Positions 1-19,663 of a DNA stretch of 19,663 bases are shown here, piece after piece. How positions within the stretch are numbered: the first letter of the stretch is position 1; every line of letters starts with the position of its first letter. The notes under the pieces were generated by a model. The model ran no database searches and was not told the DNA's origin. It saw nothing but the letters and a program-made list of their open reading frames with translations. A program made the position numbers and the translations under genes. This DNA comes from a virus. Taxonomy: Duplodnaviria > Heunggongvirae > Uroviricota > Caudoviricetes. The stretch lies in IMG/VR virus record IMGVR_UViG_2695420792_000006, positions 1 through 19,663 of that record. One strand, 5' to 3'.

Positions 1-1287
1 TCAGAGTCTGGCTCTATGGGGCATGTATGGGACACTCTCCGTCAACTGCTTATTGAGTAGTTCTATTTGCCCGATATTGTTATCTTTCATCCATGCTCCG
101 TAAACGTTGAATACCATTTGTGCATTTGCATGGCCCATTTGGTTTGCTATGAAGCTTGGATTCGCTCCTGCCGATAATGCCCAACAGGCATAAGTATGCC
201 TGGACTGATAGGCTTTTCTGTGCCGCAGTCCTGCTCGCCTTAATGCAGATGCCCAGGAATCTCTGATGGAATCTGCTTTATAGTGGTGACCGACTTGCTG
301 GCATTTTTTCACCAGTTGCGGATTAAAAACAAACGTGCATTCATGGCGTGCAGTGCGACCGAACTCCCGAAGCTTGACGTCAATTTGATACTGAGGGCCA
401 AGTCTTGTCATTTCAGCCTGGCTTTTCAGGGCATCAACAGCTGGTTGAACAAGATGAATAACACGATCAGTTCCCGCTTCTGTTTTTGGTAGAGTGAACT
501 CCCCGAGTTTTGTATAATTACGACGGATAGTCATTGTTTTAGCTTTTAAATCAATATCCTCCCAAGCGAGAGATATTAGCTCACCGTGACGAATGCCTGT
601 GTATACTGCTAAGGACCACAGGTTTTTCGTTTGTTGATGGTGACAGGCATCAATAAAACGAATAAATTCGTCTCGTGTGAGCGGATCTGGTTCTGTTCTG
701 GATCTCTTTAATGGTGTCAGGCCGTTAAATGGGTTTGACACGATATAGCCGTTATCAGCCGCAAATTGAAACATTCCTGCAATTGTCGTCATGTAGTAAT
801 TAACCGTAACTACTGACCTCCCTTTAATCGGCGTTGTTTTTCCGTTAGAGAGATTATGATACCCGGTTAACAAATCTTTCCTGATAAACAGTAAATCTTC
901 CTTTGTTACCGACGAAGCAAGACGTTTTTCCCCTATGCGAGGAAGCATGTTTCTCACCACGGATTGATACCGACTGAATGCATTACTTCCTATCTCAATT
1001 TTCTTAAGGTCCAACCATTTTTCCGAAAGTGCCTTAACGGTTATCTCTCTTTTTCCCAGACCAAAGTGTTTCAGGTTAGGGGAATTAGGGAACTGCGCGG
1101 CGTAGTCGAAACTCCCCATTCTGATTGCAAAACAAACGGAAGTGCGAAGTTCACCAGCGATCTTCCGGTTTTTGGCTGTGTCAGGAACACCGAGGTTTTC
1201 TCTGACACGTTTGCCATTATAGTGAAACCATATACGGAGTGATCCTCCATGGTTTTCAACGCCTGTCGGGTATGATGCGTTACTCAT
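1..1287 (-). CDS. int: Phage tyrosine integrase (site-specific recombinase)
   Basis: 428-aa ORF ending exactly at the window edge. C-terminal region has the R...HxxR...Y pattern typical of tyrosine recombinases (RHGELISLAWEDI, HDLRHTYA-like SRHTYACWALSAG, final YMPH). Sits next to an excisionase-like gene as in lambdoid int-xis modules. Confidence 0.88.
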   Translation of the reverse strand: MSNASYPTGVENHGGSLRIWFHYNGKRVRENLGVPDTAKNRKIAGELRTSVCFAIRMGSFDYAAQFPNSPNLKHFGLGKREITVKALSEKWLDLKKIEIGSNAFSRYQSVVRNMLPRIGEKRLASSVTKEDLLFIRKDLLTGYHNLSNGKTTPIKGRSVVTVNYYMTTIAGMFQFAADNGYIVSNPFNGLTPLKRSRTEPDPLTRDEFIRFIDACHHQQTKNLWSLAVYTGIRHGELISLAWEDIDLKAKTMTIRRNYTKLGEFTLPKTEAGTDRVIHLVQPAVDALKSQAEMTRLGPQYQIDVKLREFGRTARHECTFVFNPQLVKKCQQVGHHYKADSIRDSWASALRRAGLRHRKAYQSRHTYACWALSAGANPSFIANQMGHANAQMVFNVYGAWMKDNNIGQIELLNKQLTESVPYMPHRARL

Positions 1288-1320
1288 TAAACCTCCCAGA
1301 CGTCCAGGAGCATTAACAGG

Positions 1321-1575
1321 TTAACCGGAACTTGCATTTTTGGCACCTGGTTGTTTCTGGTTTTCGATCCATCGCATAATTTCTTCGATGTTGTACAGGC
1401 ATTCACTGTAATGCCCAGGATCACCTTCTACAGCGTAATGGCGGTATTCTTTTCCCTGCATCCATGACTTTCTTCTGGCCCGCTCGATGGTGCCGGGCTT
1501 TAGCCCTGTTGATGCAATAAGGACTCTCTCCGTACACCATTTGCTGGGGGTTATCTGATAGATGATTGTCTGCAT
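1321..1575 (-). CDS. Excisionase-like small DNA-binding protein (Xis/YdaQ-like)
   Basis: 84-aa ORF immediately upstream of int on the same strand with a 33-bp gap. Size, position and basic character fit a lambdoid Xis; the assignment is by context and recollection, not alignment. Confidence 0.55.
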   Translation of the reverse strand: MQTIIYQITPSKWCTERVLIASTGLKPGTIERARRKSWMQGKEYRHYAVEGDPGHYSECLYNIEEIMRWIENQKQPGAKNASSG

Positions 1576-1618
1576 GCCAACCTCATAAAACTTTCATCCA
1601 CGGCAGTGGCACCACACT

Positions 1619-1735
1619 TCAAACATTCGCTTCACATCTTCTGTACAACACGGTGTTGTTTATGCAGCGAACAATTTTTACCGGGTAACCGGCACTGTCG
1701 GTATACAGTTGTCCCTGATTAATCAGAGCGAACAT
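1619..1735 (-). CDS. Small hypothetical protein (38 aa)
   Basis: Internal ATG (complement of 1733-1735) of the 79-aa track ORF, preceded by a GGAGA Shine-Dalgarno at 6-nt spacing. The longer 79-aa version overlaps the upstream gene. Confidence 0.3.
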   Translation of the reverse strand: MFALINQGQLYTDSAGYPVKIVRCINNTVLYRRCEANV

Positions 1736-1766
1736 TTTTTCTCCTGCTCTCTGAATAGTGAGAACT

Positions 1767-2150
1767 TCAGAGCCGTATGTTTGTAGCGGGTTCAATGCTG
1801 ATAATTTCTGCTGAGATAAGCATCCCGGCAAGCCAGAGTTCTCCGGACAGGTCTTCATCCTGGCATATCAGTTCGCCAATATTAATGGTGGCCATGATAT
1901 CCGTTTCCCCTGTGCGCTCATCCAGGGCTTCTTCATAAGGCAGCGTTGCGTACAGGCTTTCAATAGCGCAATTGATAACATCCAGTCCGGTCAGATTGCC
2001 GCCGACAGTAACTTCGAATGTTTCGCGGTATTCCCATAGTCCGAAAGTTAATCGAACGGTTTGTTTTGCCATGCGTCCGCACGACGTCAGATTCGGGTCA
2101 TAGTTCATTATTTGCGGTTGAGTATTCTGGTTGTTCATCTGATTTTCCAT
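1767..2150 (-). CDS. Hypothetical acidic protein (start uncertain)
   Basis: Track ORF 1767..2210 overlaps the 3' end of the SPFH gene. I favour the internal ATG at 2150 (MENQ...), which lies just after a hairpin at 2154-2170. Start codon is not resolved and no family is recognised. Confidence 0.4.
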   Translation of the reverse strand: MENQMNNQNTQPQIMNYDPNLTSCGRMAKQTVRLTFGLWEYRETFEVTVGGNLTGLDVINCAIESLYATLPYEEALDERTGETDIMATINIGELICQDEDLSGELWLAGMLISAEIISIEPATNIRL

Positions 2151-2178
2151 TAACCCGGCGGTTTGCCGGGCGTGTAAG

Positions 2179-3006
2179 TTATTTAATCTGGATAAATGGT
2201 GTATTGGCACCGCTGGTCATGTATTGCGGCAGAGTACCGTTCCACTTGTTGATGGCTTCCAGCTCCATGACGCCAGGGTTCTGGCGCAGAGCTTCACCGC
2301 GTAAACGAATAGCATCGGCCTCGGCCTGGGCTTTTGTGCGAATCGCATCTGCCTGTCCGGCAGCTTCCGCGCGCAACATGTTAGCTTCCGCTTCGCGCTG
2401 TTTTACTTCCTGTTCGCGTTGCAGGGTTTTCTGGTTCGCCGTGACTTTGGCATTAATGCTGTCGATAACGGTTGGCGGGTACTCCGGCTTACCCACATAT
2501 GAGAGACTCATTACCTGAATACCGATGGGCGTCATTTCTGCCTGAATGTCTTTAAGAGCTGCATCCAGTAGTTCAGACTTCCCGCCGTCGATAAATTTGT
2601 CAGTGGTCATTTTGCTGGCCAGTCGATTGAGTGCGTCGGCGATCTTCTGGCGCAGGTCAGTATCGGTAATGTCATCCACGCCTTTGCGGTAGGTCTGAAA
2701 CACCGTGGTAACTTTGGATGGATCAACTTTGTAGGCAACACCGATGTGATAGCCAATGGTTGTGCCGTCACTCATCTGGAAGCTGAACGGCTCATCGTAG
2801 GTCTTCATTTGTTTGAAGGTTGGGAAGATGTAAACTTCAGTGTTCCATCCCGTCCAGTAGCGCCCAACACCGACCACTTCACCGACGCCTTTATCGTCGC
2901 CAAGTTTGTTTACTTTGATGCCCACATTACCAGGCTCAACGCGATCGCAACCGACAAGGCCAATGGTCGGCAGAACAAGGGCTAAAGCAAAAAGTAATTT
3001 TTTCAT
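2179..3006 (-). CDS. SPFH/band-7 (prohibitin/HflKC/YqiK-like) lipoprotein
   Basis: 275 aa. N-terminal signal peptide with lipobox LVGC. C-terminal Ala/Glu-rich coiled coil (QREAEANMLRAEAAGQADAIRTKAQAEADAIRLRGEALRQNPGVMELEAINKWNGTLP) is characteristic of SPFH-family proteins. Start codon overlaps the stop of the upstream small membrane gene. Confidence 0.8.
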   Translation of the reverse strand: MKKLLFALALVLPTIGLVGCDRVEPGNVGIKVNKLGDDKGVGEVVGVGRYWTGWNTEVYIFPTFKQMKTYDEPFSFQMSDGTTIGYHIGVAYKVDPSKVTTVFQTYRKGVDDITDTDLRQKIADALNRLASKMTTDKFIDGGKSELLDAALKDIQAEMTPIGIQVMSLSYVGKPEYPPTVIDSINAKVTANQKTLQREQEVKQREAEANMLRAEAAGQADAIRTKAQAEADAIRLRGEALRQNPGVMELEAINKWNGTLPQYMTSGANTPFIQIK

Positions 3007-3191
3007 CTTTTATCCTTAGAAAAAGAAAGACCCTTATAAATGGCATAAATGCAGGGCGGGGTCAGACACGCCAGAGCAAAGCCAGAAATCACTGCTACCG
3101 TATCCTTCATTGATATGAGGGCCGGAACGATTAATCCGTAAATACATGTGATAATTGCCAGTGATATAACTATTCTGAAATAAATGTTCAT
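3003..3191 (-). CDS. Small 2-TM membrane protein, translationally coupled to the SPFH gene
   Basis: 62 aa with two hydrophobic helices (IVISLAIITCIYGLIVPALI and AVISGFALACLTPPCIYAIY). AGGAGG Shine-Dalgarno 3 nt upstream of the ATG. 4-nt overlap with the SPFH start. Confidence 0.55.
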   Translation of the reverse strand: MNIYFRIVISLAIITCIYGLIVPALISMKDTVAVISGFALACLTPPCIYAIYKGLSFSKDKR

Positions 3192-3251
3192 GGTCCTCCT
3201 GATGTATGCGGCTTGCCTTATTTAATTGCGTCATGGTTAATTTCGTTTACG

Positions 3252-3644
3252 TCAGAATGGTTTTGTTGCCATCAGTTCGTAATATCCGGCGCTCCATGTG
3301 TCATATTTTCTGAACCATTTTTCTGTATACTGTTTCCTGGCGATGAGTCTGCGCAGTCGTCTGATTGTTCGCTGGTGTGCGCGGGTATACTCTGTGGTTG
3401 ATTCTCCACGTTTCCATATCTCATTCCCGTTGAAGATAAAACGCTTGTCAGGATAGCGTTGCCGGAATCCTGAACGTTCAAAAGCGCGGGTGGTCATAAA
3501 GAATGCCAGGTAACGAATTGCCGTTTTTCGGGTGAGGCATTTTTTTGTTCTTCCGTGGCGTGTTACAAAAAATAACGGGCCGACGGGTGTATCATGTTTC
3601 TGTAATGCCTGGTCAATGGCGCTGGCGGTGCGGTTGTCGATCAT
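3252..3644 (-). CDS. Hypothetical basic protein (Arg/Lys-rich, possible nucleic-acid binding)
   Basis: 130-aa ORF in the leftward early operon, rich in basic residues (RTIRRLRRLIARKQY). No family recognised. Confidence 0.5.
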   Translation of the reverse strand: MIDNRTASAIDQALQKHDTPVGPLFFVTRHGRTKKCLTRKTAIRYLAFFMTTRAFERSGFRQRYPDKRFIFNGNEIWKRGESTTEYTRAHQRTIRRLRRLIARKQYTEKWFRKYDTWSAGYYELMATKPF

Positions 3645-3830
3645 TTCTTTATTTCTCCCGAATAACGTTCATGACTCATTACTTCCCAGTTCCGGCCGTC
3701 GCCTTTCGATAACAGCCGCCAGCAACGGTTAACCTTCAGACTGAGATATCCGGTGCGCTGTATCCGATGCGGAAATATCCGTCGGCATCGGTACAACAAC
3801 AGGACCTGCAATGCCTGCCGGTGGATCCGC

Positions 3831-4046
3831 TCAGGAATGCGTGTTGCTGTTAATGCCACCGGTTTCCTCCTGAGCAGGTGCTGTTATCTGATACCCCGCT
3901 CTTTCTGCCAGCCGTATGAATGTATCCATGCTGGCAATCAGCTCGCCATCGCGGACTTTGCAGACACCTGTGACTTGGCCATTTTCAATTGTCATAACGA
4001 TCTGCACTTTTTCGCGCACAACAGATACAGGGGATAAATTAGCCAT
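3831..4046 (-). CDS. Hypothetical small protein
   Basis: 71-aa ORF in the same orientation as the early-left operon, with coding-like composition. No family recognised. Confidence 0.45.
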   Translation of the reverse strand: MANLSPVSVVREKVQIVMTIENGQVTGVCKVRDGELIASMDTFIRLAERAGYQITAPAQEETGGINSNTHS

Positions 4047-4171
4047 CAGTTAATTCCTCCACTGGTATATTTTTCTTTCGCGTAATCAATAACCTCTTGA
4101 AAAAGGTTGTCTATAATTAACTTTCCGGTTTCAGTCAGGTATTCAGTATGTTGATTAATCCCGATAGCATT

Positions 4172-4405
4172 CTAGTATGCAGTGTGGATTTCGGTTTCAC
4201 CCTCCACCCGGCCCAATTCACCACGGGTAATACCTTCGAAGCGTAACAGCAACTGGTTTATAAACTGTTCAGTTATTTCTATAGTCGCAATGTTCCCATC
4301 CGGAAGGTCAACAATAAGCAGATTACCACCTGTTTTACGTTTTATTCGATGGAGTGCCGCAACAGCTATACGGCGACGATATGTATTAATGGGTTCATAT
4401 GCCAT
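4172..4405 (-). CDS. Hypothetical small protein
   Basis: 77-aa ORF in the early-left operon. No family recognised. Confidence 0.45.
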   Translation of the reverse strand: MAYEPINTYRRRIAVAALHRIKRKTGGNLLIVDLPDGNIATIEITEQFINQLLLRFEGITRGELGRVEGETEIHTAY

Positions 4406-4604
4406 TTGTTATTTCCCGTATGCTTTACGCAGAAATAAGCAGGCAATATGCATGTAATTTTCACCGTGTTGTGCAATAAGACAGGCTGTTTTGTGTGATG
4501 TCTTATGTTTTATAAAAGTCATAATAAAGGCTCCAGTGGATTAAGTGTGTGATAATCCCCGGCGATTAAGCCGTAATATATTGTTCAGCGATAATATGTT
4601 TTAT

Positions 4605-4805
4605 TTAACTGGATAGTTCTTTTTCAGTTGCTGCTTCAGCATAGCAACGTGCAAATTCAAGAACTTCATCACCTGTTCTTTTTATTGCATCGTTGTCTGA
4701 CATTTGTAATACGACAACTGCGCATAATAAATCATGGATATTGTTTGCAAAGGAATCCGGTGCCAGGCATAAGCCTTCATACTTATCATGGATATTGCCA
4801 GTCAT
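4605..4805 (-). CDS. Hypothetical small protein (66 aa)
   Basis: Internal ATG (MTGNIHDKYEG...) with an AAGGAG Shine-Dalgarno, 5 nt downstream of the stop of the tandem-HTH gene. The longer track ORF (to 4847) would overlap that gene. Confidence 0.45.
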   Translation of the reverse strand: MTGNIHDKYEGLCLAPDSFANNIHDLLCAVVVLQMSDNDAIKRTGDEVLEFARCYAEAATEKELSS

Positions 4806-4810
4806 TGTTG

Positions 4811-5482
4811 CTACTCCTTTGCTTCTGATTTTCCCGTTAACAACCACACCAGGTCACAATTAAGCGCACTGGCCAGTGGTACTATCTGATCAGCAGGAAC
4901 TTCACAGATGCCGCATTCCCAGTCGTTTATGGGGTCACTGTAGGTATGAATCATGCGGGCAAGATCAGCTTCAGTTAAGCCCAGTTTTTTACGGGCGCTT
5001 TTGATGCGTGCGCCAATACTTTCCACATGGACTTCAGGCGCATTTACGCGAATAGCTGACTCGCTGTTTTTTTCACTCAGCAGAGAAAGCGGATCGCATC
5101 CCAGGACGTTTGCCAGGGGGATAAGCATGCTGATGGTTGGTTCGTACTCTCCGCTCTCCCATTGCAGAATAATCTCTTCGTCAAGATCGAGTAGTCTGGC
5201 CAGTTCGGTGGTCGTCAAGCCGCAGGCTTCACGTTGGGTACGGATTTTTCCAAAAAAGTGACTATGCGAAACCATAGCTTTTGCCTCACATAGTTTTTCT
5301 GCAAAAATTGATGCAGTTTCTTCTGTTTTTTGCAGGGAACGCATCAGGCATCTGATTGCATTATAAACCCTCTCACTTTCTGCTCCGTTTTCTGACATGT
5401 AGGAATAGATCATTCCAAGCAGCGAGCCGCCTTCTTGTATTTGTGCTGCAATTTCATCCATCACCTTAACTGCATGCTTCAT
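4811..5482 (-). CDS. Tandem HTH (XRE-type) DNA-binding protein with unknown N-terminal domain; first gene of the pL-like operon
   Basis: 223 aa. Two XRE-like helix-turn-helix segments (TTTELARLLDLDEEIILQWESGEYEPT and LTEADLARMIHTYSDPINDWECGICEVPADQI). AGGAGG Shine-Dalgarno 4 nt upstream. A consensus sigma70-like promoter lies immediately upstream. Confidence 0.7.
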   Translation of the reverse strand: MKHAVKVMDEIAAQIQEGGSLLGMIYSYMSENGAESERVYNAIRCLMRSLQKTEETASIFAEKLCEAKAMVSHSHFFGKIRTQREACGLTTTELARLLDLDEEIILQWESGEYEPTISMLIPLANVLGCDPLSLLSEKNSESAIRVNAPEVHVESIGARIKSARKKLGLTEADLARMIHTYSDPINDWECGICEVPADQIVPLASALNCDLVWLLTGKSEAKE

Positions 5483-5507
5483 ATGAGCCTCCTGTTGTTT
5501 TAATTTT

Positions 5508-5536
5508 ACAATAGCTAAAGCGTTTGGTTATGTCAA
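5508..5536 (-). promoter_or_regulatory. pL-like promoter (-35 TTGACA, 17-bp spacer, -10 TATTGT) with overlapping operator-like motif
   Basis: Minus-strand reading gives TTGACA(17 nt)TATTGT upstream of the 223-aa gene. The 13-mer TCAATCGCTATAG (5533-5545) overlaps the -35 and recurs at 6448-6460 beside the cro-like promoter. Confidence 0.5.
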
Positions 5537-5658
5537 TCGCTATAGCTATGCATTTTGAGCAGCAAAGAACAGATTATGAGAGAAATGAGACGATACGTAG
5601 GGAGTTGAGATACAGGAAAGTAGAGCAGCTGCGCAATACAGCTGCCGGTGATGTTGAC

Positions 5659-6363
5659 TTATCCGACCCTGTTATACTGGATTGACTGATGAATGAGAAC
5701 TTTCCCCATTATGAATAGATGTTCTTCAGCTGATTCACTTATAAACCATTCCTTGTAGGCCGGATTGTCTGATATAACAGCAAGTTGCATCCCTTGCATT
5801 TGCAGGCGTTTGATATGGAAGGTGTGCCCAAAAATAAAAACATAGATACCGTCAGTTTCAAAATTTCTGACGGATACGTCGACAAACACCTGATCTCCTG
5901 CACACAGAGTAGGAGCCATGCTGTCGCCATCAACTGTTATCATCTTTATGATATTTGCTGGCCTGCTACAGAACAGACGTCTTGCGGCGTCATGTGAAAA
6001 TTCTATAGCATGGACCGTTTCTGCAAAATCTGAAACAAGGAATGTTCCTGGTCCCGCGCTGGCAGCGATATCCAGGACTTCCACACGAAAAATATCCTTA
6101 TCATTTTCCAGCGGGGAATATGATACCTGTGGTGTCGGATTGCAGGATGTGCTTTCTTCTGGGGTCATAGGACCAACACCGTACGATAGCCACTCGGGGC
6201 GCACGTTCAGGGTATTGGCTATCTCCACAACTTTCCTGGAGCCTGTGGCACCATTAACCAGTTTATTTACGCTCGATTGAGCCATGCCAACCTCTCTGGC
6301 CAGTTTTCCCTGCGAGTATCCGCGGATAGTCATAGCTAACTGTAGCCTGTCTGAAAAGCTCAT
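5659..6363 (-). CDS. cI-like prophage repressor (HTH_XRE + S24 LexA-like peptidase domain)
   Basis: N-terminal HTH (YSQGKLAREVGMAQSSVNKLVNG) and C-terminal S24-like region with the GDSM serine motif and a downstream lysine (VDGDSMAPT ... HIKRL). Start set at the ATG with an AGGAGG Shine-Dalgarno at 6368-6373 rather than the longer track ORF. Divergent from a cro-like gene. Confidence 0.85.
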   Translation of the reverse strand: MSFSDRLQLAMTIRGYSQGKLAREVGMAQSSVNKLVNGATGSRKVVEIANTLNVRPEWLSYGVGPMTPEESTSCNPTPQVSYSPLENDKDIFRVEVLDIAASAGPGTFLVSDFAETVHAIEFSHDAARRLFCSRPANIIKMITVDGDSMAPTLCAGDQVFVDVSVRNFETDGIYVFIFGHTFHIKRLQMQGMQLAVISDNPAYKEWFISESAEEHLFIMGKVLIHQSIQYNRVG

Positions 6364-6387
6364 AAGTCCTCCTTTTTCTGCCCTTTT

Positions 6388-6416
6388 AGTGTATCGCCTT
6401 AGCGATATATACACAA
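6388..6416 (-). promoter_or_regulatory. pRM-like promoter for the repressor (-35 TTGTGT, 17 bp, -10 TACACT) overlapping a palindromic operator
   Basis: Read on the minus strand. The palindrome TATCGCcttaGCGATA (6392-6407) lies in the spacer. Confidence 0.4.
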
Positions 6417-6432
6417 ACCGCTTTTCCGCACA

Positions 6433-6461
6433 TTGTAATCGCTTTGATCAATCGCTATAGT
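6433..6461 (+). promoter_or_regulatory. pR-like promoter for the cro-like gene (-35 TTGTAA, 17 bp, -10 TATAGT) with AATCGCT operator repeats in the spacer
   Basis: TTGTAA at 6433-6438, 17-nt spacer, TATAGT at 6456-6461, about 25 nt upstream of the cro-like ATG. Direct repeats AATCGCT occur at 6437-6443 and 6450-6456. Confidence 0.45.
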
Positions 6462-6486
6462 GAATGGAATCAGGTTGGAGGTCGAT

Positions 6487-6750
6487 ATGAAAAATGAAGG
6501 TATAGCCAAGGCTGTAGATATTGCGGGAAGCCAGATTGCTCTGGCTAGGCGTTGTGGTCGCGCGCAGTCAACAATTTGCGACTGGCTGAATGGGAAGAAA
6601 AAAATTTCTCCTGAATTTGTTCCGTCTCTGGTTAAGGCGGTCGATGGGAAAGTCCAGGCGTATGAATTTCGTCCTGATCTACCGGAGCTTTTCCCACACC
6701 CAAGCTTAGCGCACACAGAAGATGGAGTGTGCGAAGGAGATAAACAGTGA
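6487..6750 (+). CDS. Cro/YdaS-like HTH regulator
   Basis: ATG at 6487 with a GGAGG Shine-Dalgarno at 5-nt spacing. HTH segment (IAGSQIALARRCGRAQSTICDWLNG). Divergent from the cI-like repressor, the classic immunity-region layout. Confidence 0.7.
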   Translation: MKNEGIAKAVDIAGSQIALARRCGRAQSTICDWLNGKKKISPEFVPSLVKAVDGKVQAYEFRPDLPELFPHPSLAHTEDGVCEGDKQ

Positions 6751-7454
6751 ATACAGCAATTTTTACCGACAAAGCATCTATGACCAGCGTTGAGATTGCT
6801 GAGTTGGTTGGTAAGCGCCATGACAATGTAAAACGCACTATTGAAACATTAGCCAAAGGTGGTGTTGTCCGGTCTCCTCAAATTGAGGTTTCCGAAAGAA
6901 TCAATAACTTAGGGTTTAAAGTTCAACACGAGCATTATCTGTTTGAAGGCGAACAAGGCAAACGCGACAGCATTATTGTTGTCGCACAGCTTTGCCCTGA
7001 ATTCACCGCCCGCCTGGTAGACCGCTGGCGTGAACTGGAAGAACAGATCCGTAAGCCAATGAGCGAAATCGAAATGGTTGCCGCGATGGCGCTCGAGGCT
7101 GTTCGCCAACAAAGACGTCTTGAGCATGTGGAAGAGAAAGTCATCCACGTTACCGAAACAGTCGAGCAAATCAAAAGAGGCACCATACGCGATGGTTATG
7201 CAGGCTACCGTCAGCTGGTGGCGAAAACGGGTATGTCAGATGCGAAATGTCGCAATCTGGTGAACGCATATCAGATCCCTACTGACACCCATGAATTTAT
7301 GACGCCGGATGGATTGTTGTCTCGTCGCGCGATTGTTGCAGTAGAACCCTTCATGTCTGCTTTTCATCGCATGATGAGTGAAGCAGAACCACGGGGTACT
7401 CGCTGGTATCACCCGAAGATGGGGCTGTTCCAGGCGCTGGGCTGGCAGGGGTAA
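6747..7454 (+). CDS. Rha-family phage regulatory protein
   Basis: N-terminal Rha-type motif (MTSVEIAELVGKRHDNVKRTIETL). GTG at 6747 has an AAGGAG Shine-Dalgarno at 7-nt spacing and overlaps the cro-like stop. An alternative ATG start lies at 6780. Confidence 0.65.
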   Translation: MNTAIFTDKASMTSVEIAELVGKRHDNVKRTIETLAKGGVVRSPQIEVSERINNLGFKVQHEHYLFEGEQGKRDSIIVVAQLCPEFTARLVDRWRELEEQIRKPMSEIEMVAAMALEAVRQQRRLEHVEEKVIHVTETVEQIKRGTIRDGYAGYRQLVAKTGMSDAKCRNLVNAYQIPTDTHEFMTPDGLLSRRAIVAVEPFMSAFHRMMSEAEPRGTRWYHPKMGLFQALGWQG

Positions 7455-7473
7455 TTATGCTCACAGGTAACAC

Positions 7474-7653
7474 ATGCAAGTACTCAATCGCTGGTTCCGT
7501 GATGGAAGAGGGCGTCGCGTCCACGTTATACGCTGGGAGCCTGAAACACAGCGGGTTATTTACCTGCGTGATGGTTATCCGGATGAGTGCTTCAGCCCAC
7601 TATGGTTGTTTCGTCGTGATTTTGTTGAGTGCGAAGCGCCACCAGCATATTGA
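7474..7653 (+). CDS. Small hypothetical protein (59 aa) in an alternate frame to the track ORF
   Basis: My translation of ATG 7474 gives MQVLNRWFRDGRGRRVHVIRWEPETQRVIYLRDGYPDECFSPLWLFRRDFVECEAPPAY, which looks protein-like. It falls below the track's length cut-off. The overlapping N-terminal 157 aa of the 340-aa track ORF look non-native. Confidence 0.35.
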   Translation: MQVLNRWFRDGRGRRVHVIRWEPETQRVIYLRDGYPDECFSPLWLFRRDFVECEAPPAY

Positions 7654-7927
7654 TTCTGCAATTCCGGGACGTTACACTGCTCAGGCACCTTATAAAGCGG
7701 GTGCCGGGATTGGCGTCCTGAAACTTACAGAAGAGCATAACCGCGCTCATGCGGTTTTTTCATGTCATGAGCATTGCTACGCCCAAATTATGGTGGGGCG
7801 TGCAGGGGCATCGCAAGATGCGCCGGGTTCTTCTGTGACCGGTTACGCCAACCCTGTACGTCTCACCACCTCTGTGATTGGCGTCCCATGTGGTGAGTGT
7901 TTTAAACTCACAGAAGGGGCTGTCATC

Positions 7928-8479
7928 ATGACTACTCTCCCAACCATCGCTCAACCTGAACTTTGCATTGTTGCTGGCAAAGTGGTTACTTCTTCTCTGT
8001 CTGTTGCCTGTTATTTCCGCAAACAACACAAAAATGTCATTCAAAAAATTGCGTCTCTTGAATGCTCTGCCGAATTTACTGAGCTGAATTTTCAGCCCAG
8101 TGAATACACCGACGCATCAGGCCGCAAACTCCCTTGTTACCAAATCACCCGCGACGGTTTTGCATTTCTTGCTATGGGTTTCACGGGTAAACGTGCTGCC
8201 CGGTTCAAAGAAGCATACATCAATGCCTTTAACCAGATGGAGAGGTGCTTATCAGGAGTTGGTGCGGCTGATATGCCATCTGTCGCACAAAACGCCAGAG
8301 GCGTATACCTGCATTTGCGAGAAATCCACCAAATCTGGACAAGCCAGCTTTATCCCATGCTTAAGGCTGTTGAATCTCCGCTGGCTAGCAAACTGTACGA
8401 CCGTGTAGGTGATGCTGTTTTTGGTGCTGCACTTGTTGATTCCAGACTGAACGGTTCTGACAAGGAGGCGCACCCATGA
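7928..8479 (+). CDS. Rha-family phage regulatory protein (second copy)
   Basis: Rha-type core from MTTLPTIAQPELCIVAGKVVTSSLSVACYFRKQHKNVIQKI ... TRDGFAFLAMGFTGKRAARFKEAYINAFNQME. ATG at 7928 preceded by GAAGGGG. The upstream 7457-7927 part of the track ORF is probably not part of this protein. Confidence 0.6.
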   Translation: MTTLPTIAQPELCIVAGKVVTSSLSVACYFRKQHKNVIQKIASLECSAEFTELNFQPSEYTDASGRKLPCYQITRDGFAFLAMGFTGKRAARFKEAYINAFNQMERCLSGVGAADMPSVAQNARGVYLHLREIHQIWTSQLYPMLKAVESPLASKLYDRVGDAVFGAALVDSRLNGSDKEAHP

Positions 8480-8709
8480 TTCGCCGCGTCGTTAGTTCCC
8501 TGTATCACCGATACAACCACTGCCCCCGTGTGGGGCAGTGGTTCACCACCAGCAACGGTCACGTTCTGCGGGTTTGCCTGGTCAATACAGAAAGCCAGAA
8601 GGTTGTCTGCCAGGTTCAGGGATGTACTCATACCCTGAGTTATCCGCTGGTGGCGTTTCAGTCCGGAAAAATGTTTAAACGCCTGGGAGGTGGCTATGCG
8701 TCCGTCTGA
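8476..8709 (+). CDS. Small Cys/His-containing hypothetical protein
   Basis: 77 aa. Perfect AAGGAGG Shine-Dalgarno at 7-nt spacing. ATGA overlap with the preceding Rha gene stop. Confidence 0.45.
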   Translation: MIRRVVSSLYHRYNHCPRVGQWFTTSNGHVLRVCLVNTESQKVVCQVQGCTHTLSYPLVAFQSGKMFKRLGGGYASV

Positions 8710-9589
8710 TCTTCTGCTCGATTTTGGACATCCGGTTGCTTATTACCCTGGGCTCGTTAAATACATGGGAAGTCCGCACGCTGTTATTTTCTTTGGTCAG
8801 ATTTTTTACTGGCAGGATAAAGCACATGCAGCGGAAGGCGTACATAAAACGCGTGAAGAGATACAACACGAAACAGGACTTACATTTGAACAACAGGCTG
8901 TAGCGCGTAAGTATCTTGTGTCCAGAGGCATTTTGGTTGAAACCAACAAGCGTCTTGAGCACAAAATGTTCTACCGTATAGATTGTGAGCGCCTTAATGA
9001 AATTATCAATGAAAACAATCAGTTTTCCCGAAATGGGGAAACCCGTTTTCGGGAAACTGTAAAACCCAATTTCGCGGAGGAGGGAAAGCCTTCACCGCGG
9101 ACACGGGAAACCCCTCGCCGCGGAGAAGGGAAAACCAATTTCGATCTTACAGAGAATACAACAGAGATTACTTCAGAGAATACTACAGAGAGTAAAAACA
9201 CTATTGGCGCATCCGCTGACGCGTCTGCACCAGCACGTTCTGCCCGACAGGAATATTCACCGGAATTTGAACAGGCCTGGCAGGAATATCCCAAACGTGC
9301 TGGTGGTAATTCCAAGTCAGCAGCCTTCAAAGCCTGGAAAGCCCGTATCAGGGAAGGTGTGACACCCGAAACCATGCTCAACGGTGTGAAACGCTATGCC
9401 GCCTGGGTGCGTGTCTCAGGAAATACCGGCACCCAGTTCGTGAAGCAGGCATCGACGTTCTTTGGCCCCGATCGGCACTTTGACGAATCCTGGCAACAGT
9501 CAGCAGCTCCCGGAGGTGGGCGGGGCAAAAGCCTCCCGATCTCGGGATTCAGTGAACAGGACTACGGCTCAACGAACTTCAACTGGTGA
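8696..9589 (+). CDS. Phage replication initiation protein (O-like replisome organiser) carrying internal iteron-like repeats
   Basis: ATG at 8696 with GGAGG 5 nt upstream. Lies directly upstream of the DnaC-like and DnaB-like genes. Contains a repeat-rich internal DNA segment (9023-9190), as the lambda O gene contains ori. Confidence 0.6.
   Translation: MRPSDLLLDFGHPVAYYPGLVKYMGSPHAVIFFGQIFYWQDKAHAAEGVHKTREEIQHETGLTFEQQAVARKYLVSRGILVETNKRLEHKMFYRIDCERLNEIINENNQFSRNGETRFRETVKPNFAEEGKPSPRTRETPRRGEGKTNFDLTENTTEITSENTTESKNTIGASADASAPARSARQEYSPEFEQAWQEYPKRAGGNSKSAAFKAWKARIREGVTPETMLNGVKRYAAWVRVSGNTGTQFVKQASTFFGPDRHFDESWQQSAAPGGGRGKSLPISGFSEQDYGSTNFNW
9023..9190. repeat. Iteron-like repeats (CGGGAAA/GGGAAAnC, about 6 copies) followed by an AT-rich tandem 24-bp repeat; candidate origin of replication
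   Basis: Copies at about 9023-9030 (inverted), 9035-9044, 9050-9057, 9082-9088, 9104-9111 and 9128-9135. Then cagagaatacaacagag / cagagaatactacagag at 9150-9190. Confidence 0.45.
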
Positions 9590-9606
9590 TTTTGTGGGGT
9601 GTGAAA

Positions 9607-10497
9607 ATGATTAATTTCCTGAACAAACAACACATGCAACACGACAAAGCGCAATTACTCAACCGCAGTGCGGAGCTGGAGGAGGAGATGCAGTTTGCCC
9701 GTGCCGGGAAGCGTCCGTGGCGCTGTGAGCACTGGCTGGCAAGCGATGAGACTGCAGAGTGTGAGAAGCACGGAAAATATACTCGTCTGGTGTTGAAAGG
9801 GCCAGATATTCGCGGAGAAACCATCAAACGGGTATCCGGATGTCCGCGCTGCATCGCAGAAGAACTGGATCACGTGCATGACGAATTACGCGCCCTGAAG
9901 GTTCGTGAATTACTCGATCAGGCCGGTATTGCCCGCCGCTTTGAGAACTGCGAGTTTGAGAACTATCAGGCTGTGAATGCCGGGGCTCAGCGGAATCTTG
10001 ATGCCTGCCAGCGTTATGTCGATGCCTGGAAGGATCACCTCGCGGCGGGTACCAGCATGATCATGATTGGCAATTGCGGTACCGGGAAAAATCACCTGGC
10101 TGTATCAATGGCAAAAAATATTATTCGCCACCACCTGGCGACCGTCGAAATTACGGATGTTATGCGACTGACCCGCGCTGTGAAAAATACATGGCGTCAC
10201 AATTCTGAACGCACTGAAGATGAAGTTATTGACCATTTTGTATCACTGGACCTGCTCATCATTGATGAAGTCGGTGTTCAGTTTGGCACGCCTGCCGAGA
10301 TAACCATCCTGCAGGAAATCATCAACGCGCGTTACGAAAGTATTCTGCCAACAATTCTGATCAGCAACCTGACGTTTGACCAGCTTAAGGAGTCCATTGG
10401 TGAGCGAATTGTAGATCGCGTTACTGACGGCGGGCGTAACCGCCTGGTGTTTGGCTGGGAGAGCTACCGGGCAAATATCGGAGGTGTTGCCGCATGA
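9607..10497 (+). CDS. DnaC-like helicase loader (AAA+ ATPase, IstB/DnaC family) with N-terminal Cys4 zinc-binding region
   Basis: Walker A motif GNCGTGKNHLAVS, Walker B motif LLIIDEVG, and an N-terminal four-Cys cluster (CEHW...CEKHG...CPRC). Start may be the GTG at 9586 (track) or the ATG at 9607. Confidence 0.8.
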   Translation: MINFLNKQHMQHDKAQLLNRSAELEEEMQFARAGKRPWRCEHWLASDETAECEKHGKYTRLVLKGPDIRGETIKRVSGCPRCIAEELDHVHDELRALKVRELLDQAGIARRFENCEFENYQAVNAGAQRNLDACQRYVDAWKDHLAAGTSMIMIGNCGTGKNHLAVSMAKNIIRHHLATVEITDVMRLTRAVKNTWRHNSERTEDEVIDHFVSLDLLIIDEVGVQFGTPAEITILQEIINARYESILPTILISNLTFDQLKESIGERIVDRVTDGGRNRLVFGWESYRANIGGVAA

Positions 10498-11894
10498 CCA
10501 GCCAGAACAACCCGGCATGGCGTAACGATGACCTGGAAGGTGCGGTGATTGGCGCGTTTTTTCTGCGTGGGGCTGATCCGGAAGTGATGGATATTCTGGC
10601 CACGCTTCCGGCGGATGTATTTTTCGTGCGTCAGTACCGGGATATTTACGCGGGGATTTGCAGACAGGCCCGCGTATCCGGCGTCATTGACCCCGTGCTG
10701 CTGTGCAATGAGATGCCGGAACTTGCCCCGGTGATTACCGACACCGGGCGCAAAACCTGGGTGAAGTCTTCACTGGAGCACTATGTTGCAGCGCTGCGAC
10801 GCAATGCCGCACTGCGCGATGCAGAAAAAACACTGACTGAAGCATTACAGAATTTACGTGATGCACATACCTGCGAAGCGGCAGAAGATGCCCTGAAGGA
10901 TGCGCAGAACATGATGGCCTCACTGTCGACCGGAAAGGGCGTCATTCAGCCGGTTCACATTGATGATGTCCTTCCGGAAGTGGTGGGCCGTGTTGAATGC
11001 CGGAATCAGGGACTGGAGAAATCCAGGGCGCTGATGACCGGTATTGATGAACTGGACGCAAAAACGGGCGGTATGGAGCCCGGAGACCTGGTATTCATTG
11101 CCGCCCGTCCTTCGATGGGGAAAACAGAACTTGCGCTGGACATCATCGACAAGGTGACTGAGCAGGGGCATGGCGTGCTTCTGTTCACCATGGAGATGGC
11201 GAACATCCAGATTGGTGAACGTATGGTGTCTGCAGCAGGGGGAATGCCGGTATCCCGTCTTAAGTCTGTTGCCCGTTTTGAAGATGAAGACTGGGCGCGT
11301 TTCTCACAGGGCGTGGGACGAATGACGGGGCGTAATATCTGGATGGTGGACCAGGCAAATCTGACCATTGATGAGATATGTGCAACCACGAGGTACCACC
11401 GGATGAAGCATCCGGAAACGGCGCTGGTGGTGGTCGATTACCTCGGCCTGATTAAAACCCGCAGCACGGGGCGTCACGACCTTGCGGTGGGGGAAATCTC
11501 AAAGGGACTTAAAAGCCTGGCAAAATCCGGCGGTTTTCCGCTGATTGCTCTGAGCCAGCTCTCCCGCGGCGTGGAATCCAGACCCAATAAACGTCCCATG
11601 AACTCAGACCTGAAAAACTCCGGGGAAATCGAGGCTGATGCCGACATCATTCTGATGCTTTACAGGGATGAGGTGTATAACCCGGATACACAGGCGAGAG
11701 GCATAGCAGAAATCAACATCACGAAACAGCGTAATGGCACGCTCGGGACCATTTACCGGCGTTTTCATAACGGACATTTTCTGCCTGTGGACCAGGAGAG
11801 TGCCCGGGTTCTTTCCACACCCATGACGCCGGGCAATCCGCGCAGATACAGCAATAACCGCATGTCGGGCAGTAAAGCGGAGCGTTTATTTTGA
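10494..11894 (+). CDS. DnaB-family replicative DNA helicase
   Basis: DnaB-type motifs GIDELDAKTGGMEPGDLVFIAARPSMGKTELALDI (Walker A), VVVDYLGLI, and LSQLSR(G)VE. ATGA overlap with the loader gene. Confidence 0.85.
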   Translation: MTSQNNPAWRNDDLEGAVIGAFFLRGADPEVMDILATLPADVFFVRQYRDIYAGICRQARVSGVIDPVLLCNEMPELAPVITDTGRKTWVKSSLEHYVAALRRNAALRDAEKTLTEALQNLRDAHTCEAAEDALKDAQNMMASLSTGKGVIQPVHIDDVLPEVVGRVECRNQGLEKSRALMTGIDELDAKTGGMEPGDLVFIAARPSMGKTELALDIIDKVTEQGHGVLLFTMEMANIQIGERMVSAAGGMPVSRLKSVARFEDEDWARFSQGVGRMTGRNIWMVDQANLTIDEICATTRYHRMKHPETALVVVDYLGLIKTRSTGRHDLAVGEISKGLKSLAKSGGFPLIALSQLSRGVESRPNKRPMNSDLKNSGEIEADADIILMLYRDEVYNPDTQARGIAEINITKQRNGTLGTIYRRFHNGHFLPVDQESARVLSTPMTPGNPRRYSNNRMSGSKAERLF

Positions 11895-12148
11895 ATAACA
11901 GAACAGCCACTGTTTCACCGGAACAACTTCGTCGCCAGGCGCAGGAGATGCTTCGTTGTGCTGAACAGATGGAAAAAATGAGCGTGGCAAAGGATACGCT
12001 CCGCAAGCAGCTTACTCCGGCGCTTCGTGATCTGCTGCAGGCAAAACACCGCACACAAAAGGCGGTGGATGAGCTGGTGGATTGCGTGGCGGAACTGGAA
12101 GGCAAGGTAAGCCAGTTTGAAACTCTGGTGAAGGAGTTTACTGCGTGA
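11891..12148 (+). CDS. Small coiled-coil hypothetical protein (start uncertain, track start is TTG)
   Basis: 85-aa ORF overlapping the helicase stop. Charged, helical-looking sequence. No family recognised. Confidence 0.35.
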   Translation: MNNRTATVSPEQLRRQAQEMLRCAEQMEKMSVAKDTLRKQLTPALRDLLQAKHRTQKAVDELVDCVAELEGKVSQFETLVKEFTA

Positions 12149-12193
12149 TGGCTGAATTTTTTCTCCTGTGTTCATGCAATATCGTTCGCTGAG

Positions 12194-13189
12194 GTGACCG
12201 TGAGAGCATTGTTGACTCCTGAAATTGCCCCGCGAATGGGGATTGTATTGTTCAGACCCGGTTCAGAGCTGATGCCCCTGTTTATGCAGGGGCGTGTCCT
12301 GCTGGAGCCTGAGCCGGAACGTTATTCATCTTTCGCCAGTGGTGCCGTTCCGGCGGCATCACAACCGCTGGCGGATGATCCTGCCGTTCGGGCCGTGTTC
12401 CGCAATGAGGCAGTGATCCGTCGTGCTGGTGGCGTGGAATGTCTTGAAAGCTGGTTACTTCGTGAAAAAGGCTGCCAGTGGCTTCATTCCGACTGGCACA
12501 GCGAGAACATGACCACAATGCGACACGCGCCGGGCGCAATCCGTCTGTGCTGGCACTGCGATAACCAGCTGCGCGATCAGTTCACGGAACGGCTGGAATC
12601 AATGGCAACGGATAACTGTGCCCGCTGGGTGTTGTCTGTTGTGCGTCGGGATCTCGGTTTTGATGACAGTCACGTTGTGACAATGCCGGAACTGTGCTGG
12701 TGGCTGGTTCGTAATAATCTGGCGGATGCCTTACCGGAAAGCGCAGCCCGTAAGGCACTGAGATTACCGAATCCTGTTGTGCCGTCTGTCACCCGGGAAA
12801 GTGACCTTGTGCCTTCGGTTCCTGCCACCAGCATCATCCAGGATAAGGCGAAAAAGGTGCTGGCGCTGAAAGTGGATCCGGAGTCGCCGGAGTCTTTTAT
12901 GTTACGCCCAAAACGTCGCCGCTGGGTTAATGAAAAGTACACGCGCTGGGTTAAGACACAGCCGTGCGCATGTTGTGGAAAGCCTGCTGATGATCCCCAC
13001 CACCTGATAGGCCACGGTCAGGGGGGAATGGGTACAAAAGCGCATGACCTCTTTGTGTTGCCTTTGTGCAGAAAGCATCACGACGAGCTGCATGCGGATA
13101 CCGTGGCATTTGAAGAGAAGTATGGCTCCCAGCTGGAGCTGATATTTCGTTTTATCGATCGCGCGCTGGCAACTGGCGTGCTGGCCTGA
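12194..13189 (+). CDS. DUF968-like phage protein with C-terminal HNH-like zinc-finger motif
   Basis: C-terminus CACCGKPADDPHHLIGHGQGGMGTKAHDLFVLPLCRKHHDELH matches an HNH-type CxxC...HH...CxxxHH pattern. Lies immediately upstream of Q, as ydfU-like genes do in E. coli cryptic prophages (recollection). Track start is GTG; the true start is unresolved. Confidence 0.55.
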   Translation: MTVRALLTPEIAPRMGIVLFRPGSELMPLFMQGRVLLEPEPERYSSFASGAVPAASQPLADDPAVRAVFRNEAVIRRAGGVECLESWLLREKGCQWLHSDWHSENMTTMRHAPGAIRLCWHCDNQLRDQFTERLESMATDNCARWVLSVVRRDLGFDDSHVVTMPELCWWLVRNNLADALPESAARKALRLPNPVVPSVTRESDLVPSVPATSIIQDKAKKVLALKVDPESPESFMLRPKRRRWVNEKYTRWVKTQPCACCGKPADDPHHLIGHGQGGMGTKAHDLFVLPLCRKHHDELHADTVAFEEKYGSQLELIFRFIDRALATGVLA

Positions 13190-13206
13190 TTTTGTGGATA
13201 AAGTTT

Positions 13207-13572
13207 ATGCGTGATATTCAGATGGTTCTGGATCGTTGGGGTGCATGGGCGGCGAGTGATAGTTCTGGGGTAGACTATTCGCCTATAGCTGCTGGGTTTA
13301 AAGGGCTTCTTCCCTATACAAGCAAAACACGTCAGGCTTGTTCAGATAGTGATGCATTAATTATTGAAGGTTGTCTTGCTCGTCTAAAGCAAAAAAGACC
13401 TGAAGAACACTCGCTTCTTGTTGCCCATTACCTATACGGTATCTCTAAAAGAAAGCTCGCCAAAGCTCGTAAAAAGGATGAGAAACTAATACGCATTGAG
13501 ATACAGATGGCTGAGGGTTTTGTTGAAGGCTGTCTCTCAATGCTTGATCTTTGTCTGGAAATGGACCAATAG
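13207..13572 (+). CDS. Late-gene antiterminator Q (QuuD/phage 21-type Q family)
   Basis: MRDIQMVLDRWGAWAA...GFKGLLP...EGCLARLK...LEMD closely resembles the roughly 125-aa Q antiterminators of E. coli lambdoid prophages as I recall them. ATG at 13207 preferred over the TTG track start. Confidence 0.8.
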   Translation: MRDIQMVLDRWGAWAASDSSGVDYSPIAAGFKGLLPYTSKTRQACSDSDALIIEGCLARLKQKRPEEHSLLVAHYLYGISKRKLAKARKKDEKLIRIEIQMAEGFVEGCLSMLDLCLEMDQ

Positions 13573-13583
13573 ACTACCAGAAT

Positions 13584-13620
13584 AGAAACTGCCGCTCAGC
13601 TTTGCGGATCGGCAGTTTCT
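13584..13620. repeat. Perfect 11-bp inverted repeat (AGAAACTGCCG / CGGCAGTTTCT, 15-nt loop) between convergent genes
   Basis: Lies between the Q stop and the stop of the minus-strand 140-aa gene, whose 3' end it overlaps. No U-tract on either side. Confidence 0.5.
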
Positions 13621-14018
13621 GATGGTGTAATGTTACGCGCAGATGTTTCGAGTATAGATTCCCTTCCGATTGATACCAAAATTTCGATTGTTCTTGCTTT
13701 AGCCTGCATCAATGTTGATTTTATTTCAGGACTTAAGTGGTCAGATCGTAACTGCTTCTCAATCTCAGCCAAATCACGCTTGCATTTTGCTCTTTTGGCT
13801 GCGTCCTCTGGAGATTCGAAACCATGCCTCGAAATAAACCAATTCATGACGTAAGTTAAAGTTGCCGCAACACCCGGTACCAATGCGTAGGCTACAGTTC
13901 GCCACACGCTATTAGGGTCGGTTAAAATCGCGCTAACAAGAACACTTAGAATTGCTCCCCAGCCACCAGTTGAAAGGGTAGCTTTTCCTGTACTTAGACC
14001 TTTAGTTTGAGAATTCAT
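13596..14018 (-). CDS. Cassette gene 3: 2-TM membrane protein with cytoplasmic coiled-coil tail
   Basis: 140 aa. Hydrophobic helices WGAILSVLVSAIL and VAYALVPGVAATLTYVMNWFI, followed by a charged C-terminal region. Start overlaps the stop of the upstream gene. Confidence 0.6.
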   Translation of the reverse strand: MNSQTKGLSTGKATLSTGGWGAILSVLVSAILTDPNSVWRTVAYALVPGVAATLTYVMNWFISRHGFESPEDAAKRAKCKRDLAEIEKQLRSDHLSPEIKSTLMQAKARTIEILVSIGRESILETSARNITPSETADPQS

Positions 14019-14284
14019 TTTCGTTTTGAATTCTCCGCAATTGCCTCTTCAATGAGGGTTGTTAGCATTTTTCCCTTTTTACTTGGAACTTTTATTACTA
14101 GCGTCTTAGTCACTCCGGATTCTTCATCGTGATATCGGAATTCGAAGACTTTTGTAGGGAATAGTCGACGCCAAAGCAAGGCTGACGCTGAATAGCAAAA
14201 ACGACTAAAGGCAGGGATGATCATTATCACCCCAATCCAGAAGATCAGTTGTGCTATCTGCATGTTCAGTGTCACTTTTGTCAA
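14015..14284 (-). CDS. Cassette gene 2: small membrane protein (1-2 TM)
   Basis: 89 aa. Hydrophobic N-terminus (IAQLIFWIGVIMIIPAF) and a Lys-rich soluble tail. 4-nt overlaps with both neighbouring genes. Confidence 0.55.
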   Translation of the reverse strand: MTKVTLNMQIAQLIFWIGVIMIIPAFSRFCYSASALLWRRLFPTKVFEFRYHDEESGVTKTLVIKVPSKKGKMLTTLIEEAIAENSKRK

Positions 14285-15150
14285 GCCTCAGCAGGGCGTT
14301 TTCGTTTTACTTTGGTTATAGCATACTTGGTTGTGGCATTTCGCGCAGTGAAAGTTTTTATAGTTTTTAGCTCAACAACAAACAAATCTTCTTTTGTAAA
14401 ACTGATGATTCCATTTTGAACTTGGTGTATAAACAACTGATCTTCAAATGTAACAGCATGCTCCTCGCCTAAATAATCGATTCTCCAACCCTTTGTACCC
14501 TCGAAGTTGATCTGTACGAATCTAACATTGACTTCTTCTACAGACTCTTCTTTTTCAAGTAGTGTACCTCTAGGCAGCGGTTTGATCTCTTCAGTTTCAC
14601 TTCCTTCAAGACGAACGACTTCTTCGCCTTCATCATTTAGCACCTTAAATACTGCACCTTGTTTGCCGTCTAATGGTGCACGAACTACATTCACAAGGGC
14701 ATCACGGACTTCAGGATCTGTTACTAACTTAGCCACTGAGTCATGGCAAACAATTTCTTCCCCTTCAAGTTCAAGAACAGATTCTTCTGTTCCTGCCCGT
14801 TTTGTTACCGAAATTACTTTCTTGCTGCCCAGTTGGCGGATTAGTGATAATGCTGGAGCTCCAATAGCAGCCCCGGCTATCCCTGTTAGGCCAATCACTT
14901 TTGCGACGTCGACGGCATGAGGAACAAGCTCCATCATCGTATAGGATACGCCGAGTGATCCCGCTTCTGCTGGATTAGTAACCATTAACTTAACGGTTTG
15001 TTGACCGTCATTAAGTCTTTTATCAGCTGCTGATATTAAATCTGCCATCGAACCTATGGAGATGCTTAATGTTTTGGCATCAATTTTATGCTGTGCTAAT
15101 TCGTTATCCTCTGCATCGTAGAAGATCTGAAAAGAAGTTGTTTTAGTCAC
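14281..15150 (-). CDS. Cassette gene 1: 289-aa hypothetical protein with a central hydrophobic/Gly-Ala segment and acidic stretches
   Basis: No family recognised. Central hydrophobic segment VAKVIGLTGIAGAAIGAPALSLI and acidic runs (LELEGEEIV, EGSETEE). Track start is GTG with a weak Shine-Dalgarno, so the start is uncertain. Locally AT-rich. Confidence 0.55.
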   Translation of the reverse strand: MTKTTSFQIFYDAEDNELAQHKIDAKTLSISIGSMADLISAADKRLNDGQQTVKLMVTNPAEAGSLGVSYTMMELVPHAVDVAKVIGLTGIAGAAIGAPALSLIRQLGSKKVISVTKRAGTEESVLELEGEEIVCHDSVAKLVTDPEVRDALVNVVRAPLDGKQGAVFKVLNDEGEEVVRLEGSETEEIKPLPRGTLLEKEESVEEVNVRFVQINFEGTKGWRIDYLGEEHAVTFEDQLFIHQVQNGIISFTKEDLFVVELKTIKTFTARNATTKYAITKVKRKRPAEA

Positions 15151-15394
15151 TCTTTGCTCGCTATGTCTTGACTTTTTTCCATAAAATACCTTTTTTGGGT
15201 ATAAAAAACATTATCGCGGTCCGCAAAAATTGCGTTACTGTGTTAAGAGTGGTTACTTCGCCACACAGCTTAAACCCGCCGTCGAGCGGTTTTTTTGTAC
15301 CTGTAAACCTGGTGCAGTACAGTAAACACGCTGGTGGCGGTGAATACCTGTCTTTCAGCTTGCTGGCTTTTTCGACAAGAGTTATTGGTATGTC

Positions 15395-15622
15395 ATGTCA
15401 ACCAGAAGGGAAAAAGACATGCTAAAACAGCAAGATATGACAGAAACCGCCGCCGCAGTCCTTCATTTCTTACCTGCTGACAAGTGGGTAACGCCACGCA
15501 TGATGACGAGAACTACAGGAGTAAGCGAAGCCCGGTGCCAGTTAATACTGACTCAGTTAGTTCTGGCGGGTCTGGCGAAGGATAACGGCGGGTACGGGAA
15601 TAAATTCAGACGCTGCCAGTAA
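15395..15622 (+). CDS. Small hypothetical protein, possibly winged-helix DNA-binding (alternative start ATG 15419)
   Basis: 75-aa ORF upstream of the methyltransferase. The internal ATG at 15419 has an AGAAGGGA Shine-Dalgarno. Helix-rich segment VSEARCQLILTQLVLAGLAKDNGG. Confidence 0.4.
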   Translation: MSTRREKDMLKQQDMTETAAAVLHFLPADKWVTPRMMTRTTGVSEARCQLILTQLVLAGLAKDNGGYGNKFRRCQ

Positions 15623-15772
15623 TGGCGGTTTCCTGCTGTGAAAATGGGCGGCTGGTGGGTGTTGGTAGCACCTGCCAGCCATTCGCTCATGCTTACTGGT
15701 CACAAGCGAACCATGGCCCACTGCTTTAGCGCAAAAGCAGAGTGAGCCTACCAGAGTTACGCTTACTGATCC

Positions 15773-16830
15773 ATGAAAAATACTGTAAAAATAAACAGTG
15801 TTGATTTAATCAACGCTGATTGCCTGCATTTTATTCAGTCCCTGCCTGATGATTCCATTGACCTGATTGTTACCGATCCGCCGTACTTCAAGGTGAAACC
15901 CAACGGCTGGGACAATCAGTGGAAAGGGGACGAAGATTACCTTAAGTGGCTGGACCACTGTCTTGCGCAGTTCTGGCGGGTGCTGAAACCTGCAGGAAGT
16001 CTATACCTGTTCTGTGGGCATCGCCTGGCATCTGACACCGAAATCATGATGCGTGAGCGGTTTAACGTGCTGAACCATATCATCTGGGCAAAGCCGTCCG
16101 GACGCTGGAACGGGTGTAACAAGGAAAGCCTGCGGGCGCATTTTCCGGCCACAGAGCGCATTCTGTTCGCGGAACATTATCAGGGGCCGTATCGCCCGAA
16201 AGATGATGGCTGTGAGGCGAAGGGCAGGGCACTGAAACAGCATGTGATGGCCCCGCTGATTGCTTACTTTCGTGATGCGCGCGCTGCCCTGGGGATAACG
16301 GCAAAACAGATTGCAGATGCCACAGGAAAGAAAAACATGGTGTCGCACTGGTTCAGTGCCAGTCAGTGGCAGCTGCCGAACGAAAGCGATTATCTGAAAT
16401 TACAGGCCCTGTTTGCCCGGGTGGCAGAAGAGAAGCATCAGCGCGGTGAACTGGAATGGCCCCACCACCAGCTGGTGGATACGTATACGTCACTGAACCG
16501 GCAGTATGTGGAGCTGCAGAGTGAATATAAGCATCTGCGGCGGTATTTTGGTGTGACGGCGCAGGTGCCGTACACGGATGTGTGGACATATAAACCGGTG
16601 CAGTTCTATCCCGGGAAACATCCGTGCGAAAAACCGGCAGAAATGCTGCAGCAGATAATCAGCGCAAGCAGTCGTCCGGGTGACCTGGTTGCAGATTTTT
16701 TATGGGCTCAGGTTCAATGGTAAAAGCGGCACTGGCGCTCGGGCGTCGTGCGATTGGCGTTGAACTGGAGGCCGGACGTTTTGAGCAGACAGTCAGGGAA
16801 GTTCAGGATTTCATCGTTCGAAACGGATGA
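15773..16830 (+). pseudogene. DNA methyltransferase (N6-adenine/N4-cytosine class, DPPY motif) interrupted by a -1 frameshift in a T6 run
   Basis: Motif IV DPPY (IVTDPPYF). The reading frame stops at 16723 (ADFLWAQVQW*). Adding one T to the run at 16696-16701 would read ADFFMGSGSMVKAALALGRRAIGVELEAGRFEQTVREVQDFIVRNG*, restoring the FxGxG SAM-binding motif and ending at 16830. Confidence 0.65.
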
Positions 16831-16870
16831 GATTGCAGAATTAATTACGGACCGTTATTATCCGGCTCCC

Positions 16871-16946
16871 GGCCCTTTAGCTCAGTGGTGAGAGCGAGCG
16901 ACTCATAATCGCCAGGTCGCTGGTTCAAATCCAGCAAGGGCCACCA
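16871..16946 (+). tRNA. tRNA with CAT anticodon, Ile2 (lysidine)-type (ileZ-like); elongator Met not excluded
   Basis: Manual cloverleaf: acceptor GGCCCTT/AAGGGCC, D-arm GCTC-AGTGGTGA-GAGC, anticodon loop CTCATAA, T-loop TTCAAAT, 3' CCA encoded. Resembles E. coli ileX-type sequence as recalled. Confidence 0.8.
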
Positions 16947-17046
16947 TCACAAACCGCCATTAGCTTATCAGGAAGAGCAGACGACACCATAACAGGGTTG
17001 TTGGTGCGGGGGCGGGTCCCCGATGGCGGTCCATTATCGGTATTCT

Positions 17047-17123
17047 GCGTTGTTAGCTCAGCCGGACAGAGCAATTGCCTTCTAAGCAATCGGTCAGTGG
17101 TTCGACTCCACTACAACGCGCCA
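17047..17123 (+). tRNA. tRNA-Arg (anticodon TCT, reads AGA)
   Basis: Manual cloverleaf: acceptor GCGTTGT/ACAACGC, anticodon stem ATTGC/GCAAT, loop CTTCTAA, T-loop TTCGACT, CCA encoded. Confidence 0.8.
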
Positions 17124-17136
17124 CACTTATTTTCCA

Positions 17137-17160
17137 GGCTCGCTTCGGCGGGCCTTTTTT
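17137..17160 (+). terminator. Rho-independent terminator after the tRNA pair
   Basis: GGCTCGC-TTCG-GCGGGCC stem-loop (one G-U wobble) followed by TTTTTT. Confidence 0.6.
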
Positions 17161-17292
17161 GTATCTGCGCCACGCCCGGCGCATATCAACCACAGAGCCT
17201 TTCGGGGGTGAGCTTACGGAGTGGTCAGTGTGACTTTCTCTGTGGGCAGATCGCTCCCGGGCGTTGGCTCACCCACCCAAAGGAACGTCACG

Positions 17293-17724
17293 ATGTTTGG
17301 AATCTTCAAAAAGAAAACCCGCAGAGCGGCAGCGGAAATTAAAAAGTTTGAGAAACGCGATCTGGCACAGGCGGTGATTAACGCTGCATACCTGGTGGCC
17401 TATGCAGATGGTGAATGCGAGGCATCCGAGAAAGCGAAGATCGAACAGGTCTTACGTAATCAGCCTGCGTTGTCTGCGTTTACCTCGGAAATTAATGCGA
17501 TTAGCGCAACCATTATCGGTCAGCTGGATACGAACTTTAAAATTGGTCGTCGTGCGGCGTTACGTGAGATCGAGGATGTGAAACACGATACGCGTGAAGC
17601 GGAAGATGTGCTGGATGTGGCGGTGGCCATTGCGGAGGCAGACGGCGAAATTGAGCCGGAAGAGCGCAAGGTGCTGGAAGAGATTGCCGGTGTTCTGGGG
17701 CTTCGTCTGGAGAATCACCTGTGA
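17293..17724 (+). CDS. TerB-like (tellurite-resistance TerB family) protein
   Basis: 143 aa. ATG at 17293 with an AAGGA Shine-Dalgarno. Sequence AVINAAYLVAYADGECEASEKAKIEQVL ... DVAVAIAEADGEIEPEERKVLEEIAGVLGL matches the TerB helical repeat pattern as I recall it. Confidence 0.6.
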   Translation: MFGIFKKKTRRAAAEIKKFEKRDLAQAVINAAYLVAYADGECEASEKAKIEQVLRNQPALSAFTSEINAISATIIGQLDTNFKIGRRAALREIEDVKHDTREAEDVLDVAVAIAEADGEIEPEERKVLEEIAGVLGLRLENHL

Positions 17725-17852
17725 CGGTAAAACTGCGCCTGGCTGTGGCTGCACTCCTGCTGTTTCTGGTGGTGATGGTGGATTTCACCAGCAGAATCAT
17801 GTCGGTGCTGGCGGATGGGGGGCTGGTCTGCGGCATTGTGGTATTGCTGTAG
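17721..17852 (+). CDS. Putative small hydrophobic peptide (43 aa, GTG start) coupled to the TerB-like gene
   Basis: GTG overlaps the TerB stop (GTGA). GGAGAA Shine-Dalgarno 6 nt upstream. Translation VTVKLRLAVAALLLFLVVMVDFTSRIMSVLADGGLVCGIVVLL has two hydrophobic segments. Not in the supplied track (short, non-ATG start). Confidence 0.3.
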   Translation: MTVKLRLAVAALLLFLVVMVDFTSRIMSVLADGGLVCGIVVLL

Positions 17853-18202
17853 CCGGTGATAAAAAGAAACAGCCTGCATAATGCTTGATTTTTTTGTTTG
17901 CTGTTTATTAAAAACACTTCTGCATGGTGAATCCCCCTGTGCGGTGGGGCAATCAGCAAGAAGGAATATGGGGTAATCGCGGATTCAGGTGCTGATACTG
18001 AATTCACCGGGAGGCACCCGGCACCATGCTTTGCCACAAAATTGTTGTTTCTGTTTTTCTCAAATTATCATCATTATCCCTTTATTTCCGGCTGCGCATG
18101 GCGTGGCCTTTTTTTTACGACCAGCCACTGGCAGATGACCATCCTGTGATTTGATTCCGCTTCCGGCTTTTTAACTCTGTTCCTGTACACGGGAGAAATT
18201 CG

Positions 18203-18583
18203 ATGTCGATTAAACATTATGATGTTGTCAGGGCGGCGTCGCCGTCAGACCTTGCGGAAAAGCTGACACAAAAACTGAAGGAGGGGTGGCAGCCATTTGG
18301 CAGCCCGGTGGCCATCACGCCTTATACTCTGATGCAGGCCATTGCGGCGGAAGGTGATGTCACCACACCTGTGTTGGTGAAGCCGTCGGATGGAGAAGGC
18401 ACAGTAATCAGCGCCAGCCGGGTGTTCTCATCGGTGATAGATATGCCGGCAGGGCGGGGTCATGTCACCCTGACGTTTAATGTGTCGTCGGCCGGTGCGA
18501 ACAACTGGACGCCGACAACGTACATCAGTGATTTACTGGTTGTGGTCATGAAAAAATCCACGGCAGGGATCAGTATCAGCTGA
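18203..18583 (+). CDS. Hypothetical phage protein (N-terminus resembles small phage-associated DUF-type domains)
   Basis: 126-aa ORF with upstream GGGAGAAAT ribosome-binding region. N-terminus [33 protein letters not shown]. Followed by a strong terminator. Confidence 0.5.
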
Positions 18584-18602
18584 CGGTTTATTAACCCGGA
18601 CG

Positions 18603-18626
18603 GGCACCTCAGGAGGTGCCTTTTTT
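18603..18626 (+). terminator. Rho-independent terminator
   Basis: GGCACCTC/GAGGTGCC stem-loop followed by TTTTTT. Confidence 0.65.
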
Positions 18627-18651
18627 ATTGACTGAAAACAAAGAGGTAATC

Positions 18652-19275
18652 ATGCGGCATTTATACGCAACGATATTATTGTTTACTACCCTGCTGGCAG
18701 GAATTGCCTTTCCTGCACAGGCTGAAAGCGGACACGGTGCATTTTCCGTGGGATATGCTCAGGTTCACCCGGGCGGCGTACCGGCATTGTCCGGTACCGG
18801 TGCGCGTGCAGGTGATTTAAAAGGGATTAATGTGAAATACCGTTATGAGTTCACGGATCACCTGGGCGGCATTGTCGCGCTGAGTTATGCATCGGTGAAG
18901 AAAAGTGACACGATGAAGACGGGTGAAAATACCTTCCATTATGAAAGCCTGCGCGGTCGTTATGTCAGTCTGATGGCCGGCCCTGTCTGGCAGCTCAGTG
19001 AGCGGGTCAGTCTCTATGGCATGGCCGGGATGGCGTACACCCGCTGGTCTGACAGTGTTCAGGATTACCGGCGTGATGAAGTGAAACCGGGGTATGTGAA
19101 GGAGACCACCACCGCCAGTGATGGCCATACTGCGCGTCATCTGTCGCCGGCCTGGAATGCCGGGATTCAGTTCAGTCCCGTAGAGACGGTGGTTATTGAC
19201 CTTGCTTATGAAGGTTCCGCCAGTGGCGACTGGCGCACTGACGGCTTCATCGTGGGTATCGGCTATAAATTCTGA
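18652..19275 (+). CDS. lom: Lom/Ail/PagC/OmpX-family outer-membrane beta-barrel protein
   Basis: Signal peptide (MRHLYATILLFTTLLAGIAFPAQA). Alternating beta-strand pattern. C-terminal aromatic end (IGYKF). Position immediately upstream of stf as in lambda. ATG at 18652 preferred over the GTG inside the terminator hairpin. Confidence 0.85.
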   Translation: MRHLYATILLFTTLLAGIAFPAQAESGHGAFSVGYAQVHPGGVPALSGTGARAGDLKGINVKYRYEFTDHLGGIVALSYASVKKSDTMKTGENTFHYESLRGRYVSLMAGPVWQLSERVSLYGMAGMAYTRWSDSVQDYRRDEVKPGYVKETTTASDGHTARHLSPAWNAGIQFSPVETVVIDLAYEGSASGDWRTDGFIVGIGYKF

Positions 19276-19301
19276 TTAGCCAGGTAACACAGTGTTATGA
19301 C

Positions 19302-19329
19302 AGCCCGCCGGTTCAGGCGGGCTTTTTTG
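19302..19329 (+). terminator. Rho-independent terminator
   Basis: Perfect 8-bp stem AGCCCGCC/GGCGGGCT with 6-nt loop, followed by TTTTTT. Confidence 0.65.
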
Positions 19330-19339
19330 TGGGGTGAAT

Positions 19340-19663
19340 ATGGCAGTAAAGATTTCAGGTGTACTGAAAGACGGCACAGGAAAACCGGTAGAGAACTGTA
19401 CCATTCAACTGAAAGCCAGACGGACCAGCAGCACGGTGGTGGTGAACACGGTGGCCTCTGAAAATCCGGATGAAGCCGGTCGTTACAGCATGGACGTTGA
19501 GTACGGTCAGTACAGCGTCATTCTGTTGGTGGAAGGATTCCCGCCGTCACATGCCGGGACCATCACCGTGTATGAAGATTCTCAACCGGGGACGCTGAAT
19601 GATTTTCTCGGTGCCATGTCGGAGGATGACGTCCGGCCGGAGGCACTGCGCCGTTTTGAACTG
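19340..19663 (+). CDS. stf: Side tail fibre protein Stf, N-terminal part (continues beyond the window)
   Basis: MAVKISGVLKDGTGKPVENCTIQLKA...VASENPDEAGRYSMDVEYGQYSVIL...FPPSHAGTITVYEDSQPGTLNDFL closely matches the lambda Stf N-terminus as recalled. Confidence 0.8.
   Translation, partial: MAVKISGVLKDGTGKPVENCTIQLKARRTSSTVVVNTVASENPDEAGRYSMDVEYGQYSVILLVEGFPPSHAGTITVYEDSQPGTLNDFLGAMSEDDVRPEALRRFEL

Follow-up and report, generated by a model that had tools for sequence, protein, structure and literature searches.

What does a phage gain from a pair of overlapping genes, one encoding an SPFH-domain lipoprotein and the other a membrane protein of only 62 residues? Proteins of the SPFH type scaffold membranes universally, and, to our knowledge, few of their clients have been identified. 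The pair considered here is carried by a 19,663-nt stretch of DNA from a virus assigned to Caudoviricetes (IMG/VR record IMGVR_UViG_2695420792_000006; hereafter, the window). A sequence-only reading of this DNA had proposed both open reading frames, a 4-nt overlap between them and a place next to xis in a lambdoid accessory region. The present analysis confirmed the two frames and the overlap, an ATGA on the minus strand, and located the pair in the part of a lambdoid prophage that is bounded by xis and the immunity region (Table 1).

Table 1. Features of the gene pair and its surroundings in the window (nucleotide positions refer to the window, aa positions to the SPFH lipoprotein)
Feature	Position	Strand	Description
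Partner gene	3003-3191	-	ORF, 62 aa; two-helix membrane hairpin
SPFH lipoprotein gene	2179-3006	-	ORF, 275 aa
ATGA, partner stop and SPFH start	3003-3006	-	4-nt overlap, read as translational coupling
Shine-Dalgarno sequence AGGAGG of the partner gene	3195-3200	-	3 nt 5' of the ATG at 3191; identified by eye
Ribosome-binding site AAGGA of the SPFH gene	3013-3017	-	Within the end of the partner gene; read off the sequence
Signal peptide and lipobox LVGC	aa 1-20; Cys20 codon 2947-2949	-	Read from the sequence
SPFH protein layout	aa 22-208; aa 178-242		SPFH domain; 65-residue helix; C-terminal KWNGxLP...PF tail
GC-rich stem-loop	2153-2171	-	8 nt past the SPFH stop; computed fold; 3' boundary of the module
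Best sigma-70-like promoter on the minus strand, TTGACA-17-TATTGT	5508-5536	-	Just downstream of the cI-like repressor gene
cI-like repressor gene	5659-6414		Peptidase_S24 and HTH domains

The larger protein had been called an SPFH/band-7 lipoprotein, and profile searches upheld this assignment, with matches to Pfam Band_7 (PF01145; E = 8.2e-31, 107.8 bits vs. a gathering cutoff of 23.6, residues 22-208) and to PHROG 200, annotated as "lipoprotein" (E = 4.6e-114). AF2 modeled the protein as a monomer, with moderate overall confidence (pLDDT 74.8) and low reliability in the C-terminal tail; in this model, strands spanning residues 20-94 are followed by helices, including the 65-residue helix. 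Full-length comparison with Foldseek matched HflC/HflK, erlin, prohibitin and stomatin, with E values from 1e-13 to 1e-11, and a fold search of BFVD returned generic names only. As modeled, the protein has the complete predicted architecture of the cage-forming SPFH proteins, namely, an alpha/beta fold, a coiled-coil helix and a C-terminal cap. At its N terminus, the segment MKKLLFALALVLPTIGLVG-C20, followed by Asp21, conforms to the lipobox pattern [LVI][ASTVI][GAS]C. Among enterobacterial homologs, conservation is 90% or higher at G19 and C20 and, across 22 such sequences, also at the Asp in position +2 (D21). A lipobox is present in 75 of the 107 scorable cluster representatives. In the lipoproteins of E. 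coli, Asp at +2 causes retention in the inner membrane, through avoidance of the Lol system, a rule that applies to Enterobacterales. Outside Enterobacterales, the +2 residue is variable (S, T, D, G and others), so that an inner-membrane location does not generalize to the entire family.

The small reading frame is a real gene that evolves under purifying selection in close loci. Its product belongs to PHROG 1130, annotated as "membrane protein" (E = 1.5e-23), and conservation of the frame in related phages, a check proposed together with the sequence-only reading, was borne out: the 189-nt frame and the 4-nt overlap are unbroken in all 79 scorable close viral loci, which comprise 30 distinct DNA variants with pN of 0.04-0.11 vs. 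pS of 0.20-0.29. These loci come from the first scan of viral contigs, which retrieved only relatives with at least 97% identity and was used solely for the dN/dS and hairpin checks. At the junction, the ATG of the SPFH gene occupies positions 3006-3004 and the TGA of the partner gene positions 3005-3003; this ATGA overlap, along with the AAGGA site inside the partner gene, agrees with the earlier description of a translationally coupled two-gene module. By virtue of the overlap, the genes are adjacent and co-oriented, as in SPFH-NfeD operons. Among 11 related phages, the junction ranges from a 20-nt overlap, as scored, to a 2-nt gap, and in Fifi051 the overlap reaches 70 nt if the annotated SPFH start is used.

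The partner contains two hydrophobic segments, with one Lys or Arg residue in the N-terminal tail, one in the loop and four in the C-terminal tail, a distribution that predicts an N-in/C-in topology; independently, the annotators of Pylas recorded "2 TMDs N in C in" for their protein. The periplasmic turn, which reads P23-A-L-I-S27-M-K-D-T in the window, corresponds to the only conserved feature of the partner family, P-x-L-I-S-A-x-x-T, and an alignment of 23 family members shows hardly any variation at P23 and S27. The protein was also classed with PHROG 1130 as a hairpin of 50-100 aa with a turn of the type P-x-[LM]-[IV]-S-[AS]-x-x-[ST], its gene lying directly before one of PHROG 200. Weak Pfam hits to RseC_MucC in 5 of 10 partners (E values of 0.03-0.4) were judged to reflect compositional similarity of membrane hairpins.

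In phages, the two genes form a single conserved module and are nearly always adjacent. The partner gene lies immediately upstream of the SPFH gene in 11 of 19 phage loci, and an HMM of the partner detected it in 49 of 61 loci (38 of them outside the training set), invariably upstream on the same strand and no more than about 1 kb away; elsewhere among the 4047 ORFs, this HMM produced no hit at E <= 0.01. Furthermore, in about a tenth of the distant cluster representatives (at least 15 of the 107 scorable ones), the partner is fused in frame to the SPFH protein, with additional fusions in E. coli (P0030) and in a MAG locus (L128). In all cases, the order is hairpin, basic linker, signal-peptide-like helix, lipobox and SPFH domain, which places the C terminus of the hairpin in the cytoplasm. 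A search of a set of 5.8 billion proteins with the partner profile, which is insensitive for a 60-aa hairpin, yielded only 61 close small proteins and no fusions. In some lineages, the partner is different or absent: phiCbK encodes a 3-TM protein and Kayvirus the 1-TM protein MbpV in its place, and the SPFH proteins of Halorubrum and Enterococcus phages are TM-anchored. The SPFH family can therefore do without the hairpin.

The combination of PHROG 1130 and PHROG 200 extends to P2-like, P1-like, N4-like, Vequintavirinae, Felix-O1-like and Bruynoghevirus phages, as well as to temperate phages of Pseudomonas and Burkholderia. Of 50,697 phage records, 641 contain the module. Virulent phages are numerous among these carriers, including N4 (gp19-gp20), Pylas, Vequintavirinae, Ounavirinae and Bruynoghevirus, which makes a function in lytic growth likelier than one in lysogenic conversion. 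The N4 genes closely parallel those in the window: they belong to the same two families, in the same order, their reading frames overlap, and the second gene is followed by a stem-loop. The mature part of an N4-type gp20, that of phage Jura, shows 66% identity, and the turn motif recurs in gp19. In contrast to the phage studied here, N4 is virulent, its pair follows directly on the RNA polymerase II genes, and its terminator includes a U-tract. The copy in the window is unremarkable within a family that has already been annotated. The module as such, a variant form of SPFH-partner operons, appears to be undescribed; a literature search for the function of phage SPFH proteins, N4 gp19/gp20 and LUZ24 gp13 recovered only annotation remarks and speculation.

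The pair was found in 535 of 5426 complete E. coli genomes, always in prophages or P1-like plasmids. Accordingly, the accessory status suggested earlier holds in the sense that the pair is non-core in E. coli, but the pair is not peculiar to the prophage accessory region. Neither is it phage cargo everywhere: a core chromosomal operon, the situation that would have spoken against phage cargo, does not exist in E. coli but was encountered in Dyella and other Rhodanobacteraceae, where the two genes are chromosomal and syntenic; in Dyella, they lie beside blaI/blaR1-like genes. (The scan of genome contigs used a single protein, P0153, as the query, and its sample is biased towards Rhodanobacteraceae.) P88 has the pair between cox and the replication gene. 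In P1-like elements, it is flanked by trnT and trnI-ban and lies downstream of Pban, the promoter that C1 controls in P1, and one Pseudomonas prophage carries it about 500 nt beyond cI. In N4, Pylas and Fifi051, it adjoins the RNA polymerase genes. Temperate phages keep the module in early operons under repressor control, and virulent ones in early or middle regions.

Transcription signals in the window fit this placement. A consensus scan, which weak or non-sigma-70 signals could escape, detected no sigma-70-like promoter in the 60 nt upstream of the pair. The best such site on the minus strand, next to the repressor gene (Table 1), is likely a pL-type promoter that transcribes the pair, and the scan detected no terminator-like site on the minus strand between the two. 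The hairpin previously noted beyond the SPFH stop codon is real, with seven base pairs including a terminal G-U in the RNA strand GCCCGGC-AAACC-GCCGGGU and a folding energy of -15.4 kcal/mol for its 66-nt context (z = -2.7), but the loop comprises 5 nt (GGTTT on the plus strand) rather than the "ggtt" reported. This stem-loop is not a canonical intrinsic terminator: no U-tract follows it, and the terminator scan makes no call. In close loci, the stem is kept and the loop varies, even where a different gene lies downstream. Distant relatives were checked as well, and most have a stem-loop directly after the SPFH stop; those of N4/Jura, Pylas, Fifi051, Roscha1 and phiCbK come with a U-tract.

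We propose that the pair produces a split, periplasm-facing SPFH cage that is anchored by lipid, has the hairpin as its transmembrane part and is made early in lytic growth, a model to which we assign about an even chance of being correct. The SPFH protein would be exported and lipidated at Cys20, with Asp at +2 keeping it on the outer leaflet of the inner membrane. Because the SPFH domain starts two residues past the lipid anchor, it would lie flat on the membrane, facing the periplasm, an orientation that, within the SPFH proteins of E. coli, only HflK/C appears to have. By analogy with HflK/C, prohibitin, erlin and stomatin, the protein may oligomerize into a closed dome, and the N-in/C-in hairpin would present its conserved turn to the SPFH ring. 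At a ratio of about 1:1, the hairpin would provide in trans a transmembrane palisade, which in other SPFH proteins is formed by their own N-terminal anchors; the two products would be, in effect, a split SPFH protein. Such an assembly could fence off a patch of the inner membrane early in lytic growth. The most likely payoff, in our judgment, would be protection or insulation of the inner membrane during infection, so that it stays sealed and energized and/or closed to superinfecting DNA; a payoff as a trait of the lysogen seems less likely. T4 Imm and Sp, HK97 gp15 and T5 Llp are early membrane proteins or lipoproteins that function in superinfection exclusion, and the module may be likened to them as small early proteins of the inner membrane or facing the periplasm, with no kinship in sequence or fold. 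A search of PADLOC-DB v2 with the pair and its two neighboring genes produced no hit at E <= 0.1, and the roles suggested in the sequence-only reading, namely, superinfection exclusion, membrane stress sensing and lysis control, are conjectural.

The nearest cellular precedents suggest two other readings. SPFH genes are often found in operons with nfeD, the small membrane partner being thought to aid oligomerization (PMC13086221), and the small gene in the window, likewise adjacent and membrane-embedded, could encode a truncated NfeD in an ordinary operon of this kind. We regard this as exceedingly improbable, and the suspicion voiced earlier that the partner is not an NfeD was correct. In 10 diverse partners, the NfeD OB-fold (PF01957) gave no Pfam match at E <= 10, alignment of the partner profile with E. 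coli YbbJ by hhalign yielded a probability of 2%, and a PDB profile search with the partner found no match to YbbJ. At 62 aa, the protein is too short for the OB-fold domain. The known SPFH-NfeD operons (QmcA-YbbJ, Staphylococcus aureus FloA-NfeD and Pyrococcus PH1511-PH1510) similarly combine an SPFH protein with a small membrane partner, but in the phage module the partner lies upstream rather than downstream, the reverse of the E. coli order qmcA-ybbJ, and the SPFH domain is predicted to face the periplasm, like the HflK/C cage, and not the cytoplasm, like that of QmcA-YbbJ (PMC13086221). Alternatively, the phage cage could mimic HflK/C, capturing or displacing host FtsH from the periplasmic side and altering the turnover of CII, CIII, Xis, sigma-32 and LpxC, so as to bias the lysis-lysogeny decision or to boost chaperones and membrane synthesis. 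HflK and HflC are the best solved or curated cellular matches (NCBIfam E values of 1e-5 and 6e-5; PDB HflK, 1.3e-3) and the top structural matches, share with the phage protein the SPFH1/2 region, the long coiled-coil helix and the C-terminal cap segment, and have the orientation predicted for it. The lambdoid pair also lies in the operon that in lambda encodes cIII, an inhibitor of FtsH, and Xis, which FtsH degrades. HflK/C, prohibitin and erlin, the best structural classes, all associate with proteolysis machinery (PMC13086221). Nevertheless, we consider such mimicry doubtful: the scores for HflC (24.6 bits) and HflK (22.7 bits) fall well short of the respective equivalog cutoffs of 134.4 and 159.4, sequence identity is 17-19%, and the module is common in virulent phages, which make no lysogeny decision. 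Moreover, HflK and HflC are two paralogs anchored by an N-terminal helix, whereas the phage protein is lipid-anchored and the product of the single SPFH gene in the locus, rather than half of a K/C heterodimer.

The remaining readings place the action of the pair in the lysogen or at the end of infection. If expressed from the resident prophage, the pair might alter the envelope, providing exclusion, stress tolerance or a TLR2-stimulating lipoprotein that contributes to virulence. The mosaic accessory region, in which the neighbors differ between relatives, and the listing of the partner in PHROG under "moron, auxiliary metabolic gene and host takeover" are compatible with such lysogenic conversion, as is Pasteurella multocida PM0222, an HflK/C-like protein of 25-35 kDa from a lambda-like prophage that was detected in uninduced cultures and outer-membrane vesicles and is a virulence factor, with attenuation upon deletion (PMC9872710). 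The kinship of PM0222 to PHROG 200 is putative; if it is a relative, it would suggest expression in the lysogen and routing to the outer membrane, against the proposed model. The moron framing of the sequence-only reading nevertheless proved too narrow, given that the pair is also present in strictly virulent phages and that the consensus scan, in search of the defining marks of a moron, detected neither a promoter of its own nor a canonical terminator. We therefore rate lysogenic conversion as unlikely, considering also the location inside repressor-controlled early operons in three types of temperate phages and the lack of a PADLOC hit. Still less probable, in our assessment, is a lysis-timing device in which the partner would be a holin- or pinholin-like pore former restrained or organized by the SPFH ring. 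The size of the partner, its two helices in N-in/C-in topology and its basic C-terminal tail resemble those of class II holins, two partners gave weak Pfam hits to Phage_holin_3_6 (E values of 0.044 and 0.21), and the Kayvirus SPFH gene mbpS, together with the holin-like mbpV, is flanked by the endolysin gene and tgl (PMC7150955). However, the holin hits are below threshold and confined to 2 of 10 partners, MbpV is outside the partner family, and the pair occupies early regions (early-left in the window, and in P88, P1-like and N4-like phages) distant from lysis cassettes.

If the split-cage model is wrong, the locus is merely a routinely annotated accessory gene pair. That many phage lineages wall off patches of the inner membrane early, against superinfecting genomes or membrane-targeting abortive-infection effectors, is a broader proposition that we consider improbable. 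Were it true, the module would constitute an unrecognized and very widespread class of phage membrane-protection modules, for exclusion or anti-defense, and the Dyella pair would be a domesticated envelope-stress version beside the blaI/blaR1-like genes. In either case, a lipoprotein-type phage SPFH protein with a dedicated two-helix partner that is not NfeD, and that is at times fused to it, presents a testable system, and one that is tractable in E. coli because the module is common to N4, P1-like, P2-like and lambdoid phages, including Stx2 phages.

Two minor observations concern annotation and position. P1-like variants carry the SPFH pair in the same variable slot that plp/upl occupy in P1; plp/upl were considered as the pair itself and rejected, with plp encoding 125 aa on the opposite strand. 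In several phage records, family members are labeled "serine protease" or "transposase," misleading database names that the family assignment corrects.

The larger protein of the pair, proposed in the sequence-only reading to be an SPFH lipoprotein, is indeed a member of this superfamily, as established by profile searches that matched Pfam Band_7 over residues 22-208 (E 8.2e-31) and PHROG 200, "lipoprotein" (E 4.6e-114). The protein starts with a lipoprotein signal peptide whose last residues are L-V-G-C20; Asp21 comes next, and C20 and D21 are conserved at 90% or more among 22 enterobacterial homologues. Aspartate at position +2 classically retains E. coli lipoproteins in the inner membrane. 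Because of this residue, and because the SPFH domain starts two residues past the lipidation cysteine, the product is predicted to reside on the inner membrane, on its periplasmic side. The AlphaFold2 model (pLDDT 74.8) has an SPFH alpha/beta core, one 65-residue helix (residues 178-242) and one short helix; its tail is of low confidence. Foldseek produced full-length alignments of this model with HflC and HflK (7vhq), erlin1/2, prohibitin and stomatin (E 1e-13 to 1e-11) and, with weaker E-values, flotillin, QmcA and the vault protein. The best cellular sequence matches, including those from the PDB search, are likewise HflC and HflK, with scores far under their equivalog cut-offs. These weak scores, combined with the fold matches, therefore identify a cage-type SPFH protein and lead us to reject orthology with HflK or HflC. 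Several phage records (LC5678xx, AJ298298, KU682439, ON706965 and MG845684) label family members "serine protease" or "transposase"; these labels are unsupported, as Band_7 is the sole Pfam family found, no protease or transposase domain was detectable in family members, and PHROG 11227, matched weakly, was the only hit with a protease name.

The ORF pair and its 4-nt overlap are correct as originally described: the SPFH ATG and the partner TGA share the sequence ATGA (3003-3006), and Shine-Dalgarno-type motifs precede the partner gene (AGGAGG) and the SPFH start codon (AAGGA). The 189-nt partner ORF and the overlap are intact in all 79 scorable close viral loci, which comprise 30 DNA variants, with pN of 0.04-0.11 against pS of 0.20-0.29; the partner ORF is a real gene. 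Its product belongs to PHROG 1130, "membrane protein" (E 1.5e-23), and no Pfam family or name for it was found in any source searched. It contains two hydrophobic segments, and an N-in/C-in topology is predicted from its basic residues, four of which lie in the C-tail against one each in the N-tail and the loop. In the family alignment, P23 and S27 are the only nearly invariant positions, within the turn motif P-x-[LM]-[IV]-S-[AS]-x-x-[ST]...G, and the requirement on the partner seems to be only hydrophobic helices plus the turn. The protein is not NfeD, in keeping with the initial suspicion of a non-standard partner.

The SPFH family was detected by tblastn in 641 of 50,697 phage records. In 11 of 19 diverse phage loci extracted for comparison of upstream neighbours, a two-helix ORF of 50-100 aa with the turn motif lies directly upstream of the SPFH gene, namely in the window, P88 (P2-like; gp11/gp12), P1-like elements, Klebsiella phage Pylas (Pylas_028/029), N4-type coliphage Jura (equivalent to N4 gp19/gp20), Erwinia Fifi051, Pseudomonas Ostro, Stenotrophomonas DLP6, Ruegeria RpAliso, Burkholderia phi1026b and a bajarodcaudo virus. 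The junctions as scored range from a 20-nt overlap to a 2-nt gap; counted from the annotated SPFH start, the overlap in Fifi051 is 70 nt. A partner HMM built from the family alignment and run against all 4047 ORFs of 61 loci matched 49 loci at E <= 6e-5, 38 of them outside the model-building set, always on the same strand as the SPFH gene and no more than about 1 kb upstream, with zero matches elsewhere among these ORFs at E <= 0.01. It also recovered partners one to three small genes away from the SPFH gene in four phages: a Salmonella phage (Demerecviridae per its record), a Klebsiella Vequintavirinae phage, Pseudomonas TL (gp10, annotated as similar to LUZ24 gp13) and Erwinia Roscha1. In the compared loci of phiCbK, Kayvirus (MbpV/MbpS), Halorubrum and Enterococcus phages, the HMM found no partner; there, the SPFH genes adjoin other genes or their products are held by a transmembrane anchor. 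Kayvirus MbpS (Staphylococcus; locus L095, 1166-2265), for instance, is a distant homologue that is transmembrane-anchored; the preceding MbpV, 102 aa long with a single helix, is not related to the partner family, and the location of mbpV/mbpS between the endolysin gene and tgl, like the pairing itself, differs from proteobacterial phages. The pair is a pan-phage module.

An exhaustive search of 1.84 billion cluster representatives yielded 3009 clusters at E <= 1e-3. Among the best 150 of these, at least 15 of 107 scorable proteins carry a two-helix hairpin as an N-terminal extension, in the order hairpin (with the motif in most), basic linker, signal-peptide-like helix, lipobox (recognisable in 11 of the 15) and SPFH domain. 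In-frame fusions include proteins P0151, P0156, P0159, P0164, P0173, P0175, P0193, P0198 and P0200, and the same arrangement is found in an E. coli P1-type fusion (P0030, 347 aa) and on a MAG contig (L128, 3665-4846). As Rosetta-stone evidence, these fusions suggest that partner and SPFH protein work jointly; their order requires a cytoplasmic hairpin C-terminus, in agreement with the charge-based topology. Several fusions lack an internal Met, so the lipoprotein would be either freed by signal peptidase II or kept anchored by three helices. At the sequence level, partner identity is uncoupled from SPFH identity: the window and P88 are 96% identical in the mature SPFH protein and 18% in the partner, versus 43% and 36%, respectively, for the window and DLP6. 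DNA matches to P88 and P1-like elements are confined to the SPFH gene interior (query positions 113-859), indicating that recombination joins near-identical mature SPFH parts to differing "partner + signal peptide" alleles.

In bacteria, the module is present in 535 of 5426 complete E. coli genomes, at 424 chromosomal and 198 plasmid places, and is accessory in this species. In Pseudomonas genomes, the pair belongs to prophages and has a cI-like repressor about 500 nt upstream. Dyella and other Rhodanobacteraceae (loci L101-L127 and L135; e.g., L101, 3005-4870) carry it at a syntenic chromosomal site, with a divergent operon of a BlaI-like repressor and a BlaR1-like M56 sensor on one side and, usually, ribonucleotide reductase genes (nrdAB) on the other. 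The Bla-type and nrd flanks recur in ten compared loci, hinting at a cellular form of the module under envelope-stress control; an adjacent hemerythrin gene recurs in only three. The alternative that the pair is a core chromosomal operon rather than phage cargo thus holds for the syntenic Rhodanobacteraceae copies but not for E. coli.

A consensus scan found no sigma-70-like promoter in the 60 nt upstream of this possible moron, and no U-tract follows its hairpin. The best minus-strand promoter lies directly past the repressor gene, with no minus-strand terminator-like site between it and the pair. In P88, the pair is located between cox and a replication gene; in P1-like elements, between trnT and trnI-ban, a slot that lies downstream of P1's C1-controlled Pban; and in N4, Pylas and Fifi051, the phage RNA polymerase genes precede it. 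These early gene positions and the occurrence in virulent phages point to early lytic expression. The trnT to trnI-ban slot is variable (locus L003, 3864-5897, versus reference P1, L088, 13349-15009), the reference carrying plp, upl and tciA-C (TerB-like). The hairpin suspected to delimit the transcript has a folding energy of -15.4 kcal/mol (z = -2.7) and lies 14 nt ahead of the PGAP start of DUF5406. Across 80 close loci, the stem is conserved and the loop variable (CAAACC, CAGGCC, CAGACC, TATTACACG), and the stem-loop remains next to the SPFH gene even in loci with another downstream gene; most distant relatives checked likewise have a stem-loop right past the SPFH stop codon, accompanied by a U-tract in N4/Jura, Pylas, Fifi051, Roscha1 and phiCbK. 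The most plausible reading of the hairpin is that it marks the module's 3' boundary, acting here as a weak terminator or RNA-stabilising element and in some relatives as a true terminator.

The finding is real and correctly identified, and the SPFH protein belongs to a widespread, already annotated family; what is new is the conserved, sometimes fused, non-NfeD partner and the predicted periplasmic topology. The protein identities, the fold class and lipobox, the coupling and the fusions are shown, as are the distribution and the gene positions. From them we infer that the SPFH protein would form a lipid-anchored dome that sits on the inner membrane and faces the periplasm; the hairpin partner would be its trans-acting transmembrane fence, and both would be produced early in the lytic cycle to insulate a patch of membrane. 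Of the SPFH proteins of E. coli, only HflK/C face the periplasm, QmcA-YbbJ being cytoplasm-facing (PMC13086221). Among possible payoffs, we rank membrane protection or exclusion first, modulation of FtsH second, lysogenic conversion third and holin control fourth. PADLOC families gave zero matches, and the holin family test of the partner returned sub-threshold matches only. No functional study of the SPFH-partner phage family was found in the literature; genome papers remark on the SPFH domain and speculate (PMC13239085; PMC7150955, on Kayvirus MbpS; PMC4936722). The sole experimental paper concerns an HflK/C-like virulence factor of a Pasteurella prophage, a possible relative only (PMC9872710). 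Phage or lipoprotein-type members go unmentioned both in the 2009 prokaryotic SPFH classification and in a 2026 Pseudomonas survey.

The window covers the early region and left arm of a lambdoid prophage, whose insertion lies beside yecN-cmoA, at the DUF72 (yecE) gene. Across 18.4 kb, it is 100% identical to E. coli strain 22-250.

Features of the window around the SPFH module and in the late region
Feature	Position	Strand	Remarks
Integrase	1-1287	-	
Excisionase	1321-1575	-	
DUF4222 remnant	1619-1760	-	between xis and DUF5406; marked as fragment by PGAP
DUF5406 gene	1767-2138	-	
Hairpin	2153-2171		GCCCGGC-AAACC-GCCGGGU
SPFH gene, 275 aa	2179-3006	-	Band_7, PHROG 200
Partner gene, 62 aa	3003-3191	-	PHROG 1130
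PHROG 1886 gene	3252-3644	-	
ParE-like gene, 72 aa	3641-3859	-	Pfam ParE_like, E 2.2e-16; overlaps both neighbours
71-aa ORF	3831-4046	-	no Pfam family
Pseudogene	4046-4405	-	internal stop per PGAP
Double-HTH protein, 223 aa	4811-5482	-	two tandem HTH_3 domains
Best minus-strand promoter	5536-5508	-	TTGACA-17-TATTGT
cI-type repressor	5659-6414	-	S24/HTH
tRNA(CAT)	16871-16946		
tRNA-Arg(TCT)	17047-17123		

Additional small minus-strand genes lie between the ParE-like and double-HTH genes. The 71-aa ORF upstream of the ParE-like gene could be its antitoxin, in which case a putative toxin-antitoxin pair would lie a short way upstream of the SPFH module in the same operon. The SPFH pair is intact amid signs of decay in the accessory region, namely the pseudogene and the DUF4222 fragment. 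The double-HTH gene is the first past the pL-like promoter, matching the location of N in lambda. The late region (about 13207-18416; L143, 14707-19916) has a Stx-converting phage layout, with a Q antiterminator, a frameshifted DNA methyltransferase, the two tRNA genes and a SASA/NanS-type esterase in this order, and a TerB-family gene and a DUF3927 gene at the usual stx site. Among phages, Stx2 phages and phiP27 match the SPFH region most closely.

Follow-up and report, generated by a model that had tools for sequence, protein, structure and literature searches.

Organisation of the early-left operon

The analysed stretch of DNA (19,663 nt, referred to as the window) belongs to a phiP27/Eru7-type lambdoid Escherichia coli prophage inserted at yecE. 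Its cI-like repressor of 234 aa (5659–6363, minus strand; RefSeq annotation) consists of an HTH_3 domain and a Peptidase_S24 domain (E-value 9.8e-18). On the same strand follow the gene of a modular 223-aa protein (4811–5482, RBS AGGAGG at 5493–5488) and the gene of a 66-aa acidic protein (4605–4805, RBS AAGGAG at 4819–4814). Both genes are closely coupled: the stop codon TAG (4813–4811) is followed by CAACA and the start codon ATG (4805–4803), which leaves a gap of 5 nt, and the RBS of the second gene abuts the stop of the first one. The third gene of this conserved block is a basic ORF of 37 aa (4409–4522, minus strand), which was called as a gene in the loci L009 and L020 and in which, on visual inspection, most differences between lineages seem to be synonymous. 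The near-palindrome AATCGCCGGGGATT (4554–4567) is part of the non-coding segment with the highest conservation, a segment that moves together with the module. No further copies of it were found, and, speculatively, it may be a candidate regulatory element at the protein or RNA level.

The 223-aa gene is preceded by a pL-like sigma-70 promoter (5508–5536, minus strand), composed of a -35 element TTGACA (5536–5531), a spacer of 17 nt and a -10 element TATTGT (5513–5508). With 10/12 it reaches the top score among eight promoter-like sites between positions 4000 and 7000. Shuffled sequences predict 5.9 such sites in this interval, so the number itself is unremarkable and the case for the promoter depends on its quality and position. 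Transcription would start at about position 5501, resulting in a 5' UTR of approximately 19 nt.

The 13-mer CTATAGCGATTGA is present in exactly two exact copies in the 19.7-kb window: the copy at 5533–5545 covers the -35 element of the pL-like promoter and the copy at 6448–6460 the -10 element of the cro-side promoter (TTGTAA-17-TATAGT, 6433–6461, plus strand). We further derived a 14-bp operator consensus, ATCGC-N4-GCGAT, and the only copies with no or one mismatch in the whole window are ATCGCCTTAGCGAT in the divergent cI/cro region (6393–6406), which is the sole perfect match, and ATCGCTATAGCTAT (5536–5549, one mismatch), which overlaps the -35 element of the pL-like promoter and holds part of the shared 13-mer. 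Two additional copies carry two mismatches. One of them, ATAGCTAAAGCGTT (5511–5524), overlaps the -10 element of the pL-like promoter within an inverted repeat; the other one (6451–6464) forms, together with the shared 13-mer, an operator-like region (6448–6464) across the cro-side -10 element. An earlier note on this DNA had described a near-consensus promoter on the minus strand, an operator-like 13-mer common to pL and the cro side, and a coupled 66-aa ORF 5 nt past the stop, and had placed the 223-aa gene first in a repressor-controlled early-left operon, at the position of lambda N. Our data confirm these sequence features and support the placement of the gene, and the coordinates the note gave are correct. 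Based on the shared operator-like sites, we infer that cI represses the pL-like promoter. In each of five other immunity types, the region between cI and the regulator gene has its own promoter (9–10/12) and, by eye, its own repeated motifs.

Directly past the cI stop codon, a G+C-rich hairpin of 9 bp with a U-poor tail (5624–5646, minus strand; -14.5 kcal/mol for the centroid, z-score -1.8) could serve as no more than a weak terminator, and read-through from cI into the 223-aa gene may occur. Clear terminators follow cI in sister phages of the types A1 and MSSY.

Domain architecture and charge of the 223-aa protein

Profile searches agree with the earlier proposal of two XRE-type HTH domains behind an unrecognised N-terminal domain, and the second HTH is clearly recovered. 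In Pfam, HTH_3 (PF01381) matches with an E-value of 2.8e-17 and 62.9 bits (cut-off 23) in two separate stretches (aa 80–131 and about 157–220), HTH_19 and HTH_31 are matched twice each, and Peptidase_S24 is absent. According to PDB sequence searches, HTH1 (aa 78–134; 5081–5251, minus strand) matches an MBF1-like HTH and HTH2 (aa 156–216; 4835–5017, minus strand) matches the 434 and P22 c2 repressors. This DicA/434-like domain contains a CxxC motif, aligns over its full length with residues 1–66 of the 434 repressor and has the same five-helix fold. The AF2 model consists of the hairpin, HTH1, a disordered linker and HTH2, in this order. Both HTH models superpose on the DNA-binding domains of P22 c2, 434 and SinR (TM 0.9 for P22 c2 and 434), and Foldseek with the 223-aa model returned generic XRE domains and nothing else.

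The N-terminal module, called the W-type cassette (aa 1–74; 5261–5482, minus strand), is predicted to form a two-helix hairpin (residues 2–32 and 37–73) with an AF2 pLDDT of about 60–65. Residues 1–75 are not covered by any family in Pfam or NCBIfam, and phrog_27579 and phrog_6882 are the only PHROG matches of the cassette. A search of a 5.8-billion-protein set with the N-terminal 78 aa found close E. coli fragments only, which suggests that the 63-aa "stand-alone" W-type proteins of phrog_6882 may be truncated gene calls.

The protein is neither an N nor a CII nor a DicA protein. The DicA model (NF007257) reaches 66.4 bits at a cut-off of 101 and is matched at positions 4–70 of 135 only; in contrast to DicA, 434 and P22 C2, the 223-aa protein lacks both an S24 and a DicA C-terminal domain. 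The "CII-like" label of PHROG 4836 stems from depositor annotation, and no CII family is found among the Pfam matches with E-values up to 0.1. The Wolbachia prophage WO protein Wmk also has two XRE HTH domains in one phage polypeptide and its model (NF047948) is matched twice, but with 41 bits at a cut-off of 300, and context and biology are unrelated. All database names that we found for the regulator are generic.

With a pI of 4.95 and a net charge of -12, the 223-aa protein is acidic. The whole-domain charge is -6 for HTH1 (aa 75–136) and -3 for HTH2, compared to +4 for the N-terminal domain of 434. The recognition helices DLDEEIILQWESG (HTH1, net -5) and TYSDPINDWECG (HTH2, net -3) are near-invariant in the family. 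Their acidic positions correspond to DNA-contact residues in the 434 repressor-operator structure, and where 434 contacts its operator, HTH2 has Asp, Glu, Pro or hydrophobic side chains. The acidic recognition helices make classical operator binding by the 223-aa protein doubtful. Recognition-helix charge alone discriminates poorly, given that a hand count yields about -2 for the 434 repressor over the same 13 residues, and the argument against binding therefore stands on the location of the acidic residues within the helices and on the whole-domain charge. The protein may still bind DNA in one way or another. By eye, the pL regions of heteroimmune phages with the same HTH block have no common motif, which makes autoregulation at pL unlikely. 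The HTH part is under purifying selection (dN/dS 0.09–0.2).

Hairpin family, mosaic structure and distribution

The 66-aa protein (pI 4.4) is modelled by AF2 as a helical hairpin (residues 19–34 and 39–65) with a core pLDDT above 90. It matches no family in Pfam, NCBIfam or PADLOC, and Foldseek of the model against the PDB gave no match at E < 1. Its sequence resembles the N-terminal cassettes of sister regulators, both of type A (BLASTP: 45% identity over 42 aa, E-value 5e-8; hhalign: 98.1%, E-value 1e-13) and of type ASU/MSSY (hhalign: 94.3%, E-value 1e-7). An iterated HMM joined the small proteins, the A and ASU/MSSY cassettes and small ORFs of Salmonella at E < 1e-20, with the best decoy at an E-value of 0.3. 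As judged by these comparisons, the 66-aa protein and the N-terminal cassettes of the A and ASU/MSSY regulators are paralogues. Homology to the W-type cassette of the window was not detectable (hhalign E-value 0.21; HMM E-value > 50), and the two have only a predicted helix-loop-helix shape in common, the cassette model being of low confidence. Neither hhalign nor the iterated HMM linked the W, P27 or MHNT cassettes to the hairpin family.

Searching 13 family members against Pfam yielded no relevant match, SinI included, and the 13-sequence profile found only spurious designed-repeat matches among PDB sequences. An exhaustive phmmer search of 1.8 billion representatives with the 66-aa protein resulted in 13 matches; apart from two artefacts caused by repeat proteins, these were either small ORFs or the 121-aa form of L08. 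Further credible copies of the hairpin family are absent from the window. The type-A hairpin core is under purifying selection (dN/dS 0.06).

In lambdoid prophages of the phiP27-like or "Eru7" kind, which occur in E. coli, Shigella and Salmonella, the regulator gene is conserved at the first position past cI. Co-conservation of the pair, which the earlier note had left for checking, is complete: the regulator gene lies directly upstream of the small ORF in 28 of 28 parsed IMG/VR loci, the two are adjacent without exception in the genomes and phage loci that we inspected, and mostly they are either separated by 5 nt or overlap by 4 nt. Salmonella prophages whose replication modules differ also retain the order of repressor, multi-HTH protein and small ORFs, with members of the hairpin family among these small ORFs. 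The phiP27 proteins L10 and L08 as well as PHROG 4836, 4739, 4587 and 5451 are true family members; L10 combines a P27-type hairpin with a single HTH (HTH1), and the C-terminus of L08 contains a homologue of the 66-aa protein.

The earlier note had also called the locus unusual, and as a statement about rarity this does not hold. Among 5,426 complete E. coli genomes, 139 carry the HTH block, single variants of the family occur on more than 1,000 contigs, and phiP27 and the Stx phages of the Eru7 type have the arrangement of cI, regulator and small ORF as a rule. The pair is common in Shiga-toxin-type prophages, and the 223-aa gene is unusual only in being uncharacterised: the literature searched contained no study of it and no experimental data on any family member.

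Comparison of the loci indicates a modular family, built from at least six mutually unrelated N-terminal hairpin cassettes, a block that was exchanged recently and consists of HTH1 with or without HTH2, and the coupled small ORF. The mosaic joint lies at about aa 73–81 (5239–5266, minus strand). Rightward of it, on the cI side, the DNA is immunity-specific; leftward, it is 91–97% identical in heteroimmune Stx phages, and HTH1, HTH2 and the downstream genes are swapped between these phages as a single block. At about 50 loci with six types (A1 and A2 counted separately), the type of the N-terminal cassette follows the cI/operator type with zero exceptions. A Salmonella orthologue of the W-type, 41% identical, is located next to a 64.5%-identical cI with the same operator ATCGCTATAGCGAT. 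Synonymous sites of the cassette are saturated like those of cI (dS 2.3 vs 1.5), in contrast to the recent HTH block (dS 0.1–0.4). In evolutionary terms, the N-terminal hairpin is part of the immunity region. The immunity linkage of the N-terminal module, the paralogy of the 66-aa protein to the modules of sister regulators and the acidic recognition helices are new in comparison to the earlier note.

Possible roles of the regulator/hairpin pair

Starting from the observed promoter and operator anatomy, domains, homology, mosaicism, co-conservation and purifying selection, we tentatively favour the idea that the 223-aa protein may act as an early switch regulator, on which a free-standing paralogue of the hairpin would act in a way similar to SinR/SinI or AimC/AimX. 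The 223-aa gene would be transcribed first from the cI-repressed pL-like operon; from its position behind this promoter, the product should be made only on infection or induction. The N-terminal hairpin would most likely supply oligomerisation or partner choice, and the translationally coupled 66-aa protein would tune the 223-aa protein through a presumed interaction, either by hetero-association or by competition for the same partner. Several results count against this proposal. The W-type cassette of the window has no recognisable homology to the 66-aa protein, the acidic recognition helices make classical operator binding doubtful, and autoregulation at pL is unlikely. In addition, the co-variation expected of a specific heterodimer was not seen between small-ORF and N-cassette types, as the small-ORF type (66 aa vs the 121-aa L08 form) reassorts freely with the cassette type.

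SinR/SinI of Bacillus subtilis (paralogues SlrR/SlrA) likewise comprises an XRE regulator with a short helical oligomerisation module and an adjacent, homologous small protein, a likeness that covers the sister regulators of type A and ASU/MSSY and not the W-type module of the window. The order is reversed compared to SinR, with the hairpin at the N-terminus, and the 223-aa protein has a second HTH domain that SinR lacks. Moreover, the recognition helices are acidic in our system, and the small gene is located downstream instead of upstream. Searches at the level of Pfam, PDB sequences and folds found no relevant match to the SinI/SinR multimerisation domain in the hairpin family. In arbitrium phages of Bacillus, the small antirepressor AimX binds the SinR-like XRE repressor AimC and blocks its oligomerisation, and the pair was called SinI/SinR-like by its authors (bioRxiv 10.1101/2025.11.23.689978). 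By analogy, this would be a comparable phage lysis-lysogeny module of a small protein and an XRE protein, but the host belongs to another clade and homology is lacking. In addition, the target of AimX is a maintenance repressor, whereas the 223-aa protein lies behind a repressor-controlled lytic promoter and is not an S24-type immunity repressor.

Less probable, and on balance unlikely, is a role as an antirepressor or commitment factor at the protein level. Here, the hairpin would bind the cognate cI or Cro, the two acidic HTH folds would not bind DNA but offer surfaces for protein interaction or DNA mimicry, the protein would reinforce derepression once pL fires, and the small hairpin protein would serve as decoy or helper. 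The linkage between cassette and cI type without exception at about 50 loci fits this idea, as do its persistence in the diverged Salmonella orthologue with the same operator, the cassette being as synonymously diverged as cI next to a recent HTH block, and the acidic recognition helices in a protein of net charge -12. An HTH-fold protein that binds its CI is also known, namely MOR of the lactococcal phage TP901-1. However, the linkage is trivially explicable, since less than 180 bp separate the cassette from cI and the conserved HTH1 DNA is the only place where recombination can occur, and a comparison of A1 with A2 revealed near-identical cI (dN 0.038) but still different hairpin cores (dN 0.17). 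The S24 autocleavage domain of the repressor makes an antirepressor unneeded for induction. Furthermore, Rha/Ant-type genes are already present in the phage, with antirepressor-type domains elsewhere in the window (e.g. Rha at 6747–7454), and neither the 223-aa nor the 66-aa ORF matches Ant/KilAC, Rha or ORF6N domains. The specific version, in which an immunity-specific hairpin binds cognate cI or Cro and the acidic HTH folds have lost DNA binding and become protein-binding or DNA-mimic surfaces, is in our estimation improbable.

We consider it slightly more improbable still that the locus serves anti-defence or host takeover, with variable acidic hairpins that would inhibit host factors or defence systems and an HTH link as in Acr-Aca or the AcrIIA1 fusion. 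It fits this idea that the proteins are small, acidic and very diverse and that their genes are early ones close to the promoter, and the free and fused hairpins resemble Acr-Aca architectures. Runs of small ORFs follow the regulator in Salmonella prophages, where hairpin-family ORFs number two in the locus L023, among them the first downstream ORF, and one in L024, at the second position. On the other hand, a conserved Aca-type operator is not evident at the promoters, the hairpin core is under purifying and not diversifying selection (dN/dS 0.06), and PADLOC matches concern the generic HTH only.

A toxin-antitoxin, abortive-infection or exclusion module, in which an HTH antitoxin would be paired with a small toxin, seems very improbable. 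Gene order and coupling are like those of type II loci, and the HTHs show weak, sub-threshold similarity to the HipB, MqsA and PezA antitoxin models, but these scores fall far short of the curated cut-offs, and the similarity is limited to the generic HTH. The toxicity or rescue considered in the earlier note finds no counterpart in the partner, an acidic helical hairpin (pI 4.4) without toxin, Pfam or PADLOC match, which is, moreover, homologous to a domain of the supposed antitoxin itself in sister phages. Such a module would also be silent in the lysogen, as the lytic promoter in front of it is repressed there. Finally, replacement of lambda N by the 223-aa protein as processive antiterminator of the early operons is hardly credible: positional analogy alone speaks for it (first gene from a repressor-controlled leftward promoter, right downstream of cI on the same strand), whereas sequence, charge and architecture are unlike N, the acidic protein lacks an arginine-rich motif, Pfam (E-values up to 0.1) gives HTH-type and spurious families and no antiterminator family, the minus strand between 4000 and 5480 yielded no terminator-like site, and the 5' UTR of about 19 nt, occupied by the RBS, has no room for a nutL (boxA/boxB) between pL and the gene.

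Eru7 is reported to be the most widespread replication/regulatory type of Stx phages in Western Europe, HUS-associated strains included (PMC8951638). The same study covers cI and the cro-side genes and does not describe the gene right behind pL; its "Clade VIII CI" has two HTH domains and no peptidase domain and is not equated here with the 223-aa family (PMC8951638). The occurrence of the hairpin cassette both fused to HTH domains and as a free protein suggests a partner-switch logic of the SinI/SinR style in lambdoid coliphages, of which we found no description in the searchable literature. If the 223-aa gene helps to set the balance between lysis and lysogeny, Stx2 production and prophage stability would be affected. 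Should the hairpin indeed bind cognate cI or Cro and the HTH folds have lost DNA binding, Stx prophages of the Eru7/phiP27 type would encode, in their first pL gene, a commitment switch of a novel sort that acts at the protein level. This switch would be buffered by the free hairpin paralogues and would set induction and Shiga-toxin output.

Prophage setting and neighbouring genes

The window is a lambdoid Escherichia coli prophage. A 2.5-kb query around the locus under study had matches of 100% identity in several complete E. coli chromosomes, one of which has a truncated yecE (DUF72) gene next to the prophage. On the minus strand, integrase, excisionase and small early-left genes are followed by the 66-aa ORF (4805..4605), the 223-aa ORF (5482..4811) and a cI-like repressor of 234 aa with HTH and Peptidase_S24 domains (5659..6363). 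From there, the plus strand encodes a YdaS-family Cro, Rha-type proteins, a DnaB-type helicase and a Q antiterminator. Among sequenced phages, phiP27 and the O145:H28 phages LC5678xx (Stx1a and Stx2a, yecE/ompW) are closest. The LC5678xx phages were assigned to the replication/regulatory type 'Eru7', which is reported to be particularly widespread in Europe (PMC8951638).

The early-left operon (all minus strand) includes a 275-aa Band_7/SPFH lipoprotein (2179-3006), a homologue of phiP27 L05 that is found in many sister prophages and replaced by other genes in NZ_CP027219. A 72-aa ORF (3641-3859; RefSeq 'ParE family toxin-like protein', Pfam ParE_like in sister loci) overlaps the ORF on either side and has no recognisable antitoxin as a neighbour. 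The 77-aa ORF (4172-4405, region 4046-4405) corresponds to the N-terminal portion of a 119-aa gene (phrog_1737), of which sister prophages have intact copies; because of an internal stop, shared with NZ_CP027219, the window copy is a pseudogene. A basic 37-aa ORF (MTFIKHKTSHKTACLIAQHGENYMHIACLFLRKAYGK, 4409-4522) without a PHROG match is present in the phage lineages with the 66-aa ORF and in those with phiP27 L08 alike, and changes between lineages seem by eye mostly synonymous. Its stop lies 4 nt ahead of the ATG of the next gene, and in one lineage (L010) the ATG is replaced by ATA.

On the plus strand, isrK (7685-7761) and a C4 antisense RNA (7786-7873), both Rfam gathering-level matches, lie within ORF 7457..8479 and inside the 5' part of the RefSeq 'Rha family phage regulatory protein' CDS (7583-8479). 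The annotated start of this CDS is probably wrong and the true one probably near 7958 (MTTLPTIAQPE). The arrangement is similar to P1 immI (c4-icd-ant) and to the IsrK-type RNA-controlled antirepressor modules of Salmonella. Downstream of the Q gene, where Stx phages carry tRNAs and stx, the plus strand encodes tRNA-Met (CAT, 16871-16946), tRNA-Arg (TCT, 17047-17123) and the sRNA STnc100 (17893-18073).

Promoter and operators of the 223-aa gene

All sequence elements described in the earlier note were recovered at the positions given there. The pL-like promoter TTGACA-17-TATTGT (5536..5508, minus strand) scored 10/12 and was the top promoter-like site within 4000-7000; it leaves a leader of only ~19 nt. 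There are exactly two copies of the 13-mer CTATAGCGATTGA in the window, one covering the -35 of this promoter (5533-5545) and one covering the -10 on the cro side (6448-6460). Both copies match a 14-bp palindrome, ATCGC-N4-GCGAT, whose sole perfect copy in the window (6393-6406) and sole one-mismatch copy (5536-5549) each lie in one of the two regulatory regions; operator-like copies with two mismatches are located at 5511-5524, over the pL -10, and at 6451-6464. Independent support for the operator comes from a Salmonella prophage with a cI of 64.5% identity and a recognition helix that reads alike by eye, in which the equivalent position of the prophage is occupied by the perfect palindrome ATCGCTATAGCGAT. 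Together, the promoter, the shared 13-mer, the operator copies and the Salmonella palindrome make it a well-founded inference that the cI-like protein represses this pL-like promoter. Some read-through from cI may occur, since the 9-bp hairpin after the cI stop has no U-tract; sister phages have canonical terminators at this position.

Between cI and the regulator gene, every immunity type that we examined carries a strong promoter of its own (9-10/12), along with repeated operator-like motifs that, by eye, are likewise particular to the type. The position as first gene of a repressor-controlled pL is therefore a trait of the family and not a peculiarity of the window.

Modular architecture of the regulator family

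Profile searches upheld the second HTH proposed earlier: Pfam HTH_3 hits the 223-aa protein twice (E 2.8e-17; aa 80-131 and about 157-220), as do HTH_19 and HTH_31. HTH1 can be aligned with an MBF1-like HTH, and HTH2 end to end with the DNA-binding domain of 434 repressor. The AlphaFold2 model (35-sequence alignment, mean pLDDT 68) comprises an N-terminal cassette made of two long helices (2-32 and 37-73, pLDDT about 60-65), HTH1 with five helices (78-134, about 80), a linker without order (137-152) and finally HTH2 (156-216, about 83). Foldseek matched the DNA-binding domains of P22 c2, 434 repressor and Cro, SinR, ImmR and CapH (TM about 0.9, target). Residues 1-75 are uncovered by any Pfam or NCBIfam family and covered only by PHROGs of unknown function. 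The protein thus belongs to the XRE/Cro-C1 superfamily. Membership tests failed for lambda N, DicA and S24 repressors, for lambda CII despite a PHROG label, and for known antirepressor domains and toxin-antitoxin systems.

The gene had been considered unusual, but it is very common: the HTH block is found in 139 of 5,426 complete E. coli genomes. The protein has about 150 relatives, almost all from E. coli with a few in Shigella and Salmonella, and all listed database names are generic, most often 'helix-turn-helix domain-containing protein'. Our literature search found no publication on the protein. An atypical 'Clade VIII CI' of Stx phages with two HTH_3 domains, no peptidase domain and unknown role (PMC8951638) may represent members of this family that were classed as 'cI'.

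Family proteins combine four elements: an N-terminal cassette, a highly conserved HTH1, an optional HTH2 and alternative C-terminal tails. Single-HTH forms have 132-182 aa, and one Salmonella form has three HTHs. The latter lies in locus L024, whose upstream gene encodes a 156-aa repressor with an HTH and no S24 domain. Inspection and hhalign distinguished at least six mutually unalignable cassette types of 60-90 aa, which we named W (that of the window), A, ASU/MSSY, P27, MHNT and P0063-type. The match to Stx phages starts at about aa 73-80 and takes in the 66-aa ORF and the following 200 bp (91-97% DNA identity). In the comparison of type A1 with A2, cI (1.5) and the cassette (2.3) had reached saturation in dS, against a value of only 0.33 for the HTH block. 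When the window was compared with four heteroimmune phages, this block gave a dS of 0.11-0.39 and a dN/dS of 0.09-0.20. Synonymous divergence confirmed a mosaic joint at the cassette/HTH1 boundary. The contrast indicates that the cassette belongs to an ancient immunity module, and that HTH1, HTH2 and the small ORFs form a recently exchanged block. With A1 and A2 treated as separate types, cassette and cI types corresponded one-to-one without exception in 22 genome/phage loci and 28 IMG/VR loci.

The 223-aa protein is acidic (pI 4.95, net charge -12), with recognition helices DLDEEIILQWESG in HTH1 (net -6) and TYSDPINDWECG, including a CxxC, in HTH2 (net -3); both motifs are nearly invariant in the family. 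Aligned to 434 repressor, the positions that we take to be its operator contacts are Glu, Asp, Pro or hydrophobic. Distant Salmonella homologues keep a more ordinary sequence (TSGAMIREWETGK) in at least one recognition helix. The CxxC (DWECGICEVP, aa 190-193) directly follows the HTH2 recognition helix (window 4835-5017); C190 is nearly invariant, C193 is conserved in most, and a redox or metal role is conceivable.

By eye, no motif was common to the pL regions of heteroimmune phages with the same HTH block. The sole conserved non-coding element travelling with this block is TATTACGGYTTWATCGCYGGGKATT (4540-4575), between the 66-aa and 37-aa ORFs; no other non-coding part of the early-left block is as well conserved. 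At a z of -2.2, the stability of its RNA fold is only mild. It contains a 14-bp near-palindrome, AATCGCCGGGGATT (4554-4567; one copy in the window), which is a candidate site and nothing more.

The hairpin partner and its possible function

The 66-aa ORF is a real gene. Its strong RBS abuts the stop of the upstream gene, and homologues of 37-59% identity keep length and motif pattern. The proposed pairing with the regulator is conserved: both genes are adjacent in 28/28 parsed IMG/VR loci, and in most loci of E. coli they lie 5 nt apart or overlap by 4 nt. In phiP27 L08, a 121-aa form, the C-terminal half is the same domain. AlphaFold2 predicts a helix-loop-helix hairpin (19-34 and 39-65, core pLDDT above 90).

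Our key finding is that the 66-aa protein is a homologue of the cassette with which sister regulators begin. It shares 45% identity over 42 aa with the type-A cassette (pairwise E 5e-8), and a PHROG search matched the N-terminal part of phrog_4836. With hhalign, it matched type A at 98.1% (E 1e-13) and ASU/MSSY at 94.3% (E 1e-7). At E < 1e-20, an iterated HMM joined the small proteins with both cassette types and three small ORFs of Salmonella (best E about 0.3 among 20 shuffled decoys per sequence). These ORFs (L023_75, L023_66 and L024_68) belong to runs directly 3' of multi-HTH regulators in S. enterica prophages (L023 4780-5806, L024 4918-5831). For the W cassette of the window itself, neither method detected a relationship.

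The anatomy is best fitted, though tentatively, by an early regulatory protein with a hairpin module that is modulated by a free hairpin protein. The regulator would be produced once cI repression lifts, its hairpin would serve oligomerisation or partner choice, and the free hairpin would modulate it with the logic of SinR/SinI, to which the pair is unrelated in sequence, and of AimC/AimX, a recently described pair from Bacillus phages. For the window, a SinI-like reading is tempered because the W cassette is not detectably related to the 66-aa protein and the small-ORF type freely reassorts with cassette type. It is rather unlikely, as the main rival, that the immunity-linked hairpin recognises its cognate cI or Cro, with the acidic HTH folds not binding DNA, and that the 223-aa product acts as a commitment factor at the protein level. 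The perfect linkage between cassette and cI speaks for this rival; the linkage is equally explained by physical proximity and the absence of homologous DNA for recombination outside HTH1. With little or no support, an anti-defence role is improbable, a toxin-antitoxin system more so, and N-like antitermination most of all.

The observation in the earlier note was sound, while its functional guesses (early regulator, antirepressor-like factor or two-gene module) were right only in part. The 223-aa gene is best described as an uncharacterised, very common modular early gene of the XRE family with a paralogous hairpin partner.

Follow-up and report, generated by a model that had tools for sequence, protein, structure and literature searches.

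The middle of the replication initiator gene (9024-9195) in the window, the whole 19.7-kb stretch of DNA that was analysed, is very probably the vegetative replication origin of a lambdoid, Stx-phage-like prophage, placed inside the gene of its own initiator. Five 23-bp iterons (GGGAAAnCCnnTTTCG; 9036-9143), preceded by an inverted half-site at 9024, are followed by a 12-bp tandem array (9148-9195, plus strand), which is the candidate DNA-unwinding and helicase-loading element. The architecture is that of a lambda-type origin in an initiator gene, judging from the embedded repeats, at least three to four dyad iterons, a region predicted to melt, co-variation of iterons with the protein and selection at the DNA level. 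By analogy, the origin would be theta-type. The lambda-style design is expected, but the AT-rich part takes the form of a 12-base motif shared by the initiators of related phages from many bacterial groups. A probable origin is placed for a replication module often found in Stx1- and Stx2-converting prophages, which do not use the lambda O/P pair. Public records annotate the initiator gene and carry no origin features, and a paper on the replication types of Stx phages describes the non-lambda replication genes and no origins (PMC8044961). Literature searches returned no paper that maps an origin for initiators of this family and no description of the 12-mer, the queries TEITTE, TENTTE, ACAGAGATTAC and variants giving noise only. 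Since replication after induction amplifies the phage genome together with its toxin genes, the iterons, the initiator and the loader/helicase pair are concrete study targets.

The initiator gene (8696-9589, plus strand) encodes 297 amino acids from an ATG at 8696, with GGAGGTGG just upstream, and, as in lambda, belongs to the early rightward operon that follows the repressor region. Its product falls into PHROG phrog_270 'replication initiation protein' (E = 7e-63), while the sequence has no match in Pfam (E <= 0.01), NCBIfam or the PDB. In Stx1a- and Stx2a-converting phages the DNA of the gene is 96-98% identical and is annotated 'phage replication protein O'. The N-terminal winged-helix-like domain (aa 1-113, encoded at 8696-9034, plus strand), delimited by the AF2 model, displays the element order H-H-H-E-H-H-E-E-H at a pLDDT of 60-83 and is presumably the DNA-binding part that reads the iterons. 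Foldseek with this model gave weak winged-helix matches only, plasmid RepA N-terminal domains among them; membership of a structural family is not claimed, as these matches are generic to the winged helix. A predicted disordered linker follows (aa 109-184, encoded at 9020-9247, plus strand; pLDDT about 30) and overlaps the origin, its amino-acid identity among orthologues reaching only 0.61 over the iteron part. Since the protein stretch encoded by the origin is a predicted disordered linker, cis-acting constraints can shape the DNA there. The C-terminal helical domain (9248-9586, plus strand; AF2 pLDDT about 85 for aa 185-260) is the presumed recruiter of the helicase and its loader. It is of the phiP27 L17 type, and the L17 gene also precedes genes for a DnaC-like protein and a helicase; a lambda O-type, P-binding C-terminal domain was accordingly rejected for the window. 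PHROG labels for the C-terminal half read 'DnaD-like helicase loader' or 'primosomal protein', and the Pfam search of the window protein returned neither DnaD nor Phage_rep_org_N.

The DnaC-like and DnaB-like helicase pair of the sequence-only reading is matched by Pfam in both genes. The DnaC-like helicase loader gene (9607-10497, plus strand) matches IstB_IS21 (E = 3.5e-16, 59.8 bits against a gathering cut-off of 24.1) and phrog_50 (E = 2e-84), and it matches the NCBIfam DnaC profile at E = 3e-43, under the curated cut-off. The DnaB-like replicative helicase gene (10494-11894, plus strand) combines DnaB_C (E = 8.7e-74, 248.6 bits, cut-off 27) with a DnaB N-terminal domain (25.9 bits, cut-off 23); its matches to TIGR00665 (E = 8e-93) and TIGR03600 'phage_DnaB' (E = 8e-83) both lie under the curated cut-offs. 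The order initiator, DnaC-like, DnaB-like is kept in all six sequenced orthologues.

The iteron units start at 9036, 9059, 9082, 9105 and 9128. Units 1, 2 and 5 display the full dyad GGAAA-N5-TTTCG and units 3 and 4 the left half alone. Iteron 1 (GGGAAACCCGTTTTCG, 9036-9051, plus strand) has the complete dyad, iteron 2 (GTAAAACCCAATTTCG, 9059-9074, plus strand) is counted as such with a degenerate left arm (GTAAAA), iterons 3 (GGGAAAGCCTTCACCG, 9082-9097, plus strand) and 4 (GGGAAACCCCTCGCCG, 9105-9120, plus strand) retain the left half-site, and iteron 5 (GGGAAAACCAATTTCG, 9128-9143, plus strand) abuts the 12-mer array with a full dyad. On the upstream side the palindrome TTTCCCGAAATGGGGAAA (9024-9041), which is conserved in orthologues, brings the inverted half-site up against iteron 1 and pairs with 9042-9059 as a hairpin in the single-strand fold; the iteron part as a whole folds into hairpins as single-stranded DNA (z = -5.07). 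The repeats had been read earlier as about six copies of CGGGAAA/GGGAAAnC at 15-25 bp. The six GGGAAA are there, on the plus strand at 9036, 9051, 9082, 9105 and 9128 and inverted at 9024, but the true register is 23 bp in five units. Six GGGAAA/TTTCCC lie within 110 bp, against no more than three in any of 300 dinucleotide-preserving shuffles, and across the window 24 copies of GGGAAA stand against 11.9 expected, a number reached in none of 200 shuffles. Since 23 is not divisible by three, GGGAAA falls into all three reading frames (GET, RET, EGK, RET, GKT). The segment ATTTCGATC at iteron 5 is invariant in seven of seven orthologues, as is, in the seven enterobacterial orthologues, the GATC where iteron 5 meets the array (9143-9146); other lineages have GTTAAC or GTTAAT there. 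Scanning 8600-9700 against Rfam gave no match, which leaves the repeats without a known RNA element to explain them.

The array begins 5 bp past iteron 5. Tandem Repeats Finder (TRF) gives a period of 12 with 3.7 copies (9148-9191); an AT-rich tandem repeat had been foreseen, though as a duplicated 24-bp unit, double the real period. The AGAWTAC cores are AGAATAC (9153-9159), AGATTAC (9165-9171) and AGAATAC (9177-9183), followed by a degenerate AGAGTAA (9189-9195), and exact CAGAGAWTAC occurs within the window in the array alone. At 36% GC against 49% for the window, the array is moderately AT-rich (8th percentile only). It is nevertheless the least stable 40-bp duplex of the gene by nearest-neighbour stability, within the top 0.8% of the window, and the 12-mers are predicted to stay open as single-stranded DNA. 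The peptide over the array is TENTTEITSENTTES, carrying the repeated ENTTE already noted in the sequence-only reading.

These features bear on whether the iterons might be initiator-binding sites for autoregulation, copy control or exclusion of related phages, with replication starting elsewhere. Plasmid iterons also act in autorepression and handcuffing, conservation alone cannot separate an origin from an operator, and conservation at the DNA level would fit autoregulatory or copy-control sites as well. The location argues against this reading. The iterons begin more than 300 bp into the gene and not at its promoter, and the scan for promoters and terminators gave one site each, not above shuffles, with no promoter-like site above chance at the iterons; the predicted 'terminator' is merely the iteron palindrome on the minus strand. 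Moreover, the least stable duplex always lies directly after the iterons, as in oriLambda, and no second iteron or 12-mer cluster is present elsewhere in the 19.7-kb window. A purely regulatory role is thus unlikely, and an origin remains the preferred reading of the segment.

Related loci were searched for with the narrower N-terminal alignments A2 and A3. Across the relatives compared, the type of iteron changes with the N-terminal DNA-binding domain rather than with the C-terminal domain. Relatives with 36-62% N-terminal identity, found in Klebsiella, Serratia, Yersinia, the Burkholderia group, Pasteurellaceae and Acinetobacter, carry a window-like iteron, for example GGGAAAGTCCATTYCG or GCGGAAAGCGCATTTCG, in 3-7 copies. 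phiP27 shares the C-terminal domain with the window, and its N-terminal domain is unrelated, its iterons and AT-rich unit being different. Similarly, TRS1 has both a different N-terminal domain and different iterons. In mEp460, AH07 and the BL21 prophage other N-terminal subfamilies accompany other iterons, with the 12-mers unchanged. The N-terminal alignment A1 is matched by hhalign to Staphylococcus phage 37 (97.8%, E = 7e-13) and to mEp460 (91.7%, E = 8e-7). On these sequence comparisons the window initiator belongs to a wider winged-helix initiator superfamily, defined here, that carries the ACAGAGAWTACW array. Among non-redundant genes collected by protein similarity alone, at least two AGANTAC cores, 12-13 bp apart, follow the iterons in 53 of 58 and in 59 of 61. 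Homologous initiators carry the 12-mer after their iterons in phages that infect Proteobacteria, Firmicutes and cyanobacteria, with Staphylococcus, Bacillus, Synechococcus, Burkholderia and Terriglobia among the hosts and a genomic GC of 29-59%. An HMM of the N-terminal domain built from ten seed sequences matches 112 of the 120 motif-bearing IMG/VR ORFs; that is, 112 of 120 exact 12-mer matches in viral contigs sit in such initiators. With such specificity the 12-mer, if it is indeed an origin element read by its sequence, would mark phage origins directly from sequence.

The distribution of the 12-mers in Escherichia coli could also suggest that the array is conserved mainly as a recombination joint between the N-terminal-plus-iteron module and the C-terminal module, rather than as an unwinding or loading element. 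Of 5426 complete E. coli genomes, 1416 contain the 40-bp 12-mer piece at 97.5% identity, within otherwise unalignable initiator genes, and the whole 211-bp origin is found in only 101 of them. Locus L204 combines the N-terminal domain and iterons of the window with the mEp460 C-terminal type, which begins right past the 12-mers and by eye resembles that of lambda O, and the number of 12-mer units varies from three to four among loci (L174, L190). However, the motif is also kept in phages whose hosts are too far apart for recent exchange, over the same wide range of genomic GC, and its position directly past the last iteron does not vary. Nor do the two roles conflict, since a conserved functional element would also serve as a crossover point. 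A joint as the main reason for conservation is therefore improbable, and the array is retained as the candidate unwinding and loading element.

Selection on the repeats was assessed in seven orthologues of 56-76% amino-acid identity, from Enterobacter, Klebsiella, Serratia and Pantoea, counting the same-codon fraction among conserved residues. The N-terminal domain shows an amino-acid identity of 0.87, a nucleotide identity of 0.78 and a same-codon fraction of 0.49, and the C-terminal domain values of 0.67, 0.69 and 0.54. The corresponding values are 0.61, 0.77 and 0.79 for the iterons and 0.80, 0.91 and 0.93 for the 12-mers. This codon-level comparison indicates that the repeats are under purifying selection as DNA and not as peptide. 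In the xE[INTS]T motifs across the family Glu is encoded by GAG 86 times and by GAA twice, against a background of 643:793, and Ile is ATT without exception. One reading frame, giving the TE[IN]T peptide, holds 102 of 123 12-mer cores; the remaining 21 lie in other frames, with readings such as TLDY/TRLH (Pasteurellaceae), RL (a Terriglobia genome) and REY (Acinetobacter TRS1). It is very improbable that the repeats are a protein feature only, a low-complexity, duplicated linker peptide (RET/GKP, TENTTE) with no role in cis. The segment does encode a predicted disordered linker in which TE[IN]T recurs mostly in one frame, but each 23-bp unit is translated differently, iteron amino-acid identity falls below nucleotide identity with a same-codon fraction well above the roughly 0.5 of the folded domains, the Glu and Ile codons are biased, cores occur off frame, and orphan iterons and 12-mers lie outside any initiator gene in plasmid pBSG3.

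The repeats, located inside the initiator gene where the sequence-only reading had put them, are kept both in close relatives and in the more distant orthologues, and the objection that they might not be conserved has failed. All of about 50 near-identical E. coli prophage contigs have five iterons, the in-register GGGAAA is unchanged in every distinct sequence listed, and the copies at 9051 and 9024 each vary once; the sequences compared are kin to one another, so these and the other conservation counts do not represent independent events. The candidate origin has thus held up in every prediction that could be followed in silico, including conservation, the co-variation of iterons with the N-terminal domain, and gene order.

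From this arrangement we infer how the initiator binds, how the DNA melts, how the helicase is loaded and in which direction replication runs. The N-terminal winged-helix-like domain, as dimers, would bind the five dyad-type iterons (GGAAA-N5-TTTCG), whose 23-bp spacing corresponds to about 2.2 helical turns. Together they would form a nucleoprotein complex like the lambda O-some, which would strain the DNA and melt the adjacent 12-bp array. The C-terminal domain would then bring the phage DnaC-like loader and DnaB-like helicase onto the opened strands, where host primase and polymerase would take over. Lambdoid phages also switch to rolling-circle replication.

The closest architectural counterpart is oriLambda, annotated midway along gene O as four iterons and then an AT-rich stretch. 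In both, the origin lies mid-gene between the regions for an N-terminal DNA-binding domain and a C-terminal domain, a row of dyad-symmetric iterons spaced at about 20-24 bp leads straight into an AT-rich stretch that melts easily, and iteron specificity goes with the N-terminal domain. An in-gene origin is also described for other lambdoid phages such as 933W and P22. In contrast to lambda with its four iterons, the window has five, of another sequence; its AT-rich part is a regular 12-bp repeat, of which lambda displays only a faint echo (AGATTATTCGTCAGAGAATTC); and its partners are a phage DnaC-like loader and DnaB-like helicase, whereas lambda P captures host DnaB. The likeness to lambda proposed earlier therefore stands for the architecture and not for the protein. 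The window protein has no match to Pfam Phage_rep_O (PF04492) at E <= 0.01, and hhalign assigns a probability of 0.4% when A1 is compared with lambda O residues 1-115. Placement of lambda O in the same protein superfamily is not supported by this value, the likeness between its AT region and the 12-mers being too weak as evidence. With no detectable kinship to lambda O, the analogy rests on architecture, and the PHROG label 'O-like' on the window initiator is functional only.

A second point of comparison is offered by the RepA_N plasmid initiators, whose winged-helix N-terminal domain binds iterons inside rep and whose C-terminal domain recruits host replication proteins. We know of no 12-mer array in RepA_N plasmids. 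RepA proteins of this type (pSK41/pTZ2162 RepA; PDB 4pt7, 4pql, 5kbj) are among the Foldseek matches of the N-terminal model, at E 0.04-0.05, a TM-score of about 0.4 and 15% identity, a weak similarity from a model of pLDDT 60-83 that MarR/ArsR proteins score equally. Unlike the window, these initiators belong to plasmids and not to phages, and no sequence similarity to them was found.

Sequence-specific unwinding elements are known from the 13-mers of oriC and RK2, from DnaA-trios and from Rep binding to single-stranded DUE repeats in iteron plasmids, and they might be the closest model for how the 12-mers act. As in the 13-mers and DnaA-trios, short tandem repeats (here 12-13 bp) lie beside initiator-binding sites and are conserved in sequence beyond AT-richness; the window consensus ACAGAGAWTACW differs from them and sits in coding DNA. 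We tentatively suggest, as a possibility falling short of a favoured conclusion, that the array is a sequence-specific origin-opening or helicase-loading element conserved across bacterial phyla. It would be read as single- or double-stranded DNA, either by a conserved surface of the initiators in this superfamily or by a replication protein common to all hosts. It would then be the phage counterpart of DnaA-trios and 13-mers, and also a module crossover point. The combination of an N-terminal winged-helix-like domain, lineage-specific iterons and ACAGAGAWTACW repeats provides an origin-finding sequence rule for a very large superfamily, and raises the question of why one 12-mer has been preserved down to its codons in phages as far apart as those of Staphylococcus and the cyanophages.

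The replisome organizer or DnaD-like initiators of Gram-positive phages similarly carry origin repeats inside the initiator gene. In SPP1, oriL lies inside gene 38, and G38P has as its partners a helicase loader of its own gene and a helicase of the DnaB type. The initiators of Staphylococcus phage 37, for which N-terminal homology to the window is indicated by hhalign, and of Bacillus phage PM1 bear the same 12-mers as the window.

Within the window, the motif GGGAAA occurs at positions 9036, 9051, 9082, 9105 and 9128, with an inverted copy at 9024. These six copies in 110 bp compare with a maximum of three in any of 300 dinucleotide-preserving shuffles, so the repeats that the sequence-only reading placed inside the initiator gene are real. 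The spacing, previously given as 15–25 bp, resolves into a register of five 23-bp iterons starting at 9036, 9059, 9082, 9105 and 9128, with the 16-bp core GGGAAAnCCnnTTTCG. The palindrome TTTCCCGAAATGGGGAAA forms the start of the array; the dyad GGAAA-N5-TTTCG is present in iterons 1, 2 and 5, and iterons 3 and 4 display only its left half. Five bases past iteron 5 begins a tandem repeat (TRF: 3.7 copies, 9148–9191), formerly taken for a duplicated 24-bp unit, whose period is 12 bp and whose cores are AGAATAC at 9153, AGATTAC at 9165, AGAATAC at 9177 and a degenerate fourth at 9189. No exact iteron or 12-mer match occurs elsewhere in the window. A GATC (9143–9146) lies exactly where iteron 5 meets the 12-mers and is invariant in seven enterobacterial orthologues; Burkholderia-group and Pasteurellaceae relatives carry GTTAAC or GTTAAT at this point. 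A link to Dam methylation is possible.

The window corresponds to the early region of a prophage of the lambdoid type. The integrase (4–1287) and the CI-like repressor (5659–6414) lie on the minus strand, and two rightward genes for Rha/Ash/Ant-type regulators (6747–7454 and 7457–8479) follow the repressor region ahead of the initiator. A 77-aa ORF with no assigned function (8476–8709, phrog_1153) runs into the 5′ end of the initiator gene (8696–9589, 297 aa), which is followed by a DnaC-like loader (9607–10497) and then a DnaB-like helicase (10494–11894). The loader gene contains an internal 21-bp tandem duplication (9988–10028, 2.0 copies, 80% match). Stx1a- and Stx2a-converting phages carry genes named ‘phage replication protein O’ that are 96–98% identical to the window initiator gene, and among 5426 complete E. 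coli genomes, 101 contain the 211-bp repeat segment at full length.

The repeat segment is very probably the prophage replication origin, an earlier interpretation now supported by DNA-level conservation, by the tracking between iterons and the initiator N-terminal domain and by a lambda-like layout. In the annotated oriLambda, an AT-rich stretch comes after four iterons midway through gene O, and the window displays the same layout; the parallel with lambda does not extend to the protein, as the window initiator has no detectable O homology (no Pfam hit; hhalign 0.4%). Thus, the segment would work like oriLambda and O, yet the initiator is not placed in the O family. In addition, the window phage itself supplies both the loader (DnaC-like) and the helicase (DnaB-like), whereas lambda has P in that place. 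By analogy, initiator dimers would bind the five iterons to form a lambda-like nucleoprotein complex, the adjoining 12-mer array would melt, and the C-terminal domain would bring the phage DnaC-like/DnaB-like pair onto the opened DNA; we infer these three steps of binding, melting and loading. Foldseek searches with the initiator model return weak winged-helix matches, among them the N-terminal domains of staphylococcal plasmid RepA proteins, in which this domain binds iterons and the origin lies within the rep gene. This resemblance of the modelled N-terminal domain is a lead and not a result. The AT-rich origin region of lambda (520–575 of the lambda locus) contains AGATTATTCGTCAGAGAATTC, coding KDYSSENS, which faintly echoes the window sequence AGATTACTTCAGAGAATAC (EITSENT), while the O N-terminal domain has no detectable homology.

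Four lines of evidence point to the repeats being a DNA feature rather than a peptide feature. The 23-bp period rotates the reading frame, and GGGAAA is thus translated as GET, RET, EGK, RET and GKT. The window gene was compared codon by codon with six orthologues (56–76% identity; from Enterobacter, Klebsiella, Serratia, Pantoea and one metagenome), all six followed by DnaC-like and DnaB-like genes. Amino-acid identity, nucleotide identity and the same-codon fraction at conserved residues are, respectively, 0.87, 0.78 and 0.49 in the N-terminal domain, 0.61, 0.77 and 0.79 in the iterons, 0.80, 0.91 and 0.93 in the 12-mers and 0.67, 0.69 and 0.54 in the C-terminal domain. Nucleotide identity that exceeds amino-acid identity, combined with frozen synonymous sites, argues for selection on the DNA itself. 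In the AlphaFold model, residues 109–184, exactly the repeat-encoded part, are disordered (pLDDT about 30) between the winged-helix-like N-terminal and helical C-terminal domains. When folded as a single strand, the iteron part gives two strong hairpins (z = -5.07) and the 12-mers remain unfolded; the 12-mer array is also the least stable 40-bp duplex within the initiator gene.

Sequence comparison indicates that iteron type tracks the N-terminal domain of the initiator, the pattern expected if this domain binds the iterons, as in lambda. All of the approximately 50 E. coli prophage contigs with a 97–100% identical N-terminal domain carry the same five iterons, with no change in the in-register GGGAAA copies of any distinct sequence listed. 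Relatives with 36–85% N-terminal identity, from Yersinia, Serratia, Klebsiella, Burkholderia/Paraburkholderia, Pasteurellaceae and Acinetobacter, carry 3–7 copies of a recognisably similar iteron (e.g. GGGAAAGCCCATTTCG, GGGAAAGTCCATTYCG, GCGGAAAGCGCATTTCG, CCCGAAAGTGACATTCG and GACGAAAACGCATTTCG), so the proposed check of iteron number and conservation among relatives bears the reading out. In contrast, phiP27 has in common with the window a C-terminal domain of about 90% DNA identity, but its N-terminal domain is unrelated and both its repeats (CCTTCAGAATCTG) and its AT-rich unit differ. Similarly, the initiators of mEp460, Pantoea AH07 and the BL21 prophage combine another N-terminal subfamily with other iterons, such as ATCGGGTCAAAATG. 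Some prophage copies of the gene are pseudogenes with intact repeats, L212 and L213 through a 1-nt deletion in the T-run just ahead of the first half-site (window ~9020–9024) and L208 through a nonsense codon downstream of the 12-mers.

The probable origin belongs to a well-known kind, and the part worth pursuing is the cross-phylum 12-mer. In the loci compared (window 9143–9195; L001–L015, L016–L135, L136–L162 and L214–L329), the array ACAGAGAWTACW comes directly after iterons specific to each lineage, in homologous initiator genes of the winged-helix-like type carried by phages of Proteobacteria, Firmicutes and cyanobacteria. Taken alone, the 40-bp piece 9143–9182 is found at 97.5% identity in 26% of complete E. 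coli genomes (1416 of 5426), in every case within phage initiator-like genes. A sensitive search of phage genomes recovered the array, 83–93% identical, within the initiator genes of phages that infect Acinetobacter, Klebsiella, Vibrio, Erwinia, Burkholderia, Synechococcus, Bacillus, Staphylococcus and Lactobacillus, directly 3′ of lineage-specific iterons in those inspected. The exact 23-mer ACAGAGAWTACWACAGAGAWTAC is present in at least 120 viral contigs of 29–59% GC; among the matches listed it lies inside an ORF matching the N-terminal domain profile in 112 of 120, the remainder mostly having an ORF incomplete at the contig end. Homology to the window's subfamily extends to the N-terminal domains of Staphylococcus phage 37 and mEp460. 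In two gene sets collected by protein similarity only, 53 of 58 and 59 of 61 genes have two or more AGANTAC cores spaced 12–13 bp apart. Codon choice in the xE[INTS]T motifs of the 58 genes is fixed: the Glu codon is GAG in 86 cases and GAA in two, compared with a GAG:GAA ratio of 643:793 in the rest of these genes (Fisher p = 3e-26), Ile uses ATT at 39/39 sites and the Thr that comes next uses ACT or ACA at 86/88; these sequences are related and the 12-mer and codon counts are not independent events, but the direction of the effect is clear. Cores are read in another frame in 21 of 123 cases, for example as TLDY/TRLH in Pasteurellaceae, where the period is 13 bp, as RL in a genome of Terriglobia and as REY in Acinetobacter TRS1. 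No description of the 12-mer motif was found in the searchable literature. That it is recognised as a sequence is a tentative proposal, somewhat short of an even chance.

The array also acts as a site of crossover and slippage, as judged from a switch of domain type and a polymorphism in unit number. The IMG/VR locus L204 (IMGVR_UViG_2534681940_000023, about 1800–2060) displays the window-type N-terminal domain, five iterons and 12-mers and, directly past the 12-mers, switches to the mEp460 C-terminal type, which by eye looks like that of lambda O. This locus is a natural recombinant, in which the array acts as the module-exchange joint. Near-identical E. coli prophages carry three 12-mer units, or four in L174 and L190, whose extra 12-bp unit accompanies proteins of 306 aa vs 302 aa, whereas the iteron number is constant at five. 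Such a role is compatible with a functional role of the array and is no substitute for it.

The Staphylococcus phage 37 initiator and neighbouring genes are closely matched in OR842880 (‘Xanthomonas phage SU1’), whose host assignment looks doubtful. In the Anaerolinea MAG contig DYKV01000366 (about 2140–2400), a distant N-terminal relative is followed by an unusually regular array, in which the 24-bp unit GTTGAAAATTCAGCATCACAT (peptide VENSASH) is repeated perfectly and in frame about ten times, with AGANTAC cores absent from the stretch inspected. An orphan origin fragment lies outside any initiator gene at 735–845 of the 8.4-kb Bacillus plasmid pBSG3 (NC_014104), upstream of an annotated ‘protein rep’ gene (relaxase type MOBV), and consists of three iterons CCTACAGGGAAAGA and three ACAGAGATTACT units, as in Bacillus phage PM1. 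Possible readings of this fragment are a decoy, a hitch-hiking site and a remnant, and five further Bacillus plasmid records of 8.4–8.9 kb give the same match.

What the first reader, a model, noticed from the sequence alone, without database searches (positions are those of the whole stretch)
13573..18651. Lysis and morphogenesis block absent: Q is followed by about 5 kb of cargo and then directly by lom and stf
In lambda-like prophages Q is followed by holin, endolysin, Rz, terminase, head and tail genes through J, then lom and stf. Here none of those is present. The entire Q-to-lom interval is the antisense cassette, a methyltransferase, tRNAs, a TerB-like gene and one small ORF. The element is therefore a defective prophage, comparable to E. 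coli K-12 cryptic prophages, that has kept its immunity and replication modules and its morons. The deletion junction probably lies between 17.85 and 18.2 kb, a region with odd low-complexity T-rich sequence.
Basis: partly seen in the sequence, partly recalled or inferred. Interest (0 to 1): 0.45.

Follow-up and report, generated by a model that had tools for sequence, protein, structure and literature searches.

The report
Defective lambdoid prophage, 24-kb late-region deletion
This is an ordinary E. coli lambda-like prophage that lost its lysis, packaging, head and tail genes in one clean 24-kb deletion, so it can no longer make virus particles but keeps its control, replication and cargo genes.

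Summary
Q ends at 13572 and lom starts at 18652, and no lysis, packaging, head or tail gene lies between them.

Window 1..18416 is 99.989% identical, without gaps, to a full-length lambdoid prophage at the yecE/yecD site of E. coli 22-245. That prophage continues into nanS-p esterase, holin, lysozyme, Rz, terminase, head and tail genes, J, lom and stf. Window 18415..19663 matches the 3' end of J, then lom and stf.

One deletion of 23,965 bp therefore explains the structure. Its breakpoint is at 18415/18416, with only 2 bp (CA) of microhomology. It lies inside the "small ORF" 18203..18583, which is an in-frame fusion of NanS-p residues 1-71 and J residues 1104-1158.

That stretch is a conserved STnc100-family sRNA locus, also present in intact relatives. 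The 5 kb of "cargo" is native to this Stx-phage-like lineage.

The fusion protein is a singleton among about 15 billion proteins, so the deletion looks private to one draft assembly (GCA_001284685.2). The window ends at a contig end inside stf, so an assembly chimera or an inter-prophage rearrangement cannot be fully excluded.

This is an ordinary, low-interest finding.

The parts
13207..13572 (+). Antiterminator Q, the last intact late-regulatory gene before the cargo region.
   Evidence: PF06530 at 1.9e-52. Annotated as an antiterminator Q family protein in the identical 22-245 prophage.
13596..15150 (-). Antisense 3-gene cargo cassette, convergent on Q. It encodes a 140-aa and an 89-aa ORF without family matches and a 289-aa LAPAL-motif protein that PADLOC lists as defence candidate PDC-S42.
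   Evidence: NF053583 at 8.2e-60, PDC-S42 at 8.8e-33, phrog_3243 of unknown function. The same 3-gene unit sits directly after DUF968-Q in Klebsiella prophages. It is absent from PPyecE_EH1910 and Stx2_112808. The predicted fold matches no known virion protein.
15419..15622 (+). Small conserved ORF of 67 aa and unknown function.
   Evidence: phrog_331 at 2.9e-26. Annotated as hypothetical in relatives.
15773..16830 (+). N6/N4 DNA methyltransferase pseudogene. A -1 frameshift near 16701 in a T run lies just before the FxGSGS motif.
   Evidence: PF01555 at 1e-28. Alignment to intact phage alleles. Annotated as frameshifted in 22-245 and 2015C-3163.
16871..16946 (+). tRNA with CAT anticodon. ARAGORN calls it Met; RefSeq annotates the identical sequence as tRNA-Ile.
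16954..17034 (+). Degenerate middle tRNA (approximate coordinates). No tRNA finder calls it here.
   Evidence: Alignment with the three-tRNA arrays of 2015C-3163 and Stx2_112808. Annotated as tRNA-OTHER in 2015C-3163.
17047..17123 (+). tRNA-Arg (TCT).
17293..17852 (+). TerB/TciA-like gene (17293..17724) and DUF3927/TciB-like gene (17721..17852). They occupy the slot that stx2AB holds in a related Stx phage.
   Evidence: PF05099 at 6.8e-16 and PF13064 at 2.3e-11. phrog_632 and phrog_1470. Homology to Stx2_112808 breaks between 17171 and 17904.
17893..18073 (+). STnc100-family sRNA locus. A terminator-like hairpin follows at 18090..18108.
   Evidence: RF02076 at 102.8 bits against a gathering score of 47. 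Hairpin followed by a T run. Identical in the full-length relative.
18203..18583 (+). Chimeric 126-aa ORF created by the deletion. NanS-p esterase residues 1-71 (DUF1737) are fused in frame to J residues 1104-1158 (the end of the receptor-binding domain).
   Evidence: PF08410 at 2.1e-16 and PF12421 at 2.9e-17 in one ORF. Translations compared. Singleton cluster on one contig.
18415..18416 (.). Deletion breakpoint with a 2-bp CA microhomology. 23,965 bp are missing relative to E. coli 22-245 (record positions 4706184..4730148).
   Evidence: BLAST endpoints and flank comparison. No repeat within +-600 bp of either breakpoint.
18602..18621 (+). Terminator-like hairpin downstream of the J stop codon.
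   Evidence: This is a consensus scan only.
18652..19275 (+). lom (Ail/Lom outer-membrane beta-barrel protein, 207 aa).
   Evidence: PF06316 at 1.3e-49. Annotated in relatives.
19340..19663 (+). stf tail-fibre gene, first 108 codons, cut by the end of the contig.
   Evidence: PF08400 phage_tail_N. Annotated as a prophage tail fiber N-terminal domain protein in relatives.

Best explanation
The window is the left two-fifths of a lambdoid, Stx-phage-like prophage of the yecE/yecD integration site. It suffered a single illegitimate-recombination deletion of about 24 kb.

The deletion runs from codon 72 of the nanS-p (SASA esterase) gene to codon 1103 of tail-tip gene J. It removes most of nanS-p, DUF1378, DUF826, holin, lysozyme, Rz, two small genes, the packaging region (by inference, cos), both terminase subunits, portal, protease, decoration and capsid proteins, all tail genes, and 95% of J.

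What is shown: the collinearity with a full-length prophage, the breakpoint, the in-frame fusion ORF, and the retained gene set.

What is inferred:
- The CI-type repressor carries an S24 autocleavage domain, and int, xis, the replication genes and Q are intact. The element should therefore still respond to SOS induction with excision, replication and Q-dependent late transcription. That transcription would now read through the methylase pseudogene, tRNAs, TerB/TciB, the sRNA region, the fusion ORF, lom and stf.
- It cannot lyse the cell, package DNA or build particles.
- It is a recently grounded prophage that still supplies immunity and cargo functions to its host.
For: - Window 1..18416 matches L001 1002..19417 at 99.989%, with 2 mismatches and 0 gaps. 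Window 18415..19663 matches L002 25148..26396 at 97.6%, and the first 710 bp are identical.
- The 22-245 prophage lies between the DUF72 gene (yecE) and yecD. It has the full canonical late region. A second full-length relative, 2015C-3163, does too.
- The flanks show only a CA overlap. No similarity above chance 9-11-mers occurs within +-600 bp.
- The fusion ORF carries DUF1737 plus Ig_GpJ_C and is in frame.
- No lysis or structural families occur in any ORF of the interval.
- The left arm encodes integrase, excisionase, an HTH+S24 repressor, a cro-like protein, Rha/Ash, and DnaC-like and DnaB-like proteins.
- The junction is absent from 5,426 complete E. coli genomes and from the GTDB representative genomes. 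The fusion protein is a singleton among about 15 billion proteins.
- Defective lambdoid prophages with late-region defects that still excise and replicate are documented in O157 Sakai (PMC2669165).
Against: - The source is a draft assembly (contig CYEH01000019.1 of GCA_001284685.2). The window stops at the contig end only 1,248 bp past the junction.
- The right arm (J 3' end, lom, stf) is a multi-copy repeat among E. coli prophages. It is 100% identical to a prophage at a different chromosomal site in strain HCP5S3_I4.
- From 19125 onward it differs by 5.6% from the 22-245 allele. Linkage of the right arm to the yecD side is therefore not shown.
- No read data were available to verify the junction.
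- Inducibility, excision and the absence of particles are inferences, not tests.
Confidence: 0.8

Rival explanations
1. Inter-prophage rearrangement. The junction joins the left arm of the yecE prophage to the J-lom-stf end of a different lambdoid prophage in the same genome. That would imply a large chromosomal deletion or inversion rather than a deletion internal to one prophage.
For: The right arm is a repeat found in many prophages. It is 100% identical to one next to potB in HCP5S3_I4. Its lom 3' end and stf differ by 5.6% from the 22-245 yecE prophage. The contig ends inside stf, so the downstream locus is unseen.
Against: The first 710 bp after the junction are identical to the 22-245 yecE prophage's own J and lom. 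Mosaic exchange of tail-fibre alleles among lambdoid prophages is common and explains the downstream divergence. An intra-element deletion is the simpler event. The breakpoints share no homology, so the usual homologous inter-prophage recombination is not at work.
Confidence: 0.1
2. Assembly artefact. The nanS-p::J join is a chimeric contig in a short-read draft, and the real prophage is full length.
For: The assembly is a draft. The junction is seen on one contig only, and the fusion protein is a singleton. The window ends in a repeat.
Against: Graph assemblers misjoin at shared repeats of k-mer length. Here the two sides share only 2 bp, and nothing similar lies within +-600 bp. No N gap is present. 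The contig continues 1.25 kb past the join without mismatch to known J/lom/stf alleles.
Confidence: 0.08
3. A naturally compact element, such as a phage satellite (PICI-like), or a phage with an unusual gene order in which morphogenesis genes lie beyond stf.
For: It has int, xis, immunity and replication genes but no structural genes, which superficially resembles a satellite. The sequence to the right of stf is unseen.
Against: It is 99.989% identical over 18.4 kb to a full-length phage. Truncated nanS-p and J genes meet at the junction. Both full-length relatives have the canonical order, and stf is followed by effector-like genes and then the host gene yecD. No capsid-remodelling or packaging-redirecting genes were found.
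Confidence: 0.02

Closest known systems
Full-length yecE-site lambdoid prophages of E. coli 22-245 (NZ_AP038810.1 4687768..~4738000) and 2015C-3163, and phage PPyecE_EH1910 (LC567835.1)
   Same: The same integrase, immunity, replication and Q modules, and the same Q-to-esterase cargo region. Identity is 99.989% to 22-245 over 18.4 kb. The J-lom-stf end is also shared.
   Different: They retain the ~24 kb from nanS-p through J. PPyecE_EH1910 lacks the antisense cassette and has a toxin-antitoxin-like pair where the tRNAs are.
Stx2-converting phages such as Stx2_112808 (LC567830.1)
   Same: The same late-region layout: ydfU, Q, small ORF, DNA methylase, a tRNA array (Ile, Arg, Arg), a cargo slot, then the nanS-p/yjhS esterase. 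DNA identity is 79-85%.
   Different: The cargo slot holds TerB/TciA-like and DUF3927/TciB-like genes instead of stx2AB. There is an extra antisense cassette after Q. The late genes are deleted.
Cryptic prophages of E. coli K-12, especially Rac (also DLP12 and Qin), and the defective lambdoid prophages of O157 Sakai (PMC2669165)
   Same: Lambdoid prophages grounded by loss of late functions while keeping int, immunity and cargo. From my own knowledge, Rac likewise keeps lomR, stfR and tfaR after loss of the head and tail genes. Sakai prophages with such defects can still excise and replicate.
   Different: The K-12 elements are old and multiply decayed. This one differs from an intact relative by a single deletion and 2 SNPs in the left arm, so it is a very recent event. 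DLP12 and Qin keep their lysis cassettes (own knowledge), whereas this element lost its own.

Membership tests
Defective (cryptic) lambdoid prophage | Derived from a lambdoid temperate phage, shown by collinearity with a full-length lambdoid prophage. | tested here: met
   99.989% identity over 18,416 bp, followed by the J 3' end, lom and stf. Canonical lambdoid order in the relatives.
Defective (cryptic) lambdoid prophage | Lacks one or more functions essential for lytic growth (lysis, packaging, head, tail). | tested here: met
   None is found between Q and lom. The window has no match to the 23,965-bp segment that holds them in 22-245. Genes to the right of stf are unseen.
Defective (cryptic) lambdoid prophage | Integrated in the chromosome at an attachment site. 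| tested here: inconclusive
   The window starts at the integrase stop codon. It lies 78.7 kb into a 98.4-kb contig. In 22-245 the identical integrase abuts the DUF72 (yecE) gene. The flanks of this isolate were not read.
Defective (cryptic) lambdoid prophage | Fails to yield infectious particles on induction. | not testable with these tools
   Needs mitomycin C induction and plaque or particle assays.
Phage satellite (PICI / cf-PICI type) | An autonomous compact element with its own packaging signal or capsid-redirecting genes, not a deletion derivative of a helper-type phage. | tested here: not met
   Truncated nanS-p and J genes meet at the junction. The rest is near-identical to a full phage. 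The packaging region lies in the deleted segment.
Stx-converting phage | Carries stxA and stxB between the tRNA array and nanS-p. | tested here: not met
   TerB and DUF3927 occupy that slot. The layout is Stx-phage-like, but the element is not a toxin carrier.
Rfam RF02076 STnc100 sRNA | Covariance-model score at or above the gathering score of 47 bits. | tested here: met
   102.8 bits over the full model 1-206 at 17893..18073. The 3' terminator part aligns poorly. Expression was not tested.
PADLOC PDC-S42 (candidate defence gene) | Match to a PDC-S42 profile. Defence activity itself is the real criterion. | tested here: inconclusive
   The profile match is 8.8e-33. PDC systems are untested candidates, and NCBIfam names the same family a putative phage structural protein. 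Fold searches gave no informative hit.

The most novel reading that the evidence does not exclude
The deletion may be a selected domestication step rather than plain decay. By fusing the late operon directly to lom and stf, it would turn the element into an SOS- and Q-inducible, non-lytic expression platform. On induction it would supply Lom, tail fibres, the TerB/TciB pair, the STnc100-type sRNA and tRNAs, and possibly a NanS-p::J receptor-binding-fragment chimera. These could serve the host or co-resident lambdoid phages, for example by donating tail fibres in trans or by blocking receptors.
Probability: 0.05. Interest if true: 0.4.

Novelty: new member of a known kind. Interest (0 to 1): 0.12.

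Why it matters
It matters little beyond correct annotation. It is a cleanly resolved, very recent example of how a lambdoid prophage becomes grounded: one 24-kb illegitimate deletion, 2-bp microhomology, and 2 SNPs from an intact relative. The endpoints are mapped to the base. It could serve as a natural control for studies of prophage domestication, or for studies of which induced functions (excision, replication, late transcription) survive loss of lysis.

It also shows that the T-rich region upstream of phage esterase genes is an sRNA locus, not a scar. And the "cargo" after Q is the normal architecture of Stx-phage-like elements.

Tried and rejected
- I searched for the exact junction in GTDB representative genomes and in 5,426 complete E. 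coli genomes. None had it, so no independent copy confirms it.
- I looked for repeats or homology at the breakpoints that could explain either the deletion or a misassembly. Only chance 9-11-mers turned up within +-600 bp.
- I tested whether the 289-aa protein that NCBIfam calls a "putative phage structural protein" is a hidden morphogenesis gene, which would have refuted the finding:
  - The AlphaFold model has mean pLDDT 79.3.
  - No PDB match reaches E <= 0.001, and the only viral matches are uncharacterised proteins.
  - Its antisense position next to Q, conserved in Klebsiella prophages that have their own full lysis cassettes, marks it as cargo.
- I scanned ten further unannotated ORFs of the interval against PHROGs. 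There were no hits.
- The antisense cassette has no megablast match in 50,697 phage records.
- A consensus scan did not locate pR' convincingly. The number of promoter-like sites was no higher than in shuffled sequence. I only infer that 15203..15418 is the post-Q promoter/terminator region, because homology to relatives resumes there.
- I rejected the satellite reading and the unusual-gene-order reading (see the rival explanations).
Full report
**Source and setting**

The window is the last 19,663 bases of contig CYEH01000019.1 (98,406 b) of the draft E. coli assembly GCA_001284685.2. Its right end is the contig end. It begins exactly at the stop codon of a tyrosine integrase.

The left arm encodes:
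- integrase (Arm-DNA-bind_2 plus Phage_integrase)
- an excisionase (DUF1233)
- a CI-type repressor with HTH_3 and Peptidase_S24 domains
- a cro-like YdaS-family protein
- Rha and Ash/Rha regulators
- a DnaC-like IstB ATPase
- a DnaB-like helicase
- DUF968

**Check of the observation**

Q (PF06530, 1.9e-52) ends at 13572. Ail/Lom (PF06316, 1.3e-49) starts at 18652. The Stf N-terminal domain starts at 19340. The 5,079 bases in between hold the following:

| Coordinates | Strand | Feature |
|---|---|---|
| 13596..15150 | - | antisense three-gene cassette |
| 15419..15622 | + | 67-aa phrog_331 ORF |
| 15773..16830 | + | N6/N4 methyltransferase, -1 frameshift near 16701 |
| 16871..16946 | + | tRNA(CAT) |
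| ~16954..17034 | + | degenerate middle tRNA |
| 17047..17123 | + | tRNA-Arg(TCT) |
| 17293..17724 | + | TerB |
| 17721..17852 | + | DUF3927 |
| 17893..18073 | + | STnc100-family sRNA |
| 18203..18583 | + | 126-aa ORF |

No holin, endolysin, spanin, terminase, portal, capsid or tail family was detected in the annotated ORFs or in ten further mechanical ORFs.

**What happened**

Megablast against 5,426 complete E. coli genomes found a full-length relative in strain 22-245. Pairwise BLAST gave these results:
- Window 1..18416 aligns to that prophage with 2 mismatches and no gaps (99.989%).
- Window 18415..19663 aligns 23,965 bp further on, at the 3' end of gene J, then lom and stf. The first 710 bp are identical, and 30 mismatches follow after 19125.

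In 22-245 the prophage lies between a DUF72 gene (yecE) and yecD. The missing segment there holds most of the SASA esterase (nanS-p), DUF1378, DUF826, class II holin, lysozyme RrrD, the Rz-like lysis protein, two small genes, both terminase subunits, head-tail joining protein, portal, S49 protease, decoration and major capsid proteins, FI, all tail genes, and 95% of J. A second full-length relative, 2015C-3163, has the same canonical order.

**The breakpoint**

The two parental sequences share only the dinucleotide CA at the join (18415/18416). Within +-600 bp of either breakpoint there is nothing beyond chance 9-11-mers. This is the signature of illegitimate (microhomology) recombination. It is not homologous exchange, and it is not an IS-mediated or site-specific event.

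The join is in frame. NanS-p residues 1-71 (DUF1737, 2.1e-16) are fused to J residues 1104-1158 (end of Ig_GpJ_C, 2.9e-17). This gives the 126-aa "small ORF".

That protein is a singleton cluster among about 15 billion proteins and is recorded on one contig. The junction sequence is absent from the complete E. coli genomes and from the GTDB representatives. Together with the 2-SNP distance from an intact relative, this marks a recent event private to one isolate.

The T-rich stretch at 17.85-18.2 kb is not a scar. It is identical in the full-length relative. It matches Rfam STnc100 (RF02076) at 102.8 bits against a gathering score of 47. A terminator-like hairpin follows at 18090..18108. A 2026 preprint relates STnc100 to the PasD sRNAs, which it associates with Stx phages and esterase genes (10.64898/2026.05.13.724894).

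**The "cargo" is native**

Comparison with phage PPyecE_EH1910 and with Stx2d phage Stx2_112808 shows a shared layout: ydfU, Q, small ORF, methylase, tRNAs, cargo slot, esterase. TerB and DUF3927 sit where stx2AB sits in the Stx phage; homology breaks between 17171 and 17904.

The antisense cassette (13573..15202) is an insertion relative to both phages. It has no megablast match in 50,697 phage records. The same three-gene unit lies convergent on DUF968-Q in Klebsiella prophages that carry complete lysis cassettes.

Its 289-aa protein matches PADLOC candidate PDC-S42 (8.8e-33). It also matches NCBIfam NF053583, named a "putative phage structural protein". That name could have contradicted the finding, so I modelled the protein (pLDDT 79.3) and searched PDB and BFVD. 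No solved structure reaches E <= 0.001, and the only viral matches are uncharacterised proteins. By position and conservation it is cargo, not a lambda-type morphogenesis gene. Its function remains unknown.

**Mechanism and consequences (inferred)**

The repressor has an S24 autocleavage domain, and int, xis, the replication genes and Q are intact. The element should therefore still derepress under SOS, excise, replicate and make Q-dependent late transcripts. Without holin, endolysin and spanin it cannot lyse the cell. Without terminase (and, by inference, cos) it cannot package DNA. Without head and tail genes it cannot build particles.

Such partly active defective lambdoid prophages are well documented in O157 Sakai (PMC2669165). 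From my own knowledge, the closest classical analogue is the K-12 Rac prophage, which also kept lomR, stfR and tfaR after losing the head and tail genes.

**Caveats**

The assembly is a draft, and the contig ends 1,248 bp after the junction inside stf. The J-lom-stf arm is a multi-copy prophage repeat. It is 100% identical to a prophage next to potB in strain HCP5S3_I4. I therefore cannot prove that the right arm is still attached to the yecD side. I also cannot exclude a chimeric contig, although a graph misjoin with only 2 bp of overlap is unlikely.

My estimates are about 0.8 for an intra-prophage deletion, 0.1 for an inter-prophage rearrangement, and 0.08 for an assembly artefact.

**Verdict**

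The element is an ordinary, newly grounded lambdoid prophage: a new member of a very well-known kind, and of low interest.

Noticed in passing
window 17893..18116: A strong match to the STnc100 sRNA family (RF02076, 102.8 bits), followed by a terminator-like hairpin at 18090..18108, just upstream of the esterase gene remnant. The model's own 3' terminator aligns poorly, so the real 3' end may be the downstream hairpin.
   Followed up: partly
window 7685..7873: isrK (RF01394, 61 bits) and C4 antisense RNA (RF01695, 80 bits) lie side by side in the immunity region, overlapping the start of the Ash/Rha gene (7583..8479). This looks like a P1/P7-type antisense-RNA control module for an antirepressor inside a lambdoid prophage that also has a CI/S24 repressor.
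   Followed up: no
window 13596..15150 (- strand): A three-gene antisense cassette of 289 aa (LAPAL motif, PADLOC PDC-S42), 89 aa and 140 aa, convergent on Q. It is conserved as a unit in the same position in Klebsiella prophages (L007-L011). It is absent from related Stx phages and from all 50,697 phage records at megablast level. The predicted fold has no informative match.
   Followed up: partly
window 17293..17852: The TerB/TciA-like and DUF3927/TciB-like gene pair occupies exactly the slot that stx2AB holds in Stx2d phage Stx2_112808.
   Followed up: partly
window 15773..16830: The DNA methyltransferase carries a -1 frameshift in a T run near 16701, just before the FxGSGS AdoMet-binding motif. 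The genes in 22-245 and 2015C-3163 are also annotated as frameshifted (the 22-245 sequence is identical here), so the defect predates the deletion.
   Followed up: yes
window ~16954..17034: The middle tRNA of the Stx-phage-type Ile-Arg-Arg array is degenerate here, with an enlarged anticodon region and an altered T arm. ARAGORN and Rfam do not call it. RefSeq labels the 2015C-3163 copy tRNA-OTHER.
   Followed up: partly
window 19125..19663: A mosaic boundary inside lom. The sequence is identical to the 22-245 yecE prophage up to 19124, then 5.6% divergent through stf. It is 100% identical throughout to a prophage next to potB in strain HCP5S3_I4. This suggests tail-fibre allele exchange between prophages.
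   Followed up: partly
window 13573..13620: A perfect 10-bp inverted repeat (gaaactgccg ... cggcagtttc) lies between the convergent Q gene and the antisense cassette. It is a likely bidirectional terminator.
   Followed up: no

What the first reader, a model, noticed from the sequence alone, without database searches (positions are those of the whole stretch)
13584..15150. AT-rich three-gene antisense cassette (soluble protein + two small membrane proteins) inserted just downstream of Q: candidate undescribed defence or exclusion module
Directly after the Q antiterminator, where lambdoid phages carry the late promoter and lysis genes, sits a compact operon on the opposite strand. It encodes a 289-aa protein of no recognisable family (14281..15150), an 89-aa membrane protein (14015..14284) and a 140-aa 2-TM protein with a coiled-coil tail (13596..14018), all joined by 4-nt overlaps. 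The segment is visibly more AT-rich than its flanks (by eye, not computed), which suggests horizontal acquisition. The layout of a cytoplasmic effector or sensor plus small membrane proteins recalls abortive-infection and superinfection-exclusion modules such as lambda RexA/RexB, but I see no sequence similarity to any of them. The Q-proximal position is a known hotspot for prophage cargo.
Basis: partly seen in the sequence, partly recalled or inferred. Interest (0 to 1): 0.85.

Follow-up and report, generated by a model that had tools for sequence, protein, structure and literature searches.

The report
Three-gene candidate phage-exclusion cassette after Q
A compact three-gene operon (one soluble protein plus two small membrane proteins) sits as foreign cargo between the Q gene and the late promoter of an E. 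coli prophage; the same trio travels as a unit through many prophages and plasmids, and its large protein is already listed as an untested anti-phage candidate (PADLOC PDC-S42), but its function is still unproven.

Summary
Three co-oriented minus-strand ORFs (289, 86-89 and 140 aa) fill window 13596-15150. They lie in a 1.64-kb, 41.9% GC segment inserted between the Q stop codon and the conserved late-promoter/terminator region.

The claim of "no recognisable family" is wrong. The 289-aa protein (A) matches PHROG 3243, PADLOC PDC-S42 (an untested defence candidate) and NCBIfam NF053583 ("LAPAL ... putative phage structural protein").

The new result is that A is almost never alone. In 52 of 53 distinct intact loci, down to about 25% identity, it is followed by a one-TM protein (B) and a two-TM protein with a helical tail (C). 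RefSeq never annotates B.

The trio occupies at least seven different slots: after Q, after CI repressors, beside integrases, beside lysis genes, in a GmrSD island, and on 30 Pseudomonas megaplasmids. That argues against a structural or lysis role.

A has no solved-structure relative. Part of it resembles an OB fold. It shows no homology to RexA/RexB.

My best reading is a lysogen-expressed, membrane-anchored anti-phage module, Rex-like in logic but unrelated in sequence. Confidence is moderate and there is no functional evidence. Interest 0.55.

The parts
14281..15150 (-). Gene A, 289 aa. Soluble or peripheral three-domain protein with a hydrophobic Gly/Ala-rich linker at about residues 80-105 and a C-terminal OB-like beta-barrel.
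14015..14284 (-). Gene B. 89 aa from TTG at 14284, or more likely 86 aa from GTG at 14275. N-terminal transmembrane segment plus a cytoplasmic tail of about 45 aa. Not annotated in RefSeq.
   Evidence: ORF. KD19 maximum is 2.0 at residues 8-26. Homologous ORFs follow A in 52 of 53 loci. PGAP leaves this stretch empty.
13596..14018 (-). Gene C, 140 aa. Two-TM helical hairpin followed by two charged cytoplasmic helices; the topology resembles a class II holin.
   Evidence: ORF. Hydropathy. AF2 helices at 11-31, 38-65, 70-91 and 97-128. Conserved downstream of B in 52 of 53 loci. All three C-anchored look-ups found A and B upstream.
13583..13620 (.). Strong hairpin between the Q stop codon (13572) and the 3' end of C, which it overlaps. 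Likely a bidirectional terminator or insulator.
   Evidence: Folding energy -26.7 kcal/mol on the + strand and -24.0 on the - strand, z about -4.9, with 0 of 200 shuffles as stable. Also present in Tatumella. It lacks a canonical U-tract, so its function is inferred.
15183..15211 (-). Putative sigma-70 promoter of the operon. The -35 is ATGTTT (15211-15206), the spacer is 17 nt, and the -10 is TATTTT (15188-15183). It lies about 30 nt upstream of the A start codon.
   Evidence: The TG of the -35 and the TA..TT of the -10 are invariant in 8 diverged loci (alignment A11). The match to consensus is weak and the generic scan did not call it. This is inference.
13573..15210 (.). Cassette-specific DNA: the cargo segment that differs between phages sharing this Q type.
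   Evidence: Alignments with cdtI, PhiR40_1 and Tatumella. GC is 41.9%. Present in 31 of 5426 complete E. coli genomes, always whole, whereas a query that adds the Q and methylase flanks (13100-15800) matches 4717 genomes.
15241..15296 (+). Conserved phage backbone just downstream of the cargo slot. Probably the Q-dependent late-transcript leader followed by the tR'-type terminator (stem 15275-15289, T7 15290-15296).
   Evidence: Conserved in window, cdtI, PhiR40_1 and Ayreon, and partly in Tatumella. Terminator-like hit. The equivalent site is annotated as a terminator in phage Ayreon. Assignment to pR' is inferred from lambdoid organisation.
13192..13572 (+). Q antiterminator gene, forming the left flank of the insertion slot.
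   Evidence: PF06530, E 1.9e-52.

Best explanation
The segment is a mobile, self-contained three-gene operon (A-B-C) carried as accessory cargo by prophages and plasmids. In this prophage it is inserted antisense between Q and the late promoter.

Shown:
- The three genes form an almost obligate unit.
- They move between unrelated genomic slots.
- B and C are small membrane proteins with cytoplasmic tails.
- A is a roughly 290-aa protein of conserved length with no enzymatic domain I could recognise, a hydrophobic Gly/Ala-rich linker and an OB-like barrel.

Inferred:
- The operon has its own promoter and a terminator-like hairpin, and so is transcribed independently of the late operon, probably in the lysogen.
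- A docks on B and C at the inner membrane.
- A uses the OB-like domain and a conserved N-terminal polar cluster (Y11, D12, H21, D24, S65) to sense a phage-derived nucleic acid or nucleoprotein.
- Sensing triggers the holin-like C, with B, to permeabilise or depolarise the membrane, aborting the infection. This is the same logic as lambda RexA/RexB, built from unrelated proteins.
For: - A matches PADLOC PDC-S42 over its full length (E 9e-33). PDCs were selected because a family member is embedded in BREX, DISARM or type I RM systems.
- B and C HMM hits lie directly downstream of A on the same strand in 52 of 53 distinct intact loci, and there are no orphan B or C hits. The trio persists at about 25-35% A identity in Pseudomonas, Xenorhabdus, Halomonas and metagenomes.
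- The trio occupies many slots. It lies after Q. It lies directly downstream of CI/S24 repressors on the same strand, which is the rexAB position. It lies next to integrases, including the P2 gpA-int hotspot. It lies between lysis genes and terminase, and in a P22 immI-like region. It lies in an AlpA island with GmrSD_C and a PDC-S26-like PD-(D/E)XK protein. It is also on 30 Pseudomonas megaplasmids.
- In this window the layout is moron-like: low GC, a conserved promoter-like motif and a strong hairpin at the 3' end.
- C has a 2-TM hairpin plus a charged helical tail.
Against: - There is no functional data of any kind. PDC-S42 is explicitly untested, and I found no publication on it.
- None of the loci I retrieved shows the trio embedded in a BREX, DISARM or RM system.
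- Neighbouring known defence genes appear in only one or two loci.
- Alternative cargoes at the same Q slot are not known defence systems.
- The promoter match is weak (2/6 and 4/6).
- No A homologue exists in 50,697 GenBank phage records, which is unexplained.
Confidence: 0.45

Rival explanations
1. Non-abortive superinfection exclusion. The membrane-anchored A-B-C complex blocks or captures incoming phage DNA at the inner membrane (like Sie or Imm proteins) without killing the cell.
For: All three proteins are predicted to be at or facing the inner membrane. A has an OB-like domain that could bind DNA. The trio is prophage and plasmid cargo in lysogeny-type positions. This shares all the context evidence of the main explanation.
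Against: From my own knowledge, known entry-exclusion proteins are mostly single small membrane or periplasmic proteins. A conserved, translationally coupled three-protein unit with a large cytoplasmic component fits a sensor-effector design better. No periplasm-exposed domain is predicted.
Confidence: 0.2
2. An accessory function for the mobile element that is unrelated to phage defence. Examples are a membrane toxin with its regulator (an addiction module), exclusion of conjugative DNA, or an envelope or physiology-modifying lysogenic-conversion function.
For: Carriage on Pseudomonas megaplasmids next to resistance and IS26 regions, as well as in prophages. Few adjacent known defence genes. 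The holin-like C could be a toxin.
Against: The PDC-S42 assignment rests on embedding in defence systems. The rexAB-like placement behind repressors and the P2 gpA-int hotspot are typical of anti-phage cargo. None of the three proteins shows a toxin-antitoxin family signature.
Confidence: 0.2
3. A lysis-associated accessory module (holin/antiholin-like regulators of lysis timing) belonging to the late region.
For: The trio is often close to lysis genes. It lies between Q and the holin in Tatumella and Klebsiella, immediately upstream of holin or endolysin on the same strand in L073, L081 and L006, and after the spanin in Pantoea. C has class II holin-like topology. One family member gave a weak PHROG holin hit (E 0.0014).
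Against: In the window and its Klebsiella and Tatumella relatives it is antisense to the late operon and lies upstream of the late promoter. Many loci have no lysis genes nearby: repressor-adjacent, integrase-adjacent, megaplasmid and GmrSD-island loci. These prophages already have complete holin, endolysin and spanin sets.
Confidence: 0.08
4. A is a virion structural protein, as the NCBIfam name suggests.
For: Only the curated name of NF053583, "LAPAL motif-containing putative phage structural protein", and the prophage location.
Against: The trio is never within head or tail gene order except in an immI-like accessory island. It is antisense to late genes here. It is obligately linked to two inner-membrane proteins. 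It is present on megaplasmids. It is absent from all 50,697 sequenced phage records. There is no structural similarity to virion proteins in PDB or BFVD.
Confidence: 0.02

Closest known systems
PADLOC PDC-S42 (phage defence candidate, Payne et al. 2024 bioRxiv 10.1101/2024.01.29.577857)
   Same: Gene A is a full-length member by HMM (PDLC05015, E 9e-33). It is a candidate defence gene found on mobile elements.
   Different: The name "PDC-S42" appears to denote a single-gene candidate; reading "S" as single-gene is my interpretation of the naming convention, not something a tool output states. Here A is almost always the first gene of a three-gene operon with two membrane proteins (52 of 53 loci). 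The candidate has never been tested.
Lambda RexA/RexB abortive-infection system
   Same: Prophage cargo. A cytoplasmic protein of about 280-290 aa is paired with membrane protein(s). In several prophages the trio sits directly downstream of the CI-type repressor on the same strand, as rexAB does. The proposed logic is the same: a sensor activates a membrane effector.
Rst_2TM_1TM_TIR (P2/P4 hotspot system, Rousset et al. 2022, PMC9122126)
   Same: A three-gene prophage/satellite-hotspot system made of a 2-TM protein, a 1-TM protein and a soluble protein. This description is recalled from my own knowledge; the paper only appeared in search listings and was not read. The trio also occurs in P2-like hotspots.
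   Different: The soluble component here is not a TIR protein. None of the three proteins hits any PADLOC model other than PDC-S42.
Class II holins / pinholins
   Same: C has a two-TM hairpin followed by a highly charged cytoplasmic tail, and the trio is often near lysis cassettes.
   Different: C is longer (125-157 aa) with two extra helices. There is no significant holin family match. In this window it is antisense to and outside the late operon, and it also occurs on plasmids.
NCBIfam NF053583 'LAPAL motif-containing putative phage structural protein' / PHROG 3243
   Same: A is a clear member of both.
   Different: Both are purely sequence families with no tested function. The "structural" label conflicts with the genomic contexts found here.

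Membership tests
PADLOC PDC-S42 | Full-length match to a PDC-S42 HMM | tested here: met
   PDLC05015, E 8.8e-33, residues 4-287 against profile positions 3-292 of 302.
PADLOC PDC-S42 | Single-gene system (my reading of the "S" class in the name) | tested here: not met
   A is followed by B and C in 52 of 53 distinct intact loci. The only solo A is L088/L089.
PADLOC PDC-S42 | Embedded within BREX, DISARM or type I RM in at least one instance (the basis on which PDCs were selected) | not tested
   The selection criterion is described. None of the roughly 60 loci retrieved here shows such embedding, but the sample was not designed to find it.
PADLOC PDC-S42 | Confers phage resistance | not testable with these tools
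   PDCs are described as "untested phage defence candidates". I found no paper on this one.
NCBIfam NF053583 (LAPAL family) | Score above the curated cutoff | tested here: met
   202.7 bits against a cutoff of 60, over profile positions 1-292 of 292.
NCBIfam NF053583 (LAPAL family) | Phage structural role, as implied by the name | tested here: not met
   Only context could be tested. The trio lies outside structural modules and is antisense to late genes. It is linked to inner-membrane proteins and occurs on megaplasmids. It is absent from 50,697 phage records.
Lambda RexAB | Homology of the soluble protein to RexA | tested here: not met
Lambda RexAB | Homology of the membrane protein to RexB | tested here: not met
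   hhalign of the C-family profile against RexB gives probability 1.2%.
Lambda RexAB | Co-transcribed downstream of the CI repressor in the immunity region | tested here: inconclusive
   Met by position in L005, L067, L080 and L081. Not met in this window, where the operon follows Q. Transcription was not tested.
Lambda RexAB | Abortive infection through membrane depolarisation | not testable with these tools
   Requires infection assays.
Holin / lysis cassette | Match to a holin family, or membership of the Q-dependent lysis operon | tested here: not met
   No Pfam or PHROG holin match for the window B or C. Only 1 of 32 family members gave a weak hit (E 0.0014). The operon is antisense to and upstream of the late promoter.
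Rst_2TM_1TM_TIR | Match to the system's PADLOC models; TIR effector | tested here: not met
   B and C have no PADLOC hit at E <= 1, and A hits only PDC-S42.

The most novel reading that the evidence does not exclude
PDC-S42 is really a widespread three-component, membrane-anchored anti-phage system, made of an OB-domain sensor, a 1-TM subunit and a holin-like 2-TM subunit. It would be a sequence-unrelated functional analogue of RexAB, spread across prophages, satellite-type islands and megaplasmids of Gammaproteobacteria. It has been mis-catalogued as a single gene because the middle gene is routinely unannotated.
Probability: 0.4. Interest if true: 0.7.

Novelty: new variant of a known kind. 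Interest (0 to 1): 0.55.

Why it matters
If the trio protects against phages, it would add a new and fairly common defence family: 1808 50%-identity clusters of A. It has a tractable three-protein architecture and no homology to any characterised system. It would also give a second, independent example of the still poorly understood Rex-type design, in which a cytoplasmic sensor drives a small membrane effector.

In practical terms, the work shows that the PADLOC/NCBI single-gene view of this family is incomplete. Anyone who clones "PDC-S42" alone would probably test a non-functional fragment, because gene B is missing from RefSeq annotation.

It also documents a cargo slot between Q and the late promoter in a group of lambdoid phages that includes Stx-phage relatives.

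Tried and rejected
- Pfam, NCBIfam, PADLOC and PHROG scans of B and C gave nothing informative. Scans of 32 diverged B/C homologues found only the unknown-function PHROGs 35868 and 36230 plus one weak holin hit.
- A PDB sequence search with the A profile found nothing below E 0.1. Foldseek against PDB found nothing below 1e-3. BFVD returned only uncharacterised phage proteins. The afdb50 library was unavailable.
- A back-translated locus search with the 98-sequence alignment failed because no stretch was conserved enough. The genome-contig scan gave only 5 loci.
- Literature searches for PDC-S42, the LAPAL motif, WP_021570437 and WP_024241392 found nothing. The DefensePredictor supplements and two hotspot or prophage papers also had nothing on this family.
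- I considered whether the hydrophobic linker of A is a transmembrane hairpin and set that aside. Only 42% of 98 family members reach KD19 >= 1.6, and many carry charged residues in the segment.
- I considered whether cdtI gp53/gp54 at the same slot are divergent homologues. They are not; gp54 is DUF6731.
- P0139's N-terminal extension gave no domain clue.
Full report
**1. What is in the sequence**

The window is a lambdoid prophage of E. coli. Stretches queried from it (13100-15800 and the cassette) are 100% identical to O103:H2 and other STEC-type chromosomes, where the prophage is integrated next to yecN.

Downstream of a DUF968/HNH gene (12194-13189) and Q (13192-13572; PF06530, E 1.9e-52) lie three minus-strand ORFs:
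- A, 14281-15150, 289 aa.
- B, 14015-14284, 89 aa from TTG. More likely it is 86 aa from GTG at 14275, which has a GAGG Shine-Dalgarno and matches the Tatumella start.
- C, 13596-14018, 140 aa.

B and C overlap by ATGA.

The segment 13573-15210 is 41.9% GC against about 52% in both 2-kb flanks. That puts it in the lowest 0.3% of equal-sized windows in this sequence. Q itself is also AT-rich (43%).

**2. The insertion site**

I aligned the flanks with phages that share this Q type but carry other cargo. Those were cdtI (unrelated 313-aa DUF6731 and 147-aa genes), PhiR40_1 (one 148-aa antisense gene), and Tatumella, which carries the same trio.

The unique DNA runs from the Q stop codon to about 15210. 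Immediately to the right is a conserved backbone element (15241-15296) that ends in a short GC stem followed by T7. The scan calls it terminator-like, and the equivalent site is annotated as a terminator in phage Ayreon. By analogy with lambdoid organisation, I read this as the late-transcript leader plus tR'. That is an inference.

The cassette therefore sits between Q and its target promoter and does not replace it. Lysis genes are still present about 8 kb downstream in the identical genome.

A query extended into the Q and methylase flanks (13100-15800) matches 4717 of 5426 complete E. coli genomes, but the cassette is in only 31. In those it is always complete and single-copy. This is a variable cargo slot.

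A strong hairpin (13583-13620; -26.7 kcal/mol, z -4.9) separates the convergent Q and C genes.

Upstream of A there is a sigma-70-like motif: -35 ATGTTT (15211-15206), 17 nt, -10 TATTTT (15188-15183). Its key positions are invariant in eight diverged loci. The match to consensus is weak, so the promoter is only suggested.

**3. Protein A is not family-less**

A matches three families:
- PHROG 3243, function unknown (E 6e-61).
- PADLOC PDC-S42 (E 9e-33, full length).
- NCBIfam NF053583, "LAPAL motif-containing putative phage structural protein" (203 bits against a cutoff of 60).

It has no Pfam domain.

PDCs are 145 explicitly untested candidates. They were chosen because a member was embedded in a BREX, DISARM or type I RM system.

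I found no paper on PDC-S42, the LAPAL family or the RefSeq accessions.

An exhaustive profile search found 1808 50%-identity clusters (653 at E <= 1e-10). Nearly all of the 150 best hits listed are 280-310 aa, which indicates a fixed architecture without domain fusions.

**4. The trio is the unit**

A-anchored loci came from genomes, IMG/VR and assemblies. I searched them with HMMs for A, B and C.

Of 60 distinct A ORFs, 53 were intact with enough downstream DNA. Of those, 52 have both B and C immediately downstream on the same strand. No B or C occurs without A.

This holds down to about 25-35% identity of A:
- Pseudomonas: 302 + 77 + 125 aa.
- Xenorhabdus: 307 + 84 + 157 aa.
- Metagenomic members.

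The reverse test, anchored on C homologues, again found A and B upstream in Halomonas, Pantoea and Providencia.

The one exception is a distant solo A (L088/L089). It lies beside a stand-alone 117-aa copy of A's C-terminal domain.

PGAP never annotates B in any of the 31 E. coli genomes. This probably explains why the family is catalogued as a single gene.

The loci are not independent samples. They were retrieved by similarity and many are related, so the 52/53 figure shows linkage but not how often it arose.

**5. Where the trio travels**

- Antisense between Q and the lysis genes: E. coli, Tatumella, Klebsiella.
- Directly downstream of CI/S24 repressors on the same strand, the position of rexAB in lambda: L005, L067, L080, L081.
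- Next to integrases, including the gpA-int end of a P2-like Halomonas prophage.
- Between a DNA methylase and holin/endolysin, in the sense orientation: L073, L006.
- Between the lysis cassette and terminase in Pantoea.
- In a P22 immI-like Arc/ORF6N island in Providencia.
- In an AlpA-type island beside GmrSD_C and a PDC-S26-like PD-(D/E)XK protein.
- On 30 Pseudomonas megaplasmids, outside any prophage, plus two about 4-Mb Proteus mirabilis records in the plasmid collection whose context I did not examine.

This is how portable accessory cargo behaves. It argues strongly against a virion-structural role and against a dedicated lysis role, even though lysis genes are often nearby.

Neither the window A nor a Pseudomonas member has any tblastn match in 50,697 GenBank phage records. 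I cannot explain this.

**6. What the proteins look like**

*Protein A.* The AF2 model is confident (pLDDT 82, pTM 0.73). It shows three parts:
- An N-terminal alpha/beta domain (residues 1-75).
- A low-confidence hydrophobic Gly/Ala-rich linker (about 80-105, the "LAPAL" region).
- Two beta-rich domains.

No solved structure resembles the whole protein.

Residues 198-285 have the element order beta-beta-beta-alpha-beta-beta. From that I assign the OB-like barrel to the C-terminal domain. This is an inference.

The linker is hydrophobic enough for a TM call in only 42% of family members. I therefore treat A as soluble or peripheral, with the linker as a possible contact surface for a partner or the membrane.

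Near-invariant residues cluster in two places:
- The N-terminal domain: Y11, D12, H21, D24, G64, S65.
- The barrel: G221, W222, D237, F240.

*Protein B.* It has one N-terminal hydrophobic segment and a tail of about 45 aa that starts with a positive patch.

*Protein C.* It has two moderately hydrophobic helices with a short loop, followed by two charged helices. This resembles a class II holin in topology.

The bulk of A and the B and C tails are therefore all predicted to face the cytoplasm.

**7. Mechanism**

The best-supported reading is a membrane-anchored, three-component module that benefits the carrying element by excluding other phages. A would act as the sensor or adaptor, and B and C as the membrane effector. 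The logic is Rex-like.

Shown: the linkage of the three genes, their mobility, their predicted topologies and the PDC-S42 membership.

Inferred: expression in the lysogen, complex formation, the nature of the trigger, and depolarisation.

Profile comparisons exclude homology to RexA (0.2%) and RexB (1.2%).

Rival readings are listed with their tests:
- Non-abortive entry exclusion.
- A non-defence function for the mobile element, such as addiction or a membrane toxin.
- A lysis accessory.
- A virion protein.

The evidence for defence is contextual and moderate. Known defence neighbours are rare in my sample, and the other cargoes at the same Q slot are not known systems.

**8. Verdict**

The family is already catalogued as an untested candidate, so the cassette is not "undescribed". 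Its obligate three-gene nature, the unannotated middle gene, the breadth of its carriers and the lack of any characterised relative make it a worthwhile experimental target.

Interest is 0.55. I rate it a new variant of a known kind: prophage/MGE exclusion modules that pair a soluble sensor with membrane effectors.

Noticed in passing
window 14015-14284 (-): Gene B is not annotated by PGAP in any of the 31 complete E. coli genomes that carry the cassette; only A and C are called. It is nevertheless conserved downstream of A in 52 of 53 diverged loci.
   Followed up: yes
window 13573-15210; L002 3494-4882; L009 2058-2504: The slot between Q and the conserved late leader holds unrelated antisense cargo in other phages with the same Q type. 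cdtI has a 313-aa DUF6731 protein plus a 147-aa protein, and PhiR40_1 has a 148-aa protein. None matches a PADLOC model.
   Followed up: partly
window 15211-15270 (+): Backbone element conserved across phages with this Q type: CGCGGTCCGCA, then TGTTAAGAGTGGTTACTTCGCCACA, followed by a short stem and T7. It is probably the Q-binding, pause and leader region of the late promoter. The exact promoter hexamers could not be assigned.
   Followed up: partly
window 15773-16723 (+): The N6/N4 DNA methyltransferase ORF is truncated. The identical region is annotated as a frameshifted pseudogene of 1058 nt in NZ_AP038980, whereas cdtI and PhiR40_1 have intact 1053-nt genes.
   Followed up: no
window 16871-16946 and 17047-17123 (+): tRNA genes with anticodons CAT (PGAP calls it tRNA-Ile) and TCT (Arg). 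PGAP places a third "tRNA-OTHER" between them that ARAGORN did not call. From my own knowledge this resembles the tRNA cluster downstream of Q in Stx-type phages.
   Followed up: partly
window 17221-17724 (+): TerB-family (tellurite-resistance-like) moron gene (PF05099, E 7e-16; PHROG 632). PGAP annotates a DUF3927 gene after it in the identical genome region.
   Followed up: no
window 15395-15622 (+): A small 75-aa protein (PHROG 331, function unknown, with weak MarR-type and Ren-like exclusion-family hits) is the first gene after the putative late terminator. It is conserved in all phages with this backbone.
   Followed up: no
window 3641-3859 (-) and 4251-4750: PGAP annotates a ParE-family toxin-like gene in the early-left region. 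A second AT-rich patch (37% GC) lies at 4251-4750. These may be further cargo.
   Followed up: no
L088 7583-7936 (-) and L089: A stand-alone 117-aa protein homologous to the C-terminal OB-like domain of A (E 7e-7) lies convergent to the only solo A gene found. The locus is in a lambdoid immunity region next to an S24 repressor.
   Followed up: partly
L098 8977-10553 (Pseudomonas plasmid pBM413) and 29 related megaplasmids: The same A-B-C trio (308 + 84 + 139 aa) is carried on 370-460 kb Pseudomonas megaplasmids, beside an IS26/IS6100 resistance region and outside any prophage.
   Followed up: partly
phages collection: No tblastn match to A-family proteins in 50,697 GenBank phage records, even though 68 IMG/VR viral contigs and many prophages carry the family.
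   Followed up: partly

Follow-up and report, generated by a model that had tools for sequence, protein, structure and literature searches.

The DNA methyltransferase gene at positions 15773 to 16830 of the window (the whole stretch of 19,663 nucleotides analysed, IMG/VR record IMGVR_UViG_2695420792_000006) is very probably a fixed loss-of-function pseudogene. It derives from an orphan N6-adenine methyltransferase (MTase) of the M.EcoGI/M.EcoGII family, encoded by a lambdoid prophage, in which a run of seven T residues (T7) has lost one T (T6). The frameshift is already known and present in public annotation, as both T6 records that we inspected bear the RefSeq/PGAP label 'DNA-methyltransferase, frameshifted' with a pseudogene flag.

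The lesion and its two reading frames

The features of the broken gene are as follows.

15773 to 16723, plus strand: N-terminal methyltransferase pseudogene frame, 316 aa (ORF list; Pfam PF01555 positions 1-188 of 221)
16696 to 16701, plus strand: T6 run, site of the 1-nt deletion (counts of T7, T6 and T8 with identical flanks)
16696 to 16702, plus strand: in-frame heptamer T_TTT_TTA (U_UUU_UUA), candidate -1 slippery site (codon phase)
16702 to 16830, plus strand: C-terminal remnant, 42 aa, in the -1 frame relative to the upstream ORF (ORF list)

Read directly from the sequence, the T6 run has an A on either side, in the context ...GCAGA TTTTTT ATGGGCTC... Catalytic motif IV (TDPPYF) lies at aa 34-39 of the 316-aa ORF, which also includes the target-recognition region (TRD) in its centre. 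This ORF terminates in ...GDLVADFLWAQVQW*, with the TAA stop at 16721-16723 following seven out-of-frame codons. The downstream ORF opens with MGSGSMVKAALALGRRAIGVELE and encodes motif I, (F)MGSGS, and the end of the Rossmann fold. The two frames are thus present as the initial annotation had described them, one with DPPY ending at 16723 and the other with FMGSGS. Its description of a gene split at the T run also stands, with the correction that a 1-nt deletion shortened T7 to T6 and that the downstream frame is -1 and not +1.

The initial annotation had also predicted that an extra T would restore an enzyme of about 352 aa. Inserting one T in silico indeed yielded a 352-aa protein with ...GDLVADFFMGSGSMVKAA... 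across the junction (in a longer stretch, ...DLVADFFMGSGSMVKAA...). This repaired protein matches profile positions 1-219 of 221 of Pfam PF01555 (N6_N4_Mtase) with an E value of 3.7e-42 and 145.2 bits, for a gathering score of 26.7 bits. FMGSG occupies aa 310-314, and the motif order IV (DPPY), TRD, I (FxGxG) is that of the beta class. The native 316-aa ORF scores 101.2 bits and covers only positions 1-188 of 221, and therefore the SAM-binding end is lost. The gene is a PF01555 member by descent, and its native product is truncated. As the 1-nt deletion removes motif I, the reading frame is not intact, and the locus is a pseudogene member of the M.EcoGI/M.EcoGII family without functional membership.

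Split methyltransferases exist in other families, and we considered whether the 316-aa piece and a separately translated 42-aa piece might reassemble into an active enzyme. The downstream piece starts with an ATG (16702), and the 42-aa ORF is called in some Logan contigs. However, the 15 nt that precede this ATG (TGGTTGCAGATTTTTT) contain no Shine-Dalgarno-like sequence, and there is no arrangement for coupling, as the ATG is internal to the upstream ORF and not placed after its stop. Furthermore, the cut falls within motif I itself, between DFF and MGSGS, and none of the 161 relatives surveyed (see below) has this architecture. A two-subunit enzyme with no ribosome-binding site and a cut inside motif I was rejected as extremely improbable.

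The T6 allele and its T7 relatives

Homopolymer indels are a common artefact on some platforms, and an error of sequencing or assembly in an intact T7 gene had been one of the explanations offered initially. We searched 20,395 records (5,426 complete genomes) with a 34-nt probe made of the T6 run and 14 nt on each side. It matched eight records exactly, and these are precisely the eight that are ≥99.9% identical to the window over the whole 1058-nt gene. The carriers were sequenced in different laboratories and come from Japan, the USA and elsewhere, from human, cattle, 'mammal' and chicken meat. Seven further assemblies (one draft genome, one ENA metagenome assembly and five Logan run assemblies) contain the same 1058-nt allele with 0 mismatches, and public assemblies also encode exactly the same 316-aa product. 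Thus, T6 recurs in 15 independent assemblies that differ in laboratory, year, host and pipeline and that include short-read Logan assemblies as well as finished genomes. It also co-segregates perfectly with allele-specific SNPs, which is not expected of a random error; the lone SNP seen within the T6 lineage is at 16235. The recurrence of T6 and this co-segregation show that it is not a sequencing error. The probability that the true tract is T7 is practically negligible, and the identical allele in eight complete genomes and seven other assemblies effectively refutes that explanation.

We then compared the site with that of 161 relatives, namely 80 IMG/VR contigs, 80 species-representative genomes and one further locus, which span Escherichia to Proteus, Xenorhabdus and Gilliamella. 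In this sample, ranked by tblastn score and hence favouring intact copies, 161 of 161 continue in frame through the site, with DFFMGSG or a near variant of it. This rules out a natural short form of the enzyme ending near 16723, which would have argued against a frameshift, and it makes the break an anomaly of the T6 allele. The ancestral reading is GAT TTT TTT ATG (D-F-F-M), with T7. T7 is also commonest among the IMG/VR E. coli prophage copies, and the commonest E. coli form, CTGGTTGCAGA-T7-ATGGGCTCAGGTTCA, corresponds to the flanks of the window plus one T. Outside the main E. coli group, synonymous TTC codons break the run in most alleles, giving GATTTCTTC, GATTTCTTT or GATTTTTTC. Tract lengths were counted in the complete-genome set with probes of 34-36 nt, and the counts cover only alleles with the same 14-nt flanks:

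T6, same flanks: 8 exact records
T7, same flanks: 647 exact records
T8, same flanks: 0 exact records

The comparison of the tract among related prophages, which the initial annotation had suggested, thus identifies T7 as ancestral and T6 as belonging to one lineage.

These counts also bear on the on/off switching of methylation that had been envisaged, in which slipped-strand mispairing would toggle prophage methylation as in the Mod phasevarions. The lesion does lie in a homopolymer, the frame is regained by a single-base change, and phase-variable methyltransferases are a known phenomenon (PMC4417156). However, tract length does not vary among close isolates, as T6 is found in all 15 copies of the allele (8/8 complete genomes and 7/7 other assemblies). 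No scattered T6 or T8 variants surround the 647 T7 records, in which the tract is stable; T8 was never seen, and T6 is confined to one lineage. Typical contingency tracts are longer than the 6-7 nt present here. The tract is not conserved family-wide either, many alleles being interrupted by synonymous TTC codons. The Mod systems of Neisseria, Haemophilus and Helicobacter resemble the window gene in that the length of a simple repeat sets the methyltransferase frame, but their repeat tracts are long and hypervariable, with differences from one sister isolate to another, and these systems regulate genes of the host. In contrast, the window gene has a T6 or T7 tract, invariant in its lineage and in the 647 T7 records, and it is a silent late phage gene. 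As genes of this family are silent in the lysogen (PMC5778455), switching would have no lysogen phenotype. A single T7-to-T6 event on one background, against some 650 stable T7 records, points to one inherited mutation and not to a contingency tract, and we regard phase variation as very unlikely.

Conserved residues are also altered in the T6 lineage by private substitutions, which further weakens the switching hypothesis. At conserved positions, the repaired protein has residues that the 161 relatives show never or hardly ever: where it has His123, the relatives have Tyr (149) or Phe (11), thus 160/160; where it has Cys147, 144 have Tyr; and where it has Met316, 158 of 161 have Thr. T316M alters the Thr residue that ends motif I, from GSGST to GSGSM; the corresponding stretch in solved beta-class MTases is DPFMGSGTT according to the PDB alignment. 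Probes placed over the H123 and M316 codons matched exactly in the same eight T6 genomes alone, with hundreds of records one base off, and a collection of 15 billion proteins contains no exact copy of the repaired protein. These substitutions fit relaxed selection. Decay after inactivation is nevertheless not strictly proven, since no intact sister allele is known and the substitutions may predate the frameshift.

The deletion might also have strongly attenuated the gene without abolishing its function. Loss of the T created the heptamer U_UUU_UUA at 16696-16702, in phase with the upstream ORF (GA-T_TTT_TTA-TGG) and fitting the X_XXZ_ZZN pattern, so that a -1 slip of the ribosome there would restore the MTase frame. 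Such slippage by a minor share of the ribosomes, or stuttering of RNA polymerase, could produce some full-length enzyme with DFFMGSGS or DFLMGSGS at the junction. U_UU.U counts as one of the tetramers most prone to shifting in E. coli, and most heptamers with no stimulator raise frameshifting 2-10 times above background (PMC4066793). Folding prediction places a hairpin at 16703-16774 (-35.2 kcal/mol, z -2.38), whose 9-bp core stem begins 8 nt past the heptamer. Moreover, expression of M.EcoGII is deleterious (PMC5778455), which provides a rationale for attenuation. Nevertheless, background -1 frameshifting in E. coli is about 0.04-0.06%, a heptamer alone reaches a few tenths of a percent, and the efficient E. 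coli motifs are restricted to H_HH.U_UU.Y, a class to which U_UU.U_UU.A does not belong (PMC4066793). The hairpin is coding sequence common to the intact T7 alleles, its z-score is modest, and T316M in motif I and Y123H would both persist in the read-through product. In addition, although a zero-frame slippery heptamer is present at the junction, the two-frame arrangement expected of programmed -1 frameshifting is not conserved: it occurs in 0 of 161 relatives and is confined to one near-clonal allele. We thus consider a leaky allele very unlikely. That the leak would be biologically meaningful, with trace non-specific adenine methylation on induction and avoidance of toxicity, is somewhat less likely still.

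The methyltransferase family and its prophage setting

M.EcoGI and M.EcoGII are encoded by prophages of E. coli O104:H4 C227-11 (Murray et al. 2018, PMC5778455). Their family consists of beta-class enzymes (DPPY, TRD, FxGxG) that are silent in the lysogen and deleterious under constitutive expression, and M.EcoGII methylates adenine regardless of sequence context (PMC5778455). The repaired protein shares 322 of 349 residues (~92%) with a 349-aa MTase of an O104:H4 prophage, WP_000935536.1, from the 2011 outbreak-type genome FDAARGOS_349. The latter protein is most probably M.EcoGI, as it is identical to the printed M.EcoGII sequence at 330 of 349 positions, which matches the published identity of 333/349 between the two enzymes (PMC5778455). 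The repaired protein is identical to M.EcoGII at no fewer than 312 of 349 positions (≥89%). Identities to M.EcoGII are lower bounds, because its sequence was taken from the supplement of PMC11551740 and contains OCR errors. By sequence, the window gene belongs to the M.EcoGI/M.EcoGII family. Neither this identity nor the existing PGAP annotation as a frameshifted pseudogene figured in the initial annotation.

The window gene and M.EcoGI/M.EcoGII share the motif order, a length of ~350 aa, ~89-92% amino-acid identity after repair, and a lambdoid prophage location between Q and phage tRNAs with no cognate endonuclease. The window copy differs by the T7-run deletion inside motif I, which leaves a 316-aa product devoid of the SAM-binding motif, and by Y123H and T316M at conserved positions. 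After repair, its C-terminus is three residues longer (...FIVRNG), as in a 352-aa subgroup.

Of the deposited phages, the closest to the window gene is 1720a-02, which had been named as carrying a very similar MTase (PMC5778455). The methylases of this and other lambdoid phages (Stx2a and Stx2c phages, mEp460, cdtI phage) are 82-90% identical to the window gene at the nucleotide level over the whole gene. Most are annotated as DNA methylase or methyltransferase, and the Stx2c-phage record and one Stx2a-phage record have no feature annotated at the matching stretch. These phages share with the window prophage a late-region order with tRNA genes and a NanS-p esterase downstream of the methylase; the window prophage has TerB and DUF3927 at the position of stx in the Stx phages.

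Among solved structures, M.RsrI (1eg2/1nw5), M.MboIIA (1g60), CcrM (6pbd) and 8urk/9c3u match at both ends (E values 5e-24 to 1e-13), around DPPY and hP-x-KP...DPFxGSGTT. These are site-specific enzymes, and among the PDB matches the central aa 120-280 (~160 residues) have no solved counterpart by sequence. A literature search on frameshifted M.EcoGII homologues returned nothing relevant.

The window covers the left-hand portion of a lambdoid prophage that is inserted next to yecE (DUF72) and yecN in E. coli. From the left, its genes code for the integrase, xis, early genes, the repressor region, Rha, replication proteins (DnaB-type helicase), DUF968 and Q. A two-gene reverse-strand cassette, a 67-aa ORF and the methyltransferase follow Q. 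Next come tRNA(CAT), tRNA-Arg(TCT), TerB, DUF3927 and the start of a NanS-p-type esterase. The features that delimit the MTase position are these.

13192 to 13572, plus strand: antiterminator Q, marking the start of the late operon (Pfam PF06530, E 1.9e-52; PGAP)
16871 to 16946, plus strand: phage tRNA with anticodon CAT, directly downstream of the MTase (ARAGORN, PGAP)
17047 to 17123, plus strand: phage tRNA-Arg (TCT)

The tRNA(CAT) is called Met by ARAGORN and tRNA-Ile (Ile2, lysidine-dependent) by PGAP, and a terminator-like hairpin at 17136-17155 follows tRNA-Arg. A tRNA(CAT) directly downstream of the MTase is also found in Stx-type lambdoid phages. The order in FDAARGOS_349 is DUF968, RusA, Q, a small ORF, the MTase, tRNA-Ile and two tRNA-Arg genes, with a SASA esterase further on. 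A scan for promoters and terminators yielded sites no more numerous than in shuffled sequence, and hence the late-operon placement derives from gene order only.

The initial annotation had noted no restriction endonuclease partner. Pfam and PADLOC scans of the neighbouring ORFs matched no endonuclease family, the neighbours identified being only Q, DUF968, TerB, a PDC-S42-like protein, Lom and a J-fusion. The 'orphan' label is therefore correct, and it describes the normal state of the M.EcoGI/M.EcoGII family. The DUF968 protein, with its weak HNHc_6 match, was discarded as a cognate endonuclease, as it is the standard gene before Q in every related prophage inspected.

Apart from two SNPs, positions 1-18416 of the window show 100% identity with strains 22-245 and 22-250, and positions 5773-19663 are identical to the draft GCA_001284685.2 (contig CYEH01000019.1). 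Beyond 18416, the window diverges from the complete prophage: ORF 18203-18583 fuses the start of the esterase (DUF1737) with the C-terminal domain of the J tail protein, and Lom comes after it. Lysis, head and tail genes are absent, and the prophage of the window's strain is thus a remnant. In strain 22-245, the same frameshifted allele resides within an otherwise complete-looking prophage. Six STEC-type genomes share 1580-18339 of the window at 99.2% and have another integrase/xis module at this yecE site. T6 is therefore carried in no fewer than three prophage contexts (the window's deleted remnant, the prophage of 22-245/22-250, which looks complete, and the six STEC-type genomes), which indicates that the mutation is older than these rearrangements. 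The remaining initial proposal, that a real mutation inactivated the gene in a decaying prophage, is supported, with the reservation that decay holds for the window's strain and not for every carrier.

Consequences of the deletion

In intact phages, gene order places the MTase gene in the Q-dependent late transcript, just upstream of the phage tRNAs. The intact enzyme is presumed to methylate phage DNA broadly in lytic growth and thereby to let this DNA escape host restriction (PMC5778455), and the gene would be kept silent in the lysogen because its expression is harmful to the cell. In the T6 allele, the frame is left after Phe-309 and a stop is met seven codons on. The product lacks the FxGxG loop and the following strand and helix, and it would thus be unable to bind S-adenosylmethionine. 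We infer that it is inactive, since motif I is missing from it. The deletion probably arose once and was then inherited with the module at the early/late junction of the prophage. Loss of the enzyme may have been tolerated because the prophage is maintained vertically, that of the window's strain being presumably unable to form particles.

In practice, annotation should present the locus, in line with RefSeq, as a frameshifted pseudogene derived from a prophage methyltransferase of the M.EcoGI/GII type. It also provides a worked example in which a population census alone separates a homopolymer frameshift from sequencing error and from phase variation. Enzymes of the M.EcoGII family attract practical interest as reagents, and the T6 allele contributes only a naturally inactivated variant with Y123H and T316M. 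For methylome studies of carrier strains, no activity is to be expected from the T6 copy.

Right-end joint of an implied deletion and further pseudogenes

Two features were found next to each other at the right end of the window:

18203-18583, esterase-J fusion ORF, with its DUF1737 N-terminus from the NanS-p/SASA esterase and its C-terminal receptor-binding domain from tail protein J
18616-19275, Lom, next after the fusion ORF

Sequence comparison with the full-length prophage of strain 22-245 placed the breakpoint at 18416/18417, as the two sequences part ways exactly at 18417. Together with the fusion ORF, this divergence implies that about 25-30 kb with the lysis, head and tail genes has been deleted, which makes the window's prophage a defective remnant.

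PGAP annotated two additional pseudogenes in strain 22-245 (record L001), both in this prophage's early region:

1631-1735 (L001 2859-2963), truncated DUF4222 pseudogene
4046-4405 (L001 5274-5633), hypothetical pseudogene with an internal stop

Thus, decay in the prophage is not limited to the methyltransferase gene.

Late region from Q to the stx position

A minus-strand cassette (13596-15150) is placed between the gene for antiterminator Q and that of the methyltransferase:

13596-14018, minus strand, 140-aa ORF with no family assigned
14281-15150, minus strand, 289-aa ORF with a match (E 8.8e-33) to PDC-S42, a candidate defence family in PADLOC

The 289-aa ORF is named 'LAPAL motif-containing putative phage structural protein' by PGAP, and an 86-aa ORF between the two is also listed by gene callers. 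The cassette is not present in the related prophages L003 and L164.

The tRNA gene with a CAT anticodon (16871-16946) was assigned to Met by ARAGORN, but the identical gene is tRNA-Ile in the PGAP annotation. It is an ileZ-like gene typical of Stx-type phages, of the Ile2 type, whose product is read as Ile once lysidine-modified. The spacer that separates it from the tRNA-Arg(TCT) gene, at 16954-17040, is a degenerate third tRNA, with an altered T-arm region in the window; neither ARAGORN nor Rfam called a tRNA there. Its equivalent is annotated by PGAP as 'tRNA-OTHER' in strain 2015C-3163, and O104:H4 has an intact tRNA-Arg at this position.

In Stx-converting phages, stxAB is found downstream of the phage tRNAs, whereas the window's prophage harbours at that position a DUF3927 gene and the following gene:

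17293-17724, TerB-family gene (Pfam PF05099, E 2.9e-16)

In some relatives of the backbone, e.g. UC4224, stx1a is present.

Integrase/excisionase module

The six STEC-type carriers represented by record L172 share with the window the early region and the frameshifted methyltransferase gene, inserted at the same yecE/yecN locus, but their integrase/excisionase module differs (1-1579 in the window versus 3390-4995 in L172), with no match between the two modules by megablast. Given this combination of a shared locus, early region and methyltransferase gene with unlike modules, the integrase/excisionase module was swapped within one attachment locus.

Follow-up and report, generated by a model that had tools for sequence, protein, structure and literature searches.

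In the ter operons, the gene after terB is terC, which encodes a membrane protein. Members of the TerB family carry paired acidic DG...E motifs for which metal binding has been proposed. A TerB-like domain is also found in DjlA, where it lies behind the protein's own membrane helix and is accompanied by a J domain, and a function in "membrane surveillance" has been proposed in the literature for domains of this type. Among phages, the closest described system is tciABC of P1, in which a TerB-family protein, TciA, is directly followed by a 54-residue DUF3927 protein, TciB, and in which there is a third small gene, tciC. The three P1 genes were non-essential in a CRISPRi screen (PMC10695390) and are gone from about half of one P1 subgroup (PMC9603915), and according to a preprint lytic P1vir infection is accompanied by changes in their expression. 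We found no functional experiment on any tciA or tciB in the literature, a gap that has become more pressing because TerB domains are now appearing in anti-phage systems.

We analyzed a stretch of 19,663 nucleotides, referred to here as the window, that represents a lambdoid prophage adjoining yecE/yecN and that carries a gene pair of this kind. Its products are 42% (TciA) and 53% (TciB) identical to those of P1, the small gene follows tciA directly in both phages, and both modules adjoin phage tRNA genes that include a tRNA(CAU). In contrast to P1, there is no equivalent of tciC in the window, and the P1 module belongs to the C1-controlled ban operon, whereas that of the window would be part of a Q-dependent late operon. 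The pair is no unrecognized oddity. It is the known tciA/tciB module, which was named by homology in P1 and has entries in Pfam and in PHROGs. PGAP labels identical sequences "tellurite resistance TerB family protein" and "DUF3927 family protein," and the module is common among prophages of E. coli. Phage records name the two genes tciA and tciB, the P1 name resting on homology only, and neither NCBIfam nor PADLOC returned a model particular to these two genes. In itself, the already catalogued pair alters the picture little; the most novel observation is a leader RNA just outside it. What appears worth following is the role of this very widespread module, together with the conserved leader.

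The tciAB Cassette in the stx Slot

The window derives from contig CYEH01000019.1 of draft assembly GCA_001284685.2, and its positions 1-18416 are colinear with and 100% identical to a prophage of E. coli strain 22-245. A deletion junction at 18416/18417 has joined the N terminus of the esterase to the end of J, and the lysis and morphogenesis genes are missing from the window prophage. The gene order that leads up to this junction is as follows.

13192-13572, + strand: antiterminator Q (PF06530, E = 1.9e-52)
13596-15150, reverse strand: three genes
15773-16830, + strand: DNA methylase (PF01555), frameshifted according to PGAP
16871-16946, + strand: tRNA with CAU anticodon, ileZ-like tRNA-Ile2 (ARAGORN; Rfam tRNA, 72.5 bits)
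17047-17123, + strand: tRNA-Arg(UCU) (ARAGORN; Rfam)
17136-17161, + strand: intrinsic-terminator-like hairpin and T run 3' of tRNA-Arg, left edge of the cassette (terminator scan)
17162-17292, + strand: putative structured 5' leader of tciA (conservation, MFE, covariation, covariance model)
17293-17724, + strand: tciA, ATG at 17293 to TGA ending at 17724, 143-residue TerB-fold protein (Pfam, PHROG, PDB)
17721-17852, + strand: tciB (DUF3927), GTG at 17721 to TAG ending at 17852, 43-codon allele (Pfam, PHROG)
17893-18073, + strand: STnc100-family sRNA, EcOnc27/PasD-like (Rfam RF02076, 102.8 bits, E = 8e-22)
18090-18108, + strand: intrinsic-terminator-like hairpin at the end of the tciAB-sRNA unit (terminator scan)

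A sequence identical to the tRNA(CAU) is labeled tRNA-Ile by PGAP. Compensatory changes are present in the stem of the 17136-17161 hairpin, which together with the hairpin at 18090-18108 brackets the cassette.

The resemblance of this order to the region upstream of stx in Shiga toxin phages, noticed in the first-pass annotation, is confirmed by Stx2a phage AP012536, where a DUF968 gene, Q, reverse-strand genes, a methylase, ileZ, argN, argO, stx2A, stx2B, and the esterase follow one another. The flanks of the slot are identical in the two phages, with Q, the methylase, and the ileZ/arg tRNAs to its left and the nanS-p esterase, preceded by the STnc100/EcOnc27 sRNA, to its right; the STnc100/EcOnc27 element has been described 3' of stx2B (PMC12711010; bioRxiv 10.64898/2026.05.13.724894). 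They differ in what lies between, as the window encodes no toxin and has tciAB with its leader there instead. The earlier statement that no stx-like A or B subunit is present likewise stands, since the interval 17172-17902 holds the leader, tciA, and tciB only.

Pairwise BLAST locates the borders of the replacement. Homology to the Stx2a phage stops at window position 17171 and resumes at 17904; when empty-site phages are compared as well, the left limit of homology falls at 17163-17171. The stx2A gene of the Stx phage starts 43 nt past the point equivalent to the left break, and the right break corresponds to a position 87 nt past stx2B. In PhiR49_2, an empty-site phage, the two break points are only 46 bp apart. 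The pair thus sits, as had been proposed, in the toxin slot that the tRNAs and the esterase gene enclose, and because the borders match, tciAB and its leader (about 730 bp) are an alternative cargo to stx2AB (about 1370 bp), which they replace exactly in the late-operon cargo slot. That related phages have either no cassette between these neighboring genes (PhiR49_2) or a different one (stx2AB in Stx2a_1447) fits a moron. Among 79 close IMG/VR relatives, which come from a viral-contig scan, are all 97-100% identical, and therefore give allele statistics rather than a measure of diversity, the tRNAs lie 5' of tciA in 61; the sRNA is present in all 58 relatives with enough flanking sequence, and 55 of those 58 also have the esterase N terminus. 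The locus is a tciA-tciB accessory cassette of tailed phages, with phage tRNAs on one side and the STnc100 sRNA and esterase on the other. In lambdoid phages, the stx slot is accordingly interchangeable cargo space, and the window prophage carries the common non-toxin alternative to stx.

TciA Is a TerB-family Protein

The identification of tciA as a TerB-family gene, originally made without database searches, is borne out by profiles, a solved homologue, and the predicted fold. Residues 26-138 of TciA align to positions 2-109 of the 118 in Pfam TerB PF05099 (E = 2.9e-16; 60.2 bits against a curated cut-off of 24.4), and phrog_632 matches the protein end to end with E = 1.7e-69. The solved Klebsiella TerB 2JXU matches residues 14-137 (E = 4.4e-8). 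An AlphaFold2 model built with 24 homologues is all-helical with a pLDDT of 88.6, and a Foldseek search against the PDB gave the TerB-like 2H5N as its best match (probability 1.0, TM-score 0.55-0.62) at an E value of only 0.012; the sequence match to 2JXU is therefore firmer evidence for a TerB assignment than this weak structural match. Within the TciA alignments, the acidic motifs formed by Asp-39, Gly-40, and Glu-46 and by Asp-117, Gly-118, and Glu-124 are invariant or nearly so. The protein has an acidic body (pI of 5.1 overall) and a basic N-terminal helix, with nine basic and two acidic residues among the first 22.

TciA thus shares fold and family with the TerB of terZABCDEF (IncHI2 plasmid R478 and the E. 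coli O157 island), to judge from the near full-length match to 2JXU, and keeps both acidic DG...E motifs. As terC follows terB in the ter operons, a gene for a predicted membrane protein follows tciA, although the partner in the phage is a two-segment 55-residue peptide and not the multi-pass TerC. TerC, TerD, TerE, TerZ, and the products of the remaining ter genes, TerA included, are absent from the window, where the neighbors are tRNAs, tciB, the sRNA, and the esterase fragment. NCBIfam gives a weak partial match of TciA to DjlA (E = 1e-6). TciA would have in common with DjlA and with proteins of the Shango, Bunzi, and Dionysus defense systems a TerB-type domain at or near the inner membrane; in contrast to these proteins, it lacks a J domain, ATPase, helicase, or pore-forming partner, and the membrane segment that DjlA contains is in tciAB encoded by a separate gene.

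The Overlapping Gene tciB

The GTG codon of tciB overlaps the stop codon of tciA by 4 nt (GTGA), and a GGAG Shine-Dalgarno sequence lies at 17709-17712, 8 nt 5' of the GTG, so that the overlapping GTG-initiated small frame described in the first-pass annotation is present as given. Short, GTG-initiated, hydrophobic frames of this sort arise by chance in GC-rich DNA, and tciA could in principle be the only gene here, but several observations refute this reading, to which we attach a negligible probability. The small frame matches Pfam DUF3927 PF13064 (E = 2.3e-11; 43.9 bits, cut-off 25) at profile positions 2-41 of 53 and phrog_1470, "TciB-like" (E = 5.3e-21), at positions 1-43 of 54, and the family profile matches 669 clusters of proteins grouped at 90% identity. 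The substitution pattern is specific to the frame. For 19 alleles, the Nei-Gojobori pN/pS is 0.26 in the tciB frame and 1.09 and 2.15 in the other two, and the variable sites are distributed 14/8/24 over the three codon positions. Finally, the position beside TerB is conserved in unrelated phages, and the GTGA overlap is kept in 79 of the 79 close relatives. The small frame therefore has both the conservation and the coding signature expected of a gene. With a pN/pS of 0.045 for tciA, by the same method, these values show that both genes are under purifying selection.

A tblastn search of phage records with the 43-residue peptide returned just four partial matches, owing to its short length and the low-complexity filter, and homologues of TciB were found instead by searching protein clusters, by extracting ORFs, and with a custom-built HMM. 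They show that, although the frame is real, 43 codons is not its natural length. Among the close relatives, tciB has 54-55 codons in 74 of 79 and 43 codons in none. The TAG at 17850-17852 of the window is TGG (Trp-44) in relatives, a nonsense change at codon 44, and the ancestral frame runs on past it to 17888, reading PVIKRNSLHNA. The relatives' 54-55-residue proteins have C termini of the form ...LLWPVIKRNSLHNA or ...FPL[VL]KK..., and across phages full-length TciB has 51-60 residues and a C-terminal [W/F]PxxK motif. When eleven TciB proteins drawn from widely differing phages are aligned, Pro-45 and Lys-48 are the sole invariant residues. Both are encoded 3' of the new stop, as is the rest of the [W/F]PxxK tail, and are lost from the window protein. 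The window tciB is thus a rare truncated allele of a gene for a 55-codon two-segment membrane protein. The exact 43-residue allele occurs on 28 contigs, whereas full-length siblings from the same cluster occur on 297 and 98.

These features raise the question of whether the pair in the window is a decaying remnant, a reading that would be compatible with any ancestral function and that we consider a real possibility, if well short of even. The nonsense codon removes the invariant Pro-45 and Lys-48, a G run in tciB (window positions 17817-17822) is the site of frameshifts in other alleles, the methylase is frameshifted, and the prophage has suffered the deletion that fuses the esterase N terminus to the end of J. 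On the other hand, tciA is intact and its exact sequence is seen on 985 contigs, the same 43-codon tciB allele is found in an otherwise complete prophage of strains 22-245 and 22-250, and both of the hydrophobic segments that, with basic ends, make up full-length TciB are kept in the short allele. Given these two segments and the 28 contigs, the 43-residue TciB may still work. With the [W/F]PxxK tail removed by the nonsense codon, and with no lysis and morphogenesis genes left in the prophage, the module in the window strain is nevertheless probably impaired or idle.

Distribution and Expression of the Module

The two-gene module is conserved in phages as different as P1, N4-like phages, and jumbo phages and is present in about one-eighth of complete E. 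coli genomes: of 5426 such genomes, 664 contain at least 80% of the stretch from tRNA to sRNA (16840-18200). Proteins resembling TciA are encoded in 131 phage records. A DUF3927-type gene lies -4 to +4 nt from the TerB stop codon in lambdoid phages of E. coli and Klebsiella, P1, the SSU5-like pJN2-26, the N4-like FSL SP-058 and Pollock, the Erwinia jumbo phage ChrisDB, Pantoea LIET2, and Pseudomonas nickie, and likewise in prophages of Klebsiella variicola, Enterobacter, Salmonella, and Pantoea and in one P2/186-like E. coli prophage. Strictly lytic phages are among the carriers. Variants on the arrangement are a different one-segment small protein beside TerB in Pseudomonas phages AF and Ebordelon, an unrelated hydrophobic peptide as the TerB partner in Paracoccus Pyei1, a phage TerB gene without a small partner in Vibrio K480, and TciB without TerB in phage 434. 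Fused TerB-DUF3927 proteins (P0124 and P0186) were considered as Rosetta-stone evidence and set aside, because their linkers mark them as frameshift products. The GTGA overlap, the recurrent adjacency, and the purifying selection on both genes lead us to infer that TciA and TciB act as one unit.

Transfer RNA genes lie within about 1 kb of tciAB in the window, in 61 of the 79 relatives, in JLK-2012, P1, ChrisDB, one Klebsiella phage, and nickie, and are not within this distance in 11 other phage or prophage contexts; shared cargo hot-spots explain the closeness as well as a functional link does.

The position of the module differs among phages. Lambdoid phages invariably have the cassette 3' of Q and 5' of the lysis genes; in P1, it belongs to the ban operon, which C1 represses, and follows the C1-controlled promoters of that operon; and in the P2-like prophage, it is part of an early operon. 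A simple consensus scan, which weak or non-sigma-70 sites could escape, found no sigma-70-like promoter on the + strand between the terminator-like hairpin at 17136-17155 and the tciA ATG. Because no promoter-like site was seen, the cassette sits between Q and lysis, related modules are in repressor-controlled operons, and some carriers are strictly lytic, expression of tciAB most likely falls within the lytic program. We propose that the cassette is transcribed within the Q-antiterminated late transcript; it would therefore act in lytic growth and not as a constitutive lysogenic-conversion gene.

The suggestion of a stress-associated pair in a toxin-moron slot had pointed in the other direction, toward a lysogenic-conversion moron expressed in the lysogen with a ter-like phenotype such as tellurite or colicin resistance or phage inhibition. 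The classic cargo slot with terminator-like hairpins on both sides, the homology of TciA to the TerB of ter operons, and the retention of the tRNA-to-sRNA stretch in so many E. coli genomes under strong purifying selection are all consistent with such a role. Against it stand the missing promoter-like site 5' of tciA, the carriage of the module by strictly lytic phages, its location in operons that are early or under repressor control, the absence of terC, terD, and terE from the window, and a published phage analysis arguing that a lone terB should not give tellurite resistance (PMC8421299). The case for stress resistance in the lysogen is thus weak, and we regard this role as unlikely.

Possible Functions of TciAB

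The best overall explanation, which we favor with moderate confidence, is that tciAB encodes a coupled, membrane-tethered TerB module of the lytic phase and that the copy in the window is impaired. Under this model, tciA and tciB would be translationally coupled and their products would work as one unit, with TciB as an inner-membrane anchor or partner that keeps the TerB domain against the membrane on its cytoplasmic side; this placement is suggested by analogy with TerB-TerC and DjlA. The target of the module could be membrane or ion homeostasis, or the exclusion of other phages or colicins. Any statement on its physiological role is a guess, in which interference with TerB-based defenses (Shango, Bunzi, and Dionysus) should be listed beside homeostasis and exclusion.

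The last of these has a specific form, namely that the phage TerB module acts as a counter-defense element or decoy that disturbs the TerB membrane-surveillance systems of the host. TerB domains are present in Shango, Bunzi, and Dionysus (PMC10952713; bioRxiv 10.1101/2025.09.30.679545), and a spread over many lytic and temperate phage types, as seen for tciAB, is common among anti-defense genes. However, the reading is purely analogical, and in a search with the PADLOC models similarity was limited to a weak partial match of TciA to PDC-S48 (E = 0.0035), with none for TciB, so that we consider a decoy function improbable and retain the membrane-tethered lytic module as the preferred explanation.

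The Leader RNA 5' of tciA

Between the terminator-like hairpin and the tciA ATG lie roughly 130 nt that are absent from Stx2 and empty-site phages; a leader in this interval, about 115 nt long (17181-17292), accompanies tciA in all of the lambdoid and jumbo phages that were examined. The leader is 79-88% identical in nucleotide sequence to that of cassettes whose tciA is just 53-56% identical and whose TciA protein is 42-45% identical, and it is recognizable in lytic Erwinia and Salmonella jumbo phages. By this comparison, the leader is better conserved than tciA itself. P1 differs in having no conserved leader (45% identity, no covariance-model match). No Rfam family matches the leader, which is predicted to fold better than shuffled sequences (MFE z-score of -3.46). 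Its predicted elements are listed below.

17167-17182, + strand: hairpin
17190-17197 with 17238-17245, + strand: helix a:a', CCACAGAG with CUCUGUGG (RNAalifold, repeated; compensatory changes)
17206-17213 with 17267-17274, + strand: helix c:c', GGGUGAGC with GCUCACCC, which crosses a:a'
17279-17285, + strand: Shine-Dalgarno sequence of tciA

The order a, c, a', c' is that of an H-type pseudoknot. A covariance model gave matches of 65-133 bits 5' of every lambdoid and jumbo-phage tciA tested. When the model was built without c:c', it also found diverged copies of the leader in three phages, before Ant/Bro-like genes located just after Rz. These copies retain both helices by means of other sequences, for example CCCGAG:CUCGGG and AAGCUGAGCC:GGCUCAACUU. 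In an alignment that includes them, the paired fraction of cells is 92.6%, and two-sided changes occur in 10 of 16 pairs, compared with a mean of 2.3 in shuffled alignments, none of 500 of which reached the observed number, and with 41-56% pairing in slid controls; these statistics come from related sequences, from a structure derived from the same sequences, and from only three diverged copies. Covariation thus appears to support the pseudoknot. A nested helix, GAGCC:GGCUC, also fits the sequences but has no support from covariation (158 of 500 shuffles reach it), and we prefer helices a:a' and c:c' as the candidate structure.

An invariant CCUUU at 17198-17202 is complementary to AAAGG at 17279-17283 in the tciA Shine-Dalgarno sequence, and neither side of this candidate pairing varies. 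The CCUUU could mask the Shine-Dalgarno sequence, and for this reason the leader may gate translation. We tentatively suggest, at somewhat less than even confidence, that the leader represents an undescribed class of pseudoknotted cis-acting RNA that heads accessory genes of late operons (tciA and, for the diverged copies, Ant/Bro-like genes), that it perhaps gates their translation, and that tciAB is a regulated, membrane-associated lytic module. If confirmed, the leader would open a way to study the control that phages exert over cargo genes within late transcripts and would bear on the stx-neighboring region of EHEC prophages.

Genome contigs were also scanned with a 20-nt pattern from the leader, which gave 10 loci. 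Four of these match little beyond the pattern itself and resemble chance hits. The other six have extended similarity to the leader; in one the similarity ends at the edge of the locus, and in five tciA lies directly 3'.

RNA Elements around tciAB

The TerB-family gene tciA is preceded by a structured leader, which accompanies the gene and shows higher conservation than the gene does. The leader has no family in Rfam, and its covariation supports a predicted pseudoknot formed by two crossing helices. Diverged leader copies also precede Ant/Bro-like genes that lie directly after Rz.

Window 17162-17292: tciA 5′ leader (covariance-model match 17181-17295)
Comparison locus L001 25212-25331: leader
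Comparison locus L091 4996-5096: leader
Comparison locus L116 5038-5161: leader

At the other end of the cassette, immediately 3′ of the overlapping DUF3927 small membrane gene tciB, lies an sRNA followed by a terminator-like hairpin. The tciAB transcript may give rise to this sRNA at its 3′ end. The same element has been reported 3′ of stx2B (EcOnc27, PasD-like).

Window 17893-18073, +: STnc100-family sRNA
Window 18090-18108: terminator-like hairpin after the sRNA

Proximity to tRNA Genes

Phage tRNA genes lie less than about 1 kb from tciAB in the window (16871-17123) and in unrelated phages, namely P1 (L003), the Erwinia jumbo phage ChrisDB (L004), lambdoid phages and Pseudomonas nickie; the comparison loci with this arrangement are L003, L004, L002 (JLK-2012), L090 and L097. 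Another 11 contexts, in phages or prophages, have no tRNA gene within about 1 kb of tciAB. The proximity could reflect shared cargo hot-spots or a functional link. The two window tRNAs are separated by a 100-nt spacer (16947-17046), at whose position relatives with three tRNAs carry argN, a tRNA-Arg(UCG), and the spacer may be a remnant of argN.

Variation in tciB

A run of six G residues (window 17817-17822) lies inside tciB, and several other alleles are frameshifted there (proteins P0050, P0051 and P0098); the run looks like a slippage hot-spot. Phage 434 has TciB and lacks the TerB gene; upstream of its TciB is encoded a membrane protein of 247 aa that matches no Pfam family, and downstream another small membrane protein.

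Phage 434 (L007) 2112-3344: DUF3927 TciB region, between Q and the esterase

Other Possible Cargo and Rearrangements

Between the antiterminator gene Q and the tRNAs lie the following genes.

Window 13596-15150, −: three genes between Q and the methylase
Window 15773-16830, +: DNA methyltransferase (PF01555), as two ORFs, 15773-16723 and 16702-16830

The largest reverse-strand gene (14281-15150) encodes a LAPAL-motif protein with a PADLOC match (E 8.8e-33) to PDC-S42, a candidate defence system. At this position the Stx2a phage carries two other reverse-strand genes, so the region looks like a second cargo slot. An identical methyltransferase gene is frameshifted according to PGAP.

Downstream, a fusion ORF begins with the DUF1737 N terminus of the esterase nanS-p and ends with the final ~60 residues of the tail-tip protein J; a deletion has taken out the body of the esterase, the lysis cassette and almost all of the morphogenesis genes. 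The junction was found in no complete E. coli genome of the collection but is present in the window's source draft contig.

Window 18203-18583, +: 126-aa fusion ORF, junction 18416/18417

Two adjacent RNAs, located 5′ of, or within, the listed ORF 7457-8479, are adjoined by Rha-family regulator genes; the arrangement resembles the C4-antirepressor immunity modules of the P1/P7 type.

Window 7685-7761, +: isrK Hfq-binding RNA (Rfam, 61 bits)
Window 7786-7873, +: C4 antisense RNA (Rfam, 80 bits)
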